NCBI GenBank assembly: GCA_003598175.1 | Contig: QZKN01000097.1 | Coordinates: forward strand, 23,861 to 87,860 | DNA length: 64,000 bases | Direction of reading: 5' to 3' | From: Candidatus Omnitrophota bacterium | GTDB taxonomy: Bacteria > Hinthialibacterota > Hinthialibacteria > Hinthialibacterales > Hinthialibacteraceae | Shown here: positions 1 through 64,000 of the stretch, piece by piece | How positions within the stretch are numbered: position 1 is the first letter of the stretch | Layout: each line of letters starts with the position of its first letter | Made by a program: the position numbers and the translations under genes | The notes under the pieces: generated by a model | What the model saw: the letters and a program-made list of their open reading frames with translations, nothing else | What the model was told of the DNA's origin: nothing | Database searches by the model: none

Positions 1-373
1 TGTTTCCGCGTTTTCCCGCCGGTGAATTGATCTCCGCCCAGAAATCGCAGCCGGAGATATCCGGCCAGCCGACGCAGAGAGCGCGATGATGAAGATGGTC
101 GGCGGGAGCGTCGTAAGTAACGCAATGCCGGTCGGGCGTCCGGAGCGGATGGATGTAGGATTTATCCAAGGCCGCGCCGGCGTGAAAAATCGCCGTTTCA
201 CGACCGGCATGGAGAATTTTGATTTGCTCTCGTGTTTGCCGAATCCATGGATCGCTCGCGATACTCATCAAAGGAACGGCAAAACAACCGACAATCATGA
301 AAAAAGTACGGATGAAGCGAATGAGGGGGTGAATTAAATTTTTACCTTTTGCGGATGCACAGACAGTTGTCAT
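1..373 (-). CDS. PmoA-family (DUF6807-like) secreted protein, N-terminal part. The gene continues beyond the window start.
   Basis: Minus-strand translation from the ATG at 373 gives MTTVCASAKGKNLIHPLIRFIRTFFMIVGCFAVPLMSIASDPW...HAGRETAIFHAGAALDKSYIHPLRTPD...YDAPADHLHHRALCVGW...DFW. A hydrophobic N-terminus precedes a conserved DHxHHR/GW/DFW pattern typical of this family. The plus-strand ORF 86..337 in the track has no comparable similarity. Confidence 0.5.
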   Translation of the reverse strand, partial: MTTVCASAKGKNLIHPLIRFIRTFFMIVGCFAVPLMSIASDPWIRQTREQIKILHAGRETAIFHAGAALDKSYIHPLRTPDRHCVTYDAPADHLHHRALCVGWPDISGCDFWAEINSPAGKRGN

Positions 374-849
374 CGTTTTCCCTTTTCTTTATTTCAAGAA
401 TATTGTTTGCCTTTTAAAAACCATTCTTTTACCACGTCATTGTTCAATATTGTTATTATATTGCAAAAATAGGAAGATTGATAGACGTCACTACTCTCCC
501 ACATGGCAATAGATCTCCGTGAGCGGCATCCTCATGATTTGAATCGGCAACTCGCTATGTTGTCAATCGGCAACACTTTTTTGAATATAAAAGTGAAATC
601 AAGGTAACTATGATGGTTACTGCATTCCTTTCTTTGTATATTCATTAGCTACAAATCTAACCATCTCCATACCCATTCGTCTCCACCATAAAAGGAAACG
701 ATTGCATACACTGCTATAACGGATTGATTTTACGAATGTTACACAATTTTATCGATTTTTCAATTGTCCAAATTATCGTATAGGGAAATTGGCATGATCT
801 TTTCTATAATATAGGGTGATATTTAATTCTTAATAAAGATGAGTACAGC

Positions 850-1983
850 ATGACGATCTATCTCAACAACGCCGCCAGCGGTTGGCCCCGAGCGGAAGGG
901 GTATGTGAGGCGATGACGCTTACCCTGCAAACGCCGCCCTTTCATCCCGGACGAGTCGCAGGCGGTTGCGCGGACGTGTTGACGATTTGCAGGAGGGGAA
1001 TTGCGGAGTTGGTGGACGCGCCGGATCCCACTCGAATCGTATTGACCACGAACGCCACCCACGCCCTGAATCTGGCGTTTTGGGGTGTAAAGCTGAATGA
1101 CCATGCGCATGTAATCACAACAGTTACAGAACATAATTCCGTTCTCCGTCCCCTTCATCACGTGCGGGAACGCTTTCCCGGCCTGCGATTGACGATTCTC
1201 CCCACGAATGCAACCGGCGCTTTGGACGAAGAACAATTCGATCAGGCGCTGGAGAGAGAACCCACCCTCGTCGTGATCAACCACGCGTCCAACGTCACCG
1301 GCAGAGTGAACGAAGTCGAGCAATTATTCCAGAAAGCCAAAAAAGCCGGGGCGATGACGTTGTTGGATGCCTCCCAGTCGTTGGGTTCCATTCCGATTTC
1401 CGTCAAAAAAATCCAGGCCGATCTGATCGCTTTTACCGGGCACAAAGGATTGCACGGTCCGGCGGGAACCGGCGCGTTGTACGTGAATCCATCGTTGGAG
1501 TTGGAACAGGTTTTTGTGGGAGGAACCGGCGTGCGCAGCGATTTGATGCTGCATCCGGCCAATATGCCCATGCGTCTGGAAGCGGGAACGCCGAACATGC
1601 CGAGTTTTGCCGGATTGGCGGCGGCGTTGCGATGGTATCAAAAAGAAGGCGCAGCTCACGCCCAAAAAGCAACCGAATTGGCGAATCGGTTCCGTGAAGC
1701 ATTGATGAACATTCCCAAAGTGAAGGTATTCGACGGGACGGCCAAGGTTTGTCGCACGCCGGTGATCTCGATTCAAATCGCGGGATGGGCGGTGGAGGAA
1801 ATCGGGTACGTGTTGGCGGAGAGTTTCGGAATCATATGCCGCACCGGATTGCATTGTGCGCCCTTGATTCATCAGGCTATCGGGAGCGCGCCGGAAGGGA
1901 CGGTGCGATTCAGTTTTTCCGGATTCAACACGGAACTGGAGATGGAAACCGCTCTTGACGCGGTGCGGAGATTGGCGGCATGA
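850..1983 (+). CDS. Class V aminotransferase, in the cysteine desulfurase / selenocysteine lyase-like PLP-dependent family
   Basis: 377 aa. It carries the PLP-lysine region FTGHKGLHGPAGTGALYV and a C-terminal RTGLHCAP motif typical of the SufS/CsdA-like fold. Confidence 0.75.
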   Translation: MTIYLNNAASGWPRAEGVCEAMTLTLQTPPFHPGRVAGGCADVLTICRRGIAELVDAPDPTRIVLTTNATHALNLAFWGVKLNDHAHVITTVTEHNSVLRPLHHVRERFPGLRLTILPTNATGALDEEQFDQALEREPTLVVINHASNVTGRVNEVEQLFQKAKKAGAMTLLDASQSLGSIPISVKKIQADLIAFTGHKGLHGPAGTGALYVNPSLELEQVFVGGTGVRSDLMLHPANMPMRLEAGTPNMPSFAGLAAALRWYQKEGAAHAQKATELANRFREALMNIPKVKVFDGTAKVCRTPVISIQIAGWAVEEIGYVLAESFGIICRTGLHCAPLIHQAIGSAPEGTVRFSFSGFNTELEMETALDAVRRLAA

Positions 1984-2264
1984 AAATCACGGAAATCAAA
2001 AAGATCGAGGATTGCTTCGACGGGAGCACAGTCTATGGGTATACCTTTGACGCGGTTTGGACGCAGGACCGGATCCAGCAATTTCGAACTTTGGGAAATC
2101 TGGATTATTTCCCGGATTTCCCCCGCCCCTTTTTTCGCGTGTGTCAAAAAAACGGCGTACAAATCAAAGGGATTCAAGGCGATAACAATTGTCGCGTGAT
2201 TTACCCCCAAAAACAGAAGGAGGTGAGAAAAAAAGAATTTGAAGAGGCGTTTATGGAATCATGA
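1980..2264 (+). CDS. Small hypothetical protein (94 aa)
   Basis: Its start overlaps the upstream stop in an ATGA arrangement, which suggests translational coupling. No recognisable domain. Confidence 0.35.
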   Translation: MKITEIKKIEDCFDGSTVYGYTFDAVWTQDRIQQFRTLGNLDYFPDFPRPFFRVCQKNGVQIKGIQGDNNCRVIYPQKQKEVRKKEFEEAFMES

Positions 2265-2307
2265 TTTCATTGGTATTGTATTTTTATCAAAACCGGAGGT
2301 AGCGCAG

Positions 2308-3219
2308 ATGGATCATTTGTATTCAAGTACAAGAGTAGTCATACTCACCTGTTTTGTTTTATTCGCCGGAGTGTGTGGAGCCGGGGCTCAGGATTCCCCC
2401 CCTCCTCTCCCCCCCATTGGGATCGAAGGATACGGCGGCGTGTTTTCGACCTATTCCGCCTACCTGGTCAATCCGGCCAGGGAAGGCGCAATATTCGGAT
2501 ACCCCAGCGTCGCGTACACGTATGTGTTTCTCGGGCATGGAAGGCATCTCAACACCTTCGCGATCACGGAAACCTTGTGGGATCGGGTGGAACTGGGATT
2601 TGCCTACAATCTGCTGGATATCGGGGATCTGCCTCAGGCCGTCGGCGTTCCTATCGATGATTCCGTCGATTTGTACAATTTCAACGCGCGCCTGGCTTTG
2701 CTGAAGGAAGGCGATTTCGAGATGCCTTGGCTGCCCGCGTTGACATTCGGCGTTCACTACAAATACAACGACACGATCAATGATATCGATCGGGATTTAG
2801 GCGGCGCCTTGCGCAATATCGGCATCGCCGACAATGACGGCGTCGATTTCACCCTCTACGCCACGAAATTGTTTACGCAATTGCCGCGACCGGTTCTGGT
2901 GGATTTCGGTCTTCGCGCCACCGAAGCCGCCCACCTCGGCTTGCTGGGATTCACGAAGGGGTACGAAATCATGGCGGAAGGCAATGTGATGGTTTTCGTG
3001 ACGGACAAATGGCTCGTCGGCGCGGAATATCGCATGAAACCGAACGAATATCGACGGATCCCAGGTCTGGTGGAAGGAGAAAATGATTGGTGGACGATCT
3101 GCATGGGGTATTGCGTCAACGATCATATGTCTGTTTCCGCCGGATACGGACATTTCGGCGACGTTCTTAATCACGAAGCCAACGGCAGTTGGGGCATTCG
3201 CATCAAGTGGGAATTTTGA
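2308..3219 (+). CDS. Putative outer-membrane beta-barrel protein with a signal peptide
   Basis: A GGAGGT RBS lies 8 nt before the ATG at 2308. The N-terminus MDHLYSSTRVVILTCFVLFAGVCGAGAQD looks like a signal peptide, a Pro-rich linker follows, and the C-terminus ends ...WGIRIKWEF with a terminal aromatic residue typical of OM beta-barrels. The longer start at 2239 in the track was rejected. Confidence 0.45.
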   Translation: MDHLYSSTRVVILTCFVLFAGVCGAGAQDSPPPLPPIGIEGYGGVFSTYSAYLVNPAREGAIFGYPSVAYTYVFLGHGRHLNTFAITETLWDRVELGFAYNLLDIGDLPQAVGVPIDDSVDLYNFNARLALLKEGDFEMPWLPALTFGVHYKYNDTINDIDRDLGGALRNIGIADNDGVDFTLYATKLFTQLPRPVLVDFGLRATEAAHLGLLGFTKGYEIMAEGNVMVFVTDKWLVGAEYRMKPNEYRRIPGLVEGENDWWTICMGYCVNDHMSVSAGYGHFGDVLNHEANGSWGIRIKWEF

Positions 3220-3260
3220 CAAGCACAGGAAACTACCAAATCGTTTGGAGGTACATTCTT

Positions 3261-3452
3261 ATGGCAGAAAAACTAAAAAAACTGTATGAATTCGCGGAGC
3301 AGGCGGGCGGCATCGAAGCCAAAATGCGCCTGGCCGTGATGTCGGGCATTTCGTCGGTCAAAGCGGCGACGGAGCCGGATTCACCGGAAAACATCGCCAA
3401 ACTCAAAAAAGCAATCAAAGAAGTAACCGGAAAAGATGCGCCCATAAGTTGA
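3261..3452 (+). CDS. Small helical protein (63 aa), first gene of the V4R/MCP operon
   Basis: GGAGGT RBS. Sequence MAEKLKKLYEFAEQAGGIEAKMRLAVMSGISSVKAATEPDSPENIAKLKKAIKEVTGKDAPIS is predicted all-helical. The next gene follows tightly. Confidence 0.45.
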   Translation: MAEKLKKLYEFAEQAGGIEAKMRLAVMSGISSVKAATEPDSPENIAKLKKAIKEVTGKDAPIS

Positions 3453-3472
3453 TTCAAAAAAGGAGAAATTTC

Positions 3473-4009
3473 ATGGCTCAATTTAAAACCACAGAGATCG
3501 TTCTCGATCACAAATTCGATCCGAAAACCTGCCGTCATTCGCTCAACGACATGGTCCACGTGCTTCATTGCCATCATTACGCCACATTGTATTCCCGTCT
3601 GGCCGATGATTGTGGCATGTTGGACGGCAAGAAACTCCTGGCGGAAGTGTCGGAAGATACGTTTTCTGCATTTTTGATACGTTATTATGAGAGAAATACC
3701 GTCCAAACAATTGCGGAAAAAATCGCCATTGCCGAGCAATACTACGCGGCAACCGGTTTGGGGCAGATGCAGGTAACCTGCGCGGGGATGGAATCAGGAG
3801 AAGTGAATTTGATCCATTCCCATGTCGATGAAGGGTGGATCAAAAAATGGGGCAAACGTGATCAACCCGTCAATTTTATCACGGCCGGCTATATCGCGGG
3901 AATGTTTAACGCCCTCTTCGGATGCGCTCCACGCACTTATCACGTTGTGGAAAGCGAATGTATCGTGAGCGGCGCGGAGCGGTCGAAGTTCGAAGTGGTG
4001 AGGAAATAA
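3473..4009 (+). CDS. V4R-domain (4-vinyl reductase-like) small-molecule-binding protein
   Basis: RBS AAAGGAG. The C-terminus FITAGYIAGMFNALFGC...VVESECIVSGAERSKFEV matches the V4R G..G....E.xC...G...C.F pattern. There is an N-terminal His/Cys cluster HVLHCHHYATLYSRLADDCG. Confidence 0.65.
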   Translation: MAQFKTTEIVLDHKFDPKTCRHSLNDMVHVLHCHHYATLYSRLADDCGMLDGKKLLAEVSEDTFSAFLIRYYERNTVQTIAEKIAIAEQYYAATGLGQMQVTCAGMESGEVNLIHSHVDEGWIKKWGKRDQPVNFITAGYIAGMFNALFGCAPRTYHVVESECIVSGAERSKFEVVRK

Positions 4010-4026
4010 CCAAGGAGGCATTCATT

Positions 4027-4635
4027 ATGGCAATCGATCGAAAACAAGTCATCAGCAATATGTCTAAAATCAAAGTGGTCGGGAATGAAGAAGGACTGAT
4101 TCCCGCATTCAATGTCTATATTACGCAATTGCCCGCCGCTTTCTGGAACGGTTTCGCCGAGCGTCTGACCCGGCAGGTCGGCGCGGAATTGCTGGAATCC
4201 GCGGAGTGGCTGCTCGTGAATGCGGCGCACGAATGCGGATATCATACCGGCTACGGAATCATTACGTCGGAGGAATGGAAAGCCGTCGTGCAACCGATGG
4301 TGGAAAAGGTCCCGGAAGACATTCTTCATGGCGCTTTTGCCGTGTTCACCGCGTGGGGATGGGCGAAGAGCGAAATTACCGAGCTGATTCCCAATGAAAA
4401 GATGGTGGTCCGCGCTTACGACTATTACGAATCCGACGTTGTCACGTACGGCGCTTCCAACAAAATGAGCGCCTACATGATCCGCGGCGTTTGCGCGGCG
4501 TTCATGGATTTGGCGTACGGCGGAGAATACGATCCGACAGGAAAAACCGGATTGCGCACCTTCCAGTGCCAACAAGTCAAGGGCATCGAATGCGGCGATG
4601 AGTATGGTGAATTTGTCGTGACCCATGCGAACTGA
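4027..4635 (+). CDS. V4R-domain protein, paralogue of the preceding gene
   Basis: An AAGGAGG RBS sits before the ATG at 4027. The C-terminus MIRGVCAAFMDLAYGG...FQCQQVKGIECGDEYGEFVV is V4R-like. The extension to 3922 in the track was rejected. Confidence 0.65.
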   Translation: MAIDRKQVISNMSKIKVVGNEEGLIPAFNVYITQLPAAFWNGFAERLTRQVGAELLESAEWLLVNAAHECGYHTGYGIITSEEWKAVVQPMVEKVPEDILHGAFAVFTAWGWAKSEITELIPNEKMVVRAYDYYESDVVTYGASNKMSAYMIRGVCAAFMDLAYGGEYDPTGKTGLRTFQCQQVKGIECGDEYGEFVVTHAN

Positions 4636-4734
4636 ATAACAAAATCGGAGGGAAGGCCGAAAGGAATGGATTTCGGCCTTCCCTCCGAATACAAGACGTG
4701 CGGGGATAAAAATACGAGAAAAAAGGATCCGATC

Positions 4735-6351
4735 ATGAAATGGGATAATGTGAAACTTCGTAATAAATATGCAATTGCTTTTGGCGTTCAAATCATCCTG
4801 CTCTGTTTTATTGCCGCACTGGCGATCTCGACTGTCAGTCGCATGGCAGTAAACGGAAATCAATTGATACAAAGCCATGATATCGTAAATGAGCTCTCTT
4901 TGAGAGAAATCGAACATTTGGAATGGGCATCTCATGTGCTCGAATTTTTCACCGACGAAAAAGCGTCCTCCGTCGACGTGCAAACCAATCCGGACCAATG
5001 CGTCTTTGGTAAATGGTTGGCCGGTGTGGAGAGAAAACAAGCGGAGCAAACGATTCCGGCGCTTGCCGTTCCTCTTGCCGCCATAGAAAAGGCGCATCGC
5101 GAACTCCACACGTCGGCGGCGGAGATCAATCAATTGGCGCAAAAGGGAGAGAAAACCTCTGCATTGGCGGTTTTTCATGACCGCACAAAACCGGCGTTGC
5201 TCCAAATCCGGGATTTGTTGCGAGCAGCGAGAAACACGGCCGCGCAGGCGTCGGACAAGTCGGAAATGCTTCTGCAGGATCATGCAAGAACCACCAAAAG
5301 CTCTACGTTATACCTGTGCCTGTTGTCGCTCCTGATCGGGATTTCTCTCGCCTATTTTATTTCCAGCGGATTTATTCGAACGATCCATCGCTTGGTCCTT
5401 TTTTCACGGAGTCTCGCCGCCGGAGATCTTTCGCAGTCCATGCCGTGCAATCGTATCGATGAACTGGGGATTCTGGCCAATGCGTTGAACTCGATTCGGG
5501 ACAAATTGCACGACATGATGGATAACATTCAACAGGCCGCCGACCAGATTGCCGCCAGCGCGGAGGAAATGTCTTCCTCGGCCCAAAATCTTGCCGCCGG
5601 CACATCGGAGCAGGCTTCCAGCCTGGAGGAAACTTCCGCCTCCATCCATCAACTGACCGGTTCCATCCAGCAAAACGCCGCTCATGCGCAAAAGACGAGC
5701 GAAGCGACCATGATAGCCGCGTTGGAAGTGGAGGAAGGCGGCGGCTCCGTTCTGGAAATCGTAAAATCGATGAAAAGCATCGCGCAGCAGATTTCCATTA
5801 TCAATGATATTGCCGATCAGACCAACCTGCTTGCTTTAAACGCAGCCATCGAGGCCGCGCGCGCCGGCGAATTGGGAAAAGGATTCGCCGTCGTGGCCGT
5901 GGAAGTGCGCAAATTGGCGGAACGCAGTCAACACGCCGCAAAGGAAATCGGCCAATTGTCGGATAAGAGCGTCAAACAGGCGGAAGCTATCGCAAACTAT
6001 TTAATTGAAAAGGTGGTTCCCGGCGTGCAAAATGCCTCGCAGTTGGTGCAGGAGATCACCTCCACCTGCAACGAACAGTCCAACAGCGCCGAACAAGTGC
6101 AAAGCGCGATCACCCAATTGGATGAAATCACGCAACGCAACTCCGCGACGAGTGAAGAGTCAGCATCGGCCAGCGAAGAATTGGCGGCGCAGGCAAAATC
6201 ACTGCAGGATATCATTCACGGATTTAAGATGAATTCCTCCGGCAACGCGCTGGACGTTCAGGAAGAGCGATCGTGGATGCATGAGAACATGCAGGAGGAT
6301 ATCCCGTTGATGGTTTCGGATTTCACGGAACGTCATTTCCGCAAGCCATGA
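4735..6351 (+). CDS. Methyl-accepting chemotaxis protein with a CZB-like (chemoreceptor zinc-binding) motif in its periplasmic sensor region
   Basis: Domain order is TM1, a roughly 160 aa sensor, TM2, HAMP and the MCP signalling domain ([16 protein letters not shown]...). The sensor contains HLEW, then 28 residues, then CVFGKW, then 32 residues, then HRELH. That is the complete 3His/1Cys CZB signature. Confidence 0.85.
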
Positions 6352-6560
6352 CGGCGCGTGCGCCGACCGTTGCAACAGGCAATGGAGCGTGAGAATTACA
6401 ATTGGCCTGTCAATAAAATCTCTGCTTTCTTCTCCCGCTCTCCCAGCGGTATCAATCCAATCCGCATGTGCAAGGCGGCAGCGATTTTTTGCAGGAGGGG
6501 AAATGGATTCCCTTCATAATCGGTTTCTTCCGGTTGAACGATGATTTCTTCCGGATTCCA

Positions 6561-6977
6561 TTATGGCACGACTTCCAGCGTCGTACCATCACGAAGGCGA
6601 TAGATGCGAAAATCGTTATCCAATGAGAATATATGATGGAACTTGCGACTTTCAGCAACCACCACAAGTGAAGCGTCGGCCAAGTCCATTGGTGTGTCCT
6701 GGTACTGCGCCATCAACTTGTCCATACGATCGATTTCAGCGTACGTATGATCGTGTAGGATTAACCGCCCGTTTGTTCGAAGTCTCCATAGTTCAGTTTG
6801 ATATTGATATCCACCCACCGATCCCAGCAAATACATCGCTTCCGTGAAGCACGGCCATGTTGTCAACATGGGGCCATATGATAGTTGTTTTACCGCGGTG
6901 ACACAAACAGTATGATAAGCATCATCTTTATCCAAAAGCGCAACTACAGGTCCGGTGTCAGTGAGAATCATACTCAT
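6561..6977 (-). CDS. vapC: PIN-domain toxin (VapC family)
   Basis: 138 aa. The N-terminus MILTDTGPVVALLDKDDAYH is PIN-like. It overlaps the upstream small gene by 4 nt. Confidence 0.75.
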   Translation of the reverse strand: MSMILTDTGPVVALLDKDDAYHTVCVTAVKQLSYGPMLTTWPCFTEAMYLLGSVGGYQYQTELWRLRTNGRLILHDHTYAEIDRMDKLMAQYQDTPMDLADASLVVVAESRKFHHIFSLDNDFRIYRLRDGTTLEVVP

Positions 6978-7282
6978 CCTTGTCGCCGTTTTTGGACCAA
7001 CGCAGCAGTGAATTTTTGACCACAGTTTTCAGAAAGGCGCGCACCGCCATGAATATGGTTGCCACTGGAGAGGACGCCAATATGCCCAACAAGAAAATCG
7101 GCAAGTGTTTTCTGCTCCGTTTCCGAAGGATCATCCCCTTTTTTTGTAACAAACCGATTTTGGAGGCAGTCGAGTGCGAGCATCTCCGGTGTTGTCTTTT
7201 GTCTGTTTGCCTCCTCGCACAATGCACTTTCAATAGCGGGAGTTAGCGTGATTTTCATTGGTATTTCCCTTAGTTTATTCAA
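6974..7282 (-). CDS. Putative ribbon-helix-helix antitoxin partner of VapC (VapB-like)
   Basis: Small ORF overlapping the toxin start (ATGA). The core MKITLTPAIESALCEEANRQKTTPEMLALDCLQNRF has beta-strand then helix character. The exact start is uncertain (7258 or 7282). Confidence 0.5.
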   Translation of the reverse strand: MNKLREIPMKITLTPAIESALCEEANRQKTTPEMLALDCLQNRFVTKKGDDPSETEQKTLADFLVGHIGVLSSGNHIHGGARLSENCGQKFTAALVQKRRQG

Positions 7283-7970
7283 TTTCCTTGATTTTAATAT
7301 TCCGGAAAAAAATCGGCGCGCCGGCGTGTTTTCCCTGCAGACCGATTCGTCCGAACGTTTTCAATTCGGCTTTCGGCTTGCTCAACCAGGACGGGATTTC
7401 GCTGCCGTCGGGATTGGTTTTGGCGCTGGTCCATAATTTCATGTCCATGACGGTGACCGTCTCCCCGTTCAGCATCACGTAAATCATGTTGTCCTTGCAG
7501 GTGATGGTGAAACGGTTCCACTCGCCCGGCTTCTTCACCATGCTTTTCTTTGCGGCCAGATGCCCGAAGATGGCGGCGCATTGCCAGGTTTTCGGTTGGC
7601 TCGACCATTTTTCGGAAAAATCGTCGGCGATTTGAATCTCGACCGAATTGGGAATCCAATTTTTCATGTCGCTGCAGTAGACGATGACGCCGCTATTGGT
7701 TCCGTCGGCGGTTTTGAATTCCAGATCCAATACGAAATTGTCATAATCCTTATTACTCCAAATCGCTTCGTCCTTACTGGCCGTGAGAACGCCGTCTTCG
7801 ACCGTCCATACTCCCTTCGGAAACTCCGCATTGGAGAGATCCGCGTTGAACAACGCCTGCCACTCGCCGCTGTCGGGATGCGCTTTCGGCGGAATTTCCA
7901 TCTCGCCGGCTGATGACAATACGGGCAATACAACTCCAATCACTGCGACCAATACAACTAATTTTTTCAT
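7275..7970 (-). CDS. DUF1080 (3-keto-disaccharide hydrolase-like) secreted protein
   Basis: The start at 7970 gives MKKLVVLVAVIGVVLPVLSSAGE, a signal peptide. The body has GVWTVEDGVLT...RIGLQGKHAGAPIFFRNIKIKEI, which is characteristic of DUF1080. Confidence 0.75.
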   Translation of the reverse strand: MKKLVVLVAVIGVVLPVLSSAGEMEIPPKAHPDSGEWQALFNADLSNAEFPKGVWTVEDGVLTASKDEAIWSNKDYDNFVLDLEFKTADGTNSGVIVYCSDMKNWIPNSVEIQIADDFSEKWSSQPKTWQCAAIFGHLAAKKSMVKKPGEWNRFTITCKDNMIYVMLNGETVTVMDMKLWTSAKTNPDGSEIPSWLSKPKAELKTFGRIGLQGKHAGAPIFFRNIKIKEIE

Positions 7971-8151
7971 GGGTAACTCCTCTCTGTTTTTACGTTCAAT
8001 CACACCAAGCGGATTGAATCGATGGTTTTCATAGAAACCGTCATGATCGGTAGATCACAATGCGGACGGGACGTCCGCGCTCCGGCATTTTCATTTTAAT
8101 AATTATGCTTCGTTCTTTCTGTTTGTGGAAGCCGCTGAAATTCCTTCCCAA

Positions 8152-8215
8152 AAATATTTACACAGTTAAATATTTAGGGTTGACAATATTTACACGATGC
8201 GATATCCTATTCAGG
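8152..8215 (+). promoter_or_regulatory. Putative blaI promoter with palindromic operator sites
   Basis: aaatattta-cacagt-taaatattt is a 9 bp perfect inverted repeat (8152-8175). TTGACA at 8180-8185 is followed by a second copy of atatttacac (8186-8195). Both lie about 80 bp upstream of blaI. Confidence 0.5.
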
Positions 8216-8295
8216 AATGAGGGATCACCGCCGTCTCGGCGGTTCTATCCTGCCGTCGAAAATATGGAAAGACGGTAACCGAAAGAAGGTGAATC

Positions 8296-8700
8296 ATGAA
8301 AAGGAAAAATTACAGCGTTTCCGAAGCGGAAATGGAGATTCTGCGTGTGTTGTGGGAACGTGGGCCGTCCACGGCAAAGCAGGTGCGCGAACACCTGCCC
8401 CGCCGCGACGATCCGGCCTACTCCACCGTGATCACGCTGCTGCAGCGCATGGAAGCCAAGGGCAGCGTCGGCCACGAAAAGAGCGGGCAAGGGAAAGCGT
8501 TCGTCTTTCATACTCTTTTGAAGCCCGAACAGGTACGCAAACAAGCGGTCCGTTCGTTAGTAAAGAGATACTTTGAAAACGATCCGATTCCGGTTTTTGC
8601 CGCGCTGGTGGAATCGAAAAAATTAAGCGGCGACGAAATCCGACAGTTGCAGGACATGCTGGACGATATCACCCGCCAACAATCGGAAAAACCAAACTGA
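8296..8700 (+). CDS. BlaI/MecI/CopY-family winged-helix transcriptional repressor
   Basis: 134 aa. MKRKNYSVSEAEMEILRVLWERGPSTAKQVREHLP...YSTVITLLQRMEAKG is canonical for the family. Confidence 0.8.
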   Translation: MKRKNYSVSEAEMEILRVLWERGPSTAKQVREHLPRRDDPAYSTVITLLQRMEAKGSVGHEKSGQGKAFVFHTLLKPEQVRKQAVRSLVKRYFENDPIPVFAALVESKKLSGDEIRQLQDMLDDITRQQSEKPN

Positions 8701-8708
8701 CGTTACAG

Positions 8709-8966
8709 ATGCTAAATCCGACGGTTCGGGAACTGCTGGATACGGTTCTCCCGGTTCATGGACTGGATTATCAAGTCAAAAACGGAACGATCGTGATTGC
8801 CAAACGGACGGAAGAAACCTTCAAATTATATACTGTCCAGCGTGGGGATACCCTGGCGGCGATTGCACAAAAGTATTCCGTTTCCGTGGATGACCTGAAA
8901 ATCCACAATCCGGAGTTGACCGATCCGAGTGGTTTATCCGTTGGGCAAAAATTGAGGATCCCTTAA
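8709..8966 (+). CDS. Small STN-like plus LysM domain protein, possibly a remnant of a BlaR1-like sensor
   Basis: LLDTVLPVHGLDYQVKNGTIVIAKR matches the end of a secretin/TonB N-terminal (STN) domain. YTVQRGDTLAAIAQKYSVSVDDLKIHNPEL...GQKLRIP is a LysM motif. Confidence 0.5.
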   Translation: MLNPTVRELLDTVLPVHGLDYQVKNGTIVIAKRTEETFKLYTVQRGDTLAAIAQKYSVSVDDLKIHNPELTDPSGLSVGQKLRIP

Positions 8967-10123
8967 CCGGCGTTCCCCTTTTTCACAAGCGGCTCTTTTT
9001 GCGGAACGATGAATTCCGACAGATCGACTGTATATGCGCCCGTGCGGTCGAATTCAAACGTGTAGGCGTATTTGGTGGAATAATCATACACGACCTGATC
9101 GTACAAACCCGCCTGGGGAGCATAATCCTGAATTTTATAATAGCGAAGGTTCCGTGCATACGGCCATGAATCCCCCTTTACCTGCCCGGGAATCTCGCCG
9201 ACGCCGATTTCGATGTCCACCCGCACCTTGCGTTTATACGACGCCTGCAATCCATAGCTCTTGTAATGCTGGTCCGCGCCCTTTTGATCGTCGCGATAAT
9301 TGGTTTTAAACACTTCGACCAGATACACAATGCTGTCCGGCGCTCGCTTTTGCCCCTGTTCATCAAATTGTTCGCGCTGAATCCGGACGCGTTGAATCAG
9401 ATATTGTTTGTCGCTGCCGATGGCTTTGGTGTCGGTGTAATACAGCAGAAACATCGACTCGCCGTTGCAACCGCAGATGAATTCCTTGTCCAGTTCCCGC
9501 GACAGGTCCACGCCGGCCTTCGCCGCCAATTTGGCTATTTCTCTATATTCATCTTTTTTTAAAAGATCGGCGGCGCTTTTCTGATATCTGGGTTTGGCGG
9601 CCTCCATCGCGGCGCGCAAGGTCACCGGCACATTGGCGACCGTGCGCTGCTGCAGCGGAATATCTTTTGTCAAGGTGGTTTGCGTCCAAACCGATTTCAC
9701 TTCCTCCTCGATCATTTTTCGTGGAAACGACAATCGCGTTCCCGTTTTGTTGTTTCCGAAATAGAATTTTGTTTCCCCGCTTCCCACGTTGACATCGAAC
9801 GTCTCCGGCGCGGATGGTTTCATCAGAAACCATTGATTGCGATACACGAACAATTCGTATTCCGCCCCGTCCTTTGTCTCGTCGGTTTCGAAATAGACGT
9901 GCAAACCCAGCAACGCCGTATGCGGCTGTCCTTCCACATACTGATCCAAAGAATCCGGCGAAAGCAGGGGGATCGTCAGCGAATAATCGGAGAGGGTCCA
10001 GGATAATAATCCCGAATACGGTCCGCTGATTTTCAAAGAAGCGGATCGGCAGGATAACGGAGGAATGAACAATACAACCAGAAACGCCAACAGAAAAACA
10101 CGAATTCTTCTCAAGAAAAACAT
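8963..10123 (-). CDS. Hypothetical secreted protein
   Basis: 386 aa. The signal peptide is MFFLRRIRVFLLAFLVVLFIPPLS. No recognisable domain. Confidence 0.55.
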   Translation of the reverse strand: MFFLRRIRVFLLAFLVVLFIPPLSCRSASLKISGPYSGLLSWTLSDYSLTIPLLSPDSLDQYVEGQPHTALLGLHVYFETDETKDGAEYELFVYRNQWFLMKPSAPETFDVNVGSGETKFYFGNNKTGTRLSFPRKMIEEEVKSVWTQTTLTKDIPLQQRTVANVPVTLRAAMEAAKPRYQKSAADLLKKDEYREIAKLAAKAGVDLSRELDKEFICGCNGESMFLLYYTDTKAIGSDKQYLIQRVRIQREQFDEQGQKRAPDSIVYLVEVFKTNYRDDQKGADQHYKSYGLQASYKRKVRVDIEIGVGEIPGQVKGDSWPYARNLRYYKIQDYAPQAGLYDQVVYDYSTKYAYTFEFDRTGAYTVDLSEFIVPQKEPLVKKGNAG

Positions 10124-10157
10124 CGTTATTGTAATCCTCGCAATTCAATATCGGATT

Positions 10158-13100
10158 TTAATTTTGAGTGGATCGGTAGTAATCGGCCAAAACGTTTTTA
10201 GCGCGCAAATGATCGGGGCTGGCCTGCAAGGTCAGTTTCAATTCCTCTTCCGCCTTCTCATTTTGCCCCAGGCCGAGATAGCCCAGCGCGGCGGTGAAGT
10301 GCGCTTCGGCCAATCCTGCCCGTTGGAACTGCTGGTCGGCAAACTTTGCGAAGATATCAATTCCCGCATCGGTTCGTTTCATCGCTTCGGTTCCCGCATC
10401 CACCAGGCTTTGGAACATTTCCCGGCTCTTCTCTTCTTCTCCCAGTTTTCGCAGAGCAAGCGCCTGGTAATACCGTTCAACGTCGCGCCCCGGCATAAAA
10501 AATCCACCGCGCCGGCGGCCTCGCGGCCTTTCGCCGGGCGAGCCTTTTTCCCAGCATTGCTTTGCCTTTTCGCTATCGCCCAATTTTTCATAAGCGACGC
10601 CGGTCCAATACGAGACTTCCGCATTCGTTTCTCCACCCCCACGCCGTTCCGACCGCAAATTTTCCGGGAAAGCGAGGGCGGCTTGATAATCGTCCAACGC
10701 TTGTTGGTATCCTCCGGCGGCAAGATGTTCGTGACCGCGAAGCAGGTGGGCATCCGTCCAACAATCCGATACGTTGAACCGCGCGCCTCCTTCCCAGATG
10801 TTGAATCGCCGTCCCTGCATCAGTGCGATCGCATCATCGTATTTTCCCATAAACACTTTCAGCGTAATTTCCCGCGCCAATGCGTCGTCGCGTTGGCGAA
10901 CGTATTCATGATTTGCCTCGAGGAGGGCCAGCCGTTTTTCCGGCGGCGTACCCGCCGCTTCATAGAGTTGATCGAGTTCGAAAAAGTGAATGGAATATTT
11001 ATCTCTTTGCGCAACGGCTTTTTCCAAACAGGCAATCGCCTGTTGTAGCGCGTTCCCCTCTTCTTTCCGCGAATACGCCGCCGCCAGGTTGCGCAGCGCA
11101 ATGGAAAGCGACTCATCCATTGCCACGGATTTTTCCCACAACCGAATCGCTTCATCGGGCTGCCAATCGAAAAGCAGGTTGCCAAGCAGGTAGGGCGCTC
11201 GCCCCCCCTCGGGATTCACTTCCATCGCCTGGCGAAGCGCATCAATCGCCTCATATTGAAACGGAAATACATAATCGATCGGCCTTTTTTCGGCCAATGT
11301 ATAGTATTCGGCGGATTGACTGCTTTCTCCCAATTTTTCCGTAACAAAGCCCAAATAATAATAGACCATCGGAGATACGTTGGAAGGATCGGCGACTGCA
11401 GCGATCATTTGATTCAGCAGGAAGGCAGCGTCTTGCCATAAACCGGCGTTCATATATTCCACCGCCGTTTCGAAACCGGTCTCGGGGTGATGGTTAAGCG
11501 TGGCCAGCAAGTATTCATGATCGCCGGAATTTTTGCCGATCAGCCAGGTTTCAAAAAGTGTGCGCACATCGAGAGGATCGGCCCGGCGGAATGCGGTCGC
11601 CAATACGTCCGACGCTTCTTGTTCTTGTCCCAAATGCCGCAGCAAGGCCGCTTTCAAATTCAGCGCTCTGACGTTCAACGCATTCGAATCGAGGGAATGC
11701 TCCACCAAATCGAGAGCGCTGGACGCATCGCCTTTCAGCGACGCGATTTCCGCCAGAGAATAGTAACCGGCGGCCTTCCAGGCTTCACTCCAGATCGCCT
11801 TATAAAACGCATCGAACGCCTCGTCGAGTCTTCCCTGCGCTTTCAAGGCGACCCCCAGATAATAGAAGGCTTCCCCGTCTTTGGGGGAGGTGTATCGGAA
11901 CGTCAACCGTTCCAGCGCCTTGCGGAACAACGCCTCGGCCTCCGCGAATCGCGCCCGTTTGAGATAATTGGTTCCCAGCGCAATGTTGACCCGCGCGTCG
12001 CCGGGATCGCGGCGAAGCGCTTCTTCCCAATAGGGATCGGGATCCAACGCCGGATTGTGAAACTGCTCGATCCACAATCCCGTTAAATATAATTCTTCGT
12101 TCGTCTCGATCTTTTCCGGCGTTTCCGGCGCGCGCACCGGCTCCGGCATGGGAATAGACTCGAGGCGAATCGGCGTATAGGAAACCAGCTCCTTCCCCTC
12201 GGCGGCAAGGGAAGCGCAAAGGTCGTGCGGATCCGTTCCCGTGGGCGCGACCGCCTGCTTCAGATACGGCTTATCCGGCGCGATCTCGATCTGTTCCTGC
12301 AACAAGATGTTATTTCCGGCTTTCAACGTAACCGTCGCCGCGGAATAAGCGGATGTCGTATAAAAACCGAGTTTGGCGGTCCCGTCTTCCTTCACGTCAA
12401 GATTCACTGCGGCGTCCAGATTGGCGTTTTTGACGCCTTCGATTCCGCGGAACGGATACCAATATTGCTTGAATGATTTGACTTCATACGGTTGCAGCCA
12501 GCTGTAATCAGGTTGGTTGTCGGAAAACGCGCCGACCATCAATTCGAGGTAAGGGCCATCTTCGTCCGTGAGAATGGTATCCCATAACCGGCCTTCCGGA
12601 CCGTTTCCCCACGTCCACAATTTCTTGCCCGGCGTGATGTGATGATTGGCGACGCTCATCGTTCCCGCCTGTTTTCCATGATCGTAGCCGGCCAGAAAAT
12701 CGTCTTCGTAATTCCAGGCGAACATGGAATTGGAAGAAATATGATTCTTAAACCAGCTCACATCCACGCCGCCGTCAAAGTTCGCTCCCCCATACCGTGA
12801 ATTCGAAATGGGCCAGGTGGTGAACTCACGTTTGGAATGATGCGTGACATACTGTGTGCTTGGTGGAAAAATTACTTGATAATCCTCGTTTACATGAACC
12901 GCGACGTTTGCGAAGCAAAGGAGTGAATTGACGACCGGCGTTCGATTGAGAATACGCAGCGATGTTTCCAAATACGACTTTCCCGGCTGCAGGGTATAGC
13001 CGACTGCCCACCGCATGCGATGGCGCAACTCCAGTTCTCCCACCCAAACCGTCCTGCTCCCATCCGCATTCTCTTCCAAACGATATTGGACGGGAATAAA

Positions 13101-13568
13101 GGTGCTGGCGCGGTGGTGGTGCGGAATGTTCCACTCGACTCCGCCGGAAATCCAAGCGCCGATCAGGCCGATCAGTGCGGGTTTGATGACGTGCTGCCGA
13201 TAGAAGAAATCGTAGCCGTTCGTTTTGTCGACGCCTTCGAAAATGCGCCCGCCGATTTCAGGAAGCACGCCGATGCGGATATACTCGTTTTCCAGATAGA
13301 CCATGTTGTAGGTCTTATCCACTTTTTTGTTCGTCAAATTATCATAAAGAGGATACGGATAGATTCTTCCTTCCGCCCCCTGAGACGCCCGCCCGAAAAA
13401 AAACATCGGATTCGGATCAGCCGGACCGGCCAGATAGGTGGGAATCACCAGCTCTTCCTCCCACATGCGGACCGACGAATCCTCGGCGACCGCCAGTAAT
13501 GAACAAGAAAGAAACAAAAACGATCCCAAAGAAAGAAGCGCCAATAGACAATTTCGTTTGCTGAACAC
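10158..13568 (-). CDS. DUF5107 domain protein with a C-terminal TPR repeat array (1136 aa)
   Basis: Signal peptide, then the DUF5107 hallmark GGRIFEGVDKTNGYDFFYRQHVIKPALIGLIGAWISGGVEWNIPHHHR, then a long TPR-like region. Confidence 0.8.
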   Translation of the reverse strand: MFSKRNCLLALLSLGSFLFLSCSLLAVAEDSSVRMWEEELVIPTYLAGPADPNPMFFFGRASQGAEGRIYPYPLYDNLTNKKVDKTYNMVYLENEYIRIGVLPEIGGRIFEGVDKTNGYDFFYRQHVIKPALIGLIGAWISGGVEWNIPHHHRASTFIPVQYRLEENADGSRTVWVGELELRHRMRWAVGYTLQPGKSYLETSLRILNRTPVVNSLLCFANVAVHVNEDYQVIFPPSTQYVTHHSKREFTTWPISNSRYGGANFDGGVDVSWFKNHISSNSMFAWNYEDDFLAGYDHGKQAGTMSVANHHITPGKKLWTWGNGPEGRLWDTILTDEDGPYLELMVGAFSDNQPDYSWLQPYEVKSFKQYWYPFRGIEGVKNANLDAAVNLDVKEDGTAKLGFYTTSAYSAATVTLKAGNNILLQEQIEIAPDKPYLKQAVAPTGTDPHDLCASLAAEGKELVSYTPIRLESIPMPEPVRAPETPEKIETNEELYLTGLWIEQFHNPALDPDPYWEEALRRDPGDARVNIALGTNYLKRARFAEAEALFRKALERLTFRYTSPKDGEAFYYLGVALKAQGRLDEAFDAFYKAIWSEAWKAAGYYSLAEIASLKGDASSALDLVEHSLDSNALNVRALNLKAALLRHLGQEQEASDVLATAFRRADPLDVRTLFETWLIGKNSGDHEYLLATLNHHPETGFETAVEYMNAGLWQDAAFLLNQMIAAVADPSNVSPMVYYYLGFVTEKLGESSQSAEYYTLAEKRPIDYVFPFQYEAIDALRQAMEVNPEGGRAPYLLGNLLFDWQPDEAIRLWEKSVAMDESLSIALRNLAAAYSRKEEGNALQQAIACLEKAVAQRDKYSIHFFELDQLYEAAGTPPEKRLALLEANHEYVRQRDDALAREITLKVFMGKYDDAIALMQGRRFNIWEGGARFNVSDCWTDAHLLRGHEHLAAGGYQQALDDYQAALAFPENLRSERRGGGETNAEVSYWTGVAYEKLGDSEKAKQCWEKGSPGERPRGRRRGGFFMPGRDVERYYQALALRKLGEEEKSREMFQSLVDAGTEAMKRTDAGIDIFAKFADQQFQRAGLAEAHFTAALGYLGLGQNEKAEEELKLTLQASPDHLRAKNVLADYYRSTQN

Positions 13569-14006
13569 GAGGGTTTCCTTTTTTAAAATAGAATAGGATG
13601 ATGTGGATTTTCTTCAGACACATACAAACCATGAGAACACACCTCACCATCTTTTATCTCGTTCGTCCACGGACACGGGACACATTTCGTGGACGACAAA
13701 AACCGCAATCCATGCGATACTATATCATACGCATCGCAAGGCTCCATTGAAGGTTCGCGTCGATTGCTCGAATTGGGCAGCCGGGCAAGCCGTGAGAAGC
13801 AACCAAAAAAAATCAAAAAAGTGTTTGCAATGGAAATTAGATATGGTATAATATAGTCAGGTTTACCATAACTTTTTAACGCGAATCGCAAGTCTCATTT
13901 TCCTGAAGGGTCGAAAGGGTGAAGGGAGAATGAGCTCTGAGAGTCATCGGGAGGCGCAATACCTCGATTACCACTCTCAGATGGTGAGGGCTCGTTAGAA
14001 TTTTGG

Positions 14007-14037
14007 AAAAAGGGCGCACAGATCCTGCGCCCTTTTT
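14007..14037. terminator. Bidirectional intrinsic terminator
   Basis: AAAAA-GGGCGCA-cagatcc-TGCGCCC-TTTTT. A perfect 7 bp GC stem is flanked by A and T runs. It lies downstream of the minus-strand LOG gene. Confidence 0.6.
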
Positions 14038-14097
14038 CGTTGTTTGCTTCTTTCCCTTATAACTCACCTTTCGCAGGGATTTCCCCCTCCCCGTCAA

Positions 14098-14183
14098 CTG
14101 GGCGGGAGTTCTTCGTTAACAAGGCGGGAGTTCTTCATCAACAGGGCAGGAGTTCCTTGTTAACGGAGCGGGAGTATTGATCC
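14098..14183. repeat. Tandem direct repeats of about 22 bp, 3.5 copies
   Basis: GGCGGGAGTTCTTCGTTAACAA / GGCGGGAGTTCTTCATCAACAG / GGCAGGAGTTCCTTGTTAACGG / AGCGGGAGTATTGATCC. The array is flanked by CCCCGTCAAC (14088) and the hairpin ATCCCCCG-TTGA-CGGGGGAT (14179-14198). Confidence 0.6.
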
Positions 14184-14227
14184 CCCGTTGACGGGGGATT
14201 ACAAGGGGGAGGCATATAGGGATTAAT

Positions 14228-14944
14228 TCAGGAACGGATCAAATCCGAGTTTTTGATCCATTCAATGGTTTCGTCGATGGAGTCGGTTATATGGAAAAGG
14301 TTCAAATCTTCCGGCGAAATATTTTTTTCTTCGATTAAGCGGCTTTTGATCCATTCAATCAATTCTTTCCAATATTCCGTGTCGAACAAAATGACCGGAA
14401 AGGATTTTATGCGGCGCGTCTGGATGAGCGTGAGAGACTCGAATAGTTCGTCCAACGTACCGAAACCGCCGGGAAAAATCACGAAGGCAATGGAGTATTT
14501 GACCAGCATGACCTTGCGAATGAAGAAATAGCGGAAGTTCAGGCCGGTAGTGATGTAGGGATTCGGCGTTTGTTCAAGCGGGAGTTCGATGTTAAGGCCG
14601 ACGGAAACGCCCTTTGCCTCGAACGCGCCGCGATTGGCCGCTTCCATGATTCCCGGTCCGCCGCCGGTTACCGTCGCCAATCCTTCGCGGGCGATTCTCT
14701 GGCCGAGTTCGCGGGCTTTTTGATAACGGGGATGGCTTGCGGGCGTACGGGCGGAGCCGAACACCGAAACCGCTTGCGGCATTTTGGCCAATTCCTCGAA
14801 CGATTCGGTGAATTCCGACATGATACGGAACACCCGCCAGATGTCGTCAATACCCATGTAATCGATGAGATATTGGCGTCTGTCCCAATCGCTTATATCC
14901 TCGGGAGGTGAAAGGGGGGTCCAGAGATGAGCGTTATTTTTCAT
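14228..14944 (-). CDS. LOG-family protein (TIGR00730, cytokinin riboside 5'-monophosphate phosphoribohydrolase-like)
   Basis: VFGSARTP...TGGGPGIMEAANRGA...PGGFGTLDELFE is the canonical LOG motif set. Confidence 0.85.
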   Translation of the reverse strand: MKNNAHLWTPLSPPEDISDWDRRQYLIDYMGIDDIWRVFRIMSEFTESFEELAKMPQAVSVFGSARTPASHPRYQKARELGQRIAREGLATVTGGGPGIMEAANRGAFEAKGVSVGLNIELPLEQTPNPYITTGLNFRYFFIRKVMLVKYSIAFVIFPGGFGTLDELFESLTLIQTRRIKSFPVILFDTEYWKELIEWIKSRLIEEKNISPEDLNLFHITDSIDETIEWIKNSDLIRS

Positions 14945-15067
14945 GAATGTGTCCTTATTTGTTGTGAAGAAAGCTTTTATTCTATCGTTTTGAAAATGAA
15001 TTGGCAGTGGGATGGTGGATGGCGCATGGCAAAGACCAGTGAGAGGGGAAGAATAGTTATTCTATTT

Positions 15068-16489
15068 TTACCGGTACATCCGCCAATCATGAAGGGTACT
15101 TGTCTCCGTCGATGAATCCAACATAAGGACTTCGATGCTGTTTATGGGAAAACGGTTGGAGATAGCCAAAGCCGAATCGACGGATTCGATGGTTGTCTCT
15201 TCCAACAACGACAGATTGTGAAGTGCAGAAACAGCGTACCGTTTCAATGTGAAAGAGCCTTCCGGCGCTATCCAACCGTCGATTGTGAGTTGGTATGTAT
15301 CAATCGTATCAGACGAATCGTCTGTCATATAATGCGTCAGCAGAATGATTATTGCTTGACCGTCTTCATCAAGAGCGGCGATACCGTCGACTGCATCGGA
15401 TTCTTCATTCAGAGTGATCCGATTTGGATACCGACTAACCCAGGACCACGATTTGAAAGCATAAGCCATTTTCTTGTAAGTTCCATCCGCAAATAATAGA
15501 CCATACCATTCTTTATAATCGATTGAGGAATCCTGCCCGCGAAAAAAGAGAGACTGATCCACAAAGCTGTTTTGCAAGCTGATCCATGCGCCGGTCATCA
15601 AAGCCGCCCCTTCCGCATTGTAACGGCGCGGACCTTCTTCCACGTTCCATTCCGAGATATGGCTTTCAGCGTCTGTATATCCAAATCGATCCAATATCTC
15701 ACGGTAAAACAATCCCGCGCCGAGATAATCAGCGGGATTGTCACCGTAAATATGCCACGACAGGAAATCGAGGGGGACATTTTGCTCGCTACAGTATTGC
15801 AAAAGTGACGTCGCAGTATTGTTGCTTTCCTGCGCAAGATAACTGGAAGGAAGAAAACCCGGCCCCCCGATTTTCATGTGTGGAAATTCGGCTTTCAAAG
15901 ATTTCACCATTCGTTCAAAAAACTGAAAAAATTCGATCCGCGTTCCGGTCCAGAATTGGCGGTTGTCAGGTTCGTTCCACACTTCGACATAGCGAATAGG
16001 GAAATGGAAACCGTCCCACAAACCTTGCGTGTAATGGCGGATCACATTTTTTGCCGCTTCCACGTAATTTGTAATATTTTTAGGCGTTTCACTGCTGTTG
16101 TTCCAGCTGTTTCCCAATCGCAAATAGATTTCATGGCCGTTTTCATGAATTGCGACCATCCGTTTGTCGCTTTCAACGAAATTATAACTGGAGAAGAGAG
16201 AAGGATCGGCGCTTTCGTCGGAATACATCACCGACATATCGACAGGACCGTAAAAATCGTGAGTCCGAACCATCCGGATTCCCATGTCGCGATACTGCTC
16301 ATTGACGTGTGGATTGATGTCCTCTCCCAATTTATACGGGCCGGCATTCACACCCATCAGTGGTTTCACGTTACCGATCATTTCTCCGGCATCGACATGA
16401 ATCGTGACCGATTCCGCGAACGATTGGCAAGGGATAATTATCACCGTAATAACAATCCACCCTATTTGCCTTATTTGTTTTTCACGCAT
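15068..16489 (-). CDS. Secreted glycoside hydrolase (clan GH-A TIM barrel, GH39/GH5-like)
   Basis: Signal peptide. VEVWNEPD is a candidate acid/base motif of GH-A families. Confidence 0.7.
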   Translation of the reverse strand: MREKQIRQIGWIVITVIIIPCQSFAESVTIHVDAGEMIGNVKPLMGVNAGPYKLGEDINPHVNEQYRDMGIRMVRTHDFYGPVDMSVMYSDESADPSLFSSYNFVESDKRMVAIHENGHEIYLRLGNSWNNSSETPKNITNYVEAAKNVIRHYTQGLWDGFHFPIRYVEVWNEPDNRQFWTGTRIEFFQFFERMVKSLKAEFPHMKIGGPGFLPSSYLAQESNNTATSLLQYCSEQNVPLDFLSWHIYGDNPADYLGAGLFYREILDRFGYTDAESHISEWNVEEGPRRYNAEGAALMTGAWISLQNSFVDQSLFFRGQDSSIDYKEWYGLLFADGTYKKMAYAFKSWSWVSRYPNRITLNEESDAVDGIAALDEDGQAIIILLTHYMTDDSSDTIDTYQLTIDGWIAPEGSFTLKRYAVSALHNLSLLEETTIESVDSALAISNRFPINSIEVLMLDSSTETSTLHDWRMYR

Positions 16490-16788
16490 TGTCCGTATGA
16501 TCCTTTCTTTCCAAATTCATCGATACGACCATGTGACCTCAATGAATGGATATAAAAGTGCGTGTTGGTCAATGAGGGCAGGAAACCGGCGCTCCGTCAT
16601 TTTTAAATCCATTCATTCTATTCAATTATAACGTCGGTTTGCATTATTTATTGGAAGGTATATGAAAAATTTCATTTTCATGTGTTAGAACGGGCATTGG
16701 AGTGATATTGAAAAAAGAATATTGGAAAATGATTTTGAATGAAAACAACCGTTAGGGAAAAACAGCGAATCCCTTTTCGTGCCACGCT

Positions 16789-18813
16789 TCAATATAATGA
16801 CCATCCACTAACAGCCACCGGCGCCGGACCGATGGCGCGGGTGATGAATTCCAACACAATCGGCGTGCGCACTTCGATAAAATCACGGGATAACTGCGCC
16901 GCTCGGTCCCAATCCGCCGGCGTTTTTCCACGTCCCCATTTTTCGGCTTCTGCCGGGATGGCCGCTCGCACAGCATCCAGCTGTTCGTTCAAGCGCATCG
17001 TCACGTGGTCCTCGCGGAGAGGACCGGCGAGATACTCCTGCAATCGCAGCCAAAAAAATGTCCGGTAATCCTGATTTTGCAGCAATCTGGCAAAGAGCAA
17101 TCCGATCAGTCCGCTGCCCGCGTTTGTCGCGTTTGTCAAGGTGTTTTGGTTGACGAGATAGCCTTGAATTCCGGAGCCGAAGCTATATTCCACATCCCAC
17201 AAAAAAAACTTCCATTTCCCAGTCAGAAATCGTTCGCGGGCGGCGTACCAATTATGATGCGGCCAGTCGTAATTCTGCATCCATACGTTGATGATGATGT
17301 AGGCGGTAAAATTCTCCAGATCGAGTATTTCCTGTAACGATTCATAATTTTGCGGATTCGTCAAATCGTTGCGGGACACCCAATTGCTGAATGTTGTCCA
17401 TTCCTGCATATCACCGTCGCTCACTTCGTTGTCGACAATGACATCCCACAAATCCGGGCCGTAATGCTCTTCGAGAAAATCCTCGTGGATACGCTCGCAG
17501 GGATTGTAAAGCCCCCAATACTCGCCGTTCAGATACAATTCGGCGAATATGCCGTGGCTGGACAGCTGGTTCATATCCAAAAACACGTTGCGAACCGCCT
17601 GATCGCTGACGTAAATGGCGGTTTCCCGCTGCATTTCGCGATCGTATCCCCACGAGTCGTTGAATCCCGCTCGCAAAACCAGCTGATCGAAACGGTGAAC
17701 GTCGGTCGTTGGGAAGAGGGGATAATCCAGCTTGGCCGCCCCGTAATCGGAGCGAAAATACAGGCGGAAAGAGCGTTTGGGAGAACGGGTGCGGGACGCG
17801 CCGCCGTGAATCCGCAGCCCGGCGTTTTCGACGAATTCGCGGTCGCCGTTCCGGTTAAAAAACTCGACGCTTACCGGCCGTTCCCATTCGCGTCCGTGAC
17901 GATCCGAATTTTGATAAATACCTGTGGTTCGATCCCACAAATTCGGCGGATCCGTCGCCAGAGACAGAATCGGCAGCACGATGTCCGGCCGGAGGATATA
18001 CGTATGCGTACCTACATCGCTGGGATAATACTCCTCACGAAACGCCCGCGCGCGGAGCGGGGTGGACCGGGTAATTTGCAGGGGATTTTGTACTATGGTA
18101 TCGGAGGCGGTGGGTATGGAGCCGTCGGTCGTATAACGGATCACGGCGTCCGATTCGTGTGAGGATAGATCAACCGTAAGCGGTTGTTTAAAAACGCCGG
18201 CTTGCGCCGAAAACAAGGGAGCGGAGGCAAATCCCTTCGCGCCCGGTTTACTATTCGATTGGCCCGGCGTCGATTCCAGGAAATAAACCCATTCACCGCC
18301 GCCGTCGGGCTGTCGCCCATAAGAGACATCCCGCCGCTGCGCCGGAAAGGTGAGACTGTCGGCCGCCGTCCCATCTTGTCGGTATAAAGCCAGATATTCT
18401 CCTTCCCGCCGCAATCGGAAGTTCGTGTGGTACGAATTCGGATCGAGAAGATCATAACCGGTCGCCCGGATTAATACAAAACCATTCGTAGGCAGAGTAA
18501 TGGATGGCAAACGCCATTTGCCGGGAGCAAGAGGATCGTCGGTCAATGCATAACCACTTAAATCCATCGCACTGGAACCGGAATTATACAATTCAATCCA
18601 TTCCAGCGAAGTATCGGATTCATCAACAGCCGATGAGGAAGCGAGAAATTCATTGATGACAACTTCCGCGTTGCCACGGAATGAAAAAAAGGAAAGAAAA
18701 AGGATGGAAAGAAAAAATGACATCCTCTGCCCAACAAAAGTCGTCAGGTTCACCACCGCCCTCCACCGGAAAGAATTCAAAAAGAGATCCGTTTTCGAAG
18801 CGAGAGGAGTCAT
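16789..18813 (-). CDS. Lamin-tail-domain plus CotH kinase-family secreted protein
   Basis: LTD motif VINEFLASSS...LEWIELYNSGSSAMDLSGYALTDD is followed by a CotH-like region (RIHGGASR...SFRLYFRSDYG). Confidence 0.75.
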   Translation of the reverse strand: MTPLASKTDLFLNSFRWRAVVNLTTFVGQRMSFFLSILFLSFFSFRGNAEVVINEFLASSSAVDESDTSLEWIELYNSGSSAMDLSGYALTDDPLAPGKWRLPSITLPTNGFVLIRATGYDLLDPNSYHTNFRLRREGEYLALYRQDGTAADSLTFPAQRRDVSYGRQPDGGGEWVYFLESTPGQSNSKPGAKGFASAPLFSAQAGVFKQPLTVDLSSHESDAVIRYTTDGSIPTASDTIVQNPLQITRSTPLRARAFREEYYPSDVGTHTYILRPDIVLPILSLATDPPNLWDRTTGIYQNSDRHGREWERPVSVEFFNRNGDREFVENAGLRIHGGASRTRSPKRSFRLYFRSDYGAAKLDYPLFPTTDVHRFDQLVLRAGFNDSWGYDREMQRETAIYVSDQAVRNVFLDMNQLSSHGIFAELYLNGEYWGLYNPCERIHEDFLEEHYGPDLWDVIVDNEVSDGDMQEWTTFSNWVSRNDLTNPQNYESLQEILDLENFTAYIIINVWMQNYDWPHHNWYAARERFLTGKWKFFLWDVEYSFGSGIQGYLVNQNTLTNATNAGSGLIGLLFARLLQNQDYRTFFWLRLQEYLAGPLREDHVTMRLNEQLDAVRAAIPAEAEKWGRGKTPADWDRAAQLSRDFIEVRTPIVLEFITRAIGPAPVAVSGWSLY

Positions 18814-18887
18814 CTATCGATCACTCCCCTCGCTTCCGTTTATAGGGAAAAAAGTAGGATCTTTATATAACGATAACACAAGACGGA

Positions 18888-20432
18888 TCAGACGGCATAT
18901 GTTTTTTCACGTTCGGTTCCGGCAATCAGGCGGTTGACGGCATTGAGAAACGCTTTCACGCTGGCGCGCAGGACGTCGGTGTCCGTCCCGCGTCCGATGA
19001 CTTCTCGATCCCCTTTGCGCAGGATGATATTCGCCGATCCCAACGCGTCGGTTCCGGTCGTGACCGCGCCGACGTGATAATCGACCAGTACGGCATCCTC
19101 CATACCCGTCAGTTGCTTGATCACGGAAAAAGCCGCATCCAGTGCGCCCGCGCCCGCCCCGGTCGCCTCCACGATATCGCCATTGGAGCGCAGCCGTACA
19201 TGGGCATTGGGCTTTTGTTGCTTCTCGATGTTGATGCTCAGATCCTCCAGCGAATATTTTCCATAATCAGCAGCGCGGGATTGCTCATCCACGATCGCGA
19301 TGATGTCTTCGTCGAAGACGTTTTTCTTCAAATCCGCCAATTCCTTGAATGAATCGAAGGCTTTTTCCAACGATTCGCCTTCCAGATGGAATCCCAGCTC
19401 TTCCAGGCGTTTGGTAAACGCATGGCGGCCGGAATGCTTGCCCAGCACCATCGAATGGCCGGTCCAGCCGACGGATTGAGGCGACATGATCTCATACGTC
19501 GTCCGCTCCTTCAACATCCCGTCCTGATGAATGCCCGCTTCGTGGGCGAAGGCGTTTGCGCCGACGATGGCCTTGTTCGGCTGCACGCCGATGCCGGTAA
19601 AGCGCGTCAACAGGCGGCTGGTGGGGTAAATCTGTTCGGTGTGAATGTTCGTGTGCACGTCGAAGAAATTCTTTCGCGTTTCGATATTCATCACGATTTC
19701 TTCGAGCGAGGCGTTGCCGGCGCGTTCGCCGATGCCATTGATGGTGCACTCCACCTGCCGCGCGCCGCTGCGAACCGCCGCCAGCGAGTTGGAAACGGCC
19801 AATCCCAAATCGTTGTGGCAATGCACGCTGATGACGGCCTGATGCACATTCTTCACTTTTTCGAAAATGTAAGCGATCAAATCGCCGAATTCCCACGGAT
19901 TTGAATACCCGACCGTGTCGGGTACGTTGATCGTGGCGGCGCCGGCGTCAATCGTCGCTTCGATGACTTCGCAAATGTAATCCCGATCGGTGCGGGCGGC
20001 GTCCTCGGTGGAAAACTCCACGTTTTCGGTGTACCCGCGCGCCCGCTTGACCGCCTTGACGGCGATGTCGCGCACTTCCTTGTTGGTTTTCTTCAATTTC
20101 TTCTCGACGTGAATGTTGCTGGTCGCGATAAAGGTGTGAATGCGCGGCCGGCTGGAATATTGTACTGCTTCCCAGCAGCGGTCGATGTCTTTTTCCATCG
20201 CGCGCGCCAGCCCGCAGATTTGCGGACCCTCAACCTGCTGCGCCACAGCTTTGACCGCCTCGAAATCGCCGGGCGACGAAATGGGAAAGCCCGCTTCGAT
20301 GACGTCCACGCCCAACCGTTTCAATTGAAACGCAAATTCCAGCTTCTCCTGCAGATTCATACTGAATCCGGGGGATTGCTCGCCGTCTCTCAAGGTGGTA
20401 TCGAAAATAATGATTTTTTTATCGTCGTTCAT
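18888..20432 (-). CDS. leuA: 2-isopropylmalate synthase
   Basis: [22 protein letters not shown]... with an HxH metal site, 514 aa including the C-terminal regulatory domain. A citramalate synthase paralogue cannot be excluded. Confidence 0.85.
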
Positions 20433-20575
20433 GATCGTTGTTTCCTTTTCATTTCAGGGGTGATGATGAGCGTCAAGCCACTCATGTTTGTTTTCTCTCG
20501 TTCCTGCCGTTTGCATATAAGATCGCTAAGATCGCTTTCGTCGCCGAGTTCATTGCCAAGGCCTAACACGATCAT
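20429..20575 (-). CDS. Upstream ORF (48 codons) translationally coupled to leuA
   Basis: The GAAAGGAGG RBS is followed by an ATG (or an in-frame GTG with better spacing). The [51 protein letters not shown] ends TCATGA, overlapping the leuA ATG. It lies between the T-box terminator and leuA. Confidence 0.3.
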   Translation of the reverse strand: MIVLGLGNELGDESDLSDLICKRQEREKTNMSGLTLIITPEMKRKQRS

Positions 20576-20649
20576 CACCTCCTTTCAACTGCGAAACTGT
20601 ATTCACGCTGCCATTTGTGGACAGGATGTCCGCGCTCCGGCGGTTTGAG

Positions 20650-20927
20650 ACCAATAAAAAACCTCGCCCCATGGTTCAGGGGCGAGGTCGGTTTTTCGAT
20701 CCCGCGGTACCACCCTGCTTCAGCGTTCGTTTCCAGGAACGCCCTTGTTTGCGCATGATCACGGTTGCGAACCGGCTTCAACTAGTGATTCGATGTGAAC
20801 GTTCGCGGAAGCGACTCCAAGGCGAGTTCGGCGCTTCGAAATACCGGTTCGCACCACCCACCGGCTCTCTCCGATTTCGAGATGACGCCTACTGCTCCTC
20901 TTCACGGTCTTTGGTGATAAAATTTTA
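20650..20927 (-). ncRNA. T-box riboswitch leader controlling leuA, probably Leu-specific
   Basis: The minus strand shows the canonical T-box sequence AGGGTGGTACCGCGG (20716-20702). Next comes the terminator hairpin GACCTCGCCCC-tgaaccat-GGGGCGAGGT plus TTTTTT (20689-20650). A candidate specifier reads GAA-CUC-G (Leu). The leader is about 270 nt from the predicted transcription start. Confidence 0.6.
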
Positions 20928-20934
20928 GTTAATA

Positions 20935-20962
20935 ATTATAACCGAAACGATTCGGTTGTCAA
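20935..20962 (-). promoter_or_regulatory. Sigma-70-type promoter for the T-box leader
   Basis: On the minus strand, TTGACA (20962-20957), a 16 nt spacer, then TATAAT (20940-20935). Confidence 0.5.
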
Positions 20963-21379
20963 TGCATGATTTACTCTTTGTGAAAACACGAACATGTATC
21001 CGGCGACTATGTCTCCTTCCCCAACCTATTGATTTACCGGAAAATGCCTTTTAGTCGCTTAGATTGTTACAAGTGAACTACTCCGACTACATCTTGGGTT
21101 TTAGCCTCCGGAGGTCGCTTCTTTGACACATGGACGCTGGGAGTGAGATTTGTAGGGGGGAATATTACGCGTGGAAAAAAGGAGATGCCGCCGATAGTTG
21201 TGGTTCAATATGATGGGTCGGAGGAGATGGAGTTTTGGATGGAAGAATGAAGTCTGAATCGGGAGGGCAGGATGATAAGGATATTCAAGATAAGGTAACG
21301 CCGTGGTCTCGACTTCAGGATGCCGGTAAGAAGCCGGAGGGAAAGTACGAAGCATCACGAAAGAAAGGAGACGGTGAAC

Positions 21380-21673
21380 ATGAAGTACACCGTGATTCTC
21401 ACGGAAGAACAGGGCCGTTTTCAAGCAACGGTTGCCGGATTACCGGATTGTCACGTGAAGGCGAATACACGACTGGATGCGCTCAACACCATTCGTGACG
21501 CAATCAACCGATTGATCGGCCGTAGTGAGATTGTCCAACTCGAGGTGCCAACGAACCCGAAATTCTCGAACCTTCATTCCGATGTTCCCTGGGAATGGTT
21601 TGGGGCTTTTAAAGAAGATCCGACTTGGGAAACATTGTTCGATGACATCGAGCGCCAGCGAAGTACCGATTAA
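21380..21673 (+). CDS. HicB-like (UPF0150 fold) antitoxin with a C-terminal extension
   Basis: MKYTVILTEEQGRFQATVAGLPDCHVKANTRLDALNTIRDAI. It is immediately followed by a PIN toxin gene. Confidence 0.55.
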   Translation: MKYTVILTEEQGRFQATVAGLPDCHVKANTRLDALNTIRDAINRLIGRSEIVQLEVPTNPKFSNLHSDVPWEWFGAFKEDPTWETLFDDIERQRSTD

Positions 21674-21688
21674 ATTGAAAGATCGCAT

Positions 21689-22117
21689 ATGTATCTATGG
21701 GATTCCAACATTTTGAGGCATTATGGGGAGGGACGCCCCCATATTCGACTCTATCTGGAGCATGTGAGTTGGTCTGAAATTGCGATTCCATCCGTTGTGG
21801 TTGCAGAAGTGTTGCGAGGGCGATGTGATTTTGCTCTAAAAGCCACCCCGGCGTTAGCAGTATACGCTCATGAGATGTTGATGAAAACAAAAAAGTTTTT
21901 GGAACAATTTACGATTTGTGTTTTTGATGAAGATTGTTCAAAAGCATTACACGAACGGAAACAACGTCACAAGGCTCATAAGCGTTATGCCGACATGCTT
22001 ATTGCTGCCATGGTGCAAGCGGGAAACCATGTCATTGTTACGCGAAACGTAGAAGATTTTGCCGTGCTATTACCCAAGAATCGAATTATCAATTGGATTG
22101 ATGAAAAACCGAAATGA
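21689..22117 (+). CDS. vapC: PIN-domain toxin (VapC family)
   Basis: MYLWDSNILRHY...VVAEV...IVTRNVEDF. 142 aa. Confidence 0.75.
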   Translation: MYLWDSNILRHYGEGRPHIRLYLEHVSWSEIAIPSVVVAEVLRGRCDFALKATPALAVYAHEMLMKTKKFLEQFTICVFDEDCSKALHERKQRHKAHKRYADMLIAAMVQAGNHVIVTRNVEDFAVLLPKNRIINWIDEKPK

Positions 22118-22231
22118 GTTTTGGAAGCTGAATTAGTTTTGTAGGGTGGGCTCGATTCAGCCTACCATTCGGATTTGGGATACTATGGGTGGGTTACGCT
22201 TCGCTTTGAGCCCATCCTATGCAGCTATAAA

Positions 22232-22429
22232 TTAATCAATCCAACGCCATGTAATATCCCTTATATCATAAATAATAATTCCCATAATAATCAAAGTCAA
22301 AATAAATCCGACCGAATTCACCTCGGAAACAGAAGCATCAGGCTTTTTAAAGCCTAAAACAATCGCAAAAAAAGATAAAACACAAACCAAACGAAAAATC
22401 CGTGGCCGTCTCGACACATATTTATCCAA
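22232..22429 (-). CDS. Small putative membrane protein in an AT-rich segment
   Basis: Hydrophobic segments (LVCVLSFFAIVLG, FILTLIIMGIIIY). The start is non-ATG. The surrounding GC is far below the rest of the window. Confidence 0.25.
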   Translation of the reverse strand: MDKYVSRRPRIFRLVCVLSFFAIVLGFKKPDASVSEVNSVGFILTLIIMGIIIYDIRDITWRWID

Positions 22430-22488
22430 ACGTGCAACTCTATAAATTAATAATCCGATGAATGTAAAAAATAAAGCGCCCGAATTAC

Positions 22489-22665
22489 CTGCTAAACTAA
22501 AAAAAATGAAATAAGAATAAATAATGCAGATATGAAACTTAAGATGTAACGTAATTTGGGGAATTTTGGTTCCGGTTCCAATCCACTATAAAGGTGACGT
22601 CTTTCATATTCCTCTGGTGATTCTTTATGACTATAATAGTTCCCATTTTTTGCTAAATAAGACAT
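22489..22665 (-). CDS. Small ORF (58 aa) with a hydrophobic C-terminus in the AT-rich segment
   Basis: GGAGGTAATC then ATG. Sequence MSYLAKNGNYYSHKESPEEYERRHLYSGLEPEPKFPKLRYILSFISALFILISFFLV. Not in the ORF track because it is under 60 aa. Confidence 0.25.
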
Positions 22666-23067
22666 GATTACCTCCTTTGGGTTCTACTTCCACTGGAAAC
22701 GCTTTACATTTTAAAAAAGCTCGTCCTATGAATGTAGAGTAGATAGAAGTAAAATTCCTTCGTATGAAATAATAACTCTTTGCCGATTTTAGGGAATAAA
22801 CCCAGTGACTAGTATGTACATCAAGATCGTATCTGGCGTCATCCTTTTTTCCTTGCATCTCGCAATGAACGTTCCTCTACTTTAGTGGTCAAGACGTATG
22901 CCGTCAATACGCATGCCGTCAATACGTAGTTATACCCAACGTATAATCGTTGATCAACAATCATACGACATGGAAAAACCCGTTCGGATTCATGCCGAAC
23001 AATTGAAACCCCATTATCACGGAAAAACCCAAAAACCATTCGGTTTTCTCTCGAATGGTAACATGGT

Positions 23068-23172
23068 TGTAGCATGGATTTTTTGATGTTTCCGGAATGA
23101 AGCGTAAGTCTAATGAAATCAAAGTCGGGGTGAGAGGATTTGAACCTCCGGCCCACTGCTCCCAAAGCAGTT
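23068..23172 (-). repeat. att-like repeat: a 48 bp 3' fragment of tRNA-Pro (23125-23172) plus a conserved 55 bp flank, called module A here
   Basis: Positions 23125-23172 are identical to 31526-31573, which is the tRNA from its 3' end through the anticodon stem. Positions 23068-23122 nearly match 31057-31112, and the 3' part recurs at 31504-31525. Confidence 0.8.
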
Positions 23173-23353
23173 TACCCCCCCTACATATGGTATCACGGAT
23201 TAACACGGTTAAACGTAAATCCCTCATTTTATTCATTCTTTACTTGCATGGTCTACTTTACAAGCATCATGATATACCATATACTGTGTTGACTTGGTGT
23301 TGACTTGAGAGGGTATGGCGACAAATATCTCAAGTTTCATAGGAGGCGACGGC

Positions 23354-24571
23354 ATGAGTAAAGCGGCACGAAAACGTTTGCGGTTGACGAAGTCGATTAT
23401 CGACAAATTGGAGTATCCGGCGTTGCAATCGGGAAATCCGGATGTTCCGATTTACCCGTCATGCATTTATTGGGATACGGAAATCCGTTCCTTCGCCGTC
23501 CGTGTTTTCCCATCCGGCAAAAAATCCTACATTCTCGATTATCGCTGCAGAGGGCGGCATCGGCGGATGACGATAGGTTCATGTTCGGTTTTGACTCTCC
23601 ACCAAGCTCGAGAACGGGTAAGAAAACTGATGATTCAAATTTTAGACGGGGTTGATCCCTTGGAAGTCCGGGAATCACAGCGGAAGGTTTTGACCGTTAC
23701 GGAATTTTCGAATTTATTCATCGAACGGTACGCAAAGAAGTTTCGAAAATCATGGAAGGAAGACGCGCGGAGGCTCCATAAACACGTTATTCCGGCGTTC
23801 GGCTCGATCAGGCTTGATGCTCTGCAACGCGGCGACATATCGGCGTTTCATGCGGAAATCGGTGAATCATCCCCGGTTGAAGCGAATCGGGTAACGGAAC
23901 TTTTCCGGCGCATGTTTCACGTCGCGATGGAATGGGGATATTTGCCGTCCACGTTCGAGAATCCGGCGAAGGGCGTCAAAAAGTTTCCGGAAAAATCGCG
24001 GGAACGTGTGTTGACGGAAGAGGAAATCATCGCAATCGGGCAGGCGTTGATCGAAGAACAGAATGTTTATGCGCGAACGGCGATCACGCTTGCACTGCAC
24101 TTGGGTAACCGTATCGGAGAAATCCTCAAAGCGAAGTGGCGGGATGTGAATCTGAAAAATCGAACCTGGCTGTTTCCGGATACGAAAAGCGGCAAACAGC
24201 ACACTTTGCCGTTGACGGAGGAAACCGTGGGGCTACTCGAAAGCATACCCCGTGATTCATCAACAAAGGAAATTTTTCCGATCAAGAGCGTTCGCAAGGC
24301 ATGGGAGAGAATACGAAAAAAAACCGGATTGGAGAATATTCGCATTCACGATTTAAGGCGTTCGGCGGCAAGCATGATGGTGGACGATGGAATCTCGCTG
24401 CACATCGTGTCCAAGGTTCTGAACCATTCGAGTTTATCGATAACCAGCGGGGTTTATGCGCATGTCGGGATGGATCCGGTTGAAGACGCCTTACAAAAAC
24501 ATTCGAAGAAAATCGTTTCTTTGTTTCAACCGGCAACCGATGAAACAGGCGGTAAGGAAAACGTTTCTTGA
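23354..24571 (+). CDS. int: Tyrosine-type site-specific integrase
   Basis: An AGGAGG RBS sits before the ATG at 23354. The catalytic region has ...RIHDLRRSAASMM...H...Y in the C-terminal part. It is adjacent to the partial tRNA copy. Confidence 0.85.
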   Translation: MSKAARKRLRLTKSIIDKLEYPALQSGNPDVPIYPSCIYWDTEIRSFAVRVFPSGKKSYILDYRCRGRHRRMTIGSCSVLTLHQARERVRKLMIQILDGVDPLEVRESQRKVLTVTEFSNLFIERYAKKFRKSWKEDARRLHKHVIPAFGSIRLDALQRGDISAFHAEIGESSPVEANRVTELFRRMFHVAMEWGYLPSTFENPAKGVKKFPEKSRERVLTEEEIIAIGQALIEEQNVYARTAITLALHLGNRIGEILKAKWRDVNLKNRTWLFPDTKSGKQHTLPLTEETVGLLESIPRDSSTKEIFPIKSVRKAWERIRKKTGLENIRIHDLRRSAASMMVDDGISLHIVSKVLNHSSLSITSGVYAHVGMDPVEDALQKHSKKIVSLFQPATDETGGKENVS

Positions 24572-24612
24572 TGAAATGACCAGGAAAAAAGAAAGGAAGG
24601 AAGGAAGGAATC

Positions 24613-24963
24613 ATGGAAAAAACAATGTCACAAGCGGAAATCGAACGGCTGTTTGCCGATGAACCGGCGGGCGCAACGGCGGTGATGGATGACTTTCCGG
24701 ATGGAATCCGGGCGGCGGTCACGGGCGCGAAGGAATCGGCGACGGTCACGGCGGCGGCGGCAATCCCAGAAATCCTGAAAATCTTGTCGACCGTTGACGG
24801 GAAATTTCATCCGTCAATTTTCGCGGCGGTCACGGCGATTCAACGCACAGCGGCAGGCGATAGCGTCACGGCAATCGGCGATCAATTGAATGAACTTGCT
24901 TCCCGGCGATCACGGGAAACAAGGGCGAACGGCAAGCAAAGGCGGCGATGGTGGGGAAGGTGA
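24613..24963 (+). CDS. Hypothetical protein (116 aa) in the int-alpA interval
   Basis: An Ala/Thr-rich protein ending in a basic tail RRSRETRANGKQRRRWWGR. Polypurine RBS. No known domain. Confidence 0.45.
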   Translation: MEKTMSQAEIERLFADEPAGATAVMDDFPDGIRAAVTGAKESATVTAAAAIPEILKILSTVDGKFHPSIFAAVTAIQRTAAGDSVTAIGDQLNELASRRSRETRANGKQRRRWWGR

Positions 24964-24994
24964 AAAATCCCCTCAACGCCAAAAGGATGAAACC

Positions 24995-25867
24995 ATGTCC
25001 CGAAAAAAAAAGGTAACCGACTTGCCAACTTGCCGATGCGAAGAAAAAATCATTTGGGATGACGGCAAAGGAAACCAGAGGTTTGAATGCAGTTATTCAA
25101 CCGATATAAGATTCTCTCAAAAGGTCAAAAACCAATTGATCCTACATGCCGGAATGGGCGCATATGAGGCGGAAAAGTTTTTAAACGATTATCCGAAACG
25201 AAGCAAAAACATGTTAAAATGCGTCAAAGGAAATCTTGATGATTATCACCTGCATTGGGCAAAAATTCGGGATGAACAAATTGAGGCAAGAGACAAATTG
25301 CAGAAAGCGGATGTGGAATTTTCATCAGCGAACAGGCCGTTTTTGTGTAACCAATATTCACTATGTTATGATCCTTCGGATGACGGCGATTTCATGAAAC
25401 AGTTTGCCGAAAAGCGAAACGCGATTGTAGCCTGTCACGGGGAAGTGGCCAAATTATTCACTGAACCTTTTTTAGATTTGGGAAAAATCGGATTATCATT
25501 GATCGATTCAATTCAAGCAGAACAGGATTTTTTGCAATACTTCAACAATCGGCGCGTGCAGCAACTGACCAAAGACTTACAAGGCCGACCTTCCAAAGGC
25601 GACGTAAACATCACACTAAAAAACCTGGCGCAAACATTCATACAATTCCACCAATGGAAAAAAAATAGAAAATGCAAGAAAGCGATTCGTGAGCATTGCG
25701 TTCGATTCGTTGCCGTTGCACTTGCAGCGGCAATGATCGAAGTTCCCGAATCAGGAAATATTGCGGAAAGTCACGCACTGCCAAATGCTCACGATAACCG
25801 TCTTGTTAAACGAATTTCATCCGCATACGACTTCATTCAACGAACCCCCAAACCCCTCTCAAAGTAA
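24995..25867 (+). CDS. Hypothetical protein (290 aa) in the int-alpA interval
   Basis: AAGGA RBS. The N-terminal Cys cluster is CRCEEK...FEC. No recognisable domain. The longer ORF 24890.. in the track was rejected as the start. Confidence 0.5.
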   Translation: MSRKKKVTDLPTCRCEEKIIWDDGKGNQRFECSYSTDIRFSQKVKNQLILHAGMGAYEAEKFLNDYPKRSKNMLKCVKGNLDDYHLHWAKIRDEQIEARDKLQKADVEFSSANRPFLCNQYSLCYDPSDDGDFMKQFAEKRNAIVACHGEVAKLFTEPFLDLGKIGLSLIDSIQAEQDFLQYFNNRRVQQLTKDLQGRPSKGDVNITLKNLAQTFIQFHQWKKNRKCKKAIREHCVRFVAVALAAAMIEVPESGNIAESHALPNAHDNRLVKRISSAYDFIQRTPKPLSK

Positions 25868-26011
25868 AAAAAATCATCTTTTTTACCCGTTGTAACTCCT
25901 TGATTTCATTGGAGAACGCAAAAAGTCACGTCAAAAAAGAGGCGACTTTTTGCGCAGGCGGGAAAAAGGTTCTGTGACAATCCATCTTAAAAAAGAAAGC
26001 GAGCTTCAACA

Positions 26012-26269
26012 ATGGATTATCACGAAATGATTAACGTTCCGCTCCACTTGGATCCCGATGCTTTGCTCAGCGAAAGGCAAGCGGCGGAGTTTCTTGGTTT
26101 CACAATTCGAGCGCTTCAATCCTGGAGGCAAAAAGGCAACGGTCCGAAATTCGTCAAAATTTCGGCAAGGGCGATTAAATATAGGCGGCGGGATTTGGTT
26201 GAATGGTGCGAGGGAAAAATTCGAAAATCCACATCCGATAGCGGCGGCGCGGGGGGGGATGAATCATGA
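26012..26269 (+). CDS. alpA: AlpA/Xis-like HTH (HTH_17) excisionase or regulator
   Basis: LLSERQAAEFLGFTIRALQSWRQKGNGPKFVKISARAIKYRRRDLVEW. Its stop overlaps the next gene (ATGA). Confidence 0.7.
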   Translation: MDYHEMINVPLHLDPDALLSERQAAEFLGFTIRALQSWRQKGNGPKFVKISARAIKYRRRDLVEWCEGKIRKSTSDSGGAGGDES

Positions 26270-27975
26270 GCACGGCGCTTGCGGTGAAGTTTAATCCAGA
26301 CTTCGAGCGGCAAATTCTTTCTTCAATCCTTTATGATCCGTCAAACGTCGAACGCTGTGGCGCTTTGTGCGGAGCGGATTTTTGCAATAAGACATTGGGA
26401 AAAATTTACCAGGCGGCTTGCGATATTTATCGAGACGGCGGCATCGTAGATGATAGTCTTATCATTGATAGATGTGGGGACGTGCACATAAATAAAGCTT
26501 CATTGTATGCGCTTCGCGACGAATATGTAACCGATTCCAATCTCGATTTTTGGGTTTCGCAAGTACAGGATTACGGCAGGCGGCTGGCGATAGGTAAATT
26601 ATTTGAGTCGGCGGCGAAGCGCATTGAACAAGCGGAAAATCTATCTGATTTCACGACAGATGTTATCGGAAAATTGCAGGCAATCAGCGGCGTAAATCCA
26701 ACAGATTCGACGGAAAAAACCGCCTGGCCGGAACCGTTGCCGCCAGAGGCTTACATTGGATTACTTGGTGAAATAACCAAATTCATAGAACCGGAAACCG
26801 AAGCGGATCCGGCGGGGATTTTGGCTCAACTGTTGGTAGTGTTTGGTAACGCAATTGGAAGGAATCCGTATTTTTTCGTGGAATCGGATTTCCATTACGC
26901 AAACGAATTTTTATGCTTAGTCGGTGAGACGTCAACGGCGGGGAAAGGCACTTCTTGGGGGTATATTCGGCGATTGTTTAAGGACGCGCTGCCCGACTAT
27001 TTTAAAAACAGAGTTGAGCCTGGTCTGAGCAGCGGTGAGGGGCTAATTCACAAGGTTCGAGATGCAACCGAAGTAGCGGGCGAAATCACGGATCCGGGAA
27101 TGGCTGACAAACGGTTGCTTGTGACAGAGGGGGAATTTGCATCACTCTTGCAGGCGATGAACCGGCCCGGAAATCGAGTTTCCACGATTATAAGAGAAGC
27201 CTGGGATTACGGGGATTTGGGGACGATGACTCGAAACAATCCTCAAAGGGCGACGGGCGCGCACATAAGCATTATCACGCATATCACATTTGAGGAGTTA
27301 AGAAAAACTTTTAAGGAGACGGACTGTCTTAACGGTTTCGGTAACCGTTTTTTGTGGGTTTGTGTAAAAAGGCAGAGATGCCTTCCGGAAGGCGGCAACG
27401 TTGATTTTTCGCGGCGTCAACAATACATTGAAAAGTTGCAACGTGCGGTAGAATTTGCGCAAGGACATTCGGCTGAGGTGCCTTTTGACATTCATGCGCG
27501 TGAACTTTGGCATGCAATCTATCCAAAACTTACGCAGGCGCGAGCGGGACTATCGGGCGCGATGTTGGCGCGATCTGCCCCCCACGTTCGCCGCCTGGCG
27601 CTGATTTATGCCTTGAGTGATTTCTCTTCCGTTGTTGAGGAAAAGCATTTGCAAGCATCACTAGAATTTTGGGAATATGTCGAACAATCGGTTGAATATA
27701 TTTTTGGCGATCATTACGGCAACCGAACCGCGGAAAAAATCATCAACGCACTTCGAGATAGTCCCGAAGGCCTAAGCGAAACGGCAATTTCGCGAGACGT
27801 CTTCGGCGGGAATAAAAATTACACAGAAATCAATCATGCGATAGAATCATTAAAAGCGGCTGGTAAAATTCGAACAGAAAAAAGAAGAACAAGCGAACGT
27901 GGGCGGGCGGCAACTATCGTTTTACGCTCGGATAGGTGTACGAAAGAAACGAAAGAAACGAAAGAAATGAAATAA
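26266..27975 (+). CDS. Replication protein: DnaB-helicase N-terminal-like domain fused to a DUF3987 primase-associated domain
   Basis: An N-terminal DnaB-N-like region (ILSSILYDP...LGKIYQAACDIY) and a central DUF3987-like region (YFFVESDFHYANEFLCLVGETSTAGKGTSWGY). The C-terminal TKETKETKEMK comes from a 9 bp tandem repeat at 27940-27972. Confidence 0.7.
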   Translation: MSTALAVKFNPDFERQILSSILYDPSNVERCGALCGADFCNKTLGKIYQAACDIYRDGGIVDDSLIIDRCGDVHINKASLYALRDEYVTDSNLDFWVSQVQDYGRRLAIGKLFESAAKRIEQAENLSDFTTDVIGKLQAISGVNPTDSTEKTAWPEPLPPEAYIGLLGEITKFIEPETEADPAGILAQLLVVFGNAIGRNPYFFVESDFHYANEFLCLVGETSTAGKGTSWGYIRRLFKDALPDYFKNRVEPGLSSGEGLIHKVRDATEVAGEITDPGMADKRLLVTEGEFASLLQAMNRPGNRVSTIIREAWDYGDLGTMTRNNPQRATGAHISIITHITFEELRKTFKETDCLNGFGNRFLWVCVKRQRCLPEGGNVDFSRRQQYIEKLQRAVEFAQGHSAEVPFDIHARELWHAIYPKLTQARAGLSGAMLARSAPHVRRLALIYALSDFSSVVEEKHLQASLEFWEYVEQSVEYIFGDHYGNRTAEKIINALRDSPEGLSETAISRDVFGGNKNYTEINHAIESLKAAGKIRTEKRRTSERGRAATIVLRSDRCTKETKETKEMK

Positions 27976-27987
27976 GGGTGTTGTTTT

Positions 27988-28398
27988 TTGAACAGATGGG
28001 GAATTAATTCGTTTCTTTCGTTTAATTCGTACCATGCGGAGGGAAAAATGAGCGGGAAATATTTTGCTTTGGCAAAGGAAACGCTTGAAAGAATAAGAGC
28101 GAATGAATCGAAACTTATTCATTCGAATGATTCGGTTATTCAACTGCAACCGGCGACGCGGGTTTATCCGAAACCTGAACCGTTCATCCCGCCATTCTAT
28201 GGCCGTGTGCGAGACCGTAGGGCGAAGGAATTGATCGATTCCGGCATTGAACCGGCGGCGGCGAAGGAACAGGCGCAAACGGAAATCATCGACTTTTATG
28301 AAAAGATTCAACGCGGGGAAACAATTAAATCGATTCATTGGTACCCGGCAAATGAGGCCGGGCTTGTTCTTTGCATTCCGGAAAGGGCGAAGAAATGA
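27988..28398 (+). CDS. Hypothetical protein (element cargo)
   Basis: ORF downstream of the primase gene. The likely true start is the internal MSGKYFALAKE. No domain recognised. Confidence 0.4.
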   Translation: MNRWGINSFLSFNSYHAEGKMSGKYFALAKETLERIRANESKLIHSNDSVIQLQPATRVYPKPEPFIPPFYGRVRDRRAKELIDSGIEPAAAKEQAQTEIIDFYEKIQRGETIKSIHWYPANEAGLVLCIPERAKK

Positions 28399-28427
28399 CG
28401 GAAAATGTAACGTTTTGGGACACTTAA

Positions 28428-28670
28428 ATGCAAAACAGTGAAGGACTTAAACAACAGGATACCCCGGTAGGCCGGTTAAACTCGATTTCAGCCGTTCGCA
28501 AAGAGATGGTTCGCGTTTATCGCGGCACAGTTTCCGGAAAAATCGAAGCGGAACGGGCGACAAAATTGATATGGATTCTCTGTCAGGTTCGCGATTCCAT
28601 TGAACTTGAGGCTGTTGAACCGGCAATCGAACGGCTGGAAAAACTGTTGACTGAAGGCCGATCAAGATAA
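28428..28670 (+). CDS. Hypothetical small protein (80 aa, element cargo)
   Basis: Tightly spaced in a three-gene series. No domain recognised. Confidence 0.4.
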   Translation: MQNSEGLKQQDTPVGRLNSISAVRKEMVRVYRGTVSGKIEAERATKLIWILCQVRDSIELEAVEPAIERLEKLLTEGRSR

Positions 28671-28681
28671 AGGCGGGAATC

Positions 28682-29050
28682 ATGCGAGCAATTTTACGGC
28701 GGATCTTAAAAATCGAATCATGTTTAGCGAAGCGAACGCAACCGAAGGATGATGGCGCAGCGAAGAAAAAACTTCTTGAAGTGGCGCAGCAAAAAATCGA
28801 GATACTTTGCAAGTTGCATGAGGATGGTGTTGCGATTAACCCCCGGCGGGAATCCTTCGCAACCCTCATGCTTCACTTCCTTGCGTTCACAGTGGAATCC
28901 ATCCCGGAAACCATCAAGGATGAAGTCAATCGGCGATTACAGAACCGTGGCGCGGAGCCGATCAATTTCAAAACCATCGACAATGAAACGGCGTTTTTGT
29001 CGATGGTTAGAAAATGGATTGCAACGCAATCTATGGCGGCGGTTAAATAA
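28682..29050 (+). CDS. Hypothetical small protein (122 aa, element cargo)
   Basis: Begins 12 nt after the previous gene. No domain recognised. Confidence 0.4.
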   Translation: MRAILRRILKIESCLAKRTQPKDDGAAKKKLLEVAQQKIEILCKLHEDGVAINPRRESFATLMLHFLAFTVESIPETIKDEVNRRLQNRGAEPINFKTIDNETAFLSMVRKWIATQSMAAVK

Positions 29051-29091
29051 TGCTCACCACGGGCTTATATGGGTGTTTTAATTGAAATAAA

Positions 29092-30597
29092 TCATTCATG
29101 AAATCGCCATTGGTTTACAGCGGTATCGTCTGGATCGAATTCACGAATAAGTCGAAAGCCAATCCCTTGCCTGATTTGATCTGAATCGGAATGTTCCCAA
29201 AAATATCCAAAATCTATATTATGCAATGGTGATGTTGCGCTTTCTCCACAAATCGTGTATGGACGATCAGAAAAATATGGCCAGTAGTTGGAATCATTAT
29301 CAGTATTGAAACACCATTCTGAAACGTTCCCCCATGTATCAAATAAGTTCCAAGGATTTGGTAACTTGGTTCCAACTTCATGCAAATAGAAATCTGAATG
29401 AAGCCAAGCATACGCTTCAATTGGTAAATTGTTGATATTAAAAGAATCATCGAAAAAAAATTTGGTTGTTAGAGTGTTTTGAACAGGCACACCTCCACGA
29501 AAAGCATACTCCCATTCCTCTATTGTTGGTAAACGAAATTTACCCAATCCTAAAACATTCAAACGAGTTATAAATTCAAAACACATTTTTCTGCTTACAT
29601 TATAAACAGGATAATTATCTTTTATACCATAAATTGCTACTAAATTCTCTGGTATAAAATCAATTTCTTGTTTATTAAATATTGTTTTCCATTGAGCAAA
29701 AGTAACTTCATATTTGCCTATGTAATAGTCATTTGGTATAGATATCAATATTTCATTCAAATTTGACCTACTTCCTGTCATTCGAGTAAAAGTTCCAGCA
29801 TGAATCAATACCATCTCAAGCGGCGATACTCCATACGGAAGGCCGGGAAGAGCAATCGTTATTTCTTTATGTGGACGTAGGGCGATATTTAATTCCTCAG
29901 TGGTTGGATTTGTCAAGATTTTATTTTTTTGAAAGTAGCCATCTTTATAAATAGACAAAATGTGATCACCATGTAATATTCTCAATGAGAACGATCCTGA
30001 AGAATCAGTCATGGTCGAAATTCCCGTTCGCAGTATTTCGACTTTTGCATTTTTAATCGGTTCATAAGTTTTGTAATTATAAACGATTCCATATACAAAG
30101 CCGGGAGTCGGAGTTATTGTGGGAGTATGGCTTGGGGTATAGGTCATCGTCGGTGTGAATGTATTTGTCGGAGTTCGAGTCGGAGTAGGTGCTCTCGTAT
30201 TGGACGGCGTTATCGTTAGTGTTGGAGTTCGTGTCGGAGTTGCAGTATTCGTTGAAGTTGGTATTATTTCTGGAATTTGTAATGGAATCATACGAATATT
30301 CAATTCAATATTCTCATTTATTTCTTTGGTTGACTCAAACGTTCGATATCCATCAGCTTCAACCTTTATCACATACGTTCCAGGCAACGGCAATCCAATT
30401 TCATAAAATCCATCTGTCGCGCTTTGAATGGTAATGTCTCCAACTGTTATCAGAGCACCATAGACGGGAATGTCATTGAATAAGGAAAGGACTCTTCCAG
30501 AAATAACGATGTCAGCGGAAGTTTGATTGATAATCACGGTAAATAGTAGTGGGAAGAACGCTGTATTTTTCATCAATTGGTTACTTTCCTTTATCAA
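29092..30597 (-). CDS. Secreted protein with two carboxypeptidase-regulatory-like domains, a Pro/Thr-rich linker and a C-terminal FGE/SUMF1 (sulfatase-modifying-factor) domain
   Basis: Signal peptide. GRVLSLFNDIPVYGALITVGD and GIVYNYKTYEPIKNAKVEIL look like CarbopepD_reg domains. The linker is TPTRTPTLTITPSNTRAPTPTRTPTNTFTPT. The FGE-like region has RLPTIEEWEYAFRGG. Confidence 0.65.
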   Translation of the reverse strand: MIKESNQLMKNTAFFPLLFTVIINQTSADIVISGRVLSLFNDIPVYGALITVGDITIQSATDGFYEIGLPLPGTYVIKVEADGYRTFESTKEINENIELNIRMIPLQIPEIIPTSTNTATPTRTPTLTITPSNTRAPTPTRTPTNTFTPTMTYTPSHTPTITPTPGFVYGIVYNYKTYEPIKNAKVEILRTGISTMTDSSGSFSLRILHGDHILSIYKDGYFQKNKILTNPTTEELNIALRPHKEITIALPGLPYGVSPLEMVLIHAGTFTRMTGSRSNLNEILISIPNDYYIGKYEVTFAQWKTIFNKQEIDFIPENLVAIYGIKDNYPVYNVSRKMCFEFITRLNVLGLGKFRLPTIEEWEYAFRGGVPVQNTLTTKFFFDDSFNINNLPIEAYAWLHSDFYLHEVGTKLPNPWNLFDTWGNVSEWCFNTDNDSNYWPYFSDRPYTICGESATSPLHNIDFGYFWEHSDSDQIRQGIGFRLIREFDPDDTAVNQWRFHE

Positions 30598-31056
30598 TAA
30601 TATTACTCAATCGCTTCCTGTCATGAATAACAAAAAAACGAATATCTGATGGTAAATTAAAATGATTCGCCATATAGGGGAGAGTTCTAAAAGGCCGTGG
30701 GGAAAGAAAATCCGAATCAATTCAAGAGGTCGAATTTCATGTTACGGGGAAGAGTTGCCGACGGTGGACGTACCGTTTGTCAGGCGTTCCTTTACGTTCG
30801 GCGGTTCGTATCGGATACCCGGTGGTGAGACTTTTCCAAGTCAAGCAATATAAAGCACGTCTCCCCGCAAAGGGCAGGCGTGAAAACCTGTTCCCTCGAC
30901 GTGTGGCCATGGGAAAAAAAACATGCCTTAGAATCGATTTGCGATTTAATTTTCTCGTAATAAAATGAGTGATTGAAGATTGCGTTCGGCGGGCCGAACT
31001 TCGCGGCGGCGATTGGTCCGAAAACCTGCCTTTTTTCTCTCTGTTGGTAGCACTGT

Positions 31057-31135
31057 GGTAGCATGGATTTTTTTGATGTTTTCGGAATGAAGCGTAAGTC
31101 TAATGAAATCAATGTGTGTTGAGATGGACTCGAAC
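31057..31135 (-). repeat. Internal att-like module: a second copy of flank module A plus a 24 bp tRNA-3'-end-like fragment
   Basis: Positions 31057-31112 nearly match 23068-23122. The next 24 bp read on the minus strand as GGTTCGAGTCCATCTCAACACACA (a T-loop and acceptor-like end), but no full cloverleaf can be drawn. Confidence 0.5.
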
Positions 31136-31525
31136 CAATGACCCTCTGATAGATTATCAGAGGGCATACGTTTTGACGACCGACGACGCGGCGACCGGGT
31201 TGACAAGATGGGGCGGCGTTTCATCCTTCCATCGACCGGCGGCAGGAAAAAACATCAAACAGCAGGAAACAGCCTTCGTTTTTGTTCCCCGTGCATACTC
31301 AACGCATACTTGAGAAAACCCCGGCGTTCGTAAGTCTAAATATTCGAGGATGTTAAAAAATAAGGCGATTTGATAGGCAATCAGACGACATGAAAAAACC
31401 CGTTCGGATTCGTGGATATTAGATCAATAATCCGAAAATCGGCTCTTTTTTTTGGTGTTGACTTGGTGTTGACTTGAGAAAATCCGTTAAAAATCGAAGG
31501 AAACGTAAGTCTAATGAAATCAAAG

Positions 31526-31599
31526 TCGGGGTGAGAGGATTTGAACCTCCGGCCCACTGCTCCCAAAGCAGTTGCGCTACCAGGCTGCGCTACACCCCG
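31526..31599 (-). tRNA. tRNA-Pro (anticodon TGG)
   Basis: The minus-strand sense reads CGGGGTG-TA-GCGC-AGCCTGGTA-GCGC-A-ACTGC-TTTGGGA-GCAGT-GGGCC-GGAGG-TTCAAAT-CCTCT-CACCCCG-A. All four stems pair, the anticodon loop is TT-TGG-GA, and the length is 74 nt without an encoded CCA. Confidence 0.85.
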
Positions 31600-31787
31600 C
31601 CGTTTCTTCTTCTTACGATTCAGCAGAAATATTATAACGCATGATCCCTTCCGTACAATCCATCCGGTAAACGAAATCGTGTCCTCACGCTGCGCATTCC
31701 GGCGTTTCATGGAATCCGGTTGTTATAATTCTCACTAACGATTTACCTTGAACATCTACCACACCGATTTTGAGAGAGGAACGTCCC

Positions 31788-33854
31788 ATGTCCGAACCGA
31801 AGCACACGAACCGGCTGATTCATGCCGCCAGCCCGTATCTGCAGCAACACGCCCACAATCCCGTGGATTGGTATGCGTGGGGGGAGGAAGCGCTGCAAAG
31901 GGCGAAAACGGAGAACAAGCCGATTTTTTTGAGTATCGGCTATTCCGCCTGCCATTGGTGCCACGTGATGGAACACGAATCGTTCGAGAACGAAGAAACG
32001 GCGCGCATCATGAACGAACATTTTATCAATATCAAAGTGGATCGCGAGGAACGCCCGGATCTCGACGAGATTTACATGAGCGCGGTGCAGCTGATGACCG
32101 GTTCGGGCGGATGGCCCATGTCCGTCTTTTTAACGCCGGAGTTGAAGCCGTTCTATGGCAGCACATATTTTCCGCCGCGGGATAGGTATGGCCGACCGGG
32201 TTTTGTAACCGTACTGATGAATCTGACCCACGCCTATGAAAACCGGCGGGAGGAGATCGACGAGGCGGCGGACCGGTTGACGGACCAGATTCGAACGATG
32301 GCGAGTCTTTCCGCCGGAACGGGCGAGTTGTCGTATCTACCGATCGAAGACGCCGTGCGGGAGATGAAACGCCGTTTCGATTCGCGTTTCGGCGGCTTCG
32401 GCGGCGCGCCCAAGTTTCCGCATAGCATGGATTTGTCGCTATTACTGCGGCATTACCACAATACCGCTGACGCCGATGCGCTGAAAATTGCCGAATTCAC
32501 ACTGGAAAAGATGGCGCGCGGGGGCATGTACGACCAGATCGGCGGCGGCTTTCATCGCTATTCGACCGACGATCGCTGGCTGATCCCGCATTTCGAAAAA
32601 ATGCTGTACGACAACGCCTTGTTGGCGAAGACGTATCTCGAAGCGTATCAATTGGCGAAAAAACCGTTTTATCGAGAAATAACGAACAGCATTTTGGATT
32701 ATGTTTTACGTGAAATGACGTCTCCTGACGGCGGTTTTTTTTCGACCCAAGACGCGGATTCCGCGGAAGGGGAGGGAATCTTTTTTGCCTGGACGCCGAA
32801 ACAGATCGCCGAGGTGATCGGCAATGAAAAAGCGGAGATCGTTTGCCGGTTTTATGGCGTGGAGGAAAGGGGAAATTTCGAGCATGGCCTGTCGGCGCTG
32901 CATATCGACGAGGAAATGGAGTCCATTGCAGCGGAATTCAATATTTCGACGAACGAATTAAAACAAATCGTTCGCGAAGCCAACGAGAAACTGTTTGCCG
33001 CGCGGGAAACGCGGATCAAACCGGGGCGCGACGAGAAGATCCTGACGGACTGGAACGGTCTGATGATTTCCGCGATGGCGTGTGCGGGGAATGCGCTCGA
33101 TCAAAAGGAATATATCCATGCCGCCGAACGCGCCTGTGATTTTCTGATCCGACATCTTTGCCCAAACAATCGGTTGCTGCATACGTACAAAGATGGCCGG
33201 GCGCACACGAATGGTTTTTTGAGTGATTATGCATTTTTGATCGGCGGATTGCTCGATGCATATGAAGCTGCGCATACCGCGCGCTGGCTGCAAGAAGCGA
33301 TTCGGTTGACAGAGGTGATGATCGAGCAGTTTTGGGATGAGGAAAACGGAGCGTTCTTCTTCACCGGAGCGGATCACGAAAAACTGATCGCGCGAACAAA
33401 AGATCCGATGGATAACGCCACGCCGTCCGGCAATTCCATCGCGATTCTGGATTTGCTGCGATTGGCGGAAATGACGGGGAATTTGGAGTATCGCGCGCGA
33501 GCGGAACAGAGTTTTCGGGCGTTTATTTCTTCCATTCAGCGATTTCCCGGCGCGTTTGCGCAGATGCTATCCGCGCTGGATTTCTTGTTGGCCAAACCGA
33601 AGGAAATCGTGCTGGCGGGGAAGGATGCGGAGAGTCTACGGCCGTTCCAGCAGGCGATTTTTCGCGAGTTTGATCCGCATAAAGTGGTTCTCTATGTATA
33701 TGATGAAGAGATGGCGTCGTTGTCCGCCATGGCGCCGATTGTGGAGGGGAAGAAACCGTTGGATGGTTCTCCGGCATGTTACATTTGCCGGGATTTTCGT
33801 TGCCGACAGCCGGTTACGACCGTGGAGGCGATGATGGCGCAATTGAGGGAGTGA
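31788..33854 (+). CDS. Thioredoxin-domain protein of the DUF255/YyaL family (thioredoxin fold plus GlcNAc-2-epimerase-like toroid)
   Basis: [13 protein letters not shown]...[24 protein letters not shown] is the canonical DUF255 N-terminus. The start is taken at [10 protein letters not shown]. Confidence 0.8.
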
Positions 33855-33857
33855 GGA

Positions 33858-35237
33858 TCATTCCGGATCGATTTCGTAGCCTTGTTTCGCATAGTGTTGC
33901 AGCTTGTAGGTCAGCGCGCGGCGGCTGATGCCGAGAGAGCGGGCGGTTTCCGTGCGATTATACCGATTTTCTCGCAACGCATGCAAAATAGCTTCGCGCT
34001 CGATGTCTTCCATGCGCCTGGCCGGCGAGGATTCCACCGATTCGTTTTCAAGCGCGGTGAACGATTTTAGTATGCGGCGGGGGAGGTGTTCGGGGATGAT
34101 CAATTCACCGCGCGCCATCAGGGTCGCCCGTTCCATCGCGTTGCGAAGTTCGCGGACGTTGCCGGGCCAGTGATATTCTTCAAAGCAGTGCGTCACCGCC
34201 GCGGACAGGCGGGGGCTGCCTTGTTTGAACGTTTGCGCGAAATGAATGGCCAAGGGAATAATATCGGCTTTTCTGTCTCGCAAAGGCGGGATGTAGATTT
34301 CCATCACGTTCAACCGAAAAAACAAATCCTCGCGAAAATTCCCCTTTTCCACTTCCTGTTCCAGATTGCGGTTCGTCGAGGCCAGAATGCGGGTGTTGGT
34401 TTTATATTCCTGGTTGGAGCCAACGCGTTGATAGGTTCCTTCCTGCGTAATGCGCAGCAGTTTCGCCTGCAGGGCGGGAGACATTTCGACGATTTCATCG
34501 AGCAGAATCGTTCCCCCGTTCGCTTCCTCGAACCGGCCGATGCGTTGATGCGTCGCGCCCGTGAAGGAGCCTTTTTCATGGCCGAACAATTCGCTCTCCA
34601 GCAGATTTTCCGGGATGGCGGCGCAATTCACTTTGATCAAGGGTTTGGAAGCGCGAGGGCTCCAGGCGTGAATCACATCCGCCACCACTTCCTTGCCGAC
34701 GCCGCTTTCGCCGGTAATGAGAATACGGCTGTCGGAGGAGGCCACCAACGCCGCTTCCCGAAAAACCTCGATCATGAGCGGGCTGTGAACGACGACGGTG
34801 TCCGGCAATTGCAATCCGTCGGGAATCTGCAATCGGGATCGTTCCCGGATGCCGGCCGCTTTTTGCACGGAGGAGAGGAGTTCATCCAGATCGATGGGTT
34901 TTTCCAGATAATTCACGGCGCCGTCGCGCATGGCGTTCACCGCGTCGCGAATATCGGCGTAAGCCGTAACCAGCAGCACCGGCAAGGTGGGATATTTTTC
35001 TCTCGTTTTCCGCAGCGTTTCCAAACCCGAAATGCCCGGCATCCGAACGTCGGAAATCATGATATTGATTTCTTTCGTATCAAGCAAAGCCAGGGCCTGC
35101 TCGCCGGAGGTTGCCGTGAGGATCTGGAATCCCTGGCCGGACAGAAAGGATTGCAGAAGGCTTCGCTGGCTGGGATCGTCATCGACGATCAAAACGCGGA
35201 TGTGGGAGACCGCTTCTTTCGTATTGGAAACAGCCAT
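33858..35237 (-). CDS. Sigma-54-dependent response regulator (NtrC family)
   Basis: REC domain (VLIVDDD), AAA+ motifs GESGVGKE and GAFTGA-like, and a C-terminal Fis-type HTH. Confidence 0.85.
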   Translation of the reverse strand: MAVSNTKEAVSHIRVLIVDDDPSQRSLLQSFLSGQGFQILTATSGEQALALLDTKEINIMISDVRMPGISGLETLRKTREKYPTLPVLLVTAYADIRDAVNAMRDGAVNYLEKPIDLDELLSSVQKAAGIRERSRLQIPDGLQLPDTVVVHSPLMIEVFREAALVASSDSRILITGESGVGKEVVADVIHAWSPRASKPLIKVNCAAIPENLLESELFGHEKGSFTGATHQRIGRFEEANGGTILLDEIVEMSPALQAKLLRITQEGTYQRVGSNQEYKTNTRILASTNRNLEQEVEKGNFREDLFFRLNVMEIYIPPLRDRKADIIPLAIHFAQTFKQGSPRLSAAVTHCFEEYHWPGNVRELRNAMERATLMARGELIIPEHLPRRILKSFTALENESVESSPARRMEDIEREAILHALRENRYNRTETARSLGISRRALTYKLQHYAKQGYEIDPE

Positions 35238-35238
35238 C

Positions 35239-36852
35239 TTAGAGTTCTTTCGACGCGAGTCTCAATCCGCGAATGCGAAAGCGAGCGCCTTGATTCTCGC
35301 CGGGAACATACGCGATTTCCCAACCATGCGCGAGCACGATTTGATGAACGACGGCAAGCCCCAATCCCGTGCCTTTCTCCCGCGTGGTAAAATACGGACG
35401 AAAAATCTTGTCCTGATTTTCCGGCGCAATCCCCGGCCCGTCGTCGCGAATTTCGAACGTGACTTCATTGGATTTATTTTTGTCCAGGATAATCTCGATG
35501 CACCCCTTTTCCTCCACGGATTGGATGGCGTTGAGAAATAGATTGAAAATCACCTGCCGAAATAATAACTCATCCGCTTCGACGGTCAATTCGGGTCCCT
35601 GCAATTGGAAATAAATCATTTTGTCTTCGATATCGCTCTTCAATGCGCGATGAACATCGTTGATCAAGGAATTGAGGAGCACCGCCGACGGTTTCAATTC
35701 ACGCGGTTTCGAATATTCGATAAATTCGTTTAGCTGGACGGTTATGCGATCCACTTCATCTGTGATTTTCAGCGAGCGATTGCGGATTTCCTCGGACGTA
35801 TCGGCTTGTTTGGCGATGATTTGCGCCAGTCCGCGGACAATATTCAGCGGATTTCTCGTTTCATGCGCCAGACCGGCGGCGGCGATATTCATTTCGCGCA
35901 AATGCGTATTCATTTCACTGGCGCGGATCAAACGGAGCTGTAAGGAGGACGATTGAACCAGGTTGCGCCATGCAAATCCCAAGCCGATAATGGCCGCAAA
36001 GGCAAATCCGCAAATCGTAATCCGCAGCCATTGATCCCGTTGGCAATCCTGGAGAAATTGTTGTGTGGAGAGTTCAATCACAAATCCGTGCAGTCCCTGC
36101 TTTTGAATCAAAGCCTGATACCGTTCTTCGGATATCCAGGGCGGCCGTCCAAATCCGAATCCGGGACGTCCCCCTCGCTGCCGGAATCGCTCCATGCGGC
36201 TGATGAATTCCGAGGCCATACGCGTGACATCCGGTATCATCGCCGTCGCCGAGGGAATCTCGTTCGCTCCCCATTCCGGCGGTCCGTTGCGATGATTGTT
36301 CCGGCGGTCCTCTTGAAATTCCCCCGGCGGTCCTTCCGGCGGCTCTTCCGGTGAACCCTCGGGAGAGGGAAACCGGGGCCGCCCCCGTCTTGAATCCGGT
36401 CGGAAACGATTGTCGTCAATGATGATCGTCGGCGATTCTTCCTGATTCTCATCCAGTACATTCGCGCCGAAATCCACGAGGTTCATGTAGGCGACTGATT
36501 TTTTCCCCCATTGTTCCACTTGTTGCGGAAGATTGTTGATATCGATTTCGGTATCGCCGGCGGAGGCGGAAAGAACGACTTCTCCGGCGGAATTCAGGAG
36601 GGTAATGGAGTGCAATTCCTCCGATTCCGCTAATTTTTGTAGCGCCGTTTCCAGCCGGCTTTGACTGATGAAACCATCCGGACGGCGCTGGGATTGGAGA
36701 ACGATCGCCACCGTGTCCGAGATATCCACCGCGCGATTTAGCAATCCCTTGCGGGCGGATTCCTTGAAACGGTTATGTTCGACAACCTGCCAAAGGATAA
36801 TCACGATCCCGACGAGTACGAAAACGATGAAAATGGTTTTGGATCGATTCAT
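35239..36852 (-). CDS. Sensor histidine kinase, partner of the NtrC-like regulator
   Basis: N-terminal TM, periplasmic region, HisKA (LAHETRNPL) and HATPase (GTGLGLAVV). Its stop abuts the regulator start. Confidence 0.8.
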   Translation of the reverse strand: MNRSKTIFIVFVLVGIVIILWQVVEHNRFKESARKGLLNRAVDISDTVAIVLQSQRRPDGFISQSRLETALQKLAESEELHSITLLNSAGEVVLSASAGDTEIDINNLPQQVEQWGKKSVAYMNLVDFGANVLDENQEESPTIIIDDNRFRPDSRRGRPRFPSPEGSPEEPPEGPPGEFQEDRRNNHRNGPPEWGANEIPSATAMIPDVTRMASEFISRMERFRQRGGRPGFGFGRPPWISEERYQALIQKQGLHGFVIELSTQQFLQDCQRDQWLRITICGFAFAAIIGLGFAWRNLVQSSSLQLRLIRASEMNTHLREMNIAAAGLAHETRNPLNIVRGLAQIIAKQADTSEEIRNRSLKITDEVDRITVQLNEFIEYSKPRELKPSAVLLNSLINDVHRALKSDIEDKMIYFQLQGPELTVEADELLFRQVIFNLFLNAIQSVEEKGCIEIILDKNKSNEVTFEIRDDGPGIAPENQDKIFRPYFTTREKGTGLGLAVVHQIVLAHGWEIAYVPGENQGARFRIRGLRLASKEL

Positions 36853-36858
36853 GGTTTA

Positions 36859-38061
36859 TTATTGTATCCGTAAGGGTTTCCAGGATTTACTTTTTCGATT
36901 GACCGCCTTCGTTTCCGTGTCCGGAACCTGCTCTTGATTTAGCGGTTGAATCGCGTCCGGCGCACCGGTTTCCTTTTCAGGAACGTTGTCGAAAAACTTA
37001 TCCATCTGATCCTGAGTAAATGCCTTTGGCGCCAATTGGGTATGGCTTTTTTCCCGCGCGGCCAGATCCACGAGTTTGTCCGGATTCTCCACCACATAGG
37101 GCGTCAGAAAAATCAGCAATTCCGTCTTCGAGTTATTCTTTACTTTACGTTGAAATGCCAATCCCAGCAACGGGATATCCCCCAGAATCGGCACCTTTCG
37201 ATTGGTTTCGGTGCTATTGTCCTCCATCATGCCGCCGATGACGACCGTTTGCCCGTTCGGAGTATTGACCACGGTATCGGCGGAGCGAATAGCGAAAACC
37301 GGGGATTCAATCGTATCCGAAATAGGGACAGTTTCATCGGTGAGGGTCGAGATTTCGGGAGAAAGGATCATCTCTACCAATCCATCCTGCGTGATGAACG
37401 GCGTGACGCGCAGAATGATGCCGATGTCCTGATAGGTAACGGTATTGATCGTTTGCCCGTCCGAAGTGACGCGGCTGTCCGTGACGAACGGAAAACGTTG
37501 CCCCACCGTGATGACGGCTTCCTGATTGTTGCGGGTAAGAATCGAGGGGCGCGAGAGGACTTCGAGTTTTCCCACTTCGGACAATGCCCGTAACGTCAAC
37601 TGTACATCATTTTCAAGCAGCCGGTAAAAGCCGCCGCGCGATTCCGCCGCCAGCCCGAACATGGTTTCGAAGATGCTGCCGTTGGCGCCTCGTTTTTTCA
37701 CATCCAGGGTACCTTCCAGGCCGAAATCCAGATCATCGCGATAGGTCACTTCGAGAAAGACCACCTTGATCAAAACCTGCTGAACCGGACGGTCCAGATT
37801 TTCAACGATCTGCTTGATGTGCTCATTGGTTTCCTCGTCGGTGATGACGATGATGGAGCGGCTGTCGTAATCCACCTGGATCATTGCTTCACCGATCATG
37901 CCCTTGGTCAGATATTCTCTCATGCCGGCGGCGCCGGAATAGGAAGAGCGACCGGTGGTGGTTCCGCCGAAGGTCCGCATTTGAGCGGACAGGTCGCTCG
38001 CAATGAGCAACAGAAACGAGCAGTTGAAAACGATGATTAATAAATTTCTACGAAAATTCAT
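36859..38061 (-). CDS. Secretin C-terminal half (GspD-like secretin domain) with its own signal peptide
   Basis: MNFRRNLLIIVFNCSFLLLIASDLSAQ is a signal peptide. The body has VPILGDIPLLGLAFQ...ELLIFLTPYV, the secretin signature. A GAGGT RBS lies 6 nt before the ATG. Confidence 0.75.
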   Translation of the reverse strand: MNFRRNLLIIVFNCSFLLLIASDLSAQMRTFGGTTTGRSSYSGAAGMREYLTKGMIGEAMIQVDYDSRSIIVITDEETNEHIKQIVENLDRPVQQVLIKVVFLEVTYRDDLDFGLEGTLDVKKRGANGSIFETMFGLAAESRGGFYRLLENDVQLTLRALSEVGKLEVLSRPSILTRNNQEAVITVGQRFPFVTDSRVTSDGQTINTVTYQDIGIILRVTPFITQDGLVEMILSPEISTLTDETVPISDTIESPVFAIRSADTVVNTPNGQTVVIGGMMEDNSTETNRKVPILGDIPLLGLAFQRKVKNNSKTELLIFLTPYVVENPDKLVDLAAREKSHTQLAPKAFTQDQMDKFFDNVPEKETGAPDAIQPLNQEQVPDTETKAVNRKSKSWKPLRIQ

Positions 38062-38082
38062 GGTTCGTTACCTCGAATTGGA

Positions 38083-39540
38083 TTATTGGCCTGGCCGGAA
38101 AGATTGCGTCTGCGTTGACGTGTTCGTCATGGTGCGATTCCCAAGGGTGGAGGTATTTTGATTGGTGGTGGTTCTTGCCGTGCTTGCGGATGTTTGATTT
38201 TCGAAAATGCCGCGCAGAATCTGTTCTACATTTTGCACGTCGGCGTATTCCAGCTTATAGACATACACTTTTTGCTTTTTTGCCGGATTGGCGTCGAGCA
38301 TTTGAATCATAGCTGCGATCTGCGACATGGTCTCGCTGGCGGCGAAGACGACGAGTGAATCGGTTCTCGGATCGGCGATGGCGCGAACGGTGGTTTGTTG
38401 CAATTTCCAATCGCTGGTTTGTTGTTGGGTGTTGGCGCGAGTCGTTCCACCCATTCCTCCCGGTCCTCCCATAAATCCACCTCTGCCTCCGAATTGGGGA
38501 GCGAACTGGTTGCTTGTTGCCGTGGATTGGTCGGGAAACAATTCGGTGATCAATTCCGCCATTTCCGTGGCGTCGGCATATTGCAGATGGAAAACGCGGA
38601 TTTCGGTGACGTCTTCCACGCTGATATCCACTTCCTTCACCAGTATTTCTATGGTTGGCATCAATTCTTCGGACGCGGTGACGATGAGAGAATTGGTTTG
38701 TTCGTCGGCGACGGCGACTACGCGCGAGGCGGCTTTCAGCGCGTCGCTTTCCTCTTCCTGGTTACCGCCGGGACGTTGTTGTCCCCCTCTGTCGCCGAAT
38801 CCCGGAAAACGACCGGCAAATCCGCCGCGTTGATTTCTGGCATTGCTGTTACTGTCGGTTTGAAACAATTGGGTGATCACTTGCGCCAATTCGCTCGCAT
38901 CGGAGTATTGCAACCGAAACACGCGGATGGAGGCGATGCTGGAAATGGAGGTGTCCAGCGCGCGAATGATTTCGGTCATGCGGCGGATATTTTTTTGTGT
39001 GTCCACGAGCACGATGGCGTTGCTGCTTTCATTGGCGGACATGGTCGCGTATGTCGGAAGCAACGGCTGCAGATTGTTGATCAGTTGCACCGCGTTCGTA
39101 TAGCGGACGGGAATGATCTGCGTAACCATTTCATCCGTTTTGGGAATCCTATTCGGATCGTTGCCCGTTTTCACGGGGAGATCCCGCAGGCGGGCGTCGT
39201 CCCGCCGCACGATGGTCAACGTGCGCTCATTGCGAATGGCGGCATAGCCTTTTTCATGCAGGATGGTGTTGAGTAGATTGACCGCCTCTTCCTTGCTCAA
39301 CGGTTGATGGCTCCATACATCCACGCGGCCATCCACGTTGGTATCCATCACAATGATGAATCCCGCCGCTTCACTTAAATAATCGAGAACGGTTTGCAGC
39401 GGCACGCCGCGAAAATTCAACCGAATCGTTTGCCCATTGTCGTTCCCTGGATTTTGCGCATGCAATGCCGGAGAAGAGAAGCAGCACAACGCCGCGATTA
39501 CGATACAGCCTACTGATTTGAGAAACATTTGGATTTTCAT
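38083..39540 (-). CDS. Secretin N-terminal half (N0 plus three secretin_N domains) with a signal peptide
   Basis: Signal peptide. N0 is NFRGVPLQTVLDYLSEAAGFIIVMD. Three secretin_N repeats (IRVFRLQYSDASELAQVITQLF and similar). It ends in a Thr/Asn-rich tail. It is in the same frame as 36859..38061 but separated from it by two TAA stops. Confidence 0.75.
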   Translation of the reverse strand: MKIQMFLKSVGCIVIAALCCFSSPALHAQNPGNDNGQTIRLNFRGVPLQTVLDYLSEAAGFIIVMDTNVDGRVDVWSHQPLSKEEAVNLLNTILHEKGYAAIRNERTLTIVRRDDARLRDLPVKTGNDPNRIPKTDEMVTQIIPVRYTNAVQLINNLQPLLPTYATMSANESSNAIVLVDTQKNIRRMTEIIRALDTSISSIASIRVFRLQYSDASELAQVITQLFQTDSNSNARNQRGGFAGRFPGFGDRGGQQRPGGNQEEESDALKAASRVVAVADEQTNSLIVTASEELMPTIEILVKEVDISVEDVTEIRVFHLQYADATEMAELITELFPDQSTATSNQFAPQFGGRGGFMGGPGGMGGTTRANTQQQTSDWKLQQTTVRAIADPRTDSLVVFAASETMSQIAAMIQMLDANPAKKQKVYVYKLEYADVQNVEQILRGIFENQTSASTARTTTNQNTSTLGNRTMTNTSTQTQSFRPGQ

Positions 39541-40142
39541 TTTTGCATCTCCTGTCTGCGTCTTTCCATCATCTTTTTGAGAAGATCACTGCTCGATTCG
39601 CCGGGCGCATCGGTTTTTTCCGTTTCGGTGGTCGAAACGGGACTCAATCGATCACCGCCGGACGTTCGACGTTCCCGTGTTTCTCTTCTCGAAGCGCCCG
39701 ATGCGGACGCGAGTTGCCATTCTCCCTGATCCTGCCGGCGCAATGCCATCCCCACCGATAGCGTCAACGGTTGCCCGTTCACCTGCAACTTGATATTGCT
39801 CGTACCGATTTCGACGATCTCGTGATCGGCGATGGTTTCGCCCAATTTGCAAACGGCGTCATATCCGGAATGAGTGCCTTCGAAAAAGGCATAAACCGTC
39901 GCATCCGCAATCATCGTTCCGATTAAACTGAATTCCTCGATAACCGGCGTTGGTTCGACGCGGGGTTGGACGGTTATTTTTTTTCGCCGGTCGGGATTGA
40001 AAATATTGCGTTCGACAAGAATCCGGAATTGCTCGTAACTCCATTTGCCGCTGGAATCCTGATTCTCCGCGGCCACATAAGCAGGCTGGAGGAGGCAAAT
40101 AAGTACGGCCGCGATAAAAGCATTGTATACGTTCGTGTTCAT
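39537..40142 (-). CDS. Putative T2SS GspC/PilP-like periplasmic protein
   Basis: Signal/TM segment, and position between the secretin and the GspM/L genes. Weak sequence evidence. Confidence 0.35.
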   Translation of the reverse strand: MNTNVYNAFIAAVLICLLQPAYVAAENQDSSGKWSYEQFRILVERNIFNPDRRKKITVQPRVEPTPVIEEFSLIGTMIADATVYAFFEGTHSGYDAVCKLGETIADHEIVEIGTSNIKLQVNGQPLTLSVGMALRRQDQGEWQLASASGASRRETRERRTSGGDRLSPVSTTETEKTDAPGESSSDLLKKMMERRRQEMQK

Positions 40143-40170
40143 GATGCAATCTTCACTTTGCTATGGTTTC

Positions 40171-40701
40171 CTAGTTCGTGTCCGCCAGGATGAGTCCGCT
40201 GAAGCGGACGCCAAGCGACAAGCTCTCCCCTTTATCATCGCGCGCTGAGATTTCGATGTTTTCCACTTTCAGCGCCAACGAATCCCGTTCGATTTCATAG
40301 AGAAAACGGGAAAGAGCGGAGATGTCGCCTTGAGCGATAACCTGGCATTCCAACGTTGAATAATTCGGATCGTTTTGTTTCCAATCCGGTTTGAATGAAC
40401 TTCGTTGAATACGGCTTTCCTGAACCCAACGCTCCACCGCCGTCAGGATTTGATTTTCCGCGACGGGCCGATCGGCCGGCAATGCCTCTGCTTTCATTTG
40501 TTGCCAGCGCTGCCGCAAATTCGCCTCCCGTTCGAGAAGCAATTCGCCTTTGTTGACATTATTTTCCAATTCCTCGATTTTTTGCGCCCGCTCCCGCCAC
40601 AGATTCGTGAGAGGAGTCAAAACCAGTTTGTCTCCGGCAAGAGCACAAATACAAATGATGGCGGCAAGAGTTAAATATCGTTCACGATGTTTCTTATCCA
40701 T
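40171..40701 (-). CDS. Putative GspM/PilO-like bitopic membrane protein
   Basis: N-terminal TM then a coiled-coil region. Context supports the call. Confidence 0.4.
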   Translation of the reverse strand: MDKKHRERYLTLAAIICICALAGDKLVLTPLTNLWRERAQKIEELENNVNKGELLLEREANLRQRWQQMKAEALPADRPVAENQILTAVERWVQESRIQRSSFKPDWKQNDPNYSTLECQVIAQGDISALSRFLYEIERDSLALKVENIEISARDDKGESLSLGVRFSGLILADTN

Positions 40702-41233
40702 TTTCGTCTTCCTTCACCTCCGAATTGACGGACGCGAACTGTGAAGTATTCATGTCTCGCAACAGGTGAACCACCAATTTCTCTTTTATTTTTGATAATT
40801 TCACGATTTTCAATAACGGCAGCCATTCCTGAAAACCATTCATGGATTTGACCGGCTCCTGAAATTCCGTCGGCGCGTTCCAGGCAAACGGTTCATGCGA
40901 ACACGATTCGGAGCCGATATGCGTAATGATGACTTTCCGCAGGGGATCGTCATGCCAGATATTCATTCGTCGAATGTTGATTCGCAGGAATTCCAATTCG
41001 TTTACTTTCGGTTCCATATGATCCCAGTGGGACTGAAGAATCGACAATTGTCGGGATTGATACAGGAACATGCCTCCGCCGATCAGAATGAGCAAGCTGA
41101 TGAGGCCGAAAACCATCGCCGTTCCTTGCTCCGTCAACCGGTCGATCCATTTCTCCACTCTCTCCTCAATCAAAATCGAGAGGCAGAAAAGAGAGACCAA
41201 CATCATAAAACAATCATCCTGCCTGACTTTCAT
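40694..41233 (-). CDS. Membrane protein of the T2SS cluster (GspN/PilN-like?)
   Basis: Two hydrophobic helices. Context only. Confidence 0.3.
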   Translation of the reverse strand: MKVRQDDCFMMLVSLFCLSILIEERVEKWIDRLTEQGTAMVFGLISLLILIGGGMFLYQSRQLSILQSHWDHMEPKVNELEFLRINIRRMNIWHDDPLRKVIITHIGSESCSHEPFAWNAPTEFQEPVKSMNGFQEWLPLLKIVKLSKIKEKLVVHLLRDMNTSQFASVNSEVKEDENG

Positions 41234-42716
41234 CGAACGCTCCCTCTTTCCACATGAAATTCAAGGAAAACTGCATCGGCGTTTCTCCCTGCGTTTGCTG
41301 CACCCGCAAATCGAATACCTGCGGATCTTCCTGCAGCAAATTGAACATGGTCAGCCAATCCCGATTGTTGCGCGCAAAGCCGGAGCAGGAAACTCGAGAC
41401 AAATCTCGAATTTCCACCATTTTCACCCAAACCGTTCCTTCTTCCGGAAACGTCTGCGTCAGAGTACGTAAAATGGACAAACCGGGAACGGATTCGTCAA
41501 ACCAGGGACGAAAATTTTTGACTTTTTGCTGAATCGTTTCAATTTCCGCAACTTTTATTTCCATCTGACTCCAACGCGTTTCGAGTCGAGTGAGTTTGAC
41601 ATGCTGATAGATGAACATGGCGATGATGAAGCACGCAGCCAAAACGGCCGACGCGCCGATCCACAGGTTGCCGCGAGAAGACATTCGCATAACCAGCTGC
41701 TTCAACGGATTGACCTGGGGCGGGAGAAATTCCAAAACAGAGGCATTGTCCGTCAGAAATCGTGCCAGAGCCGCTTGAAACGGCAGGGATTCATCTTGAA
41801 TTCCGTTCCAGGAAATGGACGGGATTCTCAACGTATCGCTTCCGGCAGAGAGAGACAATCCCATCCGTTCGATGGCCGGACGCAATCCATCGCAGATCTC
41901 CCGTTTCCAATCATTCGGCGCCAAAACATGTAAGTCGTGAATGGTATTCCGAAGATCGCTATTCAGTTGGCCCAGCGTGATTCTCACTTCGCGAATAACC
42001 GAGTCCACGTCGAAGTTGTTTTCGTATAACTCGCCGCGGATCCCGCTTTGCAATCGCCTTATTGCAACGATGCCTCCTCCGGCCATGACACAAAGGTCGG
42101 TTCCGCTTTCGCACACCTGCAGCACGACTTTTCCGTCGGATCGCCCGTCCTGCAAAGCGGTAATCCCGACGGTTATGCTGATCGGACGAAGTTTCGCCGC
42201 TTTCAACGCATTGGTAAGATGCCGCAATTGATGCGTGGGAATTGCGGCCAGCGTGGCGTTCTGCCTTCCATTCGGAATTTGAAAACATGACATCGACAGA
42301 GAAAGATCGTCGGGGGAAAAGGGAAAGCCGCGTTCCGCTTGTAGTTGAATATAATTTTTCCGATCTTCATCGGAAAGTTGCGGCAACTCGATTTGTTGCG
42401 TCAAAACCCATTTCAACGGAACACAAACAACGCAGCGGTTTTCTCGAATGCCGGCTTCCTCCAACAGATTTAGGATTTCCCGCCCCACCAATTCGGATTC
42501 GTGAGTCAATGGATCGAGCGCCAGTTTCTTCCGGATCGATTTCTCGACGCGCGCACCGCTGTCGTTCCGGCGCATGAGAATGGCGTAGATTAACCCGTCG
42601 TCCAAACCGATTCCCAGAATGGACTTGTATTTTTTTTTCTTTGTCGGACTCACTTTCCTTGCTCCCTTACTAACGCCAATTGGTTGCGTATCTCTCTTCC
42701 AAGCGCCCATCCCCAT
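41214..42716 (-). CDS. GspL/PilM-like actin-fold assembly protein (cytoplasmic domain, TM, periplasmic domain)
   Basis: ILGIGLDDGLIYAIL looks like a PilM/GspL N-terminus. One TM lies about residue 330. The start is probably downstream of 42716 because it overlaps gspK. Confidence 0.5.
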   Translation of the reverse strand: MGMGAWKRDTQPIGVSKGARKVSPTKKKKYKSILGIGLDDGLIYAILMRRNDSGARVEKSIRKKLALDPLTHESELVGREILNLLEEAGIRENRCVVCVPLKWVLTQQIELPQLSDEDRKNYIQLQAERGFPFSPDDLSLSMSCFQIPNGRQNATLAAIPTHQLRHLTNALKAAKLRPISITVGITALQDGRSDGKVVLQVCESGTDLCVMAGGGIVAIRRLQSGIRGELYENNFDVDSVIREVRITLGQLNSDLRNTIHDLHVLAPNDWKREICDGLRPAIERMGLSLSAGSDTLRIPSISWNGIQDESLPFQAALARFLTDNASVLEFLPPQVNPLKQLVMRMSSRGNLWIGASAVLAACFIIAMFIYQHVKLTRLETRWSQMEIKVAEIETIQQKVKNFRPWFDESVPGLSILRTLTQTFPEEGTVWVKMVEIRDLSRVSCSGFARNNRDWLTMFNLLQEDPQVFDLRVQQTQGETPMQFSLNFMWKEGAFDESQAG

Positions 42717-43981
42717 CCACTCAAATCCCTGCGATAGCGTATTTCCGGCGACTCGCCGCTCACGTCAATCAGAAATTGAGTGCGGCGGTATCCTTTATCG
42801 TTCCGTCCGACGGCAATAATGTCGGCGGTGAGTCGGTAGGTGTTCGCGGTAATGTAGGGTCCGGCTTCGATCGCGCCGTCTTCATCCAATACTTCGGACA
42901 ACCATGCCACGCTGTCCAGGTCATCAGAATGCGATTGGCGATAGGAAACCACCTGCGAAGCCTTATTGCTTCCGATTCCCGGCAGACAGGCAAGAACCTC
43001 TACGCCGGCGGTATTGATATTAACCAAACCTTCGATGGAACTCTCTTCCGAAACCGTGAGCTGGTCATCGATTTGAGCAAATTCCTCAAGGGTCATCCCG
43101 CTGCGAATGAAATATTCCAAAAGGCTGCCGTACTCGCTGGTTCCGGAGGTGTTTTGTTCGATCTGACTTGCCCGATCCTCTTCGAACGTATCCTGCAACA
43201 GCTGCGTCAATTCCTCGCTGTCCTCGCTGTTGATATTGATTTTGTCCGCGGTGGATTCCCGACTGTAAACCGTTACGTATTCGAGAATTCCCGGCTCCAA
43301 TCGCCCGTTTTGATTGTCCGCCGGAGGAGAAACGTTACCATCGTTTTCATTCGGATCTAAAACACCGTTGAGATTGGCGTCTTCGCCATACAGGACATCC
43401 CAGTCCGCGCCGAAAAGCAAATGCAGTTCGGCGATGGATTCAAACGGGGCGTTTTTGCATTCGTAGCCGGGATTGCGCGCCATATAGGCTTGCGATTCGG
43501 CGCCGTTCGATGAGACCTCGTCATCTTCATCCCGCCAATCGATGATGGCCGCGGCCAATTCGGAAGTCATTCCCGGCGCCATTTCCAGCATTTCGAGAGT
43601 GGCTGTGTTCAAATTCAATTTCGACGCTTCATCGATCAGGCCGAACACCGGCCGCTCGTCGGCAACATCCAAATCCCCACGGCCGATCAGCCAGAAGAGC
43701 GCATCGCCGACGATCACGGCTTCGGATTCGTAGGAATCACTGGCGGGCATGACTCCCGGCTCTTCCGCATTGGCGAGAATATACATGACATAGCGGACAG
43801 CCCCCTCCATCGCCTGTTCCGCCTGTGTTTGCGCGACCATATTCTCGGCGGCGCGATACTCAAGCATCATGGATCGACCAAATAATAATGCCACACTCAC
43901 CAATCCCGCCGAAATCCATAACACGATGATCAGGATGGATCCACGCAACGAATCGCATAGAGAAATGTGCTTTTTCATCAT
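42650..43981 (-). CDS. gspK: T2SS minor pseudopilin GspK
   Basis: ILIIVLWISAGLVSVALLFGRSMMLEYRAAEN is a typical GspK N-terminus. Confidence 0.7.
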   Translation of the reverse strand: MMKKHISLCDSLRGSILIIVLWISAGLVSVALLFGRSMMLEYRAAENMVAQTQAEQAMEGAVRYVMYILANAEEPGVMPASDSYESEAVIVGDALFWLIGRGDLDVADERPVFGLIDEASKLNLNTATLEMLEMAPGMTSELAAAIIDWRDEDDEVSSNGAESQAYMARNPGYECKNAPFESIAELHLLFGADWDVLYGEDANLNGVLDPNENDGNVSPPADNQNGRLEPGILEYVTVYSRESTADKININSEDSEELTQLLQDTFEEDRASQIEQNTSGTSEYGSLLEYFIRSGMTLEEFAQIDDQLTVSEESSIEGLVNINTAGVEVLACLPGIGSNKASQVVSYRQSHSDDLDSVAWLSEVLDEDGAIEAGPYITANTYRLTADIIAVGRNDKGYRRTQFLIDVSGESPEIRYRRDLSGWGWALGREIRNQLALVREQGK

Positions 43982-44826
43982 GGCGCTCTGCCTCCTCCGC
44001 CGGTATCGGTTCTCTGTTGATTCGATTGCGTTTGATTGCCTCCCGTTTGTGATTGATTTCCGCCCGGTTGTGATTCGTTTGATTCATCCGTTTCCGTGGT
44101 TTCTTCGGTTTCCGAATCCGCGGTTTCTTCCTCTTCCGCTGCCGCAACGGCGACAATCGGAGCCATCATCTCCATGGAAAAAATGTTCCCTTCGATTTCC
44201 CCGCCGGTTGTATTGTCCTGTGTATAGGGAAGGAAACGAATCAACGCATGAATCGCCAGCGGCATGGGTGGATCCTGGCTGGTGGAATCCCACGAATCCA
44301 ACCAGTTTTGGCCGTCGTAATACGTGAATTCCAGCGATTGCACATCATCCAGCAAGACTTGCTCTTCCTCCACCTCTTCCACGGTGGACAACAAATTACG
44401 GATGAGGCTTCGGATCAGGAAATAACCGCCGCGACGGTCCCGGGAATTGGATTCGTATAATGCATATTCCACCTTTTGAATATCGCCGAAGGGGGAATCC
44501 TCACGCAGAACGCCGGTCGAGGTGTACAATTCCAATCGATCCCGACGTTGATTGATTCCGCCTTCGTTTTCCCCGATCAGGGGACCGGCCAGAATCTCGC
44601 CCGTCGGAACGGCGTTGCGGAAATCCCGTTTCATGATCGACAGAGCATATAATTTCGGATTTCTCCGTTCGATATGACGTTCATTGTTTTCGCGGAGTCG
44701 CAGTGATCCATATAACACAGAGTTGATCGCCGCGAGGATCACGGAAAACATGGCGATGGATACCAATAATTCCAACAGTGTGAAAGCGCCGCGCCGTTCA
44801 TATGAATCATACCGACGAACGTTCAT
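43978..44826 (-). CDS. gspJ: T2SS minor pseudopilin GspJ-like
   Basis: Prepilin-type N-terminus GAFTLLELLVSIAMFSVILAAI. Confidence 0.6.
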   Translation of the reverse strand: MNVRRYDSYERRGAFTLLELLVSIAMFSVILAAINSVLYGSLRLRENNERHIERRNPKLYALSIMKRDFRNAVPTGEILAGPLIGENEGGINQRRDRLELYTSTGVLREDSPFGDIQKVEYALYESNSRDRRGGYFLIRSLIRNLLSTVEEVEEEQVLLDDVQSLEFTYYDGQNWLDSWDSTSQDPPMPLAIHALIRFLPYTQDNTTGGEIEGNIFSMEMMAPIVAVAAAEEEETADSETEETTETDESNESQPGGNQSQTGGNQTQSNQQRTDTGGGGRAP

Positions 44827-45254
44827 GAGGTTTCAGACTCCTCGACCAGCGTACTCAAGAGGACATGATACTCATGCTCTTGCACCTTGAACCAAACCAC
44901 GACGGTCAACATCTGCATATCGTCGTAGGGCCAGGTTTCCTCGATAAATTCCCAGCGATATTCCGGCCATTCCTCGCCGAAATCTCCACGGGTACTGCAC
45001 GAACTCCAACTCTCGTTGAGAATCATTTCGTCGAGAAAGCGTTCCGCCAACTGCACCGCCACGATTTTACGGTCGGCAATGACGCCCGCGCGATTCGCGA
45101 TGGCGATGCCGTGCAAGGCGACCGGTATCACGAGCGCCACAAACAACATGGCCGCCAGCGTTTCCGCGAACGTGAAGCCGCTTTCCCGATTCGGCTTACC
45201 GCCCGGAGAGACGCCGATTGCGTAAAAATGAGGAATTGATTTCTCGCTGCTCAT
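44823..45254 (-). CDS. gspI: T2SS minor pseudopilin GspI-like
   Basis: GFTFAETLAAMLFVALVIPV prepilin N-terminus. Confidence 0.6.
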   Translation of the reverse strand: MSSEKSIPHFYAIGVSPGGKPNRESGFTFAETLAAMLFVALVIPVALHGIAIANRAGVIADRKIVAVQLAERFLDEMILNESWSSCSTRGDFGEEWPEYRWEFIEETWPYDDMQMLTVVVWFKVQEHEYHVLLSTLVEESETS

Positions 45255-45804
45255 ATTCCTTTTCCGTCAGAATTTCATAACCGACGAGGAATTCTTTCTG
45301 CGTTACGAAGAGAGAATCCTCCTCATCGTCCTCTTTGTTTCTTCCCATGCGCACAGTGATCAGGCTGGTTTCGTCCTGTGAACCATCCGGCCAATAGCGA
45401 ATATAACCAATACCGTTTTTAAACAGAGAGGATTCCTGTTGAAGCATTTCGATTTTCAAATCCTCATCGATTTCAAACACGAGAATCGGTTCACTTTCGA
45501 TTTCGTAACCGGTCATCGGCCCAAGTTCGTAGAATGTATTCTTGAAGTCGATCCGTAATTCCATCGGAACCGCCAACGAAACCGCCTGGCTTTGCGTATA
45601 GCGAATGCTGTTCAGCATTCTACGCGCTTCTTCCTGCAACGAACGCCCATGAATGAATCGGGATAATGACGGAGCGGTAATCGCGAGAACGGCGGACAGC
45701 AGGGCCATGACCACGATCAGCTCGATCAGCGTGAATCCGCGACTCGAGAACGTCCCTTTTCCATTATTTCCTGCTTCTATCCGTACTCCAATTGGTAATA
45801 TCAT
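45196..45804 (-). CDS. gspH: T2SS minor pseudopilin GspH-like
   Basis: GFTLIELIVVMALLSAVLAI prepilin N-terminus. The real start is probably internal to the listed ORF. Confidence 0.6.
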   Translation of the reverse strand: MILPIGVRIEAGNNGKGTFSSRGFTLIELIVVMALLSAVLAITAPSLSRFIHGRSLQEEARRMLNSIRYTQSQAVSLAVPMELRIDFKNTFYELGPMTGYEIESEPILVFEIDEDLKIEMLQQESSLFKNGIGYIRYWPDGSQDETSLITVRMGRNKEDDEEDSLFVTQKEFLVGYEILTEKEYEQREINSSFLRNRRLSGR

Positions 45805-46240
45805 CGTCGCCGCCTACTCGGCCGTCCGGCCCCATCGACATCAGGTCGTACCCTTTTTGATTGTGTTTGCCGGGATACTCATAAATGTACTCGTTGCCCC
45901 ACGGATCGAGCGGAATATCCTGCTTCAAATAGGGGCCGCGCCAATCCTTGGCGTAGCTGGGCTCCTGCACCAAATCCTCCAGACCGTTGCTGCCTTTGGG
46001 ATAAAAGCCGTTATCCACTTCGAACGCGTCCAGCACAATCTCGAAATTGGCGATTTGCGCCTGGGCGGCGGTGACTCTCGCCTGTTCCGAGCGCCCTGCG
46101 AATTTCGGGACGACAATGGCCGCCAGAGTAGCCAGAATAACGAGCACCAGCAGCATTTCGACCAACGTGAATCCGCTTTGGTTGGCGGAGCGAGATATCG
46201 TTGTTTCCGATCGTTTTAATGGCATGATTCGACCTCCCAT
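45764..46240 (-). CDS. gspG: T2SS major pseudopilin GspG
   Basis: GFTLVEMLLVLVILATLAAIVVP...GPDGRVGGDDDITNW is canonical GspG. Confidence 0.85.
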   Translation of the reverse strand: MGGRIMPLKRSETTISRSANQSGFTLVEMLLVLVILATLAAIVVPKFAGRSEQARVTAAQAQIANFEIVLDAFEVDNGFYPKGSNGLEDLVQEPSYAKDWRGPYLKQDIPLDPWGNEYIYEYPGKHNQKGYDLMSMGPDGRVGGDDDITNWSTDRSRK

Positions 46241-46243
46241 TTT

Positions 46244-47470
46244 TTATTTGATGTAATCCTGTATCGTGAAAATCGGAATTACCATTCCTATGAAAATTGT
46301 ACCAATGAGTCCGGCGATGAGAAACAGCATCAACGGTTCGGCCAAAGCCACCGCGGTTTTCAGTTGCCGATCCAGATCCTCTTCCGTCACGTTCGCAATG
46401 CGCACCAATTCCTGATCCAGCCGTCCGGTCTCCTCCGCCACGGAAATCATTTCCAGCACCGAACTCGCAAACAGTTGCCGGCAATCGGACAGACTGCTTC
46501 CCAATTGATCGCCTTTTTTGACTCGTTCGATCGATTCCGAGACGGCGTCGACCAGAATCTGGTTGTTGATCGATCGACGGGCAACGTTCAATCCTTGGAT
46601 CAAGGGAACGCCCGCGCCGAGCAGCGTCCCCAACATGCGGCAAAAACGCGCCATGGCAAAGCGAGCGGTGAGAGGACCGATAACCGGCACTTGTAACATG
46701 GCGTTCTCCCATTTTCGTTTGCCCTGCTCGGTTTTCAACCAATTCTGCGCCATATAACCGATCACCGCGAATCCGATTGCCGCGAACACGCCGTAATCCC
46801 GAACGATTTCGCTGGCGCCGACGATCAATCGCGTGATCAACGGAAGCGCCGCGCCGAATCCCGCAAAGATAAGTTGGAAGCGCGGAATGAAAAAAACCAG
46901 CAAAAAAATGAGAACGGAAATGGCCAGTACCAACAAGACGGTCGGATAAATCAGAGCCGCGAAAACTTTCGAGCGCAAATCCTTTTCACGTACCTGGAAA
47001 TCGGCGATTTGTCCGAGCACCAAATCCAAAAAACCGCCGGTTTCTCCCGCCTGCACCATCGCCACATAGACGCGCGGAAACGTTTCCGGAAACTGCGCCA
47101 TGGCGTCGGCCAATGGCATCCCGTCGATGACCAAATCATGGACTTCCTTCCATTTTTCGGCAGACGTCGGATTGGACGCCTCGCGATGGAGAATGACTAA
47201 CGCGCGGCTAAGAGGGACTCCCGCGGCCAGAAGATTTGCCAACAGGCGGGTGAAGTTTTCAAGATCGCGAAACGAAACCTTTTTGGATTTCCACCGGAAA
47301 TCAAATCCGCTCTTGGTCTCACTTTTTTCGTTACTCTGCTCCGCAATGTTGACCGGCGTCCATCCGCGAGCCTGCAGCCGGCTGTAGGCGTCCTGGCGGC
47401 CTTGCGCTTCGATGCTGCCTTCGGCCGTCGAGCCGTCGGCTTGAATTACGCGATATCGATACAGGGACAT
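46244..47470 (-). CDS. gspF: T2SS inner-membrane platform protein GspF
   Basis: 408 aa with two repeats of the GspF domain and three TM helices. Confidence 0.85.
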   Translation of the reverse strand: MSLYRYRVIQADGSTAEGSIEAQGRQDAYSRLQARGWTPVNIAEQSNEKSETKSGFDFRWKSKKVSFRDLENFTRLLANLLAAGVPLSRALVILHREASNPTSAEKWKEVHDLVIDGMPLADAMAQFPETFPRVYVAMVQAGETGGFLDLVLGQIADFQVREKDLRSKVFAALIYPTVLLVLAISVLIFLLVFFIPRFQLIFAGFGAALPLITRLIVGASEIVRDYGVFAAIGFAVIGYMAQNWLKTEQGKRKWENAMLQVPVIGPLTARFAMARFCRMLGTLLGAGVPLIQGLNVARRSINNQILVDAVSESIERVKKGDQLGSSLSDCRQLFASSVLEMISVAEETGRLDQELVRIANVTEEDLDRQLKTAVALAEPLMLFLIAGLIGTIFIGMVIPIFTIQDYIK

Positions 47471-47485
47471 TATTCATTCTCGTCT

Positions 47486-49198
47486 TTACTTGGCTGTTTC
47501 GCCGTTGAACACATCGACAGAGCCTGTTTTTGTTACCCGCATCACCTCATCCGGCGTTGTGATGCCTTCACTGACCAGACGCCATCCGTCTTCATTCAAC
47601 GAGCGCATCCCGTTGCGAAAAGCGGCTTCGCGAATTTGGCCGGACGAACAATCCTTTAAAATCATTTCGCGAATCTCGTGATTCATGGCCATCATTTCGA
47701 ACACGGCCCGGCGGCCATGAAAACCGGTGTGACGGCATTCGCGGCAGCCGACCGCGCGGTATATGGGTTGATCGGGAGACAAGCCGATCTTTTCGATCAA
47801 GGTTTGTGTCTGCGGCGAATCGTCGATCCGTTTGCATACGGGACAAAGCACACGAACCAATCGTTGCGCGAGAACCGATTCGAGAGAAGACGCAACCAAA
47901 TACGGCTCCACCCCCATATCGATCAAACGGGTCAACGCGCCCGGCGCATCGTTGGTGTGCAAAGTGGAAAAGACCAAATGGCCGGTCAACGACGCCTGAA
48001 CGGCAATTTGGGCGGTTTCTGCATCCCGGATTTCTCCGATCAGAATCACGTCCGGGTCGTGGCGAAGAATGGAGCGCAATCCGCGGGCAAAGGTCAGGCC
48101 GGATTTTTCCGAAACCTGAATTTGGTTGACTCCTTTTAATTGGTATTCGATCGGGTCTTCAATCGTGATGATTTTTCGCACGGAATCGTTGATTTCACTT
48201 AATGCGGTATAAAGAGTGGTTGTTTTTCCGCTGCCGGTCGGACCGGTGACCAATACGATTCCGTGAGGCATATCCAACACATTGCGGAACAGATGCAATT
48301 CCCGCTCGCTCATGCGCAGTTCCGTCAGACTTACTAACGTCGAATCCTGCCGTAGAAGCCTCATGACGACAGCTTCGCCGTGCAGCATGGGAATGACGGA
48401 GACGCGCACGTCCACCTCGCCGTTGCCCACGCGGAGTTTAATCCGTCCGTCTTGCGGCAGGCGTTTTTCCGCGATGTTGAGATGGCTGAGGATTTTGACG
48501 CGGGAAACGATAGCCGGTTGAAATTTCTTGATCTGCGAAGGAACCGGCACATCCTGCAAGACGCCGTCGATGCGATAACGGATCCGCAATTCATCTTCAA
48601 ACGGTTCCAAATGAATATCCGTCGCCCGCAATTCGATGGCGTCGCTCAACACTTGATTCACGAAGCGGATGATCGAGGCGTCTTCCGCCGCATGATCCAA
48701 ATCGGTATCTTCTTCCGCGTTTTCGTCCACCACTTGAAACGACGAATCCTCATCGAGGGAATTGATCGTATCCGCCCCGACGCCCAACCGCTTTTTCAAT
48801 TCGCGCAGGATGGCTTCCCGCGGCGCCAGAACCGGATTGATTTTCAACCCGGTCAGGATTTGCAGGGTATCCATTCCATGCGTTGCGAACAGGCGGCTGG
48901 TTGCGACTTCGATCGATCCGTTCACACGTTGAAGCGGTAGAATTTCCTCTTTCAACAGAATGCGCGCGGGAAATTGAGAAAGAAGCTGGCGATCGAGTTC
49001 GATTTCATCTAAATTCGAAATGGGGAGGGAGTATTCGACCGCCAGCCATTGCAAAACCTCTTCTTCGGTTTGAATATGTAACGTTTCATCATGGGCGAGT
49101 TGCCGTTGTAACGCTTCCGCATCCATGAGCGATAATTGCTTCGCTTCGATCATTTTTGTGAGTAACTCGTTCATGAGATCTACTCCCGTTTCATCCAT
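47486..49198 (-). CDS. gspE: T2SS ATPase GspE
   Basis: Walker A GPTGSGKTTT, a tetracysteine motif, and N1/N2 domains. Confidence 0.9.
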   Translation of the reverse strand: MDETGVDLMNELLTKMIEAKQLSLMDAEALQRQLAHDETLHIQTEEEVLQWLAVEYSLPISNLDEIELDRQLLSQFPARILLKEEILPLQRVNGSIEVATSRLFATHGMDTLQILTGLKINPVLAPREAILRELKKRLGVGADTINSLDEDSSFQVVDENAEEDTDLDHAAEDASIIRFVNQVLSDAIELRATDIHLEPFEDELRIRYRIDGVLQDVPVPSQIKKFQPAIVSRVKILSHLNIAEKRLPQDGRIKLRVGNGEVDVRVSVIPMLHGEAVVMRLLRQDSTLVSLTELRMSERELHLFRNVLDMPHGIVLVTGPTGSGKTTTLYTALSEINDSVRKIITIEDPIEYQLKGVNQIQVSEKSGLTFARGLRSILRHDPDVILIGEIRDAETAQIAVQASLTGHLVFSTLHTNDAPGALTRLIDMGVEPYLVASSLESVLAQRLVRVLCPVCKRIDDSPQTQTLIEKIGLSPDQPIYRAVGCRECRHTGFHGRRAVFEMMAMNHEIREMILKDCSSGQIREAAFRNGMRSLNEDGWRLVSEGITTPDEVMRVTKTGSVDVFNGETAK

Positions 49199-49340
49199 CG
49201 GTATTGATCATTCCATTTGAGAGAAGTCGGAAGTCAGCCGAAACAAAAATCTCATCTGACTTCCGACTCCCCCCCGCAAAGCAGGGGGAGAGTCTTGTGG
49301 GAGGGTATGTATGCACAGACGAGAATCGTTGGAACGAACC

Positions 49341-49937
49341 TTATTCCAACATTCCCATCAAGACCAATTGCGCTTCCTGCCGGATGGTCAATACGTTACG
49401 CAATTCATCCTGCGCTTTTTTCAGCTCCGCTTCTTTTTTCTTGCGGGAATCACGGACGGCGGATAATTTCGACTTAATCTCGTCGGCCGATGTGCTTTGA
49501 GAGTCCAGCGCTGACTGCAAGGCATCGATCAACGGATCGGATTCGGGAGCAAAACCGCCTCGTGCGCCGCGACGCTCCGCGTTATCCTGCCTGTCCGCTC
49601 GGCCCTGGGCGCCGGCTCGGCCTTGCGCGCCCGGACGATCCTGTCCACCCGGTCCGCCGAATCCGCCTCGACCGAACATTCCCATGCCACGCCCGGAACG
49701 AGCGTCTCGCTGCTTCTCCATCACGTTCTCGATCAGGGGCTGAATCACTTTCCATTCCTCATCCGTCGCGCCCAATGATTCCTGATAACGCGACATCATC
49801 ATTGCGCGCATCTGTTCGGGATCAAAATTTCCTCGGCCGGCCCGGCCGCCTTGATCCTGCGCAATGGCAATCATGCTCCCCAAAACGACAGTGAGTGCGA
49901 GACCTGCCAAAACCGCTGACTTGAGACTCCTTCTCAT
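49341..49937 (-). CDS. Periplasmic Gly/Arg/Gln-rich protein (Spy/CpxP-like?)
   Basis: GGAGGT RBS. MRRSLKSAVLAGLALTVVLGSMIAIAQD is a signal peptide. The body is low-complexity and helical. Confidence 0.45.
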   Translation of the reverse strand: MRRSLKSAVLAGLALTVVLGSMIAIAQDQGGRAGRGNFDPEQMRAMMMSRYQESLGATDEEWKVIQPLIENVMEKQRDARSGRGMGMFGRGGFGGPGGQDRPGAQGRAGAQGRADRQDNAERRGARGGFAPESDPLIDALQSALDSQSTSADEIKSKLSAVRDSRKKKEAELKKAQDELRNVLTIRQEAQLVLMGMLE

Positions 49938-50108
49938 GTTCTTTACCTCCGAAATTCGCTGAATTTTCGAGAATCGGCTGATTCTCACTTTCTTCTGCCT
50001 GCTGTAGAGCACGGTTTATGCCAACTTGATCGCGGGTCCAAATCCTTGATTTTTTCGATTCCGCTCACAATCGCGCCATGAAAATGCGCAAATTTTTCTC
50101 AACCAATC

Positions 50109-50354
50109 GTGTTGATCAGCGCAATATTTGCGCAAATAAATCCAGCTCGTTTCACGGTTGTCGTTGCGGACAAAGAAGGGTACATCGATTATCTCAACAA
50201 ACTCTTGCCGTGGGTTCGTCCCGGCGGGCTTGTCGTTGCTCACAACATTTCGCCGCGGCAAGCCGATCCGCGATATATGGAAGCGATTACCACAAATCCG
50301 GAGCTCGAAACCGTCGTGCGCTCGGGAATCGGAATCACCCTCAAAAAACAATAA
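50109..50354 (+). pseudogene. C-terminal fragment of a class I SAM-dependent O-methyltransferase
   Basis: FTVVVADKEGYIDYLNKLLPWVRPGGLVVAHNI...ETVVRSGIGITLKK matches the last roughly 80 aa of caffeoyl-CoA-OMT-like enzymes. The N-terminal roughly 140 aa are absent. Confidence 0.5.
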
Positions 50355-50503
50355 TATTCGATACTACACTTCCCGCGCCAAAGGAGAGCAAATCCGCAAA
50401 AACGGGTGAACTGCACGGCGTCCTGTTGCGCTTCGTGTTCATCCGATTTCTCTGTACAATCGCAAGAGGCAAAACGATTAACATAAATATAAAGGTGATT
50501 CGT

Positions 50504-51823
50504 ATGGCAGCGATGGACAATGCATCTCCCAAAAAAGAACTGACCCTGTTTGATTCGACGTGTCTTATTGTCGGGATTATTATCGGCGCGGGAATCTATC
50601 AAACCGCTCCCGATATTGCCAAAGGCGTTTCCCATGCCTGGGGGGTAATGGCGATCTGGATCGCCGGCGGCGTCCTCTCCCTCTGCGGCGCGCTCGGGTA
50701 TGCGGAACTGGCAAGCGCCTATCCCCGCGAAGGGGGCGATTACGTTTACTTAAGCCGCGCCTACGGCCGTTGGGCCGGATTTTTGTTCGGCTGGATTCAA
50801 CTCGTCATCGTTCGGCCGGGCGATATCGCCATCATGGCGTTTGCGTTTGCGACATACGCAAGAACGCTGTTCGATCCTTTTTCGTCCTCGGAAATATCCT
50901 ATACACAAATCCTATACGCTTCTTTGGCGGCAATCGTGTTCACGGGAATCAACATGATCGGCGTCAAGGAAGGGAAGTGGACGCAGAATCTTCTGACCAG
51001 CGCCAAGGCGTTGGGATTGCTGGCCATTGTCGGCGTGGCCATCCTGTCTCCCCGTGCGGTTCCATTGGAAAACGCATCTTTCGACTTTCCACTCAGCGTT
51101 TCCCTGATCCTGGTGCTGTTCACGTACGGCGGATGGAACGAGATGGCGTACGTCGCGGCGGAAGTGAAAAATCCGCAGAAGAACATCGTACGGGCGCTGG
51201 TTTTGGGAACGGTAAGCGTAACCGCGCTTTATTTATTGGCGAACGGCGCCTTTCTTTACACGCTGGGCTACAGCGGCATGGTCAATTCCGAGGCGGTGGC
51301 GACGGACACAGTCGCGACCGTTTTTCCCCACTGGGGAAGCAGAATCATCAGCGTGTTGATCTGCATATCCGCATTAGGCGCGGTCAATGGTCTGGTGTTT
51401 ACCGGAGCGCGCATCACCTATGCGGTTGGAAGCGAACACCGCGCGCTCAGTTTGTTGGGGAAATGGAACGAAAAAACCGGCACGCCATTGCGGGCGTTAT
51501 TCGTGCAAGGCCTGATCGCCGTTACGTTGATCATCCTGCTGGGCTCCTTCATGCGCACGATTCTGTATTACGCCGCCAGCGTCTATTTGTTTTACCTGGC
51601 AACCACGATATCCGTCATGGTGCTGCGCTGGAAAGAACCTCACATTCCACGCCCTTATAAAGTGACCGGATATCCATTTACGACGCTTTTGTTTGCCGGA
51701 ACCTGCATTTTTTTGATCTATAAAGCGTTGCTGTACGATGTTCAGGGAGCGATCACCTCGATGGGCATTGTATTGTTAGGTCTCCCGGTTTATTGGATTA
51801 CGAGTAAAACTCCGCTAAAATGA
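50504..51823 (+). CDS. APC-family amino-acid permease
   Basis: AAAGGTGA RBS before the ATG at 50504. 12 TM helices, and MAAMDNASPKKELTLFDSTCLIVGIIIGAGIY is a typical APC N-terminus. The longer start in the track was rejected. Confidence 0.85.
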   Translation: MAAMDNASPKKELTLFDSTCLIVGIIIGAGIYQTAPDIAKGVSHAWGVMAIWIAGGVLSLCGALGYAELASAYPREGGDYVYLSRAYGRWAGFLFGWIQLVIVRPGDIAIMAFAFATYARTLFDPFSSSEISYTQILYASLAAIVFTGINMIGVKEGKWTQNLLTSAKALGLLAIVGVAILSPRAVPLENASFDFPLSVSLILVLFTYGGWNEMAYVAAEVKNPQKNIVRALVLGTVSVTALYLLANGAFLYTLGYSGMVNSEAVATDTVATVFPHWGSRIISVLICISALGAVNGLVFTGARITYAVGSEHRALSLLGKWNEKTGTPLRALFVQGLIAVTLIILLGSFMRTILYYAASVYLFYLATTISVMVLRWKEPHIPRPYKVTGYPFTTLLFAGTCIFLIYKALLYDVQGAITSMGIVLLGLPVYWITSKTPLK

Positions 51824-51938
51824 CATAGTTATTGACAGAATGAGATTTTGATGTTCAACGCATCAAGAAAATGAGTAAAAGTACAAAACGATGGATTGAA
51901 ACGATATTACCCATCAATTCCGAGGTTACTCCAGGATT

Positions 51939-52247
51939 GTGGTGAATTCGAAAGACGCAATTTTCCAACGTATTTTACAGGCGCGTGAGCAACTCGCATT
52001 GTTGGGTGTTGAGAATATTGGATTGTTCGGTTCATTTGCTCGCGGCGAGCAAACACCCTTGAGTGACATCGATTTGCTCATTGAGTTTATTCCTGAAAAG
52101 CACACATTCGACAATTTCATGGACGTTTCATTTTTTCTGGAAGAACTCCTACAGCGAAAAGTGGAAGTGGTTACTCCCGAGGCTCTCAGTCCCCACATCG
52201 GACCTTATATTCTTGGAGAGGTGGAACGTGTTCGTATCGCCGCGTGA
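51939..52247 (+). CDS. Nucleotidyltransferase-domain protein (MNT antitoxin-like)
   Basis: GLFGSFARGEQTPLSDIDLLIEF is the MNT GS...DxD motif. Confidence 0.75.
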   Translation: MVNSKDAIFQRILQAREQLALLGVENIGLFGSFARGEQTPLSDIDLLIEFIPEKHTFDNFMDVSFFLEELLQRKVEVVTPEALSPHIGPYILGEVERVRIAA

Positions 52248-52412
52248 GTATATCTGTCATATGCTGGACGAGATCGACTACTGTATCAGCAGGCCAGCAT
52301 TTTAAAAAATAACCGGATTGTCATGAAATCTAAAATTGAGAGTGTATGTCGTCAACAAGGCTTTGAGCCGCCTATAATCTGTACACCTCAAGATCTAATG
52401 GAGGGCTGACTG

Positions 52413-52592
52413 ATGTGGAAAGATCCGATTGTGGAAGAGACAAGAAAAATTCGCGAGCAGTATGCGAGTCGCTTCAATCACGACATGGATGCCATTTATG
52501 AGGATATTCAACGGCGTCAAGCGCAATCGAAAAAAAAATTGGTGTCACTTCCGGCTCGCAAACCGCCCTTACAATCAATTTCGTTGTGGTAG
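52413..52592 (+). CDS. Small conserved hypothetical protein (59 aa)
   Basis: Strong GGAGGG RBS. MWKDPIVEETRKIREQYASRFNHDMDAIYEDIQRRQAQSKKKLVSLPARKPP. Under 60 aa, so not in the ORF track. Confidence 0.45.
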   Translation: MWKDPIVEETRKIREQYASRFNHDMDAIYEDIQRRQAQSKKKLVSLPARKPPLQSISLW

Positions 52593-53882
52593 GCTTTCCG
52601 TGATCGGGATTTCCTGATTCAACAATCGTCTTCCCATCCCCACCAACCACAGATAATAATCGCTGGGCAAACCATGATAGGTAAGGAAAGGGCTTTCGCC
52701 GACCGGCGGATTGTTCGTGCATTTGAAAATCGCCGTTCCTTCATCCATTTCGTCAAACATGGCTTGATAAATCATGGCCGCGCCGGCTTTTTTGGCTTCA
52801 ACATATTGTTTCCATAAAAACTTACCTTCCTGTCGGGGAATCTGATCCAGCGGCGACTCCGGTTTCATGTTATGCCAACTGAATCCGGGAAATACCACAG
52901 GCAAGTACTCTTTTTCGTGGATCAGGAGCCAATCCAAATCCGGTTTCAACGTTTCTTGCGCATACCGCTCGATTTCCCGAAGATTTCCATATCGCCCGAC
53001 GGTCCAGGGGCTGATAATGTCAGCGCTCAGAATGATCTCATGCAAAAACGGATCCGATAACGCATCCCGGGTCAGTGTCCGCCAGTACGTTGGAACCCCC
53101 ACCATGACCGCGCATCCGCCATATTGCGAATCCGAGGTCAGAAAATCGACGAACTTCTTGCAATCCTGCAAGGAATATCTTCGATTGTCATTGAATCCGA
53201 TTCCCCATACCGCCACAACCGGCTTTCCATGGTGATGGAGATAGGATGAGTCATTGGCGTCTTTGGCGATCTTCTTTTCTTCGACCAATCGTTTCCAATC
53301 GTCGATCACCGCATCGATCTGTCCGCCGCGCATTCCGGATAAATCGTACATGACCGCATACAACCGGCCGTATTGTTTGGCGCCCGCGCGGCAATGGTCT
53401 AAGACGGTGTTGCAGTGATTGAGTCCCGCGGGACGAAACGTTTCGACGGCGAATCGCTGAACAAACACGCCGTCGATGCCGTAATCCCTCATCCATTGGA
53501 AATGACGCGATACGGTTTTTTGATTCATCGAACTGAACACAAAAGCGGTTTGGCCGTCCGCATGCCGGAACGCGGTCGCATATTTTTCATCCGGCGCCAA
53601 TTCACTCACATCGGGCCATAAATCAATCGTACACGATCCGGGTCCGAACGTTCCTCCTTTTCCGTAATGAAACCATCCTCTTCCGGCGCCATCGCCTTCG
53701 CAGGTAAACCACCCTTGATATCCGCACATCACTTTTCCGGTTAACGTGGAATTGTCAACGGGGACGAGGGAAAGAAAGGACGCGGTGAGGGGTGCATTTG
53801 CGGCGTCAAGCGATTCGTCGCAGATTCCGGCGGGAGGGAATAGTACAATCAACAGGATTCCGGGAATTTGTCTCCATCTCAT
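52575..53882 (-). CDS. Secreted glycoside-hydrolase-like TIM-barrel protein, family uncertain
   Basis: Signal peptide then KVMCGYQGWF...GWFHYG...VWGIGFND. This resembles carbohydrate-active enzymes, but I cannot assign the family from sequence alone. Confidence 0.55.
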   Translation of the reverse strand: MRWRQIPGILLIVLFPPAGICDESLDAANAPLTASFLSLVPVDNSTLTGKVMCGYQGWFTCEGDGAGRGWFHYGKGGTFGPGSCTIDLWPDVSELAPDEKYATAFRHADGQTAFVFSSMNQKTVSRHFQWMRDYGIDGVFVQRFAVETFRPAGLNHCNTVLDHCRAGAKQYGRLYAVMYDLSGMRGGQIDAVIDDWKRLVEEKKIAKDANDSSYLHHHGKPVVAVWGIGFNDNRRYSLQDCKKFVDFLTSDSQYGGCAVMVGVPTYWRTLTRDALSDPFLHEIILSADIISPWTVGRYGNLREIERYAQETLKPDLDWLLIHEKEYLPVVFPGFSWHNMKPESPLDQIPRQEGKFLWKQYVEAKKAGAAMIYQAMFDEMDEGTAIFKCTNNPPVGESPFLTYHGLPSDYYLWLVGMGRRLLNQEIPITESLPQRN

Positions 53883-54171
53883 GATGTACCGATCTCCTTC
53901 TTCTTGCGAATAGATTGATTCCAAATGAACAATGGAATCATAAGTGAACGTCGAAAAAAAATCAAAAATGAATCATCGATCGGATATCCCTAAAATACTC
54001 TCTTTTCTGTCGCGTAACAAGAAAATGATGATCCCGCCATGAAAAATCTTCACGGAAAAAAAGTGCGCAAAATCGCTTTTTTCTTGTAGATCACTTGAAA
54101 AGAGTCTACAATAGATAACTGAAGCAATATATTTTATCTAAGCGTAGATATCTAAAGAATCGGAGGTTATC

Positions 54172-55530
54172 ATGATGAGAAAAAAACAGAATCTTGTATG
54201 GGCTGTGCTTTTGTTCATCAGCGTATCCCTCAAGACAACGTACGGCGACACGCTGGATCCCGTGATGGATCGGCATCTGGTAAAACAGGCGGAGTTGATT
54301 TTCGAAGGACAGGTTTTGGAAATCAACTTTAAATCTTCGACGCCGCGCGAAGAAGAAGAGGTTGCCATTCCACACTCGTTCGTCACGTTTCAAATCAACA
54401 ACATCCTCAAGGGAAAAGCCGAATCGGATAAAATTATCCTGCGATTTCAAGGCGGCCGCGTAGGATTGGATACGCCGCGCACTCTTCGGGTGTCGGGTAT
54501 TCCTCTTTTCGACATCGGTGATTATGGCATCTTTTTCGTTCGCAGCAATGAAGTGCACATTTGCCCGCTCGTGGGGTGGCGGCAGGGATTCATTCGGATT
54601 CTCGATAATGCCGTCTACAGCGATTACGGCCATGAATTACGTCTATTCGAGGAGCCGCTCTTTGCTGCGGCCATTCATCCTCACGACATTCTCGATTATG
54701 AAGCCTTTAGCAAACAACTTCTCGAACCAACCCGCGAGATCGATCAGATTATCAACCGAAATCTTGCCGACGAAACCAAACTCCTCATGCGCAATCCCGA
54801 CGCGGTCAAGGAAATCGATCCGCAATTGCTGGGCATACGTTCCGTCCTGTTACGCGAAGAGCGCGCCGGCTTGTTTCAACAGCTCATGCCTCCCGATGCG
54901 CTCCAGATCTGCCAGGATTTTCGTCAATTCCTGCTGATTCGCGATTTCAACGTGATGCTTACACAGCGTAACCTTTTTTCACTCGACAGTATAATGAATC
55001 AGGCGGAATTATCTCCGCAAACCATTGAACTTCTACAGAATGATCAGCAAAAACTCAACATCGAACAAATCGCGTTGCTGAATCGGCGCGTCCTCGAAGA
55101 CCTCTACCCAAGTTTTCTGCTGAAAAGTTTGGATCAAACCATCGGCTATGGCCCTTACAACGAGATCGCGGAATTTCGGACGCAACATATCTCGCAAACC
55201 TACCGCCATCTCGTTTCGAGCGAAGATCAGAAGAATGAAGGGCCGGCAACCGAACCCGATCCGTTGCCGACAGGAAGTGTACTGGATCTCAAGTCCTGCA
55301 TTTCTCAGTTGAATGATTTGATTCTTTATGTCCACACACGGGAAGAATTGGAGCGGTTGTCTCCGGTGCAAAGCGCGGATATCGAAAAAGAATTTTACAG
55401 CACGATTCCGCCCCCCATGCAGGTATCCTTCGATTTATCGATGCCGCAGTCCACGCAGGCAACCGAAGAGGAAATGCTGGAACTACGATTGTTGGAAGAA
55501 TCCGGCGGGAATCCGGTTTTGAAACGCTGA
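54172..55530 (+). CDS. Hypothetical secreted protein
   Basis: Signal peptide MMRKKQNLVWAVLLFISVSLKTTYG. 452 aa, no recognisable domain. Confidence 0.6.
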   Translation: MMRKKQNLVWAVLLFISVSLKTTYGDTLDPVMDRHLVKQAELIFEGQVLEINFKSSTPREEEEVAIPHSFVTFQINNILKGKAESDKIILRFQGGRVGLDTPRTLRVSGIPLFDIGDYGIFFVRSNEVHICPLVGWRQGFIRILDNAVYSDYGHELRLFEEPLFAAAIHPHDILDYEAFSKQLLEPTREIDQIINRNLADETKLLMRNPDAVKEIDPQLLGIRSVLLREERAGLFQQLMPPDALQICQDFRQFLLIRDFNVMLTQRNLFSLDSIMNQAELSPQTIELLQNDQQKLNIEQIALLNRRVLEDLYPSFLLKSLDQTIGYGPYNEIAEFRTQHISQTYRHLVSSEDQKNEGPATEPDPLPTGSVLDLKSCISQLNDLILYVHTREELERLSPVQSADIEKEFYSTIPPPMQVSFDLSMPQSTQATEEEMLELRLLEESGGNPVLKR

Positions 55531-55602
55531 TCATATATGATCGATAGGTTGAACAACGGAACCTATCCAATCGATTTCTCATGAAAAGAAAGGAAAACAA
55601 TC

Positions 55603-57810
55603 ATGAAACAAAACATGGTTTTAAAACTCATGATGGTCTTTTTGTTATTGACGGCATGGATAGTTCCCCCCTCTCATGCCTTTACCTATTGGGAATGTCT
55701 GAATCAAAAATTAAAATGGGATTCGAATACCGTCCGCATGCGCGCCAGCAGCGTGTCCTTTCCCATCGGCCAAACGCAAACCAACGCATTGGCTTCCGTG
55801 ATCGCCAACCTGAATTTGAATCCGAGCAAATTCGACTTTAATTTAACGTATAACGATGACCATCTTCGCCGCGGCAATGGAGAAAATGAAACGTGGTTTT
55901 CGAGCGATCCCAGCGCGTTGAACGGCGCGCCGGCCATCACGTGGTATTGGTACGATTGCGTGGATTATTGGATTTTCGGAACCGACGTCGAAATGAATGA
56001 AGCGGATGTCGTGTTCGACGTCAACCGCACCTGGACCTTCGGTACGAATAAATACGCCATGTGGAATTACGGCGGCGGCGCGCGGCCCTTCCGCACCACC
56101 GCCATACACGAATTGGGCCACGCCCTCGCCCTGGCCCATACCGCCACCAGCTACAATATCATGGGGGAGGATTGGACCCATATTCACGCGAACGGCGACT
56201 CCGGCAACGCCTATTTCGGTGAAGACGCGTCCAACGGCGCGGTGTTTCTGTATGGCGCCGATTCCACCGCGCGGGAAGATCTGAGCGTCACCCATTGGCG
56301 CTGGACCGGCCACAGCGGCGAATACAGCACGCACAGCCGCACCCGCATTTTCAACAACACCGGATCGGAACTCGCGAAAGTCGCCGGAGAGACGGAACCA
56401 CGGTATTACGTCGACAACGGCCAGACGATCCAGGTCGAATTTACCTACGAAAATAATGGAACGAACTCGCATACCGTCAACATCCAGTTTTATCTATCCA
56501 CAAACGATTATATTTCAACGATGGATCGCCTGCTGCAAACACAAGGCGTGACTCTCGGACGGAATGACGTGTGGACCACCACCCATACGGTTACCTTACC
56601 CAACGATCTTACGCCGAATCAAGATTACTACATCGGCGTGATTGTCGATTCCAGCGACTCTGTCAGCGAAGTCTTCGAATACAACAATGCCACCTACATT
56701 GGTCTTCGCACACGAAATTGGCCTACGCCGACCCCAACCCGAACGGCGACGCCGACGCCGACCAATACACCCTTTATCTTTATTCCCATGACGCCGTTCC
56801 CATACTTTACATTCGTGCCGATTCTTACACCTACGCCGACGCTCGGGATCATCTTTCCGATCGAAACTCTGATTCCGTTTATCACTCCTATTTTCCCGGT
56901 CAGTACGCCAACCCTCAGTGTTCCTCTCACGCCCACGCCCACACCCACACCGCGGCAGACACTGCTGCCTGCCTCTCCGACGCCGACGTCGCGCATCCCG
57001 TCGTTGAGTCGCCGTCTCTTTATTTACGACAATCCCGACGATCAAAGCGGGGATTTAACCGGCCAAACCGATTTCGACAGCGTCGACAATCGGAATTTGA
57101 CGATTGCGTGGGACGCGGAACCGGGAGATGCGACGGATTGGCATATTTACGTGCAGTCAGGTTTCGGCGGCATGCTCTTTCTGGGACGAACCGGCAGTGG
57201 CAATGTGACGCGATTTGATTGGAACAAAAATACCAAAACGGTCGCTCCTGATTTCTCCAACGGACCGGACTTCAATTCCGTCTATAAATTCCGCGTGATT
57301 CGCATCGACGGAAGTCGCGGCGCCAATGATGTCCTCGAGATGCAGACGCCGGTTGGTTTCAATGTGGAAGGCGGAAAACCCGTTCCACTCATCCGCCCCG
57401 CCATGCCCGATTTGTATCCGCGGCAAGTTCTGGTATGCGACGATATTTTCGGCGTCAAAAACATCGCGCCGCCCGTTCGATTGGGCGAAGGCTACGATGT
57501 GGACGACCCGAGTTGGAATGCATTGCAGATCGTCTGGAATTTCGATGTGGATCCTCGCACGGTATTGGATTATCACGTTTTTGTCAGCGTCGACGGAGGA
57601 AATTTTGTTTTTCTGGGGCAAACCCAGAGCGGATTCATCAATTATTTCTGGTGGACCCCCCTGCAACTCTTCAAAACCGATCGCGCCTTTACCGCCGGCC
57701 CGCAAGACGGACACACCTACCAATTCTTAGTGATCCTGTTGCCGCTGAGCGGCAATCGCATGACCTTGAAAACAGGATATGTCGCATATTCCATCGCAGC
57801 GGAAGAATAA
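55603..57810 (+). CDS. Secreted zinc metalloprotease (metzincin-like), with a Pro/Thr linker and C-terminal beta-sandwich domains
   Basis: Signal peptide. HELGHALALAH (56107-56139) follows the HExxHxxxxxH pattern with Ala in place of the usual Gly. The linker is PTPTPTRTATPTPTNTPF.... Confidence 0.65.
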   Translation: MKQNMVLKLMMVFLLLTAWIVPPSHAFTYWECLNQKLKWDSNTVRMRASSVSFPIGQTQTNALASVIANLNLNPSKFDFNLTYNDDHLRRGNGENETWFSSDPSALNGAPAITWYWYDCVDYWIFGTDVEMNEADVVFDVNRTWTFGTNKYAMWNYGGGARPFRTTAIHELGHALALAHTATSYNIMGEDWTHIHANGDSGNAYFGEDASNGAVFLYGADSTAREDLSVTHWRWTGHSGEYSTHSRTRIFNNTGSELAKVAGETEPRYYVDNGQTIQVEFTYENNGTNSHTVNIQFYLSTNDYISTMDRLLQTQGVTLGRNDVWTTTHTVTLPNDLTPNQDYYIGVIVDSSDSVSEVFEYNNATYIGLRTRNWPTPTPTRTATPTPTNTPFIFIPMTPFPYFTFVPILTPTPTLGIIFPIETLIPFITPIFPVSTPTLSVPLTPTPTPTPRQTLLPASPTPTSRIPSLSRRLFIYDNPDDQSGDLTGQTDFDSVDNRNLTIAWDAEPGDATDWHIYVQSGFGGMLFLGRTGSGNVTRFDWNKNTKTVAPDFSNGPDFNSVYKFRVIRIDGSRGANDVLEMQTPVGFNVEGGKPVPLIRPAMPDLYPRQVLVCDDIFGVKNIAPPVRLGEGYDVDDPSWNALQIVWNFDVDPRTVLDYHVFVSVDGGNFVFLGQTQSGFINYFWWTPLQLFKTDRAFTAGPQDGHTYQFLVILLPLSGNRMTLKTGYVAYSIAAEE

Positions 57811-57940
57811 TTCCGATGATGGAAATCGCATGAGATTAACCAAAGCCGGCCGGAATACGATTCGTCGTGAATCGGTTCCGGCCGGCTGGTTTGACATCGG
57901 ATTCATGGGTCCGATACGACCGGGAATCCGGACCGCATTC

Positions 57941-60355
57941 TCAGTTGCCCGTTTCCTTCTCTTTCAGATGCATCAACGGCTGATCATAAACCGACCGATA
58001 CCCGCCGCCCATGTTGCGGGCCAGCCACAAACGATAATTCAGGTTTTCCGTCGGCGCAATGTAACGTTCCGGCCGTGAATACGTTGCGGTTACGACCGAA
58101 ACCGATTTTTTGCCATCATCATTCGTCGTCAGCACAATGAATTCGTCGCGAAAGTCGCCATATAAATCTGCAACCATGAGAACCTGACTGTGATCGGGAA
58201 AATCAGGCTGGCCGGCGGCGGCGATTTCAATTTCTTTTCCGTTGAAATTACCGATTTGCGGCTTCCCTGGGCTGATCAATTCACGTGTTTCGTCTCCGTC
58301 CCATTCCACCGGCATGTATCCGAACGGAAATGGCTCCAGCAATGTGCGCCCATCCGCGGAGAAGAGGATTAAATTGCGATCGTTGTGACCGGCGCGATTG
58401 GAGACGCATTCGATTCCCGGCGAACCGTCCCAAATATCGGCGGTCCAGCCGGTGTGCCCATGCGTCCAGCGCGGGTCGTCCTCGCGGTTGACTTTCCAGA
58501 TGATTTCCCCGGAATCGGCGTCGACCATGTACACCCCGGCATGAACGCTCGTTTCAACAATATAAAACACTTCCAGGCCGGGGCGTTCCGGCAAATAATC
58601 GTGAACGGAAACAATATCCGGATGTTGTTTGTAAATCGACCAGCGCATGGTTCCATCGTGATTCAGGCAGGTGGTTCCGTTGAACACTTCCTGTTTGCCG
58701 TCGCCGTCCACGTCAACCACTTCGATTTTATGGCCGCCGCTGCCGTTGGTCTCGGCGAAACTGTCGAATCGCCACAATTCGTTCAATTGCGCATCATACG
58801 CGACAAACACCTCGTTTTCATAAAGGCCGGTCTGTGTGATCACCGCCGGATGCTCTCCATCCAAATAGCCGACGGAAAGATGAATGCGGGTCGAGGATTT
58901 GGAAAAATCGGTGACCATATCCGGCCAGGGGGTTTTGTGCAGCAATTCGCCGGTATATCCGTTCAAGACGGCCACGAAAACATCTTCGCCGATTTGCAGG
59001 CGCGTGATGATTTCCGCTTTTCCATCCTGATCCATATCCCACACGTTGAAGGGCACATTGTTGGCGCTGCCGAAACAGTGATTGTGGTTGCAAATGTCCT
59101 TGCGCCAGAGCGAGCGGCCATAGGAAGTGAAGGCTTCGAGCTGAACCGGCAAATCCGGATCCTGCGACATTTCGCTGTTGCCGTTGTCCAGGCGAATCAC
59201 GCAATCCAGCGTTCCGTCGCCATCCAAATCGCCGAAAATAGGAACCAAATTCCCCTGCCGGAATAATGGTTGAAACGAATTTACGACAGATGTCTTTTCA
59301 ACGGACGTGGTAACGCCCACCCATTCCGAACGTCGGCTTTCGTTTCCAGATCCATCCACGGGGCGGACGTAATATTGATAGTGTCGGTCTACCGTCAGAC
59401 CGGTATCGACAAACGTGCTCGATGCGAGCGCATCTTTCGTCACTAAAAAACCGGCATGATTTCGCTCCGTCGCTCGATAAACATGAAATCGCGTCGATTG
59501 GCTGTCATTTCGTAAACAGGCCCAGCTTAAAAATACGTTCCCCTCGCCGATCGCAAGCGCACACAATTTTCGGCTCTGTATCCGCCAGTCGCTGTGGATC
59601 GGTTCCCACACCGGACGAAATCCCAGATCCGGGTGGCGAATGCCGGGCGAGGTGGAAAGGCGATACCCGCATTTCAAATATTCCTCCCCGCGCGCCCACG
59701 ATCCGCCCATAACGCCTCGTTCCACATCAATGGGATTTTCAATGCGATATTTGTACTGTTCCATGGCGGGATCGGGAGAATCCGCCGTCATTTGCCAGAC
59801 ATTTCCCGCCATGCCATAAAGACCGTACCCATTTTTCTCGCCCCACCGCGCCGGCTGTAGATAATCCTGCCAGCGATCGAATCCGCGTGATTGTTTTTCA
59901 TCGTAATTCGCATGTCTCGCCGGCGCTTCGTTTCCCCAGCTATACGATTGATTGACCAGACCGCCGCGCGCCGCGTATTCGAATTCGGCGGACGTGGGAA
60001 GGCGGTAAATTCGACCTTCCTTGCGGCTGAGCCAATCCAAATAGGTTTCCGCGTCATAACGATTCACAAAGATCAACGGATGATCTTCTTTTCCCGCCGG
60101 AATCGTTCTTTCCTGCCAATGCAACGGCGCGGGAAAGTTGGTTTCATCGACAAAGATTTTATATTCGCGATTGGTCAGGGGATGATCGAGGATTTCGAAA
60201 TCCTCCAAACGCATGAGTGTTCCCTTCTGACTTTCGCCGATACCACGCCGAAATTCACCTCCGTTTATCAACACAAAACCATCGGGAAACGATTCGGAAT
60301 AAGAAGGTTGGATAACGTAAATCATGAAAACAATAAACAAGGGCATTAGTCGCAT
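57941..60355 (-). CDS. FGE/SUMF1-domain protein fused to FG-GAP/VCBS-like repeats
   Basis: RLPTSAEFEYAARGG is the FGE-sulfatase signature. Repeats GDLDGDGTLDCV, DMDQDGKAEII and VVDVDGDGKQEV follow. Confidence 0.75.
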   Translation of the reverse strand: MRLMPLFIVFMIYVIQPSYSESFPDGFVLINGGEFRRGIGESQKGTLMRLEDFEILDHPLTNREYKIFVDETNFPAPLHWQERTIPAGKEDHPLIFVNRYDAETYLDWLSRKEGRIYRLPTSAEFEYAARGGLVNQSYSWGNEAPARHANYDEKQSRGFDRWQDYLQPARWGEKNGYGLYGMAGNVWQMTADSPDPAMEQYKYRIENPIDVERGVMGGSWARGEEYLKCGYRLSTSPGIRHPDLGFRPVWEPIHSDWRIQSRKLCALAIGEGNVFLSWACLRNDSQSTRFHVYRATERNHAGFLVTKDALASSTFVDTGLTVDRHYQYYVRPVDGSGNESRRSEWVGVTTSVEKTSVVNSFQPLFRQGNLVPIFGDLDGDGTLDCVIRLDNGNSEMSQDPDLPVQLEAFTSYGRSLWRKDICNHNHCFGSANNVPFNVWDMDQDGKAEIITRLQIGEDVFVAVLNGYTGELLHKTPWPDMVTDFSKSSTRIHLSVGYLDGEHPAVITQTGLYENEVFVAYDAQLNELWRFDSFAETNGSGGHKIEVVDVDGDGKQEVFNGTTCLNHDGTMRWSIYKQHPDIVSVHDYLPERPGLEVFYIVETSVHAGVYMVDADSGEIIWKVNREDDPRWTHGHTGWTADIWDGSPGIECVSNRAGHNDRNLILFSADGRTLLEPFPFGYMPVEWDGDETRELISPGKPQIGNFNGKEIEIAAAGQPDFPDHSQVLMVADLYGDFRDEFIVLTTNDDGKKSVSVVTATYSRPERYIAPTENLNYRLWLARNMGGGYRSVYDQPLMHLKEKETGN

Positions 60356-60392
60356 GGGTAATATCCTTTCTTGGTCTTATATATGAAAATGG

Positions 60393-60437
60393 TACTCGTA
60401 GGTGCGGTTCGCGAACCGCCCCTACGAGTACTTTTTA
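60393..60437 (+). promoter_or_regulatory. 39 bp nested palindrome followed by a T-run, in a divergent intergenic region
   Basis: GTACTCGTAGG-TGCGGTTCGCGAACCGCC-CCTACGAGTAC then TTTTT. It lies between the divergent starts of 57941..60355 and 60784..62097. Confidence 0.4.
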
Positions 60438-60783
60438 TCTTTCGTTGTGACCAATCAGTCATGTCGGTTTTGATGAAAATGCACCCGAGTGGCAAAGACA
60501 GTGTTATTTCTGACCTCGGTTGGTATCTTTTCATTCTCCTCAATTTTCTTTGTAATTTCACCACAGAATCATCATACTGACAATACAATCGGAAGTAAAT
60601 TAAGCAATCTCGGAGAATAAGCCTTTCCCCTTATTGTCTCAAATCACTTCCTCTTGCATTTCATCCTCGTTTTTCGCCATTCATCTCATCCACTCGCAAT
60701 CAATCACAAATTGCACAGCATTCACTCTTCTTTCACGTATTATTCCCAAACGAATAAGGAAAATTCAAAAGGAGAGGATTCCG

Positions 60784-62097
60784 ATGAAAAAATATATTTT
60801 CCTTGCCCTTGTTTTTTTGATCGTTGCCGTCGGATTTGGATATGGAAGATTCTCAACACAGGATCAAAATCCCGATTTGCCTCAAATAAAAACGGCAGAA
60901 GTCAAACAAGGTCCAATCACTCTTTCCATTTCCACGACCGGATGCGCGGATTCCAATCTCGATGTGGACATCAAATGCAAGGCCAGCGGCGAAATTATTG
61001 CGCTGCCGTTCGACGTCAGCGACCAGGTCAAGAAAGGCGATTTGCTGCTCGAAATCGATCCCATCGATGAGGAACGCAATGTCAATCAGGCCAAAGCGAC
61101 TCTGGCTTCCTCTCGCGCGCAACTGGCGCAAGCAACCCTCAGCTTGCAAATTGAAGAACGCAATCTAAGGACGGAGCGAAAGCGCCTGAATGCCAACTTG
61201 AAATCCGTGGAAGTCAAGGCAAAAGACGAGGCGTCGAAAACGGAACGCATGAAAGAATTGCTCGCGAAAAAGTTGATCAGCCAGGAAGAATATGACGCCT
61301 CCATCACCGCGAGTGTGCAAGCGGATGTGAATCTTGAAACCGTCAAAATCCAACTCGAGGAATTGGACATCAAGGAAATCCAGCTGGACGTCAAACGGGA
61401 AGAAATCAAATTGCGGGAAGCGCAAATCGAACGGGATAAAATCTCGTTGGCAATCAATCAACGCCGTTATGATGAAACGAAAGTCGTTTCCCCGATCGAT
61501 GGGACGGTTGCTTTTCGCAAGGTGCAGGTGGGGCAAATCATTTCGTCCGGCATCACCAACATCGGCGGAGGCGACACGGTTTTAACCATCTCCGATCTTT
61601 CACGGATTTATGTATTGGCGGATGTGGATGAGAGTGAAATCGGCGAAGTGCGGGTCGGACAGGCGGTCAAAATCACCGTCGATGCGTTTCCGAATCAACT
61701 GTTTGAAGGAAAAGTGGTTCGGATTGCCACAGCAGGTGAGAATGTTTCCAACGTCGTGACATTTGAAGTCAAAATCGAGGTCATCAGCGAAAATAAACAA
61801 TTATTGAAGCCGGGAATGACGGCTGATGTCGAAATTCTTGCCGCCGAACGCAAGCAGGCGTTGTTGATTCCGACCGATGCCGTTACCAACAAACACAATC
61901 AGTATTACGTCTCCGTTGTGAATGCAACCGGTGAATCGGAAGAACGGGAAATTGAGATCGGCATCACGGATTATGAAAATTACGAAGTCGTGAAAGGGCT
62001 GCAACTCGGCGAACGTGTAGTAATCAACGAGGACGACGCGATCGATAGCCGCTGGAACCAAAATCGAGGTTTCATGCCTCCGCCCCCGCCGATGTAA
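60784..62097 (+). CDS. HlyD/MacA-family periplasmic adaptor subunit
   Basis: AAAGGAGAGG RBS. An N-terminal TM, a coiled-coil, and a beta-barrel region (VKITVDAFPNQLFEGKVVRI). Confidence 0.8.
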   Translation: MKKYIFLALVFLIVAVGFGYGRFSTQDQNPDLPQIKTAEVKQGPITLSISTTGCADSNLDVDIKCKASGEIIALPFDVSDQVKKGDLLLEIDPIDEERNVNQAKATLASSRAQLAQATLSLQIEERNLRTERKRLNANLKSVEVKAKDEASKTERMKELLAKKLISQEEYDASITASVQADVNLETVKIQLEELDIKEIQLDVKREEIKLREAQIERDKISLAINQRRYDETKVVSPIDGTVAFRKVQVGQIISSGITNIGGGDTVLTISDLSRIYVLADVDESEIGEVRVGQAVKITVDAFPNQLFEGKVVRIATAGENVSNVVTFEVKIEVISENKQLLKPGMTADVEILAAERKQALLIPTDAVTNKHNQYYVSVVNATGESEEREIEIGITDYENYEVVKGLQLGERVVINEDDAIDSRWNQNRGFMPPPPPM

Positions 62098-62131
62098 TTG
62101 AAAGCGTCTCTGCAGAAAGGACCAAACATTC

Positions 62132-62803
62132 ATGATCATCGCCGAATCCCTGACCAAGACATATCGCATTGGCGAAGAAACCATTCACGCATTAAATCAC
62201 GTCAGTTTCACCATCGAAAAAGGCGAAATGGTCGCCGTCACCGGCGCGTCCGGCAGCGGCAAATCAACCTTGTTGCATATTTTGGGCTGTTTGGACCGCC
62301 CTGATTCGGGCGACTATTTTCTTGATAAACAAAATGTGTCCAAACTCGATGGGAATACATTGGCGAGGATTCGCGGCGCTCGCATCGGTTTCATTTTTCA
62401 AACATTCAATCTGCTCCCGCGAACTTCGGCATTGGAAAATGTGGAGTTGCCGTTGCTGTACGCGGGGAAAACCAGCGCCAAAGAACTTGCGCGCGCCGCA
62501 TTGCAAACCGTCGGCCTGGCGGATCGCATGAAACACGAACCCAATCAGCTTTCCGGCGGGCAACGGCAACGCGTCGCCATCGCCCGAGCCATCGTCACCA
62601 ATCCCGCCATCATCCTGGCGGATGAACCGACGGGCAATCTCGATACCACGACCAGCGAAGAAATCATGGCATTGCTGCAACGTTTAAACGTGGAGGGACG
62701 CACGATTCTGATCGTGACTCACGAACCGGAAATTGCGTCTCATTGTCGGCGCGAAATTCAGATGCGAGACGGGCAAATCGTTACTATTCGCCATCACGGA
62801 TGA
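62132..62803 (+). CDS. ABC transporter ATP-binding protein (MacB/LolD-like)
   Basis: Walker [10 protein letters not shown], signature LSGGQRQR, Walker [12 protein letters not shown]. Confidence 0.85.
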
Positions 62804-62813
62804 GGAAAAAACG

Positions 62814-64000
62814 ATGTTAATTTGGATCATTCTTAAAATTTCCTTAAAGAGTTTATTCGTCAACAAACTGCGTACCTTCCTGGCTACTTTGGGTATCGTT
62901 ATCGGCGTTTCCGCCGTCATCACGATGATGGGCATCGGGACAGGCGCCCGCAATCAAATCATGAGTCAAATCAATTCGATGGGCACGAATTTGCTGGTCG
63001 TCCGACCGGCGCGAAGCCGCGGACAGGGGGTGATGAGCGGCAGCCGGCAGACGTTGACCGTCGACGACGCGGAAAAAATATTAAAACGGATTGCGAATGT
63101 CGAAAAAATTGCGCCGGTCATCAATACGCGCGCACAGGTGAAATATCTGAACAATAATGCGGATACCACCGTCACCGGCGCTTGCAGAACCTATTTCTCC
63201 ATTCGTAATTTTCAAATCGATAAAGGACGTTCGTTCACCGACGGAGAATCGGAGCGCAATGCGCGGGTGGCGATTCTCGGCCCCCAGACGGTCGAAAATC
63301 TGTTTGACGATGCGGATGCGGATTGTCTGGGAGAAACGATTAAAGTCAAAGGCATCAATTTCCGTATCATCGGCGTGTTGAAATCGAAAGGGGATCAAGG
63401 GTGGTTCAATCCCGACGATCAGATCATTGTTCCCTACACCACCGCCATGAATCGAATTGCGGGCGTCGATTATTTGAGCGAAATCGATATTCAAGTCATC
63501 GATGAAAACCAAATCGACGCCACCGAATTGGCGACGGAAAAACTTCTGCGAAAACTTCACCGCCTGCAGGAGGATAAAGAAAACGATTTCAACATTCAAA
63601 ACCAGGCCGAAATGCTGGAAACCGCCTCCACCATCCTCGGCACATTCACATTATTGCTCAGCGGAATTGCCGGCATCTCACTTCTTGTCGGTGGGATCGG
63701 CATCATGAATATCATGCTCGTCACCGTTACCGAACGGATACGGGAAATCGGCATCCGCAAATCGATCGGCGCCAAAAACCGCGATATTTTGCAGCAATTT
63801 TTAATTGAGGCGATTTTGATGAGTGGACTGGGCGGATTGATCGGTATTTTTTTGGGAATTAATTTTTTAGAAATGATAGATCGTTTCACGGAACTCTCCA
63901 CCGCGATCGAAACGTATTCCATTGTTCTTTCTTTCGCGATCTCCGCGACGGTGGGGATATTTTTCGGGTATTATCCCGCCCGCCGGGCGGCCAAAATGGA
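62814..64000 (+). CDS. ABC transporter permease (FtsX/MacB family), partial. It runs off the window end.
   Basis: MLIWIILKISLKSLFVNKLRTFLATLGIVIGVSAVITMMGIG...TERIREIGIRKSIGAKNRDILQQFLIEA. There is no stop before position 64000. Confidence 0.75.
   Translation, partial: MLIWIILKISLKSLFVNKLRTFLATLGIVIGVSAVITMMGIGTGARNQIMSQINSMGTNLLVVRPARSRGQGVMSGSRQTLTVDDAEKILKRIANVEKIAPVINTRAQVKYLNNNADTTVTGACRTYFSIRNFQIDKGRSFTDGESERNARVAILGPQTVENLFDDADADCLGETIKVKGINFRIIGVLKSKGDQGWFNPDDQIIVPYTTAMNRIAGVDYLSEIDIQVIDENQIDATELATEKLLRKLHRLQEDKENDFNIQNQAEMLETASTILGTFTLLLSGIAGISLLVGGIGIMNIMLVTVTERIREIGIRKSIGAKNRDILQQFLIEAILMSGLGGLIGIFLGINFLEMIDRFTELSTAIETYSIVLSFAISATVGIFFGYYPARRAAKM

Follow-up and report, generated by a model that had tools for sequence, protein, structure and literature searches.

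The sensor domains of the sigma-54 activators MopR, PoxR and DmpR, which act as dimers, are the closest structural counterparts of the two proteins at the centre of this study. Stand-alone H-NOX proteins are small soluble, cofactor-bearing gas sensors that are encoded beside histidine kinases, diguanylate cyclases or MCPs and act by protein contact. A dedicated desulfurase together with a single-Cys acceptor constitutes the classic sulfur-trafficking pair, as exemplified by SufS-SufE/SufU and CsdA-CsdE. Pairs of V4R proteins, one of clade A and one of clade B, have been described in pre-PcyA/BBAG clusters and in Synechocystis slr0144-slr0149, where their neighbours are an Fe-S protein and bilin-binding globins (Rockwell et al. 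2023, PMC10151467); what they do is likewise unexplained (PMC13326532). In MsvR, a methanogen-specific V4R redox regulator, the V4R cysteines C206, C232 and C240 control a redox-dependent conformational switch (PMC3729527).

In the window, that is, the whole stretch of 64,000 nucleotides analysed here, two proteins with a predicted V4R-type fold (VA and VB) are encoded between a small helical protein (p63) and an MCP. The first-pass annotation had described these four co-directional genes, spaced by 17 to 99 nt and each with its own ribosome-binding site, as an operon. The arrangement as such was confirmed: the ORFs are 20, 17 and 99 nt apart, each ATG is preceded at 6-10 nt by a Shine-Dalgarno-like motif (GGAGG, AGGAG, AAGGAGG, AAGGA), and public gene calls for the source contig (GCA_020060745.1, JAGUZP010000155.1) contain the same four products of 63, 178, 202 and 538 aa. 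Homologous clusters were obtained for VA (n = 544) and VB (n = 1467), and p63 is present in 68 of the loci examined; p63, VA, VB and MCP are real genes. The four-gene operon was nonetheless too narrow a frame, since the conserved module begins upstream with a desulfurase-like enzyme (AT5) and a 94-aa Cys protein (p94). The p63-VA-VB-MCP stretch makes up the 3' portion of an array of seven co-directional genes (850-6351) with the following features:

374-849, plus strand: AT-rich intergenic region, probably the promoter region of the array, as read from the sequence; the neighbouring upstream gene is divergent (minus strand).
850-1983, plus strand: AT5, class-V PLP enzyme, a SufS/SclA-like cysteine (or selenocysteine) desulfurase judging by Pfam Aminotran_5 and NCBIfam scores.
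1980-2264, plus strand: p94, 94 aa, with one Cys invariant across 68 aligned homologues; a candidate for a persulfide acceptor or a fourth subunit.
2308-3219, plus strand: DUF3034 protein (Pfam DUF3034, E 3.6e-29) with a signal peptide and the C-terminal sequence ...KWEF, called as 303 aa.
3261-3452, plus strand: p63, small helical protein of 63 aa directly upstream of VA, found in 68 loci.
3473-4009, plus strand: VA, stand-alone protein of 178 aa with a predicted XylR_N+V4R fold (AlphaFold model, Foldseek, conservation).
4027-4635, plus strand: VB, second protein with a predicted XylR_N+V4R fold, 202 aa (predicted model, Foldseek, conservation).
4645-4688, no strand assigned: perfect 18-bp stem-loop between VB and MCP (minimum free energy, shuffles, comparison with relatives).
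4735-6351, plus strand: MCP with TM1, periplasmic CZB, TM2, HAMP and MCP signalling domain (Pfam, hydropathy).

AT5, p94, p63, VA and VB travel together as a conserved core module. The gene order is AT5-p94-p63-VA-VB or p63-VA-VB-AT5-p94 in most of 82 loci, which span no fewer than 15 phyla of bacteria and three lineages of archaea according to the taxonomy given in the record titles, and Pfam-annotated gene calls agree with this order. VB is the most conserved gene of the module, with 75-93% identity among 30 homologues of several phyla and 52-93% over the 82 loci. In the main set of relatives, VB proteins of distant phyla are still 62-93% identical while their operon partners drop to 26-40%; in the main subgroup, identity of AT5 and p94 from the same loci falls to 33% and 26%, respectively. 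As AT5 and p94 of the same loci diverge far more, recent transfer alone does not explain the conservation of VB, which is under exceptional constraint. Such extreme conservation is unusual for a sensor, and an enzyme or a structural complex would fit as well. We found no Pfam or NCBIfam family model and no paper that covers the module. Invisible to both databases and 'hypothetical' everywhere in annotation, it is currently missed; cultured relatives exist, e.g. Thermosynechococcus sp. HY213, making experiments feasible.

The designation of VA and VB as V4R-domain proteins in the first-pass annotation stands by predicted fold but not by sequence. On VA, Pfam V4R (PF02830) reached 25.2 bits against a gathering score of 31, and this over residues 125-176 only; VB gave no Pfam or NCBIfam match even at E 10. 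Some distant VA-VB fusions do exceed the PF02830 threshold (P0322, 38.3 bits), and many carry a precomputed PF02830 match. The AlphaFold model of VA (pLDDT 91.8) retrieved the PoxR/MopR/DmpR sensor domains as best Foldseek matches (TM 0.77, E 3e-9, 172 aligned columns), and so did that of VB (pLDDT 80.8, one of five models confident; TM 0.62-0.67, E 6e-6). Further matches of the AlphaFold models were the V4R protein MJ1460 (2osd/2oso, E 3e-5) and Bet3. Both proteins are thus predicted to carry the whole XylR_N+V4R sensor fold of MopR/PoxR/DmpR over their full length. There are differences: identity to MopR/PoxR is 13-17%, VA and VB are stand-alone proteins spanned by the sensor fold, with no AAA+ or DNA-binding (HTH) output, they very likely pair with each other instead of homodimerising, and they have extra invariant HCHH and ECGYH motifs as well as a desulfurase and two small proteins as companions. 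Sequence gives only a faint sign that the two are paralogous, as also proposed earlier (hhalign probability 55% and E 1.2e-4 across 87 C-terminal columns).

Invariant positions of VA are H32-C33-H34-H35, S116-H117-x-D119 and G121-W122, and C47 is conserved to at least 90% (33 sequences), which bears out the HCHHY...C cluster noticed in the first-pass annotation. In VB, ECGYHTGYGIITS (69-81) and E188-C189-G190 are invariant, and C181 is conserved to at least 90%. The C181-x7-C189 pair near the C-terminus of VB presumably lies where the MopR/PoxR/DmpR sensor domains have their zinc-binding cysteines, an equivalence to the V4R cysteine pair that was judged by spacing and not by structural superposition; in VA, most sequences carry Ser at the two equivalent positions. 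The same spacing is seen in MsvR (C232-x7-C240; PMC3729527). MsvR is, however, a single polypeptide that forms a homodimer and has a fused DNA-binding domain, and unlike VA-VB it has no desulfurase, paired paralogue or chemotaxis link.

VA and VB were found fused in 59 of 59 representative relatives of at least 340 aa, invariably with the VA domain N-terminal (E 1e-26 to 1e-57) and the VB domain C-terminal. Being fused in distant relatives, VA first, VA and VB act as halves of a single unit. Together with their conservation as an adjacent pair, this is in line with the pairing considered in the first-pass annotation, and the two very likely assemble into one heteromer. Across 40 fusions that are only ~36% identical, the H, C and H of VA and the C and T of VB are nearly invariant, and H32, C33 and H117 of VA as well as C70 of VB are all retained even in distant fusions. 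A metal or Cys/His site is plausible. Among the 150 best representatives, neither VA nor VB is fused to an MCP, a kinase or another output domain.

AT5 is a class-V aminotransferase by Pfam (Aminotran_5, E 1.1e-72), and its translation contains the features of this fold, FTGHKG and RTGLHCAP, which we take to be the PLP lysine (GHK) motif and the active-site cysteine loop, respectively, as in SufS-type enzymes. It scored 353 bits with TIGR01977 (cut-off 377), 278 with SclA (cut-off 525), 201 with SufS (cut-off 475) and 150 with CsdA, passing no curated cut-off among the named NCBIfam models compared and missing that of TIGR01977 narrowly. By these scores AT5 is a relative of the TIGR01977/SclA/SufS families and the equivalog of none. 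As a selenocysteine lyase scores best among its named relatives, selenium could be the element that is mobilised. The start of p94 overlaps the AT5 stop by 4 nt; the two genes are translationally coupled. C12, within EDCFDGS, is the sole invariant Cys of p94, conserved to at least 95% among 68 aligned homologues. As in SufS-SufE/SufU, CsdA-CsdE and SclA of the TIGR01977 group, an enzyme matching these families is here linked by translational coupling to a small protein that has a single invariant Cys. Unlike in the SufS and CsdA pairs, p94 has no Pfam or NCBIfam match even at E 10 and no detectable similarity to SufE, SufU, CsdE or TusA, and the presumed final acceptor is a V4R-fold heteromer.

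The association of these genes with VA and VB extends to the fused family. AT5 is linked to VA/VB in most of the 82 loci, and Aminotran_5 is also the commonest neighbour family of distant fused relatives, many of which nevertheless have no neighbouring desulfurase. Homologues of p94 with the same N-terminal Cys come after VA-VB fusions in the distant family (hmmsearch E 6e-7 to 2e-3). The p63 proteins share the pattern GG..MR.A...S.KA..PD.P...K..A.KE.TGK (68 loci), and p63-like ORFs precede 24 of 51 VA-VB fusions at E < 0.01, compared with 0 for shuffled sequences. In a divergent subgroup, a Roadblock/LC7 protein occupies the position of p63.

Chemoreceptor genes and other genes for taxis or two-component signalling lie beside the module at a rate far above expectation. 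An MCP signalling domain is encoded within 2.5 kb at 27 of 79 non-redundant loci, corresponding to 0.78 per 10 kb within this distance versus 0.14-0.17 per 10 kb at 5-10 kb, an approximately five-fold higher density. Among 115 ORFs that are immediate neighbours on the same strand, MCPsignal is the commonest family (25), with Response_reg (8), Robl_LC7 (7), PAS_4 (7), DUF4388/PATAN (5), CheW (3) and HATPase_c (3) among the others. In the divergent subgroup, VA is preceded at a distance of 8-62 nt by a Roadblock or REC-PATAN-Roadblock gene; neighbours in the fused family include kinase, GAF, MCP, CheB/R and SpoIIE proteins, one fusion locus having CheR, CheA-CheW-REC, a hybrid kinase and Hpt. 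A hydropathy scan of the adjacent MCPs revealed, in ~8 of 27, two TM segments so close together that a periplasmic domain would not fit between them, and two full-length MCPs without any TM segment. The linkage of V4R and MCP genes suspected in the first-pass annotation is therefore recurrent, but it is not obligatory: about two thirds of the loci lack the MCP, its position is variable, and other signalling proteins can take its place. About two thirds of the loci have no signalling gene adjoining the module at all.

We tentatively favour, at a confidence that stays just short of even, a model in which taxis signalling receives input from a heteromeric sensor that carries a Cys/His cofactor and is matured by a sulfur relay of its own. 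According to this model, p63, VA and VB would form a cytoplasmic heteromeric sensor whose conserved Cys/His residues (H32, C33 and H117 of VA and C70 of VB, plus H73, C181 and C189 of VB) would hold a sulfur-dependent cofactor, either a persulfide or else a metal or Fe-S centre ligated by Cys/His. The sulfur would be supplied by a relay from the active-site Cys of AT5 to Cys12 of p94. The state of the centre, reflecting redox, oxidant, sulfide or metal status, would then be passed by protein contact to the co-encoded signalling partner. Here the partner would be the downstream CZB-HAMP chemoreceptor, elsewhere it would be MCPs that have no sensor domain themselves, histidine kinases or REC-PATAN-Roadblock proteins. 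A stem-loop after VB (see below) would let the sensor genes be expressed above the downstream gene. The logic proposed for VA-VB is that of the H-NOX proteins. The resemblance in fold is weak (E 2e-4 to 4e-3) and the match poor (TM about 0.4, rmsd about 10 A), VA and VB lack haem-binding features, and unlike H-NOX the VA-VB unit is proposed to combine three or four proteins in one hetero-oligomer, for which a separate enzyme mobilises sulfur.

The module is probably a new kind of cytoplasmic sensor. We consider it possible, rather than likely, that p63-VA-VB-p94 and the desulfurase represent an ancient, unrecognised class of heteromeric V4R-fold sensors with a sulfur-derived, Cys/His-ligated cofactor and its own maturation, informing chemoreceptors, Roadblock/PATAN motility regulators and kinases about redox, sulfide, oxidant or metal status in many bacterial phyla and in archaea. 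Many chemoreceptors have no sensor domain that can be recognised; for one class of them, a widespread soluble sensor complex encoded beside the receptors would give a testable answer as to what they detect. Signalling-associated units with cofactor-maturation genes of their own, as proposed here, are rare. Besides the unexplained cyanobacterial slr0144/slr0147, the module is the second independent case of V4R paralogues that are obligately paired, and may help to explain both. We are aware of observations that count against reading the module as a sensor, namely the CZB domain of the window MCP and the stable stem-loop preceding it, the many distant fusions without a desulfurase, the roughly two thirds of loci without an adjoining signalling gene, and the lack of output-domain fusions among the 150 best representatives.

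An alternative that we rate as rather unlikely is that the module is an effector or metabolic unit, active in sulfur or selenium trafficking, as a carrier or in cofactor handling, that is controlled by, or merely co-regulated with, chemosensory-like or two-component pathways. A desulfurase with a single-Cys acceptor indeed resembles the known sulfur-trafficking pairs, the degree of VB identity is more typical of an enzyme or cofactor protein than of a sensor, and most loci have no signalling neighbour. Moreover, REC proteins are encoded directly upstream of VA at some loci, as if signalling to VA, and genes for an ArsP permease, an ArsR-type protein and thioredoxin/DsbD lie downstream of the module at four loci (L083-L086). 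However, the neighbour censuses disclosed no recurrent biosynthetic or acceptor enzyme beside the module, the predicted fold of VA/VB is that of a ligand-sensing domain, and many of the adjacent MCPs have no sensor domain of their own and thus need an input.

Quite unlikely, in our assessment, is the version put forward in the first-pass annotation, according to which VA and VB bind a small hydrophobic ligand (aromatic, tetrapyrrole or bilin), in the manner of MopR/DmpR, BchJ or the V4R pairs from bilin clusters, and present the signal to the MCP; the desulfurase would then be incidental. It draws on the phenol-binding sensor domains as best structural matches, to which identity is nevertheless as low as stated above, and on the V4R pairs accompanied by an Fe-S protein and bilin-binding globins (PMC10151467). 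The latter do share with VA-VB the co-encoding of two distinct V4R paralogues and a link to iron-sulfur chemistry, given the Fe-S protein in BBAG clusters. Yet bilin-binding globins and ferredoxin-dependent bilin reductases, often together with a haem oxygenase, belong to the pre-PcyA/BBAG clusters, whereas the companions of VA-VB are signalling genes, p63, p94 and the cysteine desulfurase. The 25 commonest neighbour families of either census include no haem oxygenase, bilin reductase, globin or Fe-S protein of these clusters and nothing from aromatic catabolism, leaving a hydrocarbon or tetrapyrrole ligand without support from gene context; the first four are also missing from the called genes of 15 loci. 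Furthermore, the residues conserved throughout the superfamily are Cys/His and not the signature of a hydrophobic pocket, and a desulfurase and Cys protein that accompany VA/VB in two distantly related families are hard to call incidental.

At the locus described here, the sensor model with its sulfur relay meets a further question, namely whether the MCP belongs to the module. The fourth gene is an MCP, as had been annotated, with MCPsignal (126.5 bits, cut-off 34.6; residues 318-484), HAMP (32 bits, cut-off 25; 213-260) and CZB (39.9 bits, cut-off 29.4; 61-131) above the Pfam cut-offs. Hydrophobic segments begin at about residues 10 and 189, placing CZB between the two TM segments. A simple ligand-presenting accessory role of VA and VB is weakened here, as this MCP has its own CZB sensor. 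Among the 25 commonest of 71 families in the 42 other ORFs of the window, there was no che partner (CheA, CheW, CheY). The stem-loop that separates VB and MCP has a minimum free energy of -42.3 kcal/mol (z -6.2; none of 200 shuffles was as stable), and in relatives, too, this place after VB is taken by stem-loops, with sequences that are unrelated. Such post-VB stem-loops were found at 71-86% of family loci with another gene class downstream, versus 41% for a control window inside VB, and are equally common where the module's own AT5-p94 genes come next. Because a very stable stem-loop intervenes, co-transcription of VB and MCP is at best attenuated; candidate roles are those of an attenuator, a partial terminator or a 3'-end stabiliser.

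These features could mean that the MCP is an independent periplasmic zinc/oxidant (CZB) chemoreceptor and that the module ends at the stem-loop, the adjacency being without function here, in keeping with the absence of an MCP from two thirds of the loci and its varying position in the others. We regard this as decidedly unlikely. The T-run beside the stem-loop is on the minus strand only, with none on the plus strand, and the 46 nt to the MCP start follow without a promoter-like match, no sigma-70-like promoter being detected in 4636-4734. The closest relatives (L001, L003, L070) retain the VB-hairpin-MCP arrangement, and MCPs are five-fold enriched around the module. Finally, post-VB stem-loops do not mark the end of functional coupling, as they are equally common before AT5-p94.

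It is highly improbable that VA-VB is a prokaryotic TRAPP/Bet3-like pair that, with p63 or Roadblock/LC7, regulates a small Ras-like GTPase for polarity or motility: Bet3/TRAPPC3 structures are significant fold matches (TM about 0.5), Bet3 heterodimerises with paralogues (titles of PDB 2c0j and 2j3r) and Roadblock/LC7 genes lie directly upstream of VA in the divergent subgroup, but bacterial sensor domains match much better (TM 0.77 versus 0.5), an MglA-like GTPase gene is present in only 1 of 82 loci and no GTPase family is among the frequent neighbours in either census.

A minor observation concerns the DUF3034 gene that separates p94 from p63. Only the closest relatives (L001, L003, L070 and L087) have it within the module, and in L005, L017 and L053 it lies beside the module; the gene is a lineage-specific insertion into the module.

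The four co-directional genes that the first-pass annotation had read as an operon (p63, VA, VB and a chemoreceptor gene) lie exactly where it had placed them: ORFs and public gene calls agree, the same four genes being called in JAGUZP010000155.1 (GCA_020060745.1), and a 'Candidatus Omnitrophota' MAG (RJP26471-RJP26475) contains identical proteins as well. Gaps of 20, 17 and 99 nt separate the genes, and a purine-rich ribosome-binding motif precedes every start. The four-gene boundaries were too narrow, as they left out AT5 and p94, which make up the upstream half of the module and are essential to it. With these two and a DUF3034 gene added upstream, the array comprises seven genes (850-6351); on its 5' side, an AT-rich intergenic region of 476 nt lies between it and a divergent gene.

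850-1983, plus strand: AT5, class-V PLP enzyme with TIGR01977, SclA and SufS matches
1980-2264, plus strand: p94, 94-aa protein with a single invariant Cys; its start overlaps the AT5 stop
2308-3219, plus strand: DUF3034 protein with a signal peptide and C-terminal ...KWEF, between p94 and p63
3261-3452, plus strand: p63, 63-aa helical protein (ORF; public gene call agrees)
3473-4009, plus strand: VA, 178 aa, V4R-fold protein (ORF; public gene call agrees)
4027-4635, plus strand: VB, 202 aa, V4R-fold protein (ORF; public gene call agrees)
4645-4688: perfect 18-bp stem-loop between VB and MCP
4735-6351, plus strand: MCP, chemoreceptor; Pfam CZB (residues 61-131), HAMP and MCP signalling domain
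6561-7282, minus strand: ORFs of 138 and 102 aa with a 4-nt overlap, just downstream of MCP

The last two ORFs gave no family match in our scans. The Pfam domains of MCP leave its identity as a chemoreceptor unambiguous.

Homologue neighbourhoods and a census of 82 loci collected by tblastn (neighbours taken from tblastn coordinates with Pfam filtering) revealed that AT5 and p94 accompany p63-VA-VB nearly always, in the order AT5-p94-p63-VA-VB or p63-VA-VB-AT5-p94. AT5 belongs to the desulfurase family, with best matches to TIGR01977 cysteine desulfurase (353 bits), SclA selenocysteine lyase (278 bits) and SufS (201 bits), and its translation shows the GHK lysine motif and the RTGLHCAP cysteine loop; the element it mobilizes might be selenium. 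The single invariant cysteine of p94 sits in an EDCFDGS motif. Neither p63 nor p94 yielded anything usable when scanned with Pfam at an E-value of 10 and with NCBIfam. Relatives, whose taxonomy was read from record titles, derive from MAGs nearly throughout and are all annotated as hypothetical; they span Planctomycetota, Acidobacteriota, Myxococcota, Desulfobacterota and other Deltaproteobacteria, Armatimonadota, Gemmatimonadota, Verrucomicrobiota, Vulcanimicrobiota, Ignavibacteria, Alpha- and Gammaproteobacteria, Aminicenantes, Bacteroidota and Clostridia, as well as the archaeal Thermoplasmatales, Woesearchaeota and Methanoregula, and protein matches to VA/VB also include Latescibacteria, Xenobiia and Brocadiia. 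Identity of VB to the window protein amounts to 62-93% in the main group of loci and 52-56% in a divergent subgroup, compared with 39-75% for VA, 32-81% for p63, 33-66% for AT5 and 26-69% for p94 at the same loci. Since identity differs so widely within one operon, the conservation of VB reflects strong selection on this protein, not recent transfer alone.

In the window and its nearest relatives (L001, L003, L070 and L087), the DUF3034 gene interrupts the module between p94 and p63; in L005, L017 and L053 it lies beside the module. It recurs in several lineages at varying position. Its product looks like an outer-membrane barrel, an envelope protein accompanying a cytoplasmic module. In one widespread lineage (L083-L086; its VA cluster has 19 member sequences, and 11 contigs were read), genes for an ArsP-type permease, an ArsR-family HTH protein, thioredoxin, DsbD and peroxiredoxin lie 3' of VB, a context of thiol, redox or metalloid functions rather than signalling.

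Distant relatives carrying both VA and VB on one chain indicate that the two act together. A VB profile search over 1.84 billion representative proteins returned 262 relatives; among the matches listed, all 59 with at least 340 aa have the VA domain N-terminal and the VB domain C-terminal, which is the gene order in the window. Such natural fusions in gene order constitute strong evidence that VA and VB form one complex. Across 40 aligned fusions with a mean identity of only 36%, the nearly invariant positions include those corresponding to H32, C33 and H117 of VA and to C70 and T74 of VB, making these residues the best candidates for a putative site formed jointly by both halves. The fused family also keeps the partners: a p63-like small helical ORF sits directly upstream of the fusions (24 of 51 score E<0.01 with the p63 profile, versus zero shuffled controls), a p94-like protein with an N-terminal Cys lies directly downstream, and Aminotran_5 is the commonest neighbour family. 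Thus, the ancient core is p63, VA, VB and p94, accompanied in many lineages by a dedicated desulfurase. Patterns for a metagenome scan were taken from a 9-sequence subset of the fusions, the 40-sequence alignment being too diverse. The best 150 of the 262 relatives include no fusion of VA or VB to an output domain. The cultured cyanobacterium Thermosynechococcus sp. HY213 (GCA_031460975.1) encodes a 202-aa ORF, a 413-aa VA-VB fusion and a 98-aa ORF at 7348-9553, the last occupying the slot of the p94-like gene in the distant family; a desulfurase gene was not found near the fusion. This strain is a possible experimental entry point.

The designation of VA and VB as paralogous V4R-domain proteins stood as to fold, with a shift in its basis. 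VA scores below threshold against Pfam V4R (25.2 bits versus 31, the match being confined to the C-terminus), and VB, like p63 and p94, has no match in Pfam or NCBIfam; PDB sequences, searched with alignment profiles of VA and of VB, yielded no meaningful match to a solved structure. AlphaFold models made from homologue alignments were confident for VA (pLDDT 91.8) and acceptable for VB (pLDDT 80.8; one of five models confident). Over their whole length, both match the phenol-sensing XylR_N+V4R domains of PoxR, MopR and DmpR (VA: TM 0.77, E 3e-9; VB: TM 0.62-0.67, E 6e-6), with lesser matches to the V4R protein MJ1460, Bet3/TRAPPC3 and YslB and a faint one to H-NOX. It is thus predicted structure, and not sequence score, that supports a shared V4R-type sensor fold; sequence gives only a faint sign of the paralogy of the pair (hhalign probability 55%, E 1.2e-4). 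Invariant positions in the homologue alignments are H32-C33-H34-H35, S116-H117-x-D119 and G121-W122 in VA, and the block E69-C70-G71-Y72-H73-T74-G75-Y76-G77-I-I-T-S plus E188-C189-G190 in VB, where H68 and C181 are each at least 90% conserved.

Concerning the chemoreceptor, the proposed link recurs: an MCP signalling domain lies within 2.5 kb of the module in 27 of 79 non-redundant loci. The MCP density, 0.78 per 10 kb within that distance, falls to 0.28 between 2.5 and 5 kb and to 0.14-0.17 between 5 and 10 kb. The objection foreseen in the first-pass annotation, that V4R genes mostly lie apart from MCP genes, is not borne out, but the link is statistical and the partner varies. The receptor gene is mostly on the same strand and directly adjoins the module, 5' of AT5 (gaps of 13-133 nt), 5' of p63, or 3' of VB as in the window. 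The 115 same-strand immediate neighbours are enriched in taxis and two-component families (Pfam: MCPsignal 25, Response_reg 8, PAS_4 7, Roadblock/LC7 7, HAMP 6, DUF4388 5, CheW 3, HATPase_c 3, Hpt/CheA dimerisation 2; DUF4388 is the PATAN domain). In a divergent subgroup, the place of p63 is taken by a Roadblock/LC7 gene 8-50 nt upstream of VA (L074, L076-L081) or by REC-DUF4388-Roadblock or REC-DUF4388 genes (L079, L066, L082), which suggests that p63 and Roadblock fill one common adaptor slot. Neighbours across the fused family comprise kinase, GAF, MCP, CheB, CheR and SpoIIE proteins, one fusion locus encoding CheR, a CheA-CheW-REC hybrid, a hybrid kinase and Hpt. A simple hydropathy scan of the 27 adjoining MCPs, a diverse set, showed two close TM segments that leave no space for a periplasmic domain in about 8 and no TM segment in two full-length ones; in the remainder, the periplasmic region measures roughly 50-800 residues.

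The window MCP has its own sensor: hydrophobic segments start at about residues 10 and 189 with the CZB (chemoreceptor zinc-binding) domain between them, so that this domain is periplasmic, the best-studied CZB domains being cytoplasmic. Only 46 nt, with no promoter-like match, separate the MCP start from the stem-loop that follows VB (MFE -42.3 kcal/mol, z -6.2). Stem-loops just as strong but unrelated in sequence occupy this position in relatives, and a 50-nt window at or below -18 kcal/mol occurs just 3' of VB in 71-86% of family loci versus 41% for a control window within VB; this holds also where AT5-p94 comes next, the exception being four loci with p94 next. A plain end-of-operon terminator is weakened by these equally stable stem-loops before AT5-p94 and by the lack of a T-run on the coding strand, the only one following on the minus strand. 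We infer an intra-operon attenuator or 3'-end stabilizer, which would raise p63-VA-VB expression above that of the following gene and is no proof of separate transcription.

Our leading, still tentative reading is that the module constitutes a heteromeric Cys/His-cofactor sensor, matured by a sulfur relay and feeding into taxis signalling. AT5 would make a persulfide and hand it to Cys12 of p94, which would deliver sulfur to the Cys/His site common to VA and VB; a persulfide, metal or Fe-S centre might form there, its state being read by the adjoining signalling protein. By analogy, such a relay seems reasonable because dedicated desulfurase-acceptor pairs (SufS-SufE/SufU, CsdA-CsdE) are a known design, and redox cysteines have a precedent in this fold. 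In MsvR, V4R-domain cysteines whose C-x7-C spacing equals that in VB mediate redox sensing (PMC3729527). Against the sensor reading weigh the lack of a signalling neighbour at about two thirds of loci, the absence of output-domain fusions among the relatives inspected, the CZB sensor that the window MCP itself has, and the chance that selenium is the element mobilized. Of the original ligand-presenting or metal-sensing proposal, the V4R fold, the conserved pair and the recurrent MCP link hold, but coupling to this particular MCP had been overstated.

Among the alternatives, an effector or sulfur-trafficking unit under chemosensory control ranks first, though we consider it unlikely; a desulfurase with a single-Cys acceptor is in its favour, and the sensor fold speaks against it. 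Somewhat less probable is a hydrophobic-ligand sensor, the role of the phenol-sensing structural matches, set against the invariant Cys/His residues and the accompanying AT5-p94 pair. Doubtful, too, is mere coincidence of the VB/MCP adjacency in the window. A TRAPP-like GTPase regulator, in spite of the Bet3/TRAPPC3 match, was rejected as very improbable, an MglA-like gene being present at only 1 of 82 loci.

The sensor domains of MopR, PoxR and DmpR are closest by fold; VA and VB differ in being stand-alone and hetero-paired, with only 13-17% identity to these domains. Closest by architecture are V4R pairs, one clade-A and one clade-B protein, that occur together with an Fe-S protein and with bilin-binding globins in pre-PcyA clusters and Synechocystis slr0144-slr0149 (PMC10151467) and whose role is still unexplained (PMC13326532). 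Their partner genes are lacking among the 25 commonest neighbour families of the module, and a bilin/tetrapyrrole context was rejected, as no such family is among these 25. In its logic, the module resembles H-NOX sensors, stand-alone proteins whose genes adjoin those of kinases, cyclases or MCPs, without belonging to the H-NOX family. No paper found on V4R in combination with chemoreceptors or methyl-accepting chemotaxis, with Roadblock, or with cysteine desulfurase or iron-sulfur describes the module, which is an uncharacterized, widespread and highly conserved system of known parts in a new combination.

Elsewhere in the window, the following features were noted.

21320-22117, plus strand: gene pair, a 117-aa ORF followed by a PIN-domain ORF (21689-22117)
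23315-24571, plus strand: tyrosine integrase
26266-27975, plus strand: protein with a DnaB N-terminal-like domain
31525-31599, minus strand: tRNA-Pro(tgg), at the end of a low-GC stretch
33858-49198, minus strand: long co-directional cluster containing type II secretion or type IV pilus-like genes

The gene pair looks like a toxin-antitoxin pair. The stretch 22000-31600, which holds the integrase and the DnaB-like gene, has a GC content of 0.41-0.48 versus about 0.51 elsewhere in the window and is probably an integrated mobile element. Counted over the minus-strand cluster as a whole, the families comprise a T2SSE ATPase, T2SSF, a T2SSG pseudopilin, a secretin and N-terminal methylation motifs.

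Follow-up and report, generated by a model that had tools for sequence, protein, structure and literature searches.

The leader of leuA in the contig analysed here raises the question of whether a genuine T-box riboswitch governs leucine synthesis in a bacterium that does not look like a Firmicute, and of what occupies the long stretch between its terminator and the gene. T-boxes are concentrated in Firmicutes, and leuA T-boxes are known outside this phylum in Geobacter and Pelobacter (PMC2494555); the hosts listed in a later survey are Firmicutes, Actinobacteria, Chloroflexi, Deinococcus-Thermus and Geobacter (PMC3766115). Since leuA T-boxes have already been described in non-Firmicutes, the regulatory mechanism as such is unsurprising (PMC2494555). 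The window, that is, the whole 64-kb stretch of DNA under analysis, contains a single cis-regulatory Rfam match, which belongs to the T-box family (RF00230). The features of this part of the leader and of the gene are the following:

20935..20962, minus strand: sigma-70-type promoter, TTGACA-16 nt-TATAAT, matching the consensus at 12 of 12 positions (-35 TTGACA at 20962-20957; -10 TATAAT at 20940-20935)
20675..20914, minus strand: T-box leader (RF00230) with Stem I and its specifier loop, Stem II, IIA/B, Stem III and antiterminator
20824..20826, minus strand: specifier codon CUC (Leu) in GAA-CUC-G, at the RF00230 specifier position
20716-20702, minus strand: T-box sequence AGGGTGGTACCGCGG (equal to AGGGUGGUACCGCGG), from the sequence and the RF00230 alignment
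20678..20716, minus strand: antiterminator, from the RF00230 alignment, with a 7-nt bulge UGGUACC at 20712-20706
20654..20689, minus strand: intrinsic terminator; stem 20689-20660 of 11 pairs, 8 of them G-C, with an 8-nt loop, and T6 at 20661-20656
20443..20447, minus strand: leuA's own Shine-Dalgarno (SD) sequence AAGGA, 10 nt 5' of the ATG and outside the long-range helix described below
18888..20432, minus strand: leuA, 2-isopropylmalate synthase (Pfam HMGL-like 5.9e-93, HCS_D2, LeuA_dimer 8.5e-31)

At the structural level, the match to RF00230 reaches 110.8 bits (gathering score 93; E = 1e-23) and extends over model positions 1-219 of 219. Stem I shows a GA/K-turn motif at its base, an AG bulge and a distal loop, the motifs UGA...AGUA, AGAGA and GGUGGUG aligning to the model, and the specifier loop displays GAA-CUC-G together with a purine. 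In the 3' half, AGGGUGGUACCGCG forms the antiterminator with a 7-nt bulge beginning with UGGN, and the terminator, which appears in both the MFE and the centroid folds, lies directly 3' of it. Because the 3' arm of the antiterminator (CUCGC-CCCU, 20686-20678) is contained within the 5' arm of the terminator (20689-20679), the two structures are mutually exclusive. The stability of the whole leader is not unusual (MFE z = -1.44), a situation common among switches that does not count as evidence for one. The UGGU of the bulge (20712-20709) would pair with a tRNA ACCA-3' end; an A73-CCA end is a feature of bacterial tRNA-Leu and complements the U of the UGGU bulge. No tRNA-Leu gene is found in the window, where the only tRNA gene is that of tRNA-Pro, nor in 12 related loci. 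Specifier and gene are in agreement, as CUC stands for Leu and the downstream gene encodes LeuA both here and in every related locus; the product of the window's gene, annotated as 2-isopropylmalate synthase at both NCBI and JGI, carries the C-terminal allosteric LeuA_dimer domain. Judged from its sequence and predicted fold, the element is a canonical full-length leucine T-box, with a dependence on tRNA that would be that of its family.

Most of this picture had been anticipated. The consensus promoter on the minus strand, the invariant T-box sequence, GAA-CUC-G as a Leu specifier and the position of a T-box leader upstream of leuA were all part of the original prediction, and they have been borne out by the covariance model, by the Pfam domains of the downstream ORF and by the folding of related leaders presented below. 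The checks proposed with it also came out in its favour, as the covariance score exceeds the threshold and an antiterminator that competes with the 20689-20660 hairpin can be drawn. The strong terminator proposed directly after the T-box, with its T6, is also there, and only the length of its stem (11 bp and not 10 bp) needs a trivial correction. The predicted leader of about 270 nt holds for the T-box part, but not for the full 5' leader, which covers ~495 nt up to the leuA ATG and includes a second conserved module. Regarding the promoter, we infer a transcription start near 20928. Shuffles of the region contain 0.8 such sites when looser criteria are applied, and sigma-70-like promoters recur at an equal distance 5' of the T-box in most relatives (TTGAC(A/T)-N17-TAnnnT in L083, L162, L163, L164, L166, L167, L168 and L169). 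A palindrome in the promoter spacer was considered as an operator and rejected, as relatives do not keep it.

The distribution of the element was addressed in a survey of 160 loci, the top 80 for LeuA among species-representative genomes and as many again among metagenomes; 20 of them were checked with the covariance model and the others by a less sensitive motif search. A T-box core was detected 5' of leuA in six of the 160 (L002, L003, L013, L083, L084 and L085). L002 is an 'Omnitrophota' MAG with a LeuA identity of 74%, L003 and L013 are Sumerlaeota, and the covariance model confirms the T-box in L002 and L003. It finds none in the other 18 loci checked in this way, which belong to Planctomycetota, delta-proteobacteria, Kiritimatiellae, Nitrospinota and others. 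The leuA loci of Planctomycetota, Verrucomicrobiota and delta-proteobacteria are without a T-box among those examined, and the same is true of the relatives with an Armatimonadetes or Elusimicrobia label, whose LeuA is 59-60% identical. All eight further LeuA relatives with 62-89% identity, including that of Candidatus Hinthialibacter antarcticus, carry a T-box above threshold directly 5' of leuA. In all, T-boxes scoring 98.7-120.9 bits precede leuA in 10 of 10 distinct relatives examined (LeuA identity 62-89%) and in the Sumerlaeota MAG.

When 11 related leaders are folded together in RNAalifold, the consensus contains every stem of the T-box (Stem I, Stem II, IIA/B, Stem III and the antiterminator), and 35 of its 57 pairs carry compensatory changes. 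This count is to be read in the knowledge that these leaders are phylogenetically related and do not represent independent events. Pairs of Stem I covary over the 11 leaders, and antiterminator helix A2 shows G-C to A-U covariation in five of the 11 sequences. By contrast with these changing pairs, both GAACUCGCC and CAGGGUGGUACC are invariant in the consensus fold; the specifier sequence GAACTCGCC is unchanged in 11/11 leaders and so is the T-box sequence CAGGGTGGTACC. Terminators equivalent to that of the window are present in all relatives.

These observations bear on two other readings of the element. It could be a relic in decay that arrived with leuA by horizontal transfer and has no regulatory role left. 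The rarity of T-boxes outside Firmicutes (PMC2494555; PMC3766115) speaks for such an origin, as do the presence of a single T-box in the window and the LeuA of the clade, which is nearer to Sumerlaeota and delta-proteobacterial LeuA (59-61% identity) than to that of Planctomycetota (~55%). A decaying element would nevertheless not be expected to score above threshold in the window and in 10/10 relatives down to 62% LeuA identity, nor to combine 35 covarying pairs and an invariant specifier and T-box sequence with an intact terminator in every relative and a promoter in most. Threshold scores, covariation and invariance point to purifying selection and not to decay, so that the relic is very improbable and the T-box is best regarded as a functional, selected element. 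It could also be argued that the specifier is not Leu, and that an adjacent loop triplet (AAC, ACU or UCG) is read to sense another tRNA, since an assignment based on sequence can slip by a register. Yet the RF00230 alignment puts CUC, with the conserved purine after it, at the specifier position, the loop is invariant over the 11 leaders, leuA is the regulated gene in every case, and the UGGU bulge suits an A73 discriminator as in tRNA-Leu. A shifted register is, in consequence, extremely improbable, and the Leu specifier is retained in what follows.

As for the host, the MAG that holds the contig is labelled Candidatus Omnitrophota at NCBI, where its LeuA and GspE proteins are so named and where this phylum is placed in the PVC group. 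A LeuA identical to that of the window is found on the 112.8-kb JGI contig 3300038436, Ga0394679_068490, and the same contig is in the NCBI MAG. The closest LeuA with a genus name is that of Ca. Hinthialibacter antarcticus (OLB16), at 75% identity. Published work (PMC9324843) notes that Hinthialibacterota (= OLB16) was 'formerly included in Ca. Omnitrophota' and characterises it as motile and able to degrade sulfated polysaccharides. The genes of the window match this description, as they include FGE-sulfatase domains, several glycoside hydrolases, a rhamnogalacturonan lyase, a chemoreceptor and a type II secretion/pilus operon. GspE was discarded as a taxonomic marker: its top matches (73-79%) are a mixture of Verrucomicrobia, BRC1, Chloroflexi and Saccharimonadales, and it confirms only the NCBI label of the contig. 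From the public labels, the LeuA neighbour and the gene content it follows that the host lies outside Firmicutes, as had been suspected, and this can be stated with confidence. Its placement in the OLB16/'Omnitrophota' group, based on public labels and on the nearest neighbour of one protein, is held with moderate confidence. The neighbourhood had been called PVC-like, which agrees with the NCBI label; however, given the nearest named LeuA and the separation of OLB16 from Omnitrophota, Hinthialibacterota is the likelier home phylum.

The ~220 nt that separate the terminator from leuA hold a conserved upstream ORF (uORF) and a long-range helix, whose features are given here:

20576..20586, minus strand: uORF Shine-Dalgarno sequence GAAAGGAGGUG, very strong by sequence
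20429..20569, minus strand: uORF of 46 codons (VLGLGNELGDESDLSDLICKRQ...), with a GTG start at 20569 and a TGA stop at 20431-20429
20519..20542, minus strand: conserved uORF core GAC GAA AGC GAU CUU AGC GAU CUU (D-E-S-D-L-S-D-L), from the codon alignment
20561..20584, minus strand: 5' arm of the helix, spanning the uORF SD, the 8-nt spacer, the start and the first codons; core GGUGAUGAU at 20579-20571
20455..20479, minus strand: 3' arm of the helix, anti-SD-like; core AUCAUCACC at 20467-20459, then CCU

The uORF is present in 11/11 Hinthialibacter-like leaders, always with its start codon (GTG or ATG) exactly 8 nt after GGAGG, and the module is absent from the Sumerlaeota leaders examined. Its SD, (A/G)AGG(A/U)GGUG, is kept in 10 of the 11 leaders, and L169 has GCGAGGUG in its place. 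Two pipelines annotate the uORF as a gene, the JGI call being 48 aa long from an ATG two codons further upstream. Across the 11 leaders its length varies between 34 and 60 codons. In the window its TGA overlaps the leuA ATG as ATGA; in the nine leaders for which the exact ATG served as reference, the stop lies between -2 and +26 nt from it, and ATGA overlaps recur. At the peptide level, a core [DE]-E-S-D-L-x-[DEN]-L is kept, while the C-terminal part is unconserved. The corresponding 12-nt core motif occurs in nine of the 11 uORF leaders (not in L168, L169 or L085) and in five scattered matches elsewhere.

Several properties connect this uORF with leucine. Leu makes up 23.6% of the first 22 residues and is encoded there mainly by rare codons; its share is 4.8% in the C-terminal part and 9.5% over the window as a whole (P = 1e-10). 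The triplets CTT, TTA and CTA account for 41 of the 57 Leu codons in uORF N-termini; the neighbouring leuA genes use them for 26 of 335. In the codon alignment the Leu residues are kept in spite of changes among TTA, CTT and CTG. A blind scan of 172 sequences, 1.23 Mb in total, looked for any short Leu-rich ORF that contains a DL motif and opens with a start codon after an SD, and it returned only leaders of T-box-controlled leuA. Leu residues that survive synonymous changes, their enrichment in the N-terminus and the use of rare Leu codons argue for translation of the uORF and for a link to leucine.

The second component of the module is the helix. An anti-SD-like segment, made up of CACC-N-CC and the complement of the spacer, pairs in every leader with the start codon, the spacer and the 3' half of the uORF SD. 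As the 3' arm, this segment ends 22 nt 5' of the leuA ATG in the window and 14-48 nt across leaders. The duplex of the window reaches -29.6 kcal/mol (z = -5.6; none of 500 shuffles as good) and is found in the MFE and centroid folds. Against 500 dinucleotide shuffles, the z-scores of the leaders range from -1.1 to -6.3; no shuffle is as good in four of the 11, and at most six of 500 in seven. RNAalifold on an unguided MAFFT alignment returns exactly this long-range helix and no other structure, with nothing conserved in the loop, where the uORF Leu codons are located, unpaired in the consensus. In the anchored alignment (A2), whose arms were picked by complementarity, a bias mitigated by the shuffle test and by the unguided RNAalifold result, 95% of cells are paired, six of ten pairs have changed on both sides and none of 500 shuffles reaches the observed covariation. 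The covarying positions correspond to the free spacer and to the unconserved C-terminal codons of the uORF. The SD of leuA itself is AAGGAG-like and at normal spacing in every relative, with a predicted unpaired probability of 0.3-0.7. When nine leaders were folded with and without a simulated stalled-ribosome footprint, no consistent change in the accessibility of the leuA SD was observed, and therefore the mechanism is not a simple hairpin release. Taken from comparative sequence evidence, the architecture of uORF and helix as a conserved second module of the leuA leader is real, and this module probably adds a ribosome-based check on leucine at the translation level.

The same data have to be confronted with two explanations in which the uORF does not sense leucine. 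According to one of them, what lies between terminator and leuA codes for nothing and acts as a structured RNA, such as an mRNA-stabilising or protein-binding stem-loop equipped with a strong SD-like site for ribosome docking, and the frame is incidental. The RNA helix with its compensatory changes is indeed the best-supported single feature, AGC (Ser) and GAC-CUU are kept at the nucleotide level, the C-terminal peptide is unconserved, and the openness of the frame is by itself weakly significant (shuffle fractions of 0.16-0.9 per sequence). A non-coding element does not account, however, for a start codon at a fixed distance from a near-perfect SD in all 11 leaders, for Leu residues that persist through two-nucleotide synonymous changes (TTA to CTT/CTG), for Leu enrichment and a rare-codon bias restricted to the N-terminal part, or for stops that cluster at the leuA ATG. 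The loop shows no conserved structure in RNAalifold, and an Rfam scan of region 20432-20650 at E <= 10 gives only the T-box and noise. We consider the non-coding reading unlikely.

The other explanation takes the product itself as the functional entity, that is, an acidic micropeptide co-expressed with LeuA whose leucine content is unrelated to sensing. The conservation of non-Leu residues in the peptide core and the gene calls by two pipelines are in its favour; against it, only ~10 residues are conserved, with length (34-60 aa) and C-terminal half varying freely, and rare Leu codons are hard to explain in a product that needs to be synthesised. The peptides are confined to leuA leaders and have no Pfam or NCBIfam match at E <= 10. 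A micropeptide is thus quite improbable. The explanation that accommodates the data best, T-box control of leuA with the uORF/helix module as a second leucine control, is highly probable as a whole.

In this preferred explanation, transcription would begin at the consensus sigma-70 promoter and then enter the T-box leader. With ample leucine, charged tRNA-Leu would fail to hold the antiterminator, and the 20689-20660 hairpin with its U-run would end transcription before leuA. When leucine is scarce, the anticodon of uncharged tRNA-Leu(GAG) would pair with the CUC specifier in Stem I and the free ACCA end of the tRNA would bind the UGGU bulge, stabilising the antiterminator and allowing RNA polymerase to read through to leuA. 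Since the sole terminator lies before the uORF, any effect of the uORF must act on translation or on the fate of the mRNA. Given that the helix covers the initiation region of the uORF itself, ribosome loading would take place mainly during transcription, before the 3' arm exists, and again when a ribosome unwinds this arm. The speed of the ribosome over the rare Leu codons would report the supply of charged tRNA-Leu and would set the traffic across, or the handover to, the leuA start. In the version that we prefer, fast translation of the uORF under ample leucine would keep the helix open, and the ribosomes would cover the SD and AUG of leuA, damping initiation on transcripts that result from leaky read-through. 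Under scarcity, a ribosome paused at the Leu codons would let the helix close behind it, loading of the uORF would stop and the leuA SD would be left free. This sign of the second control is only one version, and coupling through the ATGA overlap could just as well be positive, with the opposite sign. We advance only tentatively the specific proposal that the leader is a two-sensor device, in which the T-box would read uncharged tRNA-Leu at the level of transcription and a 'one-shot' uORF would read charged tRNA-Leu at the level of translation, gating LeuA through traffic at the stop-start overlap.

The E. coli leu leader uses rare Leu codons, and the uORF mgtL, placed inside the Mg2+-sensing mgtA leader, integrates a second signal. 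The S. aureus ilvD leader and the enterobacterial leu leader contain, in front of genes for leucine synthesis, a short Leu-rich ORF in which the ribosome senses charged tRNA-Leu (PMC5794164). Attenuator peptides control a terminator located 3' of the leader ORF, whereas the only terminator here is that of the T-box, 5' of the uORF. A classical leader-peptide attenuator was accordingly rejected: the Leu codons are present, but there is no terminator-like site from 20569 to leuA and the end of the uORF overlaps the leuA start. An ermC/cat-type mechanism was discarded as well, because the helix holds the SD and start of the uORF and not the leuA SD, and because a simulated stalled ribosome did not raise the predicted accessibility of the leuA SD in a consistent way.

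The T-box part has close counterparts in the B. subtilis ilv-leu leader and in the leuA T-boxes of Geobacter sulfurreducens and Pelobacter carbinolicus, which belong to the same family by covariance model and structural landmarks and share the Leu specifier, the transcription-termination type and the control of leucine synthesis (PMC2494555; PMC12452182). As in Geobacter and Pelobacter, the T-box stands directly before leuA in a non-Firmicute (PMC2494555). Unlike in the known leuA T-boxes, the host is OLB16/'Omnitrophota' and ~220 nt with a uORF and a helix lie between terminator and gene. The tandem leaders of branched-chain amino acid operons in Bacillota also place two serial modules, a T-box and then either another T-box or a ykkC-type 'guanidine'/ppGpp element, before leuA/ilv genes, with AND-like behaviour (PMC12452182), but the second module described here is a translated uORF with a self-sequestering helix, and it has no second terminator and no Rfam match. 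The actinobacterial LEU element is comparable in having a uORF with Leu codons and a conserved base stem before leuA, with a mechanism that is uncertain and distinct from classical attenuation (PMC1262725). The base stem of that element pairs the run of Leu codons with the leuA SD and encloses a pseudoknot (PMC1262725), whereas in the present leader the SD and start of the uORF are paired, the Leu codons are interspersed and not in a run, and a T-box precedes. With the Leu codons unpaired in the loop and the leuA SD outside the helix, an identification with the LEU element was rejected.

In a Sinorhizobium meliloti survey (PMC13285730), overlapping uORFs either couple their translation to that of the main gene or occlude its ribosome-binding site, so that stop-start overlap and ribosome traffic decide on initiation at the main ORF, and the uORF of the present leader resembles the ones that it covers in its ribosome-binding site, stronger than that of the main gene, and in its stop-start overlap. 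Compared with those uORFs as described in the abstract of the survey, it differs in its amino-acid-specific codon bias and its covarying closing helix (PMC13285730). The literature search found no paper linking T-boxes to OLB16/Omnitrophota or Sumerlaeota, with Verrucomicrobia appearing only in incidental co-mentions and PMC545781 making no mention of T-boxes, and none describing a T-box combined with such a uORF and helix.

The T-box itself is of an already-known type and acts on the usual non-Firmicute target, leuA; the novelty resides in the host lineage, which is modest, and in the composite leader. It adds two poorly known candidate phyla, OLB16/Hinthialibacterota and Sumerlaeota, to the short list of non-Firmicute T-box hosts, and the repeated pairing of T-box and leuA outside Firmicutes bears on the question of whether T-boxes are transferred jointly with their target gene. 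The uORF/helix element is compact (~160 nt) and comes with natural compensatory variants, which makes it testable in reporters and cell-free systems despite the uncultured host. If the uORF does sense leucine through the ribosome, the cell would be checking its pools of uncharged and of charged tRNA-Leu alike before the first enzyme of the pathway is made. The geometry of the helix matches no textbook attenuator, and in that case it would represent a new way to combine riboswitch and ribosome sensing of one amino acid.

An integrative element of about 8.4 kb is present in the window, bracketed by copies of a tRNA-Pro gene and by flanking repeat pairs. A 57-nt copy of the 3' part of tRNA-Pro(TGG), scored as a truncated tRNA, lies at 23125-23181 on the minus strand, and the repeats at 23095-23172 and 31496-31573 share 97% identity. 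Beside the tRNA-Pro copies there are three more flanking repeat pairs (regions 22950-23310 and 31018-31599), together with a diverged third tRNA-like copy at 31085-31162. Its attachment site seems to have served for integration on more than one occasion.

31525-31599, minus strand: tRNA-Pro(TGG)
23315-24571: tyrosine integrase, within the element
26012-26269: HTH_17 protein, within the element
26266-27975: DnaB-N-like protein, within the element

Between this element and the leuA promoter sits a gene pair (21320-22117) that probably constitutes a toxin-antitoxin pair; its 117-aa ORF has no Pfam match.

21320-21673: 117-aa ORF, 5' of the PIN-domain gene
21689-22117, plus strand: PIN-domain protein

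Elsewhere in the window, a long minus-strand operon (in the region 33858-49198) encodes a type II secretion/pilus-like system, in which the secretin is represented by two neighbouring ORFs and the further genes are GspK-like, PilM-like, GspF and GspE.

38083-39540, minus strand: ORF with Secretin_N/N0 domains
36859-38061, minus strand: ORF with the Secretin domain
33858-36852: sigma-54 response regulator paired with a histidine kinase, adjoining the operon

Regarding leuA itself, the -35/-10 spacer of its promoter is filled by an 18-nt inverted repeat, AACCGAAtcgtTTCGGTT (20940-20957), which is not kept in the related promoters compared and may therefore be due to chance or represent a strain-specific operator. 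A Leu(CUC) T-box is also found upstream of leuA in Sumerlaeota MAGs (loci L003, 2625-3001, and L013, 1-1040), the uORF and helix being missing from both leaders; in L013, about 800 nt with another ORF separate the T-box terminator from leuA.

On the downstream side, leuA is followed by a gene unrelated to it:

16789-18888 region: LTD/CotH-domain gene, next after leuA (counterpart in L162, 6727-8691 region)

Since neither a terminator nor a promoter was detected in the 75-nt gap between the two genes, and the same gene order is found in the closest relative (L162), the influence of the T-box may extend beyond leuA to this LTD/CotH-domain gene.

Follow-up and report, generated by a model that had tools for sequence, protein, structure and literature searches.

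The window, the whole 64,000-nucleotide stretch of DNA analysed here, contains one tRNA gene, tRNA-Pro(TGG) (ARAGORN and Rfam), and an island is integrated into the 3' part of this gene, leaving the tRNA intact. The features of the island and its borders are listed by position in the window, with the strand where it applies.

22950..23094, end of an older related element, outside attL
23095..23172, attL, 78-nt repeat copy: 29-nt flank motif and the 3' 49 nt of tRNA-Pro
23257..23285, + strand, sigma-70-like promoter match TTTACA-17-TATACT, 10/12 (consensus match only)
23286..23307, + strand, tandem GTGTTGACTTG x2, candidate arm-type site, integrase-proximal end
23315..24571, + strand, tyrosine integrase of the P4 type (PF00589 and PF13356)
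24613..24963, + strand, ORF of 116 aa without detectable family
24995..25867, + strand, ORFan of 290 aa (longest ORF from 24890)
26012..26269, + strand, HTH_17 protein of 85 aa, excisionase/AlpA-type
26266..27975, + strand, replicative helicase of 569 aa (DnaB_N HMM, homologues and modelled fold)
27938..28032, candidate replication origin, repeats by the helicase stop codon
28048..28398, + strand, ORF of 116 aa (longest ORF from 27988)
28428..28670, + strand, ORF of 80 aa
28682..29050, + strand, ORF of 122 aa
29092..30573, - strand, cargo protein of 493 aa with an FGE-sulfatase domain, GC 36.6%
31018..31162, fossil end left within the island by a further relative
31455..31476, + strand, tandem GTGTTGACTTG x2, candidate arm-type site, tRNA-proximal end
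31496..31573, attR, 78-nt repeat copy: 3' part of the intact tRNA-Pro and 29-nt trailer
31525..31599, - strand, intact tRNA-Pro(TGG), integration target (ARAGORN; Rfam, 67 bits)

The two copies of the direct repeat are identical at 76 of 78 positions (97%); in each, 49 nt correspond to the 3' part of the tRNA and the other 29 nt lie past its 3' end. Identity between them ends sharply at either side, no chance match to a 23-mer taken from the repeat is expected in shuffled sequence, and Rfam scores attL as a truncated tRNA (31.6 bits). A sequence-only reading of this DNA had proposed that repeats derived from tRNA-Pro(TGG) surround a mobile block. This is borne out, with 8,401 bp bracketed from start to start; the tRNA fragment and its flank, on whose repetition that proposal hung, are both repeated. 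The repeat had been put at about 70 bp with the 3' 48 nt of the tRNA, but measures 78 nt, starts at 23095 and holds 49 nt of the tRNA. The same reading's gene list (integrase, two ORFs, alpA-type gene, helicase, three small ORFs and FGE protein) is essentially right.

The integrase gene faces inward from the end farther from the tRNA. Its product has an Arm-DNA-bind_3 domain, a SAM-like domain and a catalytic domain (51 bits for PF13356, 97 bits for PF00589), its likely start is M14, at position 23354, and an alignment shows that the catalytic residues R266, K291, H345, R348, H371 and Y381 are kept. The next ORF starts 41 nt past its stop codon. [quoted passage not shown] With four matches against 0.57 expected, a count seen in 0 of 100 shuffles, the 11-mer qualifies by position and repetition alone as a candidate arm site of the integrase.

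The stop codon of the HTH_17 gene overlaps the start of the helicase gene (ATGA); the two are translationally coupled. The HTH_17 protein scores 28.6 bits with its Pfam model (cutoff 27) and is matched at 8e-8 by PHROG 66, "excisionase and transcriptional regulator"; the Phage_AlpA model does not match it. The helicase begins with a DnaB N-terminal domain (residues 10–102), continues as an MCM-like AAA+ core of the DUF3987/SF6 type and ends in a winged helix, and it keeps the Walker A motif GETSTAGKGTS and the Walker B-like motif LLVTEGE. Residues 150–558 were modelled at pLDDT >90, and the top 50 Foldseek matches of the model in the PDB are all MCM subunits, with probability 1.00. Because the N-terminal domain was modelled poorly (pLDDT 35–74), the DnaB_N assignment derives from HMM matches only (Pfam E = 8e-8). 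Similarly, since the Pfam model PF13148 (DUF3987) finds no match in the helicase itself even at E<=1, assignment to that family draws on the fold and on homologues: the C-terminal 70% is 47–50% identical to PF13148 proteins, and the nearest relatives align only there. The cultured phage and plasmid collections hold only distant DUF3987 matches (<=29.5% identity). We class the protein as an SF6 helicase of MCM-like fold that carries DnaB_N at its N-terminus. An assignment as SF3-like was dropped, as both the fold search and the literature, in which DUF3987 is placed in SF6 as a proposed replicative helicase (PMC4889955), give SF6/MCM-like. The protein had earlier been called a DnaB-N/DUF3987 primase-helicase; its DnaB_N and DUF3987-family helicase components hold, but neither Pfam nor the fold search finds a primase domain or fold.

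At the end of the helicase gene, three copies of ACGAAAGAA and one degenerate copy (27940–27975) face inverted copies at 28004–28030, forming arms of 25 nt that are 92% complementary around a T-rich spacer. We consider these inverted 9-mer iterons a candidate origin, on the same grounds of position and repetition. SaPIs are arranged in the same way, with an iteron origin beside the replication protein. The cargo gene encodes an N-terminal hydrophobic signal-like segment, two CarboxypepD_reg domains connected through a Pro/Thr-rich linker, and the FGE-sulfatase domain, and its product is probably secreted. Five ORFs lack detectable homologues; Pfam and PHROGs searches with them at E<=10 returned noise only. 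For the 290-aa ORFan, no relative exists among 1.84 billion representative proteins, an exhaustive HMMER search with its 325-aa form matched only itself, and the single-sequence AlphaFold model (pLDDT 36) is unusable. All ORFs of the island are uninterrupted, and PADLOC found no defence system among its proteins.

The island differs in composition from its surroundings, with 45.0% GC versus 51.3% elsewhere in the window; all other stretches of 8.4 kb there are higher, at 50.1–53.1%. Its neighbours are a DUF255 thioredoxin-like gene on one side and, on the other, a low-GC segment followed by leuA. The source MAG is labelled Candidatus Omnitrophota by NCBI, and the nearest orthologues of the flanking proteins include Candidatus Hinthialibacter. 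In the two closest available genomes (L092 and L094) the adjacency of tRNA-Pro and the DUF255 gene is kept, the island is missing from this locus, and neither genome has a homologue of any island protein. The empty site that the sequence-only reading had looked to in related genomes is seen in both, although these relatives are distant (72% and 63% amino-acid identity in the flank protein) and the sites are only approximate equivalents. A genome scan with the flank protein gave no closer empty site, the best GTDB species representatives being <=52% identical, and an exact-protein lookup of a flank gene returned only the source contig, which is present at both JGI and NCBI. No second copy of the exact element was found anywhere searched. 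By its GC content and by its absence from the equivalent locus of relatives, the block appears to be foreign.

The tRNA-Pro site has been used repeatedly. Two further ends, both missed by the earlier reading, are preserved here. The DNA immediately left of attL is the right end of an older related element: a 45-nt segment (22950–22994) is 87% identical to 31370–31414 and folds as a terminator-like hairpin on the tRNA strand, and tandem 11-mers, TGGTAACATGG and TTGTAGCATGG, lie at 23056–23077. No other tRNA-Pro fragment or arm-repeat copy left of 22950 bounds this older element; the adjacent region 20915–23094, with a HicB-like/VapC pair and 41.6% GC, has the look of an island in decay. Inside the tRNA-Pro island, at 31018–31162, the end sequence occurs a third time in degenerate form: tandem 11-mers TGGTAGCACTG and TGGTAGCATGG are followed by the flank motif, and after it comes a core that resembles a tRNA without being one and contains a 10-bp hairpin. 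A second tRNA at 31085–31162 was rejected, as neither ARAGORN nor Rfam (E<=1) calls one and its T-stem would have three pairs. Together with the 29-nt extension of the repeat past the tRNA, the fossil end indicates a history more complex than one clean insertion.

Excision can be followed in two relatives whose integrases are 52–53% identical to that of the island. One of them, L082, is integrated at tRNA-Arg(TCT), where a 107-nt repeat flanks it and each end has tandem repeats. Its close relative L084 was assembled as a circle of 5,387 bp, the contig ends overlapping perfectly over 1,266 bp, and the L084 attP aligns unbroken over the predicted L082 end junction (92.7% over 413 nt). The L084 circle matches the joined ends of L082, and it is for these relatives only that excision is shown. 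Like the island, both have the integrase and HTH_17 module (the only island genes common to them), an integrase distal to the tRNA, a repeat that extends past the tRNA 3' end with a related flank motif, and short tandem repeats inside both ends. They differ in the target tRNA, in size (5.1–5.4 kb) and in the replication module, which consists of an HTH_36 protein with iterons and a PC4-like protein, without a helicase. A metagenome scan with the 20-nt flank motif returned two near-identical contigs (L086 and L087) in which the motif stands 1 nt past the end of tRNA-Arg(TCT); the 0.3–3.8 kb present contain no integrase, and these contigs are neither attP nor attB of the island. A more distant integrase (38% identity) is carried by a temperate environmental phage, L095, in which the PHROGs library also used for the island recognises terS, terL, portal and major head protein.

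The label first given to the island, a P4/PICI-like satellite, is not supported: searches with Pfam, PHROGs or NCBIfam, even at E<=10, reveal no family of the psu, delta, sid, epsilon, terS, ppi, cpm or capsid type. The P4-like model (SatelliteFinder Type A) has seven core components; the island has the integrase and the AlpA-type protein and lacks the psu-delta-sid operon, epsilon and the alpha primase-helicase. The PICI model has five, of which at least four, including a packaging or capsid component, are required, and only its Types A and B are treated as reliable; the island has at most three (integrase, AlpA-type and replication protein), which corresponds to Type C, a class that the authors of the model put aside as unreliable (PMC10085698). 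What it shares with P4-like elements and PICIs is a P4-type integrase with Arm-DNA-bind_3, an AlpA-type HTH protein and a replication protein beside iterons, in the island a candidate origin; unlike theirs, its helicase is of the DUF3987/SF6 kind without primase, and the capsid-morphogenesis genes are absent. The absence of capsid and terminase genes, which the earlier reading had stated, is confirmed, and no hijacking gene was detected with the same three libraries.

Several other element types resemble the island in part. PICMIs of the Vibrionaceae are likewise small, lack capsid-remodelling and packaging genes, and combine an integrase, an AlpA-type HTH protein and a DUF3987-family replication protein with few unknown ORFs (PMC10803314). 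Two of their markers, the integrase (PF00589) and AlpA (PF05930 or PF12728), are in the island, where HTH_17 is PF12728; for the primase marker (PF13148 or PF19263, DUF5906) the signs diverge, with no PF13148 match at E<=1 but with the PF13148 homologues described above and the MCM-like fold expected of DUF3987. PICMIs integrate beside fis, in another phylum, and their iolg overlaps the integrase gene; the island, known here from its genes, lies in tRNA-Pro without such an overlap, and its replication protein has DnaB_N and no primase-associated domain. VEIMEs share small size, integrase, primase/helicase, AlpA, many unknown genes and the lack of capsid genes, but are defined by concatemers found in virus particles, whereas the island is described from gene content (PMC9618062). 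Tycheposons of Prochlorococcus have full and partial tRNA flanks, targets that include Pro-tgg and Arg-tct, a tyrosine recombinase facing inward from one end, cargo genes and a compact replication module, and repeated integration pushes older elements off the tRNA and leaves remnants (bioRxiv 10.1101/2020.12.28.424599). They are defined by lineage-specific recombinase and hallmark profiles, so that the likeness is by description only, and the host of the island is not a marine cyanobacterium. A pAgo element of Seonamhaeicola is also bounded by an integrase at a tRNA and has a DUF3987 helicase replication module (PMC11724360); it encodes its own AEP primase-polymerase and pAgo, while in the island DnaB_N replaces PriCT, a primase is lacking and the cargo is different. 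Experiments on the PriCT-DUF3987 protein demonstrated 5'-3' helicase activity and binding to its primase via the N-terminal domain region (PMC11724360). An integrase-AlpA-helicase core is common to satellites (PICMI, P4, PICI), tycheposons and other islands and is not diagnostic. The integrase-alpA-primase order that the earlier reading took as a satellite layout is present as a core order, but its satellite-specific meaning is lost: the SatelliteFinder authors state that sets of only integrase, AlpA and primase ("Type C PICI") may represent mobile elements of other kinds or chance groupings of genes (PMC10085698).

We consider it likely that tRNA-Pro(TGG) here carries a site-specific integrative element of 8.4 kb, of the kind known as genomic islands or integrative replicons. 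The repeat, the intact integrase, the arm-like tandems, the low GC and the absence from the equivalent locus uphold the integrative element of the earlier reading; the island is real but fairly ordinary, and nothing here shows it to be a satellite. In the mechanism we propose, the catalytic domain of the integrase would bind the core while Arm-DNA-bind_3 binds the GTGTTGACTTG repeats, and attL and attR would recombine inside the 78-nt identity with the HTH_17 protein as excisionase or regulator, yielding an 8,401-bp circle and a restored tRNA-Pro. The circle may then replicate from the iteron region. Because the helicase comes without a primase, the most likely role of its DnaB_N-like domain is to bring in the DnaG primase of the host or some other replisome component. 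As no particle, packaging or conjugation genes are present, transfer between cells must use something else, which could be phage capsids, vesicles, conjugative helpers or transformation; to that extent the helper dependence first proposed is a reasonable inference for transfer. The FGE-domain surface protein would be cargo.

A minimalist satellite of the PICMI or VEIME type is possible but doubtful. Here a helper phage would induce excision via the AlpA-like protein, the helicase would replicate the element, and its DNA, probably as concatemers, would be packaged in unmodified helper capsids, with at least one of the five unknown ORFs mediating induction or interference. The three PICMI core functions do occur in the same order (PF12728 is accepted by the PICMI model), 8.4 kb without capsid-remodelling genes fits the descriptions of both types, the integrase clade extends to the true temperate phage L095, and the related L084 circle would fit a concatemer or an episome. 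Nevertheless, no phage-derived or hijacking gene is detected (Pfam, PHROGs), no helper phage is known, fis, the fourth mandatory PICMI marker, is not adjacent, and IMG/VR contains no relative of the helicase or cargo protein, an integrase at best 38% identical, and neither the flank 23-mer nor a 28-mer from the fossil core. The three-gene set is non-diagnostic according to the SatelliteFinder authors (PMC10085698), and the integrase/HTH_17/DUF3987 module also occurs in non-satellite elements such as the pAgo element (PMC11724360). A chance repeat or an assembly artefact, for which one could cite the origin of the contig in a metagenome assembly, is scarcely conceivable given a 78-nt repeat at 97% identity placed exactly at the tRNA 3' part and beside an integrase, the presence of the same contig at JGI and NCBI, and the same architecture in the independent assemblies of the relatives.

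[quoted passage not shown] Still less probable, in our view, is an integrative mobilisable element moved by a co-resident conjugative system through a cryptic oriT or relaxase. Small size, an integrase, a tRNA target and a lack of transfer genes would suit such an element, and one of the five ORFs could be a novel relaxase. Against this, Pfam, NCBIfam and PHROGs find no relaxase, coupling-protein or type IV secretion family in the island, the 290-aa ORFan is without any relatives, unlike relaxases, and the helicase and iteron module points to theta or fork-type replication and not to nick-initiated transfer.

The island could belong to a family, so far undescribed, of minimalist elements that depend on a helper and occur in Hinthialibacterota/Omnitrophota-like bacteria, a suggestion that we regard as unlikely on present evidence. 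Such a family would combine interchangeable replication modules, here a primase-less MCM-like helicase capturing host DnaG by way of its DnaB N-terminal domain, with a modular attachment end made of tandem 11-bp arm repeats, a conserved motif of about 20 nt and a swappable tRNA 3' segment. If true, the modular end would permit switching among tRNA-Pro, tRNA-Arg and other targets, and the fossil end would be the trace of a switch. The association of one conserved motif and tandem repeats with tRNA segments of different kinds could be followed up, if not very surprising so far.

The shortcut by which integrase, alpA and primase together mean a satellite is shown to be unreliable. Small integrase and replication islands at tRNA genes, such as PICMIs, VEIMEs and tycheposons, are major gene shuttles, and the described cases are nearly all from Proteobacteria, Firmicutes and marine cyanobacteria; the same design is found here in a barely sampled candidate phylum, with relatives that give a matched integrated and circular pair (L082/L084). 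The DnaB_N-MCM-like helicase without primase may be a way to borrow the primase of the host.

The island is delimited by a tRNA-Pro(TGG) gene, the sole tRNA gene of the window (Rfam 67 bits), and by a partial copy of it. A repeat search of the window returned a 78-nt direct repeat (23095-23172 and 31496-31573; 76 of 78 positions identical), made up of the 3' 49 nt of the tRNA and the 29 nt past its 3' end. Identity breaks off sharply at both edges of the repeat, the left copy is scored by Rfam as a truncated tRNA, and the expected number of chance matches to a 23-mer out of the repeat is 0. The tRNA, Rfam and repeat searches thus confirm the direct repeat at tRNA-Pro that a sequence-only reading had claimed; the size given there (about 70 bp, with 48 nt of tRNA) and the coordinates were essentially right, if slightly off. 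The repeat units are spaced 8,401 bp apart, and the GC content of the island is 45.0%, compared with 50.1%-53.1% in every other 8.4-kb stretch of the window. The tRNA and the junctions predicted for the circular element and the empty site are as follows (a slash marks the join):

31525-31599, minus strand: tRNA-Pro(TGG)
31340-31573 joined to 23173-23400: predicted attP junction, ...CTCCCAAAGCAGTT / TACCCCCCCTACATATGGTATCACGG..., with GTGTTGACTTGGTGTTGACTTGAGAAAATCC ahead of the junction
22900-23172 joined to 31574-31700: predicted attB junction, ...TTCCGGAATGAAGCGTAAGTC...AAGCAGTT / GCGCTACCAGGCTGCG

From attL inward, the island encodes an integrase, two family-less ORFs, an HTH_17 protein, a helicase, three small ORFs and a cargo protein. 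The integrase contains Arm-DNA-bind_3, SAM-like and catalytic domains, and R266, K291, H345, R348, H371 and Y381 are all kept when it is aligned with five relatives; its true start is probably M14 (23354), matching the NCBI model. Neither of the two ORFs that follow has a family match, and the larger has no relative in 1.84 billion representative proteins. The HTH_17 protein (85 aa) matches PHROG 66, "excisionase and transcriptional regulator", and its stop codon overlaps the helicase start (ATGA). No family was found for the three small ORFs after the helicase. The cargo protein (493 aa), encoded on the opposite strand at 36.6% GC, starts with a signal-like N-terminus and contains two CarboxypepD_reg domains, with a Pro/Thr linker between them, as well as an FGE-sulfatase domain. 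By sequence, the protein weakly matches a PDB entry whose name is spore coat protein CotH (5aoh). No PADLOC defence-system model fits any island protein.

The first ~100 residues of the helicase (569 aa; the next gene after HTH_17) match the entire Pfam model of the DnaB N-terminal domain (E = 8e-8), and DnaB models of NCBIfam and PHROGs match this N-terminus as well. The other 70% of the protein shares 47-50% identity with thousands of metagenomic proteins, mostly bearing PF13148 (DUF3987), among which fusions to Prim-Pol, PriCT, zf-CHC2, Toprim or DUF3854 domains are common; the Pfam DUF3987 model itself does not match the island helicase. In an AlphaFold model based on an alignment of 55 homologues, residues 150-558 have pLDDT >90 and the N-terminal part is of low confidence; MCM subunits account for all of its 50 best Foldseek matches in the PDB. 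This MCM-like fold agrees with the assignment of DUF3987 to the SF6 helicases with a C-terminal winged helix (PMC4889955), and with a PriCT-DUF3987 protein from a tRNA-integrated, integrase-bearing element that is a 5'-3' helicase binding its partner primase (PMC11724360). No primase domain was detected in the island helicase, which has no room for one, and none of the other island genes encodes a primase; the earlier designation of this protein as a primase-helicase is therefore incorrect. We infer that the DnaB_N-like domain may occupy the place of the PriCT/primase domain in the relatives and recruit the host primase or replisome. The expected polarity of the island helicase is 5'-3', like that of AgaPH.

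Two sets of short repeats are candidate cis-acting sites. The 64 kb contain exactly four copies of the 11-mer GTGTTGACTTG, arranged in two tandem pairs within 25-nt blocks that are identical to each other, and iterons are found at the end of the helicase gene:

23286-23307: first GTGTTGACTTG pair, between a promoter-like site and the int start
31455-31476: second GTGTTGACTTG pair, 19 nt inside attR
27940-27975: iterons at the helicase stop codon, with three exact ACGAAAGAA units and a degenerate fourth
28004-28030: inverted ACGAAAGAA copies, facing the units at 27940-27975 over a T-rich spacer

From their repetition and placement, the GTGTTGACTTG pairs are candidate arm-type sites for the integrase N-terminal domain and would flank the core in attP, as is the expected arrangement. 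The iteron region is the most plausible candidate for an origin; in SaPIs, iterons likewise adjoin the rep gene.

The nearest integrases are 50-55% identical to that of the island. Among the metagenome contigs encoding integrase relatives, L082 contains a 5.1-kb island (9733-14968) with a 107-nt repeat, the right copy of which is the 3' part of tRNA-Arg(TCT). Its integrase is at the distal end, followed by HTH_17 and then by a replication module unlike that of the window element (an HTH_36 protein, iterons and a PC4-like protein), and tandem GGTAGCTCA-type repeats are found at the same two positions as the 11-mers of the window. Contig L084 (6,653 bp) encodes an integrase, HTH_17, an HTH_36 protein with iterons and a PC4-like protein, and because its ends overlap perfectly over 1,266 bp, it is a 5,387-bp circle or a tandem array. 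The region upstream of its int gene aligns without a break to the joined right and left ends of the L082 island (92.7% over 413 nt); this identifies L084 as a close relative of that island in the attP form, and the two contigs, from two different assemblies, are a matched integrated/excised pair. A third contig, L085, encodes a 40% identical integrase in an element with a DUF3987 helicase and an AEP primase, with CCTGGAGACTT twice in tandem beside a tRNA fragment. Only the integrase and HTH_17 are common to these relatives and the window element; the family thus retains one module for integration/excision, whereas those for replication and cargo are exchanged. An integrase 38% identical to that of the island is also encoded by a temperate phage (L095, IMGVR_UViG_3300035670_001467) carrying terS, terL, portal, major head, Erf and exonuclease genes, indicating that this integrase clade is common to phages and small islands.

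The window belongs to a metagenome contig of 112.8 kb from JGI that NCBI also lists, under a Candidatus Omnitrophota MAG; among the closest orthologues of the flanking gene are those of Candidatus Hinthialibacter, the type of a separate candidate phylum. The right neighbour of the tRNA is a DUF255 thioredoxin-like gene. To the left, the backbone starts again at a T-box leader ahead of a leuA-like gene; T-box leaders are usually reported from groups that exclude Omnitrophota or Hinthialibacter-like hosts. Also on this side, the product of a gene at 16789-18813 (minus strand) is a large protein in which a CotH-kinase domain is combined with Lamin-tail and chitobiase-C domains.

18888-20432: leuA-like 2-isopropylmalate synthase gene, with the T-box leader upstream
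20675-20914, minus strand: full-length T-box leader (110.8 bits; gathering score 93)
20915-23094: low-GC segment, 2.2 kb, 41.6% GC, between the T-box leader and attL
21320-21673: HicB-like ORF in the low-GC segment, paired with VapC
21689-22117: VapC/PIN toxin in the low-GC segment

No close genome is present among the GTDB species representatives. In the two closest genomes with an orthologue of the DUF255 gene (L092, 72% identity; L094, 63%; protein search), tRNA-Pro(TGG) is retained: it lies immediately upstream of that gene, on the opposite strand, and its 5' half is identical to that in the window. Conserved synteny of the island genes at this locus, which the sequence-only reading had named as an argument against an inserted element, was not seen: neither locus contains homologues of island proteins, although at such distance the two are only approximate empty sites. 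In L092 the locus contains an unrelated trailer, a WCX-domain gene and a transposase. Downstream of the tRNA-Pro in L094 (4346-7878) are CBM9 proteins together with AAA_15/AAA_21 and RloB genes, likely a defence pair; an integrase is absent. In other lineages, the same tRNA therefore seems to be a hotspot for islands.

The ends of the island suggest earlier use of the site in this genome as well. The 145 nt to the left of attL (22950-23094) differ from ordinary chromosomal DNA and resemble the right end of the island, with a 45-nt segment 87% identical to 31370-31414 and tandem 11-mers (TGGTAACATGG TTGTAGCATGG) that differ from the paired GTGTTGACTTG but have the same placement. We read them as the end of an older relative pushed off the tRNA; in tycheposons, older elements are displaced from the tRNA (bioRxiv 10.1101/2020.12.28.424599). 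The low-GC segment to which they belong probably represents the decayed remains of an earlier island inserted at this tRNA; a search for another tRNA fragment bounding it found none. A 15-nt tandem repeat (GTCAATACGCATGCC, 2.6 units) is present in this remnant at 22888-22926. A third end copy is inside the island (31018-31162), matching the left copy at ~96% identity across the 11-mers and a flank motif, a ~20-nt stretch of the repeat just beyond the tRNA 3' end. It diverges exactly at the would-be tRNA start into tRNA-like sequence, but ARAGORN and Rfam reject a tRNA call on this core, which forms a 10-bp hairpin (CCCTCTGATA/TATCAGAGGG); we read this copy as a fossil element end.

In tRNA orientation the flank motif is TTGATTTCATTAGACTTACG. 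The exact 20-mer CGTAAGTCTAATGAAATCAA occurs in the window at 31503-31522, 23102-23121 and 31092-31111, 1-2 nt past the tRNA-Pro 3' end; in two unrelated metagenome contigs (L086, 13740-13759; L087, 10477-10496) it stands 1 nt past tRNA-Arg(TCT). Diverged forms are found in L082, L084 and L094, and the motif is absent from L092. Given its presence in several places beside different tRNAs, it seems to travel with the elements rather than with a particular tRNA, and it could be an integrase site, a host-factor site or a trailer-processing signal. In L087, the tRNA-Arg(TCT) and motif are followed directly by arrays of tandem repeats with units of 150-170 nt, which reach 99% identity (10733-12177).

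The best-supported account of the island is a site-specific integrative element able to excise, replicate and re-integrate. Int and HTH_17 would release an 8.4-kb circle, which would replicate from the iteron region with its own MCM-like helicase and priming by the host, and would then return to tRNA-Pro. No particle, packaging, capsid-remodelling or conjugation genes are recognisable in the island, so its spread would depend on an outside vehicle; the recognition of terS, terL, portal and major head genes in L095 shows that the negative for such genes is not a failure of sensitivity.

We consider it unlikely that the island is a satellite. Of the sequence-only reading, the integrative element is supported; the P4/PICI-like satellite and the primase are not supported. 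The island lacks psu, delta, sid and epsilon as well as the alpha primase of P4, and has at most three of the five PICI components, corresponding to "Type C", which the SatelliteFinder authors set aside (PMC10085698). It encodes two of the four mandatory PICMI markers (the integrase and the AlpA-type HTH), with the DUF3987 marker represented only indirectly, and it is not located at fis. Its architecture closely matches that of tycheposons, which are themselves defined by a recombinase lineage. The island would work like a PICMI, VEIME or tycheposon, and we file it as a small tRNA-targeting integrative element with a replication module, a known kind. The DnaB_N-MCM-like helicase and the modular ends are minor curiosities. 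The island does not represent a new kind of system; it is a clean example from an under-sampled phylum, and its relatives provide a matched integrated/circular pair.

Follow-up and report, generated by a model that had tools for sequence, protein, structure and literature searches.

The two genes under study, ORF116 and ORF290, lie in an 8.4 kb element of a Candidatus Omnitrophota MAG whose borders are formed by a direct repeat of 78 nt at a tRNA-Pro gene. All positions given here are those of the window, the whole stretch of 64,000 nucleotides that was analysed. The tRNA-Pro(TGG) gene was located by ARAGORN on the minus strand at 31525–31599 (Rfam, 67 bits), and the proximal copy of the repeat (31496–31573) comprises the 3' 48 nt of this gene and 30 nt downstream. 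The distal, att-type copy of the same segment (23095–23172) is identical to it at 76 of 78 positions, and Rfam reports a partial tRNA match at 23125–23181 (31.6 bits). The two copies enclose, in this order, the integrase gene (int), ORF116, ORF290, a helix-turn-helix (HTH) gene, a replicase gene, three small ORFans and a gene on the opposite strand. The integrase (23315–24571, plus strand) is a tyrosine integrase with an arm-binding domain (Phage_integrase 1.2e-27, Arm-DNA-bind_3 1.1e-13, phrog_1 9.2e-66). Just 5' of int, a tandem pair of the 11-mer GTGTTGACTTG (23286–23307, plus strand) represents a candidate arm-type integrase site, and a consensus scan identified a promoter-like TTTACA-17-TATACT at 23257–23285. 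A second GTGTTGACTTG pair (31455–31476, plus strand) lies 19 nt from the tRNA-proximal repeat. The 11-mer occurs four times in the window against 0.57 expected, twice at each end of the element and nowhere else, and the pairs would fit arm-type sites flanking the attP core of an integrase with an arm-binding domain.

ORF290 is followed by a 144-nt gap containing an inverted repeat with 16-nt arms (25917–25954), and the RNA fold of 25860–26015 gave a z-score of -3.15; the repeat may act as a terminator or operator that divides the int and alpA-rep blocks. Its half-site was rejected as an operator motif, as no further copy was found in the element. The next gene (26012–26269, plus strand) encodes an AlpA-like HTH_17 regulator or excisionase of 85 aa (HTH_17 1.7e-06, 28.6 bits with a cut-off of 27; phrog_66, 'excisionase and transcriptional regulator', 8.3e-08), for which the Phage_AlpA match was sub-threshold (13.3 bits, cut-off 21). 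The replication protein encoded downstream (rep, 26266–27975, plus strand) has 569 aa, with a DnaB N-terminal domain and a DUF3987-type core (Pfam DnaB 8e-08; PHROG helicase/primase families); according to Pfam, DnaB_N is present and a primase domain absent. There are 4195 homologues of the replicase, many with PF13148, the nearest sharing ~50% identity with the query across 70% of its length. Directly after rep, inverted arrays of the 9-mer ACGAAAGAA (27938–28032; five copies against 0.11 expected; DNA fold z-score -5.6) represent a candidate origin or iterons. The three small ORFans (136 or 116 aa, 80 aa and 122 aa; 27988–29050, plus strand) are co-directional with rep and had neither a family match nor relatives in 128 loci. 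Inside the element borders there is also a gene on the minus strand (29092–30597, GC 36%) encoding a CarboxypepD_reg and FGE-sulfatase protein. Pfam and PHROG matches within the element were confined to the integrase, the HTH protein, the replicase and the FGE-sulfatase protein. In a codon log-odds model trained on host genes, the element genes scored 0.0–0.06, as against 0.27–0.38 for the flanking host genes leuA and dsbH. The tyrosine integrase, the tRNA 3' end, the direct repeats and the non-host composition are those of a tRNA-integrated element or genomic island.

Both genes lie on the plus strand between the integrase gene and the AlpA-like gene, ORF116 at 24613–24963 (116 aa) and ORF290 at 24995–25867 (290 aa), with coordinates, strand and flanking genes as given in the original prediction; the tight spacing it had described was also found, although the gap measured 31 nt and not 30. 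A purine-rich ribosome-binding region with an (AAGG)5.5 run is situated immediately 5' of ORF116, and the Shine–Dalgarno-like sequence AAGGA lies 7 nt before the ATG at 24995. An ATG at 24890 also opens the ORF290 frame, resulting in a product of 325 aa and a 74-nt overlap with ORF116, and is not preceded by such a sequence. The public annotation used for comparison (contig JAGUZP010000155.1 of the Candidatus Omnitrophota MAG GCA_020060745.1) contains two genes, ORF290 being annotated with 290 aa there as well. Shuffling the window 20 times never produced an open frame of 290 codons. A shuffled window contained ~23 stop-free runs of 116 codons or more, so that the length of ORF116 is by itself insignificant and gives no ground for accepting it as a gene. 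By codon log-odds, the annotated frame was the best-scoring one for both ORF116 (0.025) and ORF290 (0.000), with the remaining frames at -0.11 to -0.50; the other element genes scored 0.016–0.064, and alpA -0.05. A 3-periodic Markov model gave 0.017 for ORF116, 0.005 for ORF290 and -0.108 to 0.133 for chunks of island genes; for shadow ORFs the mean was -0.113 and the 95th percentile 0.004. The score of ORF116 is above this percentile and inside the range of the other island genes, and its five alternative frames (-0.25 to -0.32) are far below its own. Both genes share the coding signature of the element's remaining genes. Judged on these signals, ORF290 is very likely a real gene and ORF116 is probably one.

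We considered whether the annotation is misleading, in that ORF116 might not be a gene, ORF116 and ORF290 might be a single gene interrupted within 24890–24963 by a +1 frameshift, whether real, programmed or due to faulty assembly, or ORF290 might start at 24890. The abundance of stop-free runs in the shuffled windows is compatible with this, as is the overlap at 24889–24960, which favours the ORF290 frame (+0.062) over the ORF116 frame (-0.243), whereas ORF116 outside the overlap scores +0.085. The extension of the ORF290 frame upstream of 24995 would moreover encode a Gly/Lys/Glu-rich, linker-like peptide. However, the frame switch rests on 24 codons only and is noisy, the ribosome-binding signals lie before ORF116 and before the ATG at 24995 but not before the ATG at 24890, the score of ORF116 over its full length exceeds that of 95% of shadow ORFs, and the public annotation has two genes. 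An artefact of annotation appears improbable.

The claim that the close spacing indicates a two-gene unit was not supported. At 31 nt, the gap of the pair does not stand out as tight within the operon: int and ORF116 are 41 nt apart, alpA overlaps rep by 4 nt, and the next ORF follows rep after 12 nt. GC content differs within the pair (58% versus 42%; GC3 0.61 versus 0.42), which speaks against joint acquisition. Recurrence of the pair in independent genomic contexts was not found, both proteins being without a homologue in the databases searched, and its absence from every other mobile-element context searched counts against the module that had been proposed. Because neither gene recurs anywhere, co-occurrence cannot be shown, and ORF116 and ORF290 are not demonstrably a co-inherited pair. 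With regard to transcription, a scan of the plus strand from 23315 to 25867 found no terminator-like site. Together with the structured 144-nt gap after ORF290, this suggests that int, ORF116 and ORF290 form the likeliest transcription unit, separate from alpA-rep, as far as consensus scans can indicate.

The statement that neither protein has a recognisable domain was confirmed. There was no match for ORF116 or ORF290 in Pfam (even at E<=10), PHROGs, NCBIfam or PADLOC, and searches of PDB sequences at E<=10 returned noise only (~11 bits). In a word-indexed search of 5.8 billion clusters each of the two matched itself alone, and an exhaustive phmmer search with ORF290 against 1.84 billion representatives likewise recovered only the query. 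Searches by tblastn with both ORFs gave nothing in about 123–128 loci (80 genomic and 43 IMG/VR loci with replicase relatives), in INPHARED phages or in PLSDB plasmids. When the two were compared by BLASTP and hhalign with proteins in the same slot of relatives, every probability was <2%. An integrase scan of metagenome contigs for sister elements yielded only one 24%-identical fragment. On the basis of these searches, ORF116 and ORF290 are classed as lineage-restricted ORFans with no relative in any database searched. A scan of IMG/VR with ORF116 pointed to two contigs with a 926-aa phage protein that has no PHROG family and shares the 8-mer AIPEILKI with ORF116; its N-terminus aligned to ORF116 with 33.5 bits, 30% identity and 19% gaps. 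As this match had been pre-selected by the exact shared word, and 33.5 bits is insignificant at the scale of the collection by our own estimate, it was taken as chance and rejected as a relative.

The composition of the two proteins was as the original prediction had described. ORF116 contains 18% Ala and 8.6% Thr, is acidic at its N-terminus and rich in Arg in its C-terminal tail, and carries a net charge of +6 in its last 29 residues. ORF290 has a pI of 9.15, a patch with a charge of +8 and a putative Cys hairpin near its N-terminus, with Cys13, Cys15 and Cys32 forming the CxC...C cluster. The sequence GCGGTCACGGCG, present three times inside ORF116, was rejected as a set of iterons, with 11 copies in the window against 7.9 expected; a repeated A-V-T-A peptide accounts for its recurrence. 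Sequence analysis identified no hydrophobic or membrane segment in either protein, and neither an HTH or other DNA-binding domain nor an enzymatic or membrane effector domain was detected in them. AlphaFold2 was run on the single sequences, no alignment being available, and the models of ORF116 and ORF290 (pLDDT 35.9 and 50.6) were unusable; DSSP applied to these low-confidence models assigned mostly helix to both proteins. Foldseek searches against PDB and BFVD gave no match at E<=0.001, the TM-scores for ORF290 being ~0.2 or less and treated as meaningless. Both products appear to be soluble and to have basic patches, and they are predicted, with low confidence, to be largely helical. Their reading as non-enzymatic is based on HMM searches that found nothing and on the two models (pLDDT 36 and 51), which leave room for a novel catalytic fold.

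The position of the pair was compared with that of genes in distant relatives of the element. Among 80 genomic loci sampled, eight (L017, L024, L027, L033, L037, L049, L051 and L064) have an integrase gene upstream of and co-directional with the replicase gene. The integrases and replicases of these loci are homologous among themselves, and the proteins encoded in the interval from int to the HTH gene or rep are mutually unrelated and also unlike ORF116 and ORF290. Pfam identified a Gp49 (HigB-like) and HTH_37 toxin–antitoxin pair in the interval of L017 and an ORF6N/Rha-type regulator in that of L049. Primase-type domains adjoin the replicase in three loci (Prim-Pol in L033, a CHC2 zinc finger in L027 and a sub-threshold CHC2 in L024), and the other interval proteins (87–394 aa) had no Pfam domain above threshold. 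The interval from int to the HTH gene appears from these loci to be a variable accessory slot in a very widespread family of elements with DUF3987 replicases, as the original prediction had supposed in treating it as a site of non-core cargo, and this agrees with the accessory genes that PICIs carry between integrase and regulator (PMC10085698). No recognised defence system was identified in the slot, either in the element or in the eight relatives sampled: PADLOC matched none of the ten domain-less interval proteins from the relatives, and a search of all nine element proteins against PADLOC-DB 2.0 at E<=0.1 had no match.

These results bear on the proposal that ORF116 and ORF290 together constitute a new module of two genes against phages or helpers in a satellite hotspot, in which one protein would sense infection and the other would execute exclusion or abortive infection. 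The location is where PICIs carry accessory genes (PMC10085698) and resembles the int-proximal hotspot of P4, in which many validated systems started as unannotated genes (PMC9122126). The slot varies across relatives, one of which has a toxin–antitoxin pair in it, and the expression with int suggested above would make the pair active in the integrated state. Against this, the pair had no PADLOC, Pfam or PHROG match, nor had the slot proteins of relatives in PADLOC; the lack of an effector domain, a membrane segment or a known defence signature makes a self-contained sensor–effector system unlikely. In addition, the pair was not found elsewhere in the databases and loci searched, which prevents co-occurrence from being shown, its GC contents argue against joint acquisition, and the element is not established as a satellite. 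We regard such a defence pair as unlikely.

The satellite status of the element was assessed with the scheme of SatelliteFinder, in which P4-like satellites have seven core components and PICIs five, Types A and B needing four of the five. From the P4-like set the integrase was recovered (on the Phage_integrase match given above). Three of the five PICI core functions, integrase, regulator and primase-replicase, are present and co-directional. The remaining ORFs of the element had no PHROGs or Pfam match to TerS or capsid-morphogenesis genes, no Pfam or PHROG match to Psu, Delta or Sid was found among its ORFs, and neither epsilon nor an identifiable cos was found in it. The scheme would place the element with 'Type C PICI', a class that the authors of SatelliteFinder left out as unreliable and possibly comprising other mobile elements, and its status as a satellite is unproven. 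The P4-like or PICI-like identity originally assigned to the element is not supported, given also its Omnitrophota host. In IMG/VR the replicase has relatives on small contigs as well as on viral contigs of 30–60 kb, and it is therefore no guide to satellite status.

The hijack genes of P4 are normally part of a helper-induced late unit and do not lie behind int. Proteins of this kind would be analogues, by position, of P4 Psu, Delta and Sid or of SaPI interference proteins, that is, fast-evolving, non-enzymatic proteins that bind capsid or regulatory proteins of a helper phage. ORF116 and ORF290 share with them a location between int and alpA, the place of psu-delta-sid in P4-like elements, and are small to medium-sized, predicted helical and domain-less; rapid divergence would account for their ORFan status, and replicase relatives are found in viral contigs of IMG/VR. 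However, the pair sits behind int, the element has no detectable terS, cos or capsid gene and no known helper phage, and the two proteins show no PHROG or Pfam similarity, which covers any Psu, Sid and Delta models in those libraries. Homology to Psu/Delta/Sid-like proteins or to repressors had been named as evidence that would contradict a defence role, and none was found in Pfam or PHROGs. Helper exploitation by the pair seems to us quite doubtful.

Taken together, ORF116 and ORF290 are best explained as real ORFan cargo whose function is not assigned by homology, and which most likely encodes soluble, basic binding proteins and shares a transcript with int. Since no enzymatic domain and no membrane segment were found and both proteins have basic patches, binding of nucleic acid or of a partner protein is the most likely activity. 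We give a probability of about 0.4 to the more specific reading that they are element-specific binding proteins expressed with int that act on nucleic acid or a partner and do not form a self-contained defence system. According to this reading, the two genes would occupy the variable accessory slot of the tRNA-Pro-integrated Omnitrophota element and would be transcribed with int, in the integrated state, from the promoter region adjoining the att site, with the structured intergenic region setting the int-ORF116-ORF290 block apart from the alpA-rep block. The products would bind nucleic acid or a partner protein, and their role would probably be either element-specific control, by silencing alpA-rep or by modulating excision, or interference with a phage or host factor. 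Omnitrophota is, to our knowledge, a phylum without described satellites. We consider it very unlikely that the element is a genuine Omnitrophota phage satellite in which ORF116 and ORF290 represent a new non-enzymatic anti-phage or helper-hijacking module without a relative in current sequence space.

If the pair did represent a new mechanism of defence or hijacking, satellite biology would reach an uncultured phylum of ultra-small cells, and an effector type without a known domain would be added. An int-adjacent 'hotspot' position combined with missing annotation does not, however, constitute evidence of defence. In small environmental integrative elements, orphan genes are usual, and ORF116 and ORF290 are for now ordinary orphan cargo. 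The analysis has also delimited the element cleanly, with its att core, arm-type repeats and candidate origin, and has indicated that the slot from int to the HTH gene is variable across a widespread family of elements with DUF3987 replicases.

Among regulators of known elements, Stl of the SaPIs is a medium-sized, extremely divergent, element-specific master repressor encoded next to int, which controls the replication module by DNA binding and is released by a helper protein. Its gene is transcribed divergently from str-xis-rep, and Stl has a recognisable HTH. ORF290 resembles Stl in position, size and divergence, but differs in being co-directional with alpA-rep and in having no detectable HTH. 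The element as a whole resembles the PICIs of Gram-negative bacteria in the co-directional order of int, accessory genes, AlpA-like HTH gene and replicase gene, and in being small (8.4 kb), integrated at a tRNA gene and flanked by direct repeats. It differs from them in that no TerS or capsid-morphogenesis gene was detected and Phage_AlpA was below threshold, and also in its host phylum, Omnitrophota, more than 99.9% of known PICIs being found in Proteobacteria or Firmicutes (SatelliteFinder paper). With P4-like satellites the element shares an int-adjacent slot with element-specific genes, and in both a regulator gene of the AlpA type precedes the replication gene. Unlike P4, it is without psu, delta, sid, epsilon and an identifiable cos, and its replicase is of the DnaB_N/DUF3987 type and not P4 alpha. 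The defence hotspot of P4 is situated between psu and int, beside cos (Rousset et al. 2022, PMC9122126). The slot contains no known defence system in the element or in the eight sampled relatives. Marine VEIMEs, small integrative elements from the environment that are defined by their physical recovery from virus particles as concatemers, encode a tyrosine integrase, an AlpA-type regulator and a primase/helicase, lack capsid genes and have many genes for which databases contain no homologue (PMC9618062). The element, known here from its genes, resembles VEIMEs by description, and they provide its closest descriptive parallel.

The two ORFan genes flagged by the original prediction, ORF116 (24613-24963, + strand) and ORF290 (24995-25867, + strand), have open frames that overlap by 74 nt (24889-24963), and here the coding score, compared over just 24 codons, favours the ORF290 frame (+0.062) over that of ORF116 (-0.243). 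This switch could indicate that the reading frame shifts by +1, that one gene has been split, or that ORF290 starts further upstream. ORF116 contains three copies of the motif GCGGTCACGG(C/G) in 120 nt (24715-24837), specifying a recurring A-V-T-A/G peptide; counted over the whole window, the motif showed no excess over chance. The scan with ORF116 also led to a 926-aa phage protein without a PHROG family (L130, a 72-kb IMG/VR contig, 4947-7727), the N-terminus of which has the word AIPEILKI in common with ORF116 and is 30% identical to it over ~90 residues. This was judged a chance match, once pre-selection by the exact word was allowed for.

Across the end of the replicase gene (DnaB_N/DUF3987-type, 26266-27975), the 9-mer ACGAAAGAA is repeated ~3.7 times (27938-28032), accompanied by inverted copies at a distance of 30-45 nt and a DNA hairpin over the same interval (z=-5.6). 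This array is a candidate replication origin or set of iterons. In many relatives, the gene directly 3' of that for the replicase encodes a protein of ~90-130 aa starting with MSYLE, MSYLD or MDYLE (locus coordinates: L083, 11749-12099; L030, 2867-3229; L027, 11428-11718; L064, 5465-5851; L042, 10832-11101). The counterpart in the window (28048-28398), read from the ATG at 28048 that is also the start in the public annotation, has the N-terminus MSGKYFALAKE; its likeness to these proteins is a by-eye judgement only, and BLAST gave no significant similarity. Further downstream, and still within the element borders, a gene on the opposite strand (29092-30597, - strand) encodes 501 aa, in which two CarboxypepD_reg domains and one FGE-sulfatase domain are recognised. 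Its GC content is 36%, compared with ~47% for the remaining element, and it is cargo of more conventional look than the ORF116/ORF290 pair.

To the left of the element, a 2-isopropylmalate synthase-like gene (18888-20432) is preceded by a T-box leader (20675-20914, - strand; Rfam RF00230, 110.8 bits). Nearer the element, the interval 21320-23094 holds an ORF, 117 aa long in our ORF list and 97 aa as publicly annotated, and after it a 142-aa protein that matches PIN weakly; together these look like a VapBC-type pair. A stretch of 37.5% GC follows, containing a terminator-like repeat (22950-22994) with 87% identity to 31370-31414 within the element. This may be what is left of a related insertion of greater age.

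The flank downstream of the tRNA has a third copy, in degenerate form, at 31018-31165 (77% to 23029-23084), in which the 78-nt core repeat is matched exactly over its first 28 nt. Next comes a tRNA-like 3' fragment of a different sequence that includes a 10-bp hairpin and for which neither ARAGORN nor Rfam made a call. The region may be a relic att site from another element. The 11-mer GTGTTGACTTG is present as identical tandem pairs at 23286-23307 and 31455-31476, restricted to the element's two inner ends (four copies observed, 0.57 expected). These pairs flank the core repeat and look like the arm-type integrase sites of an attP.
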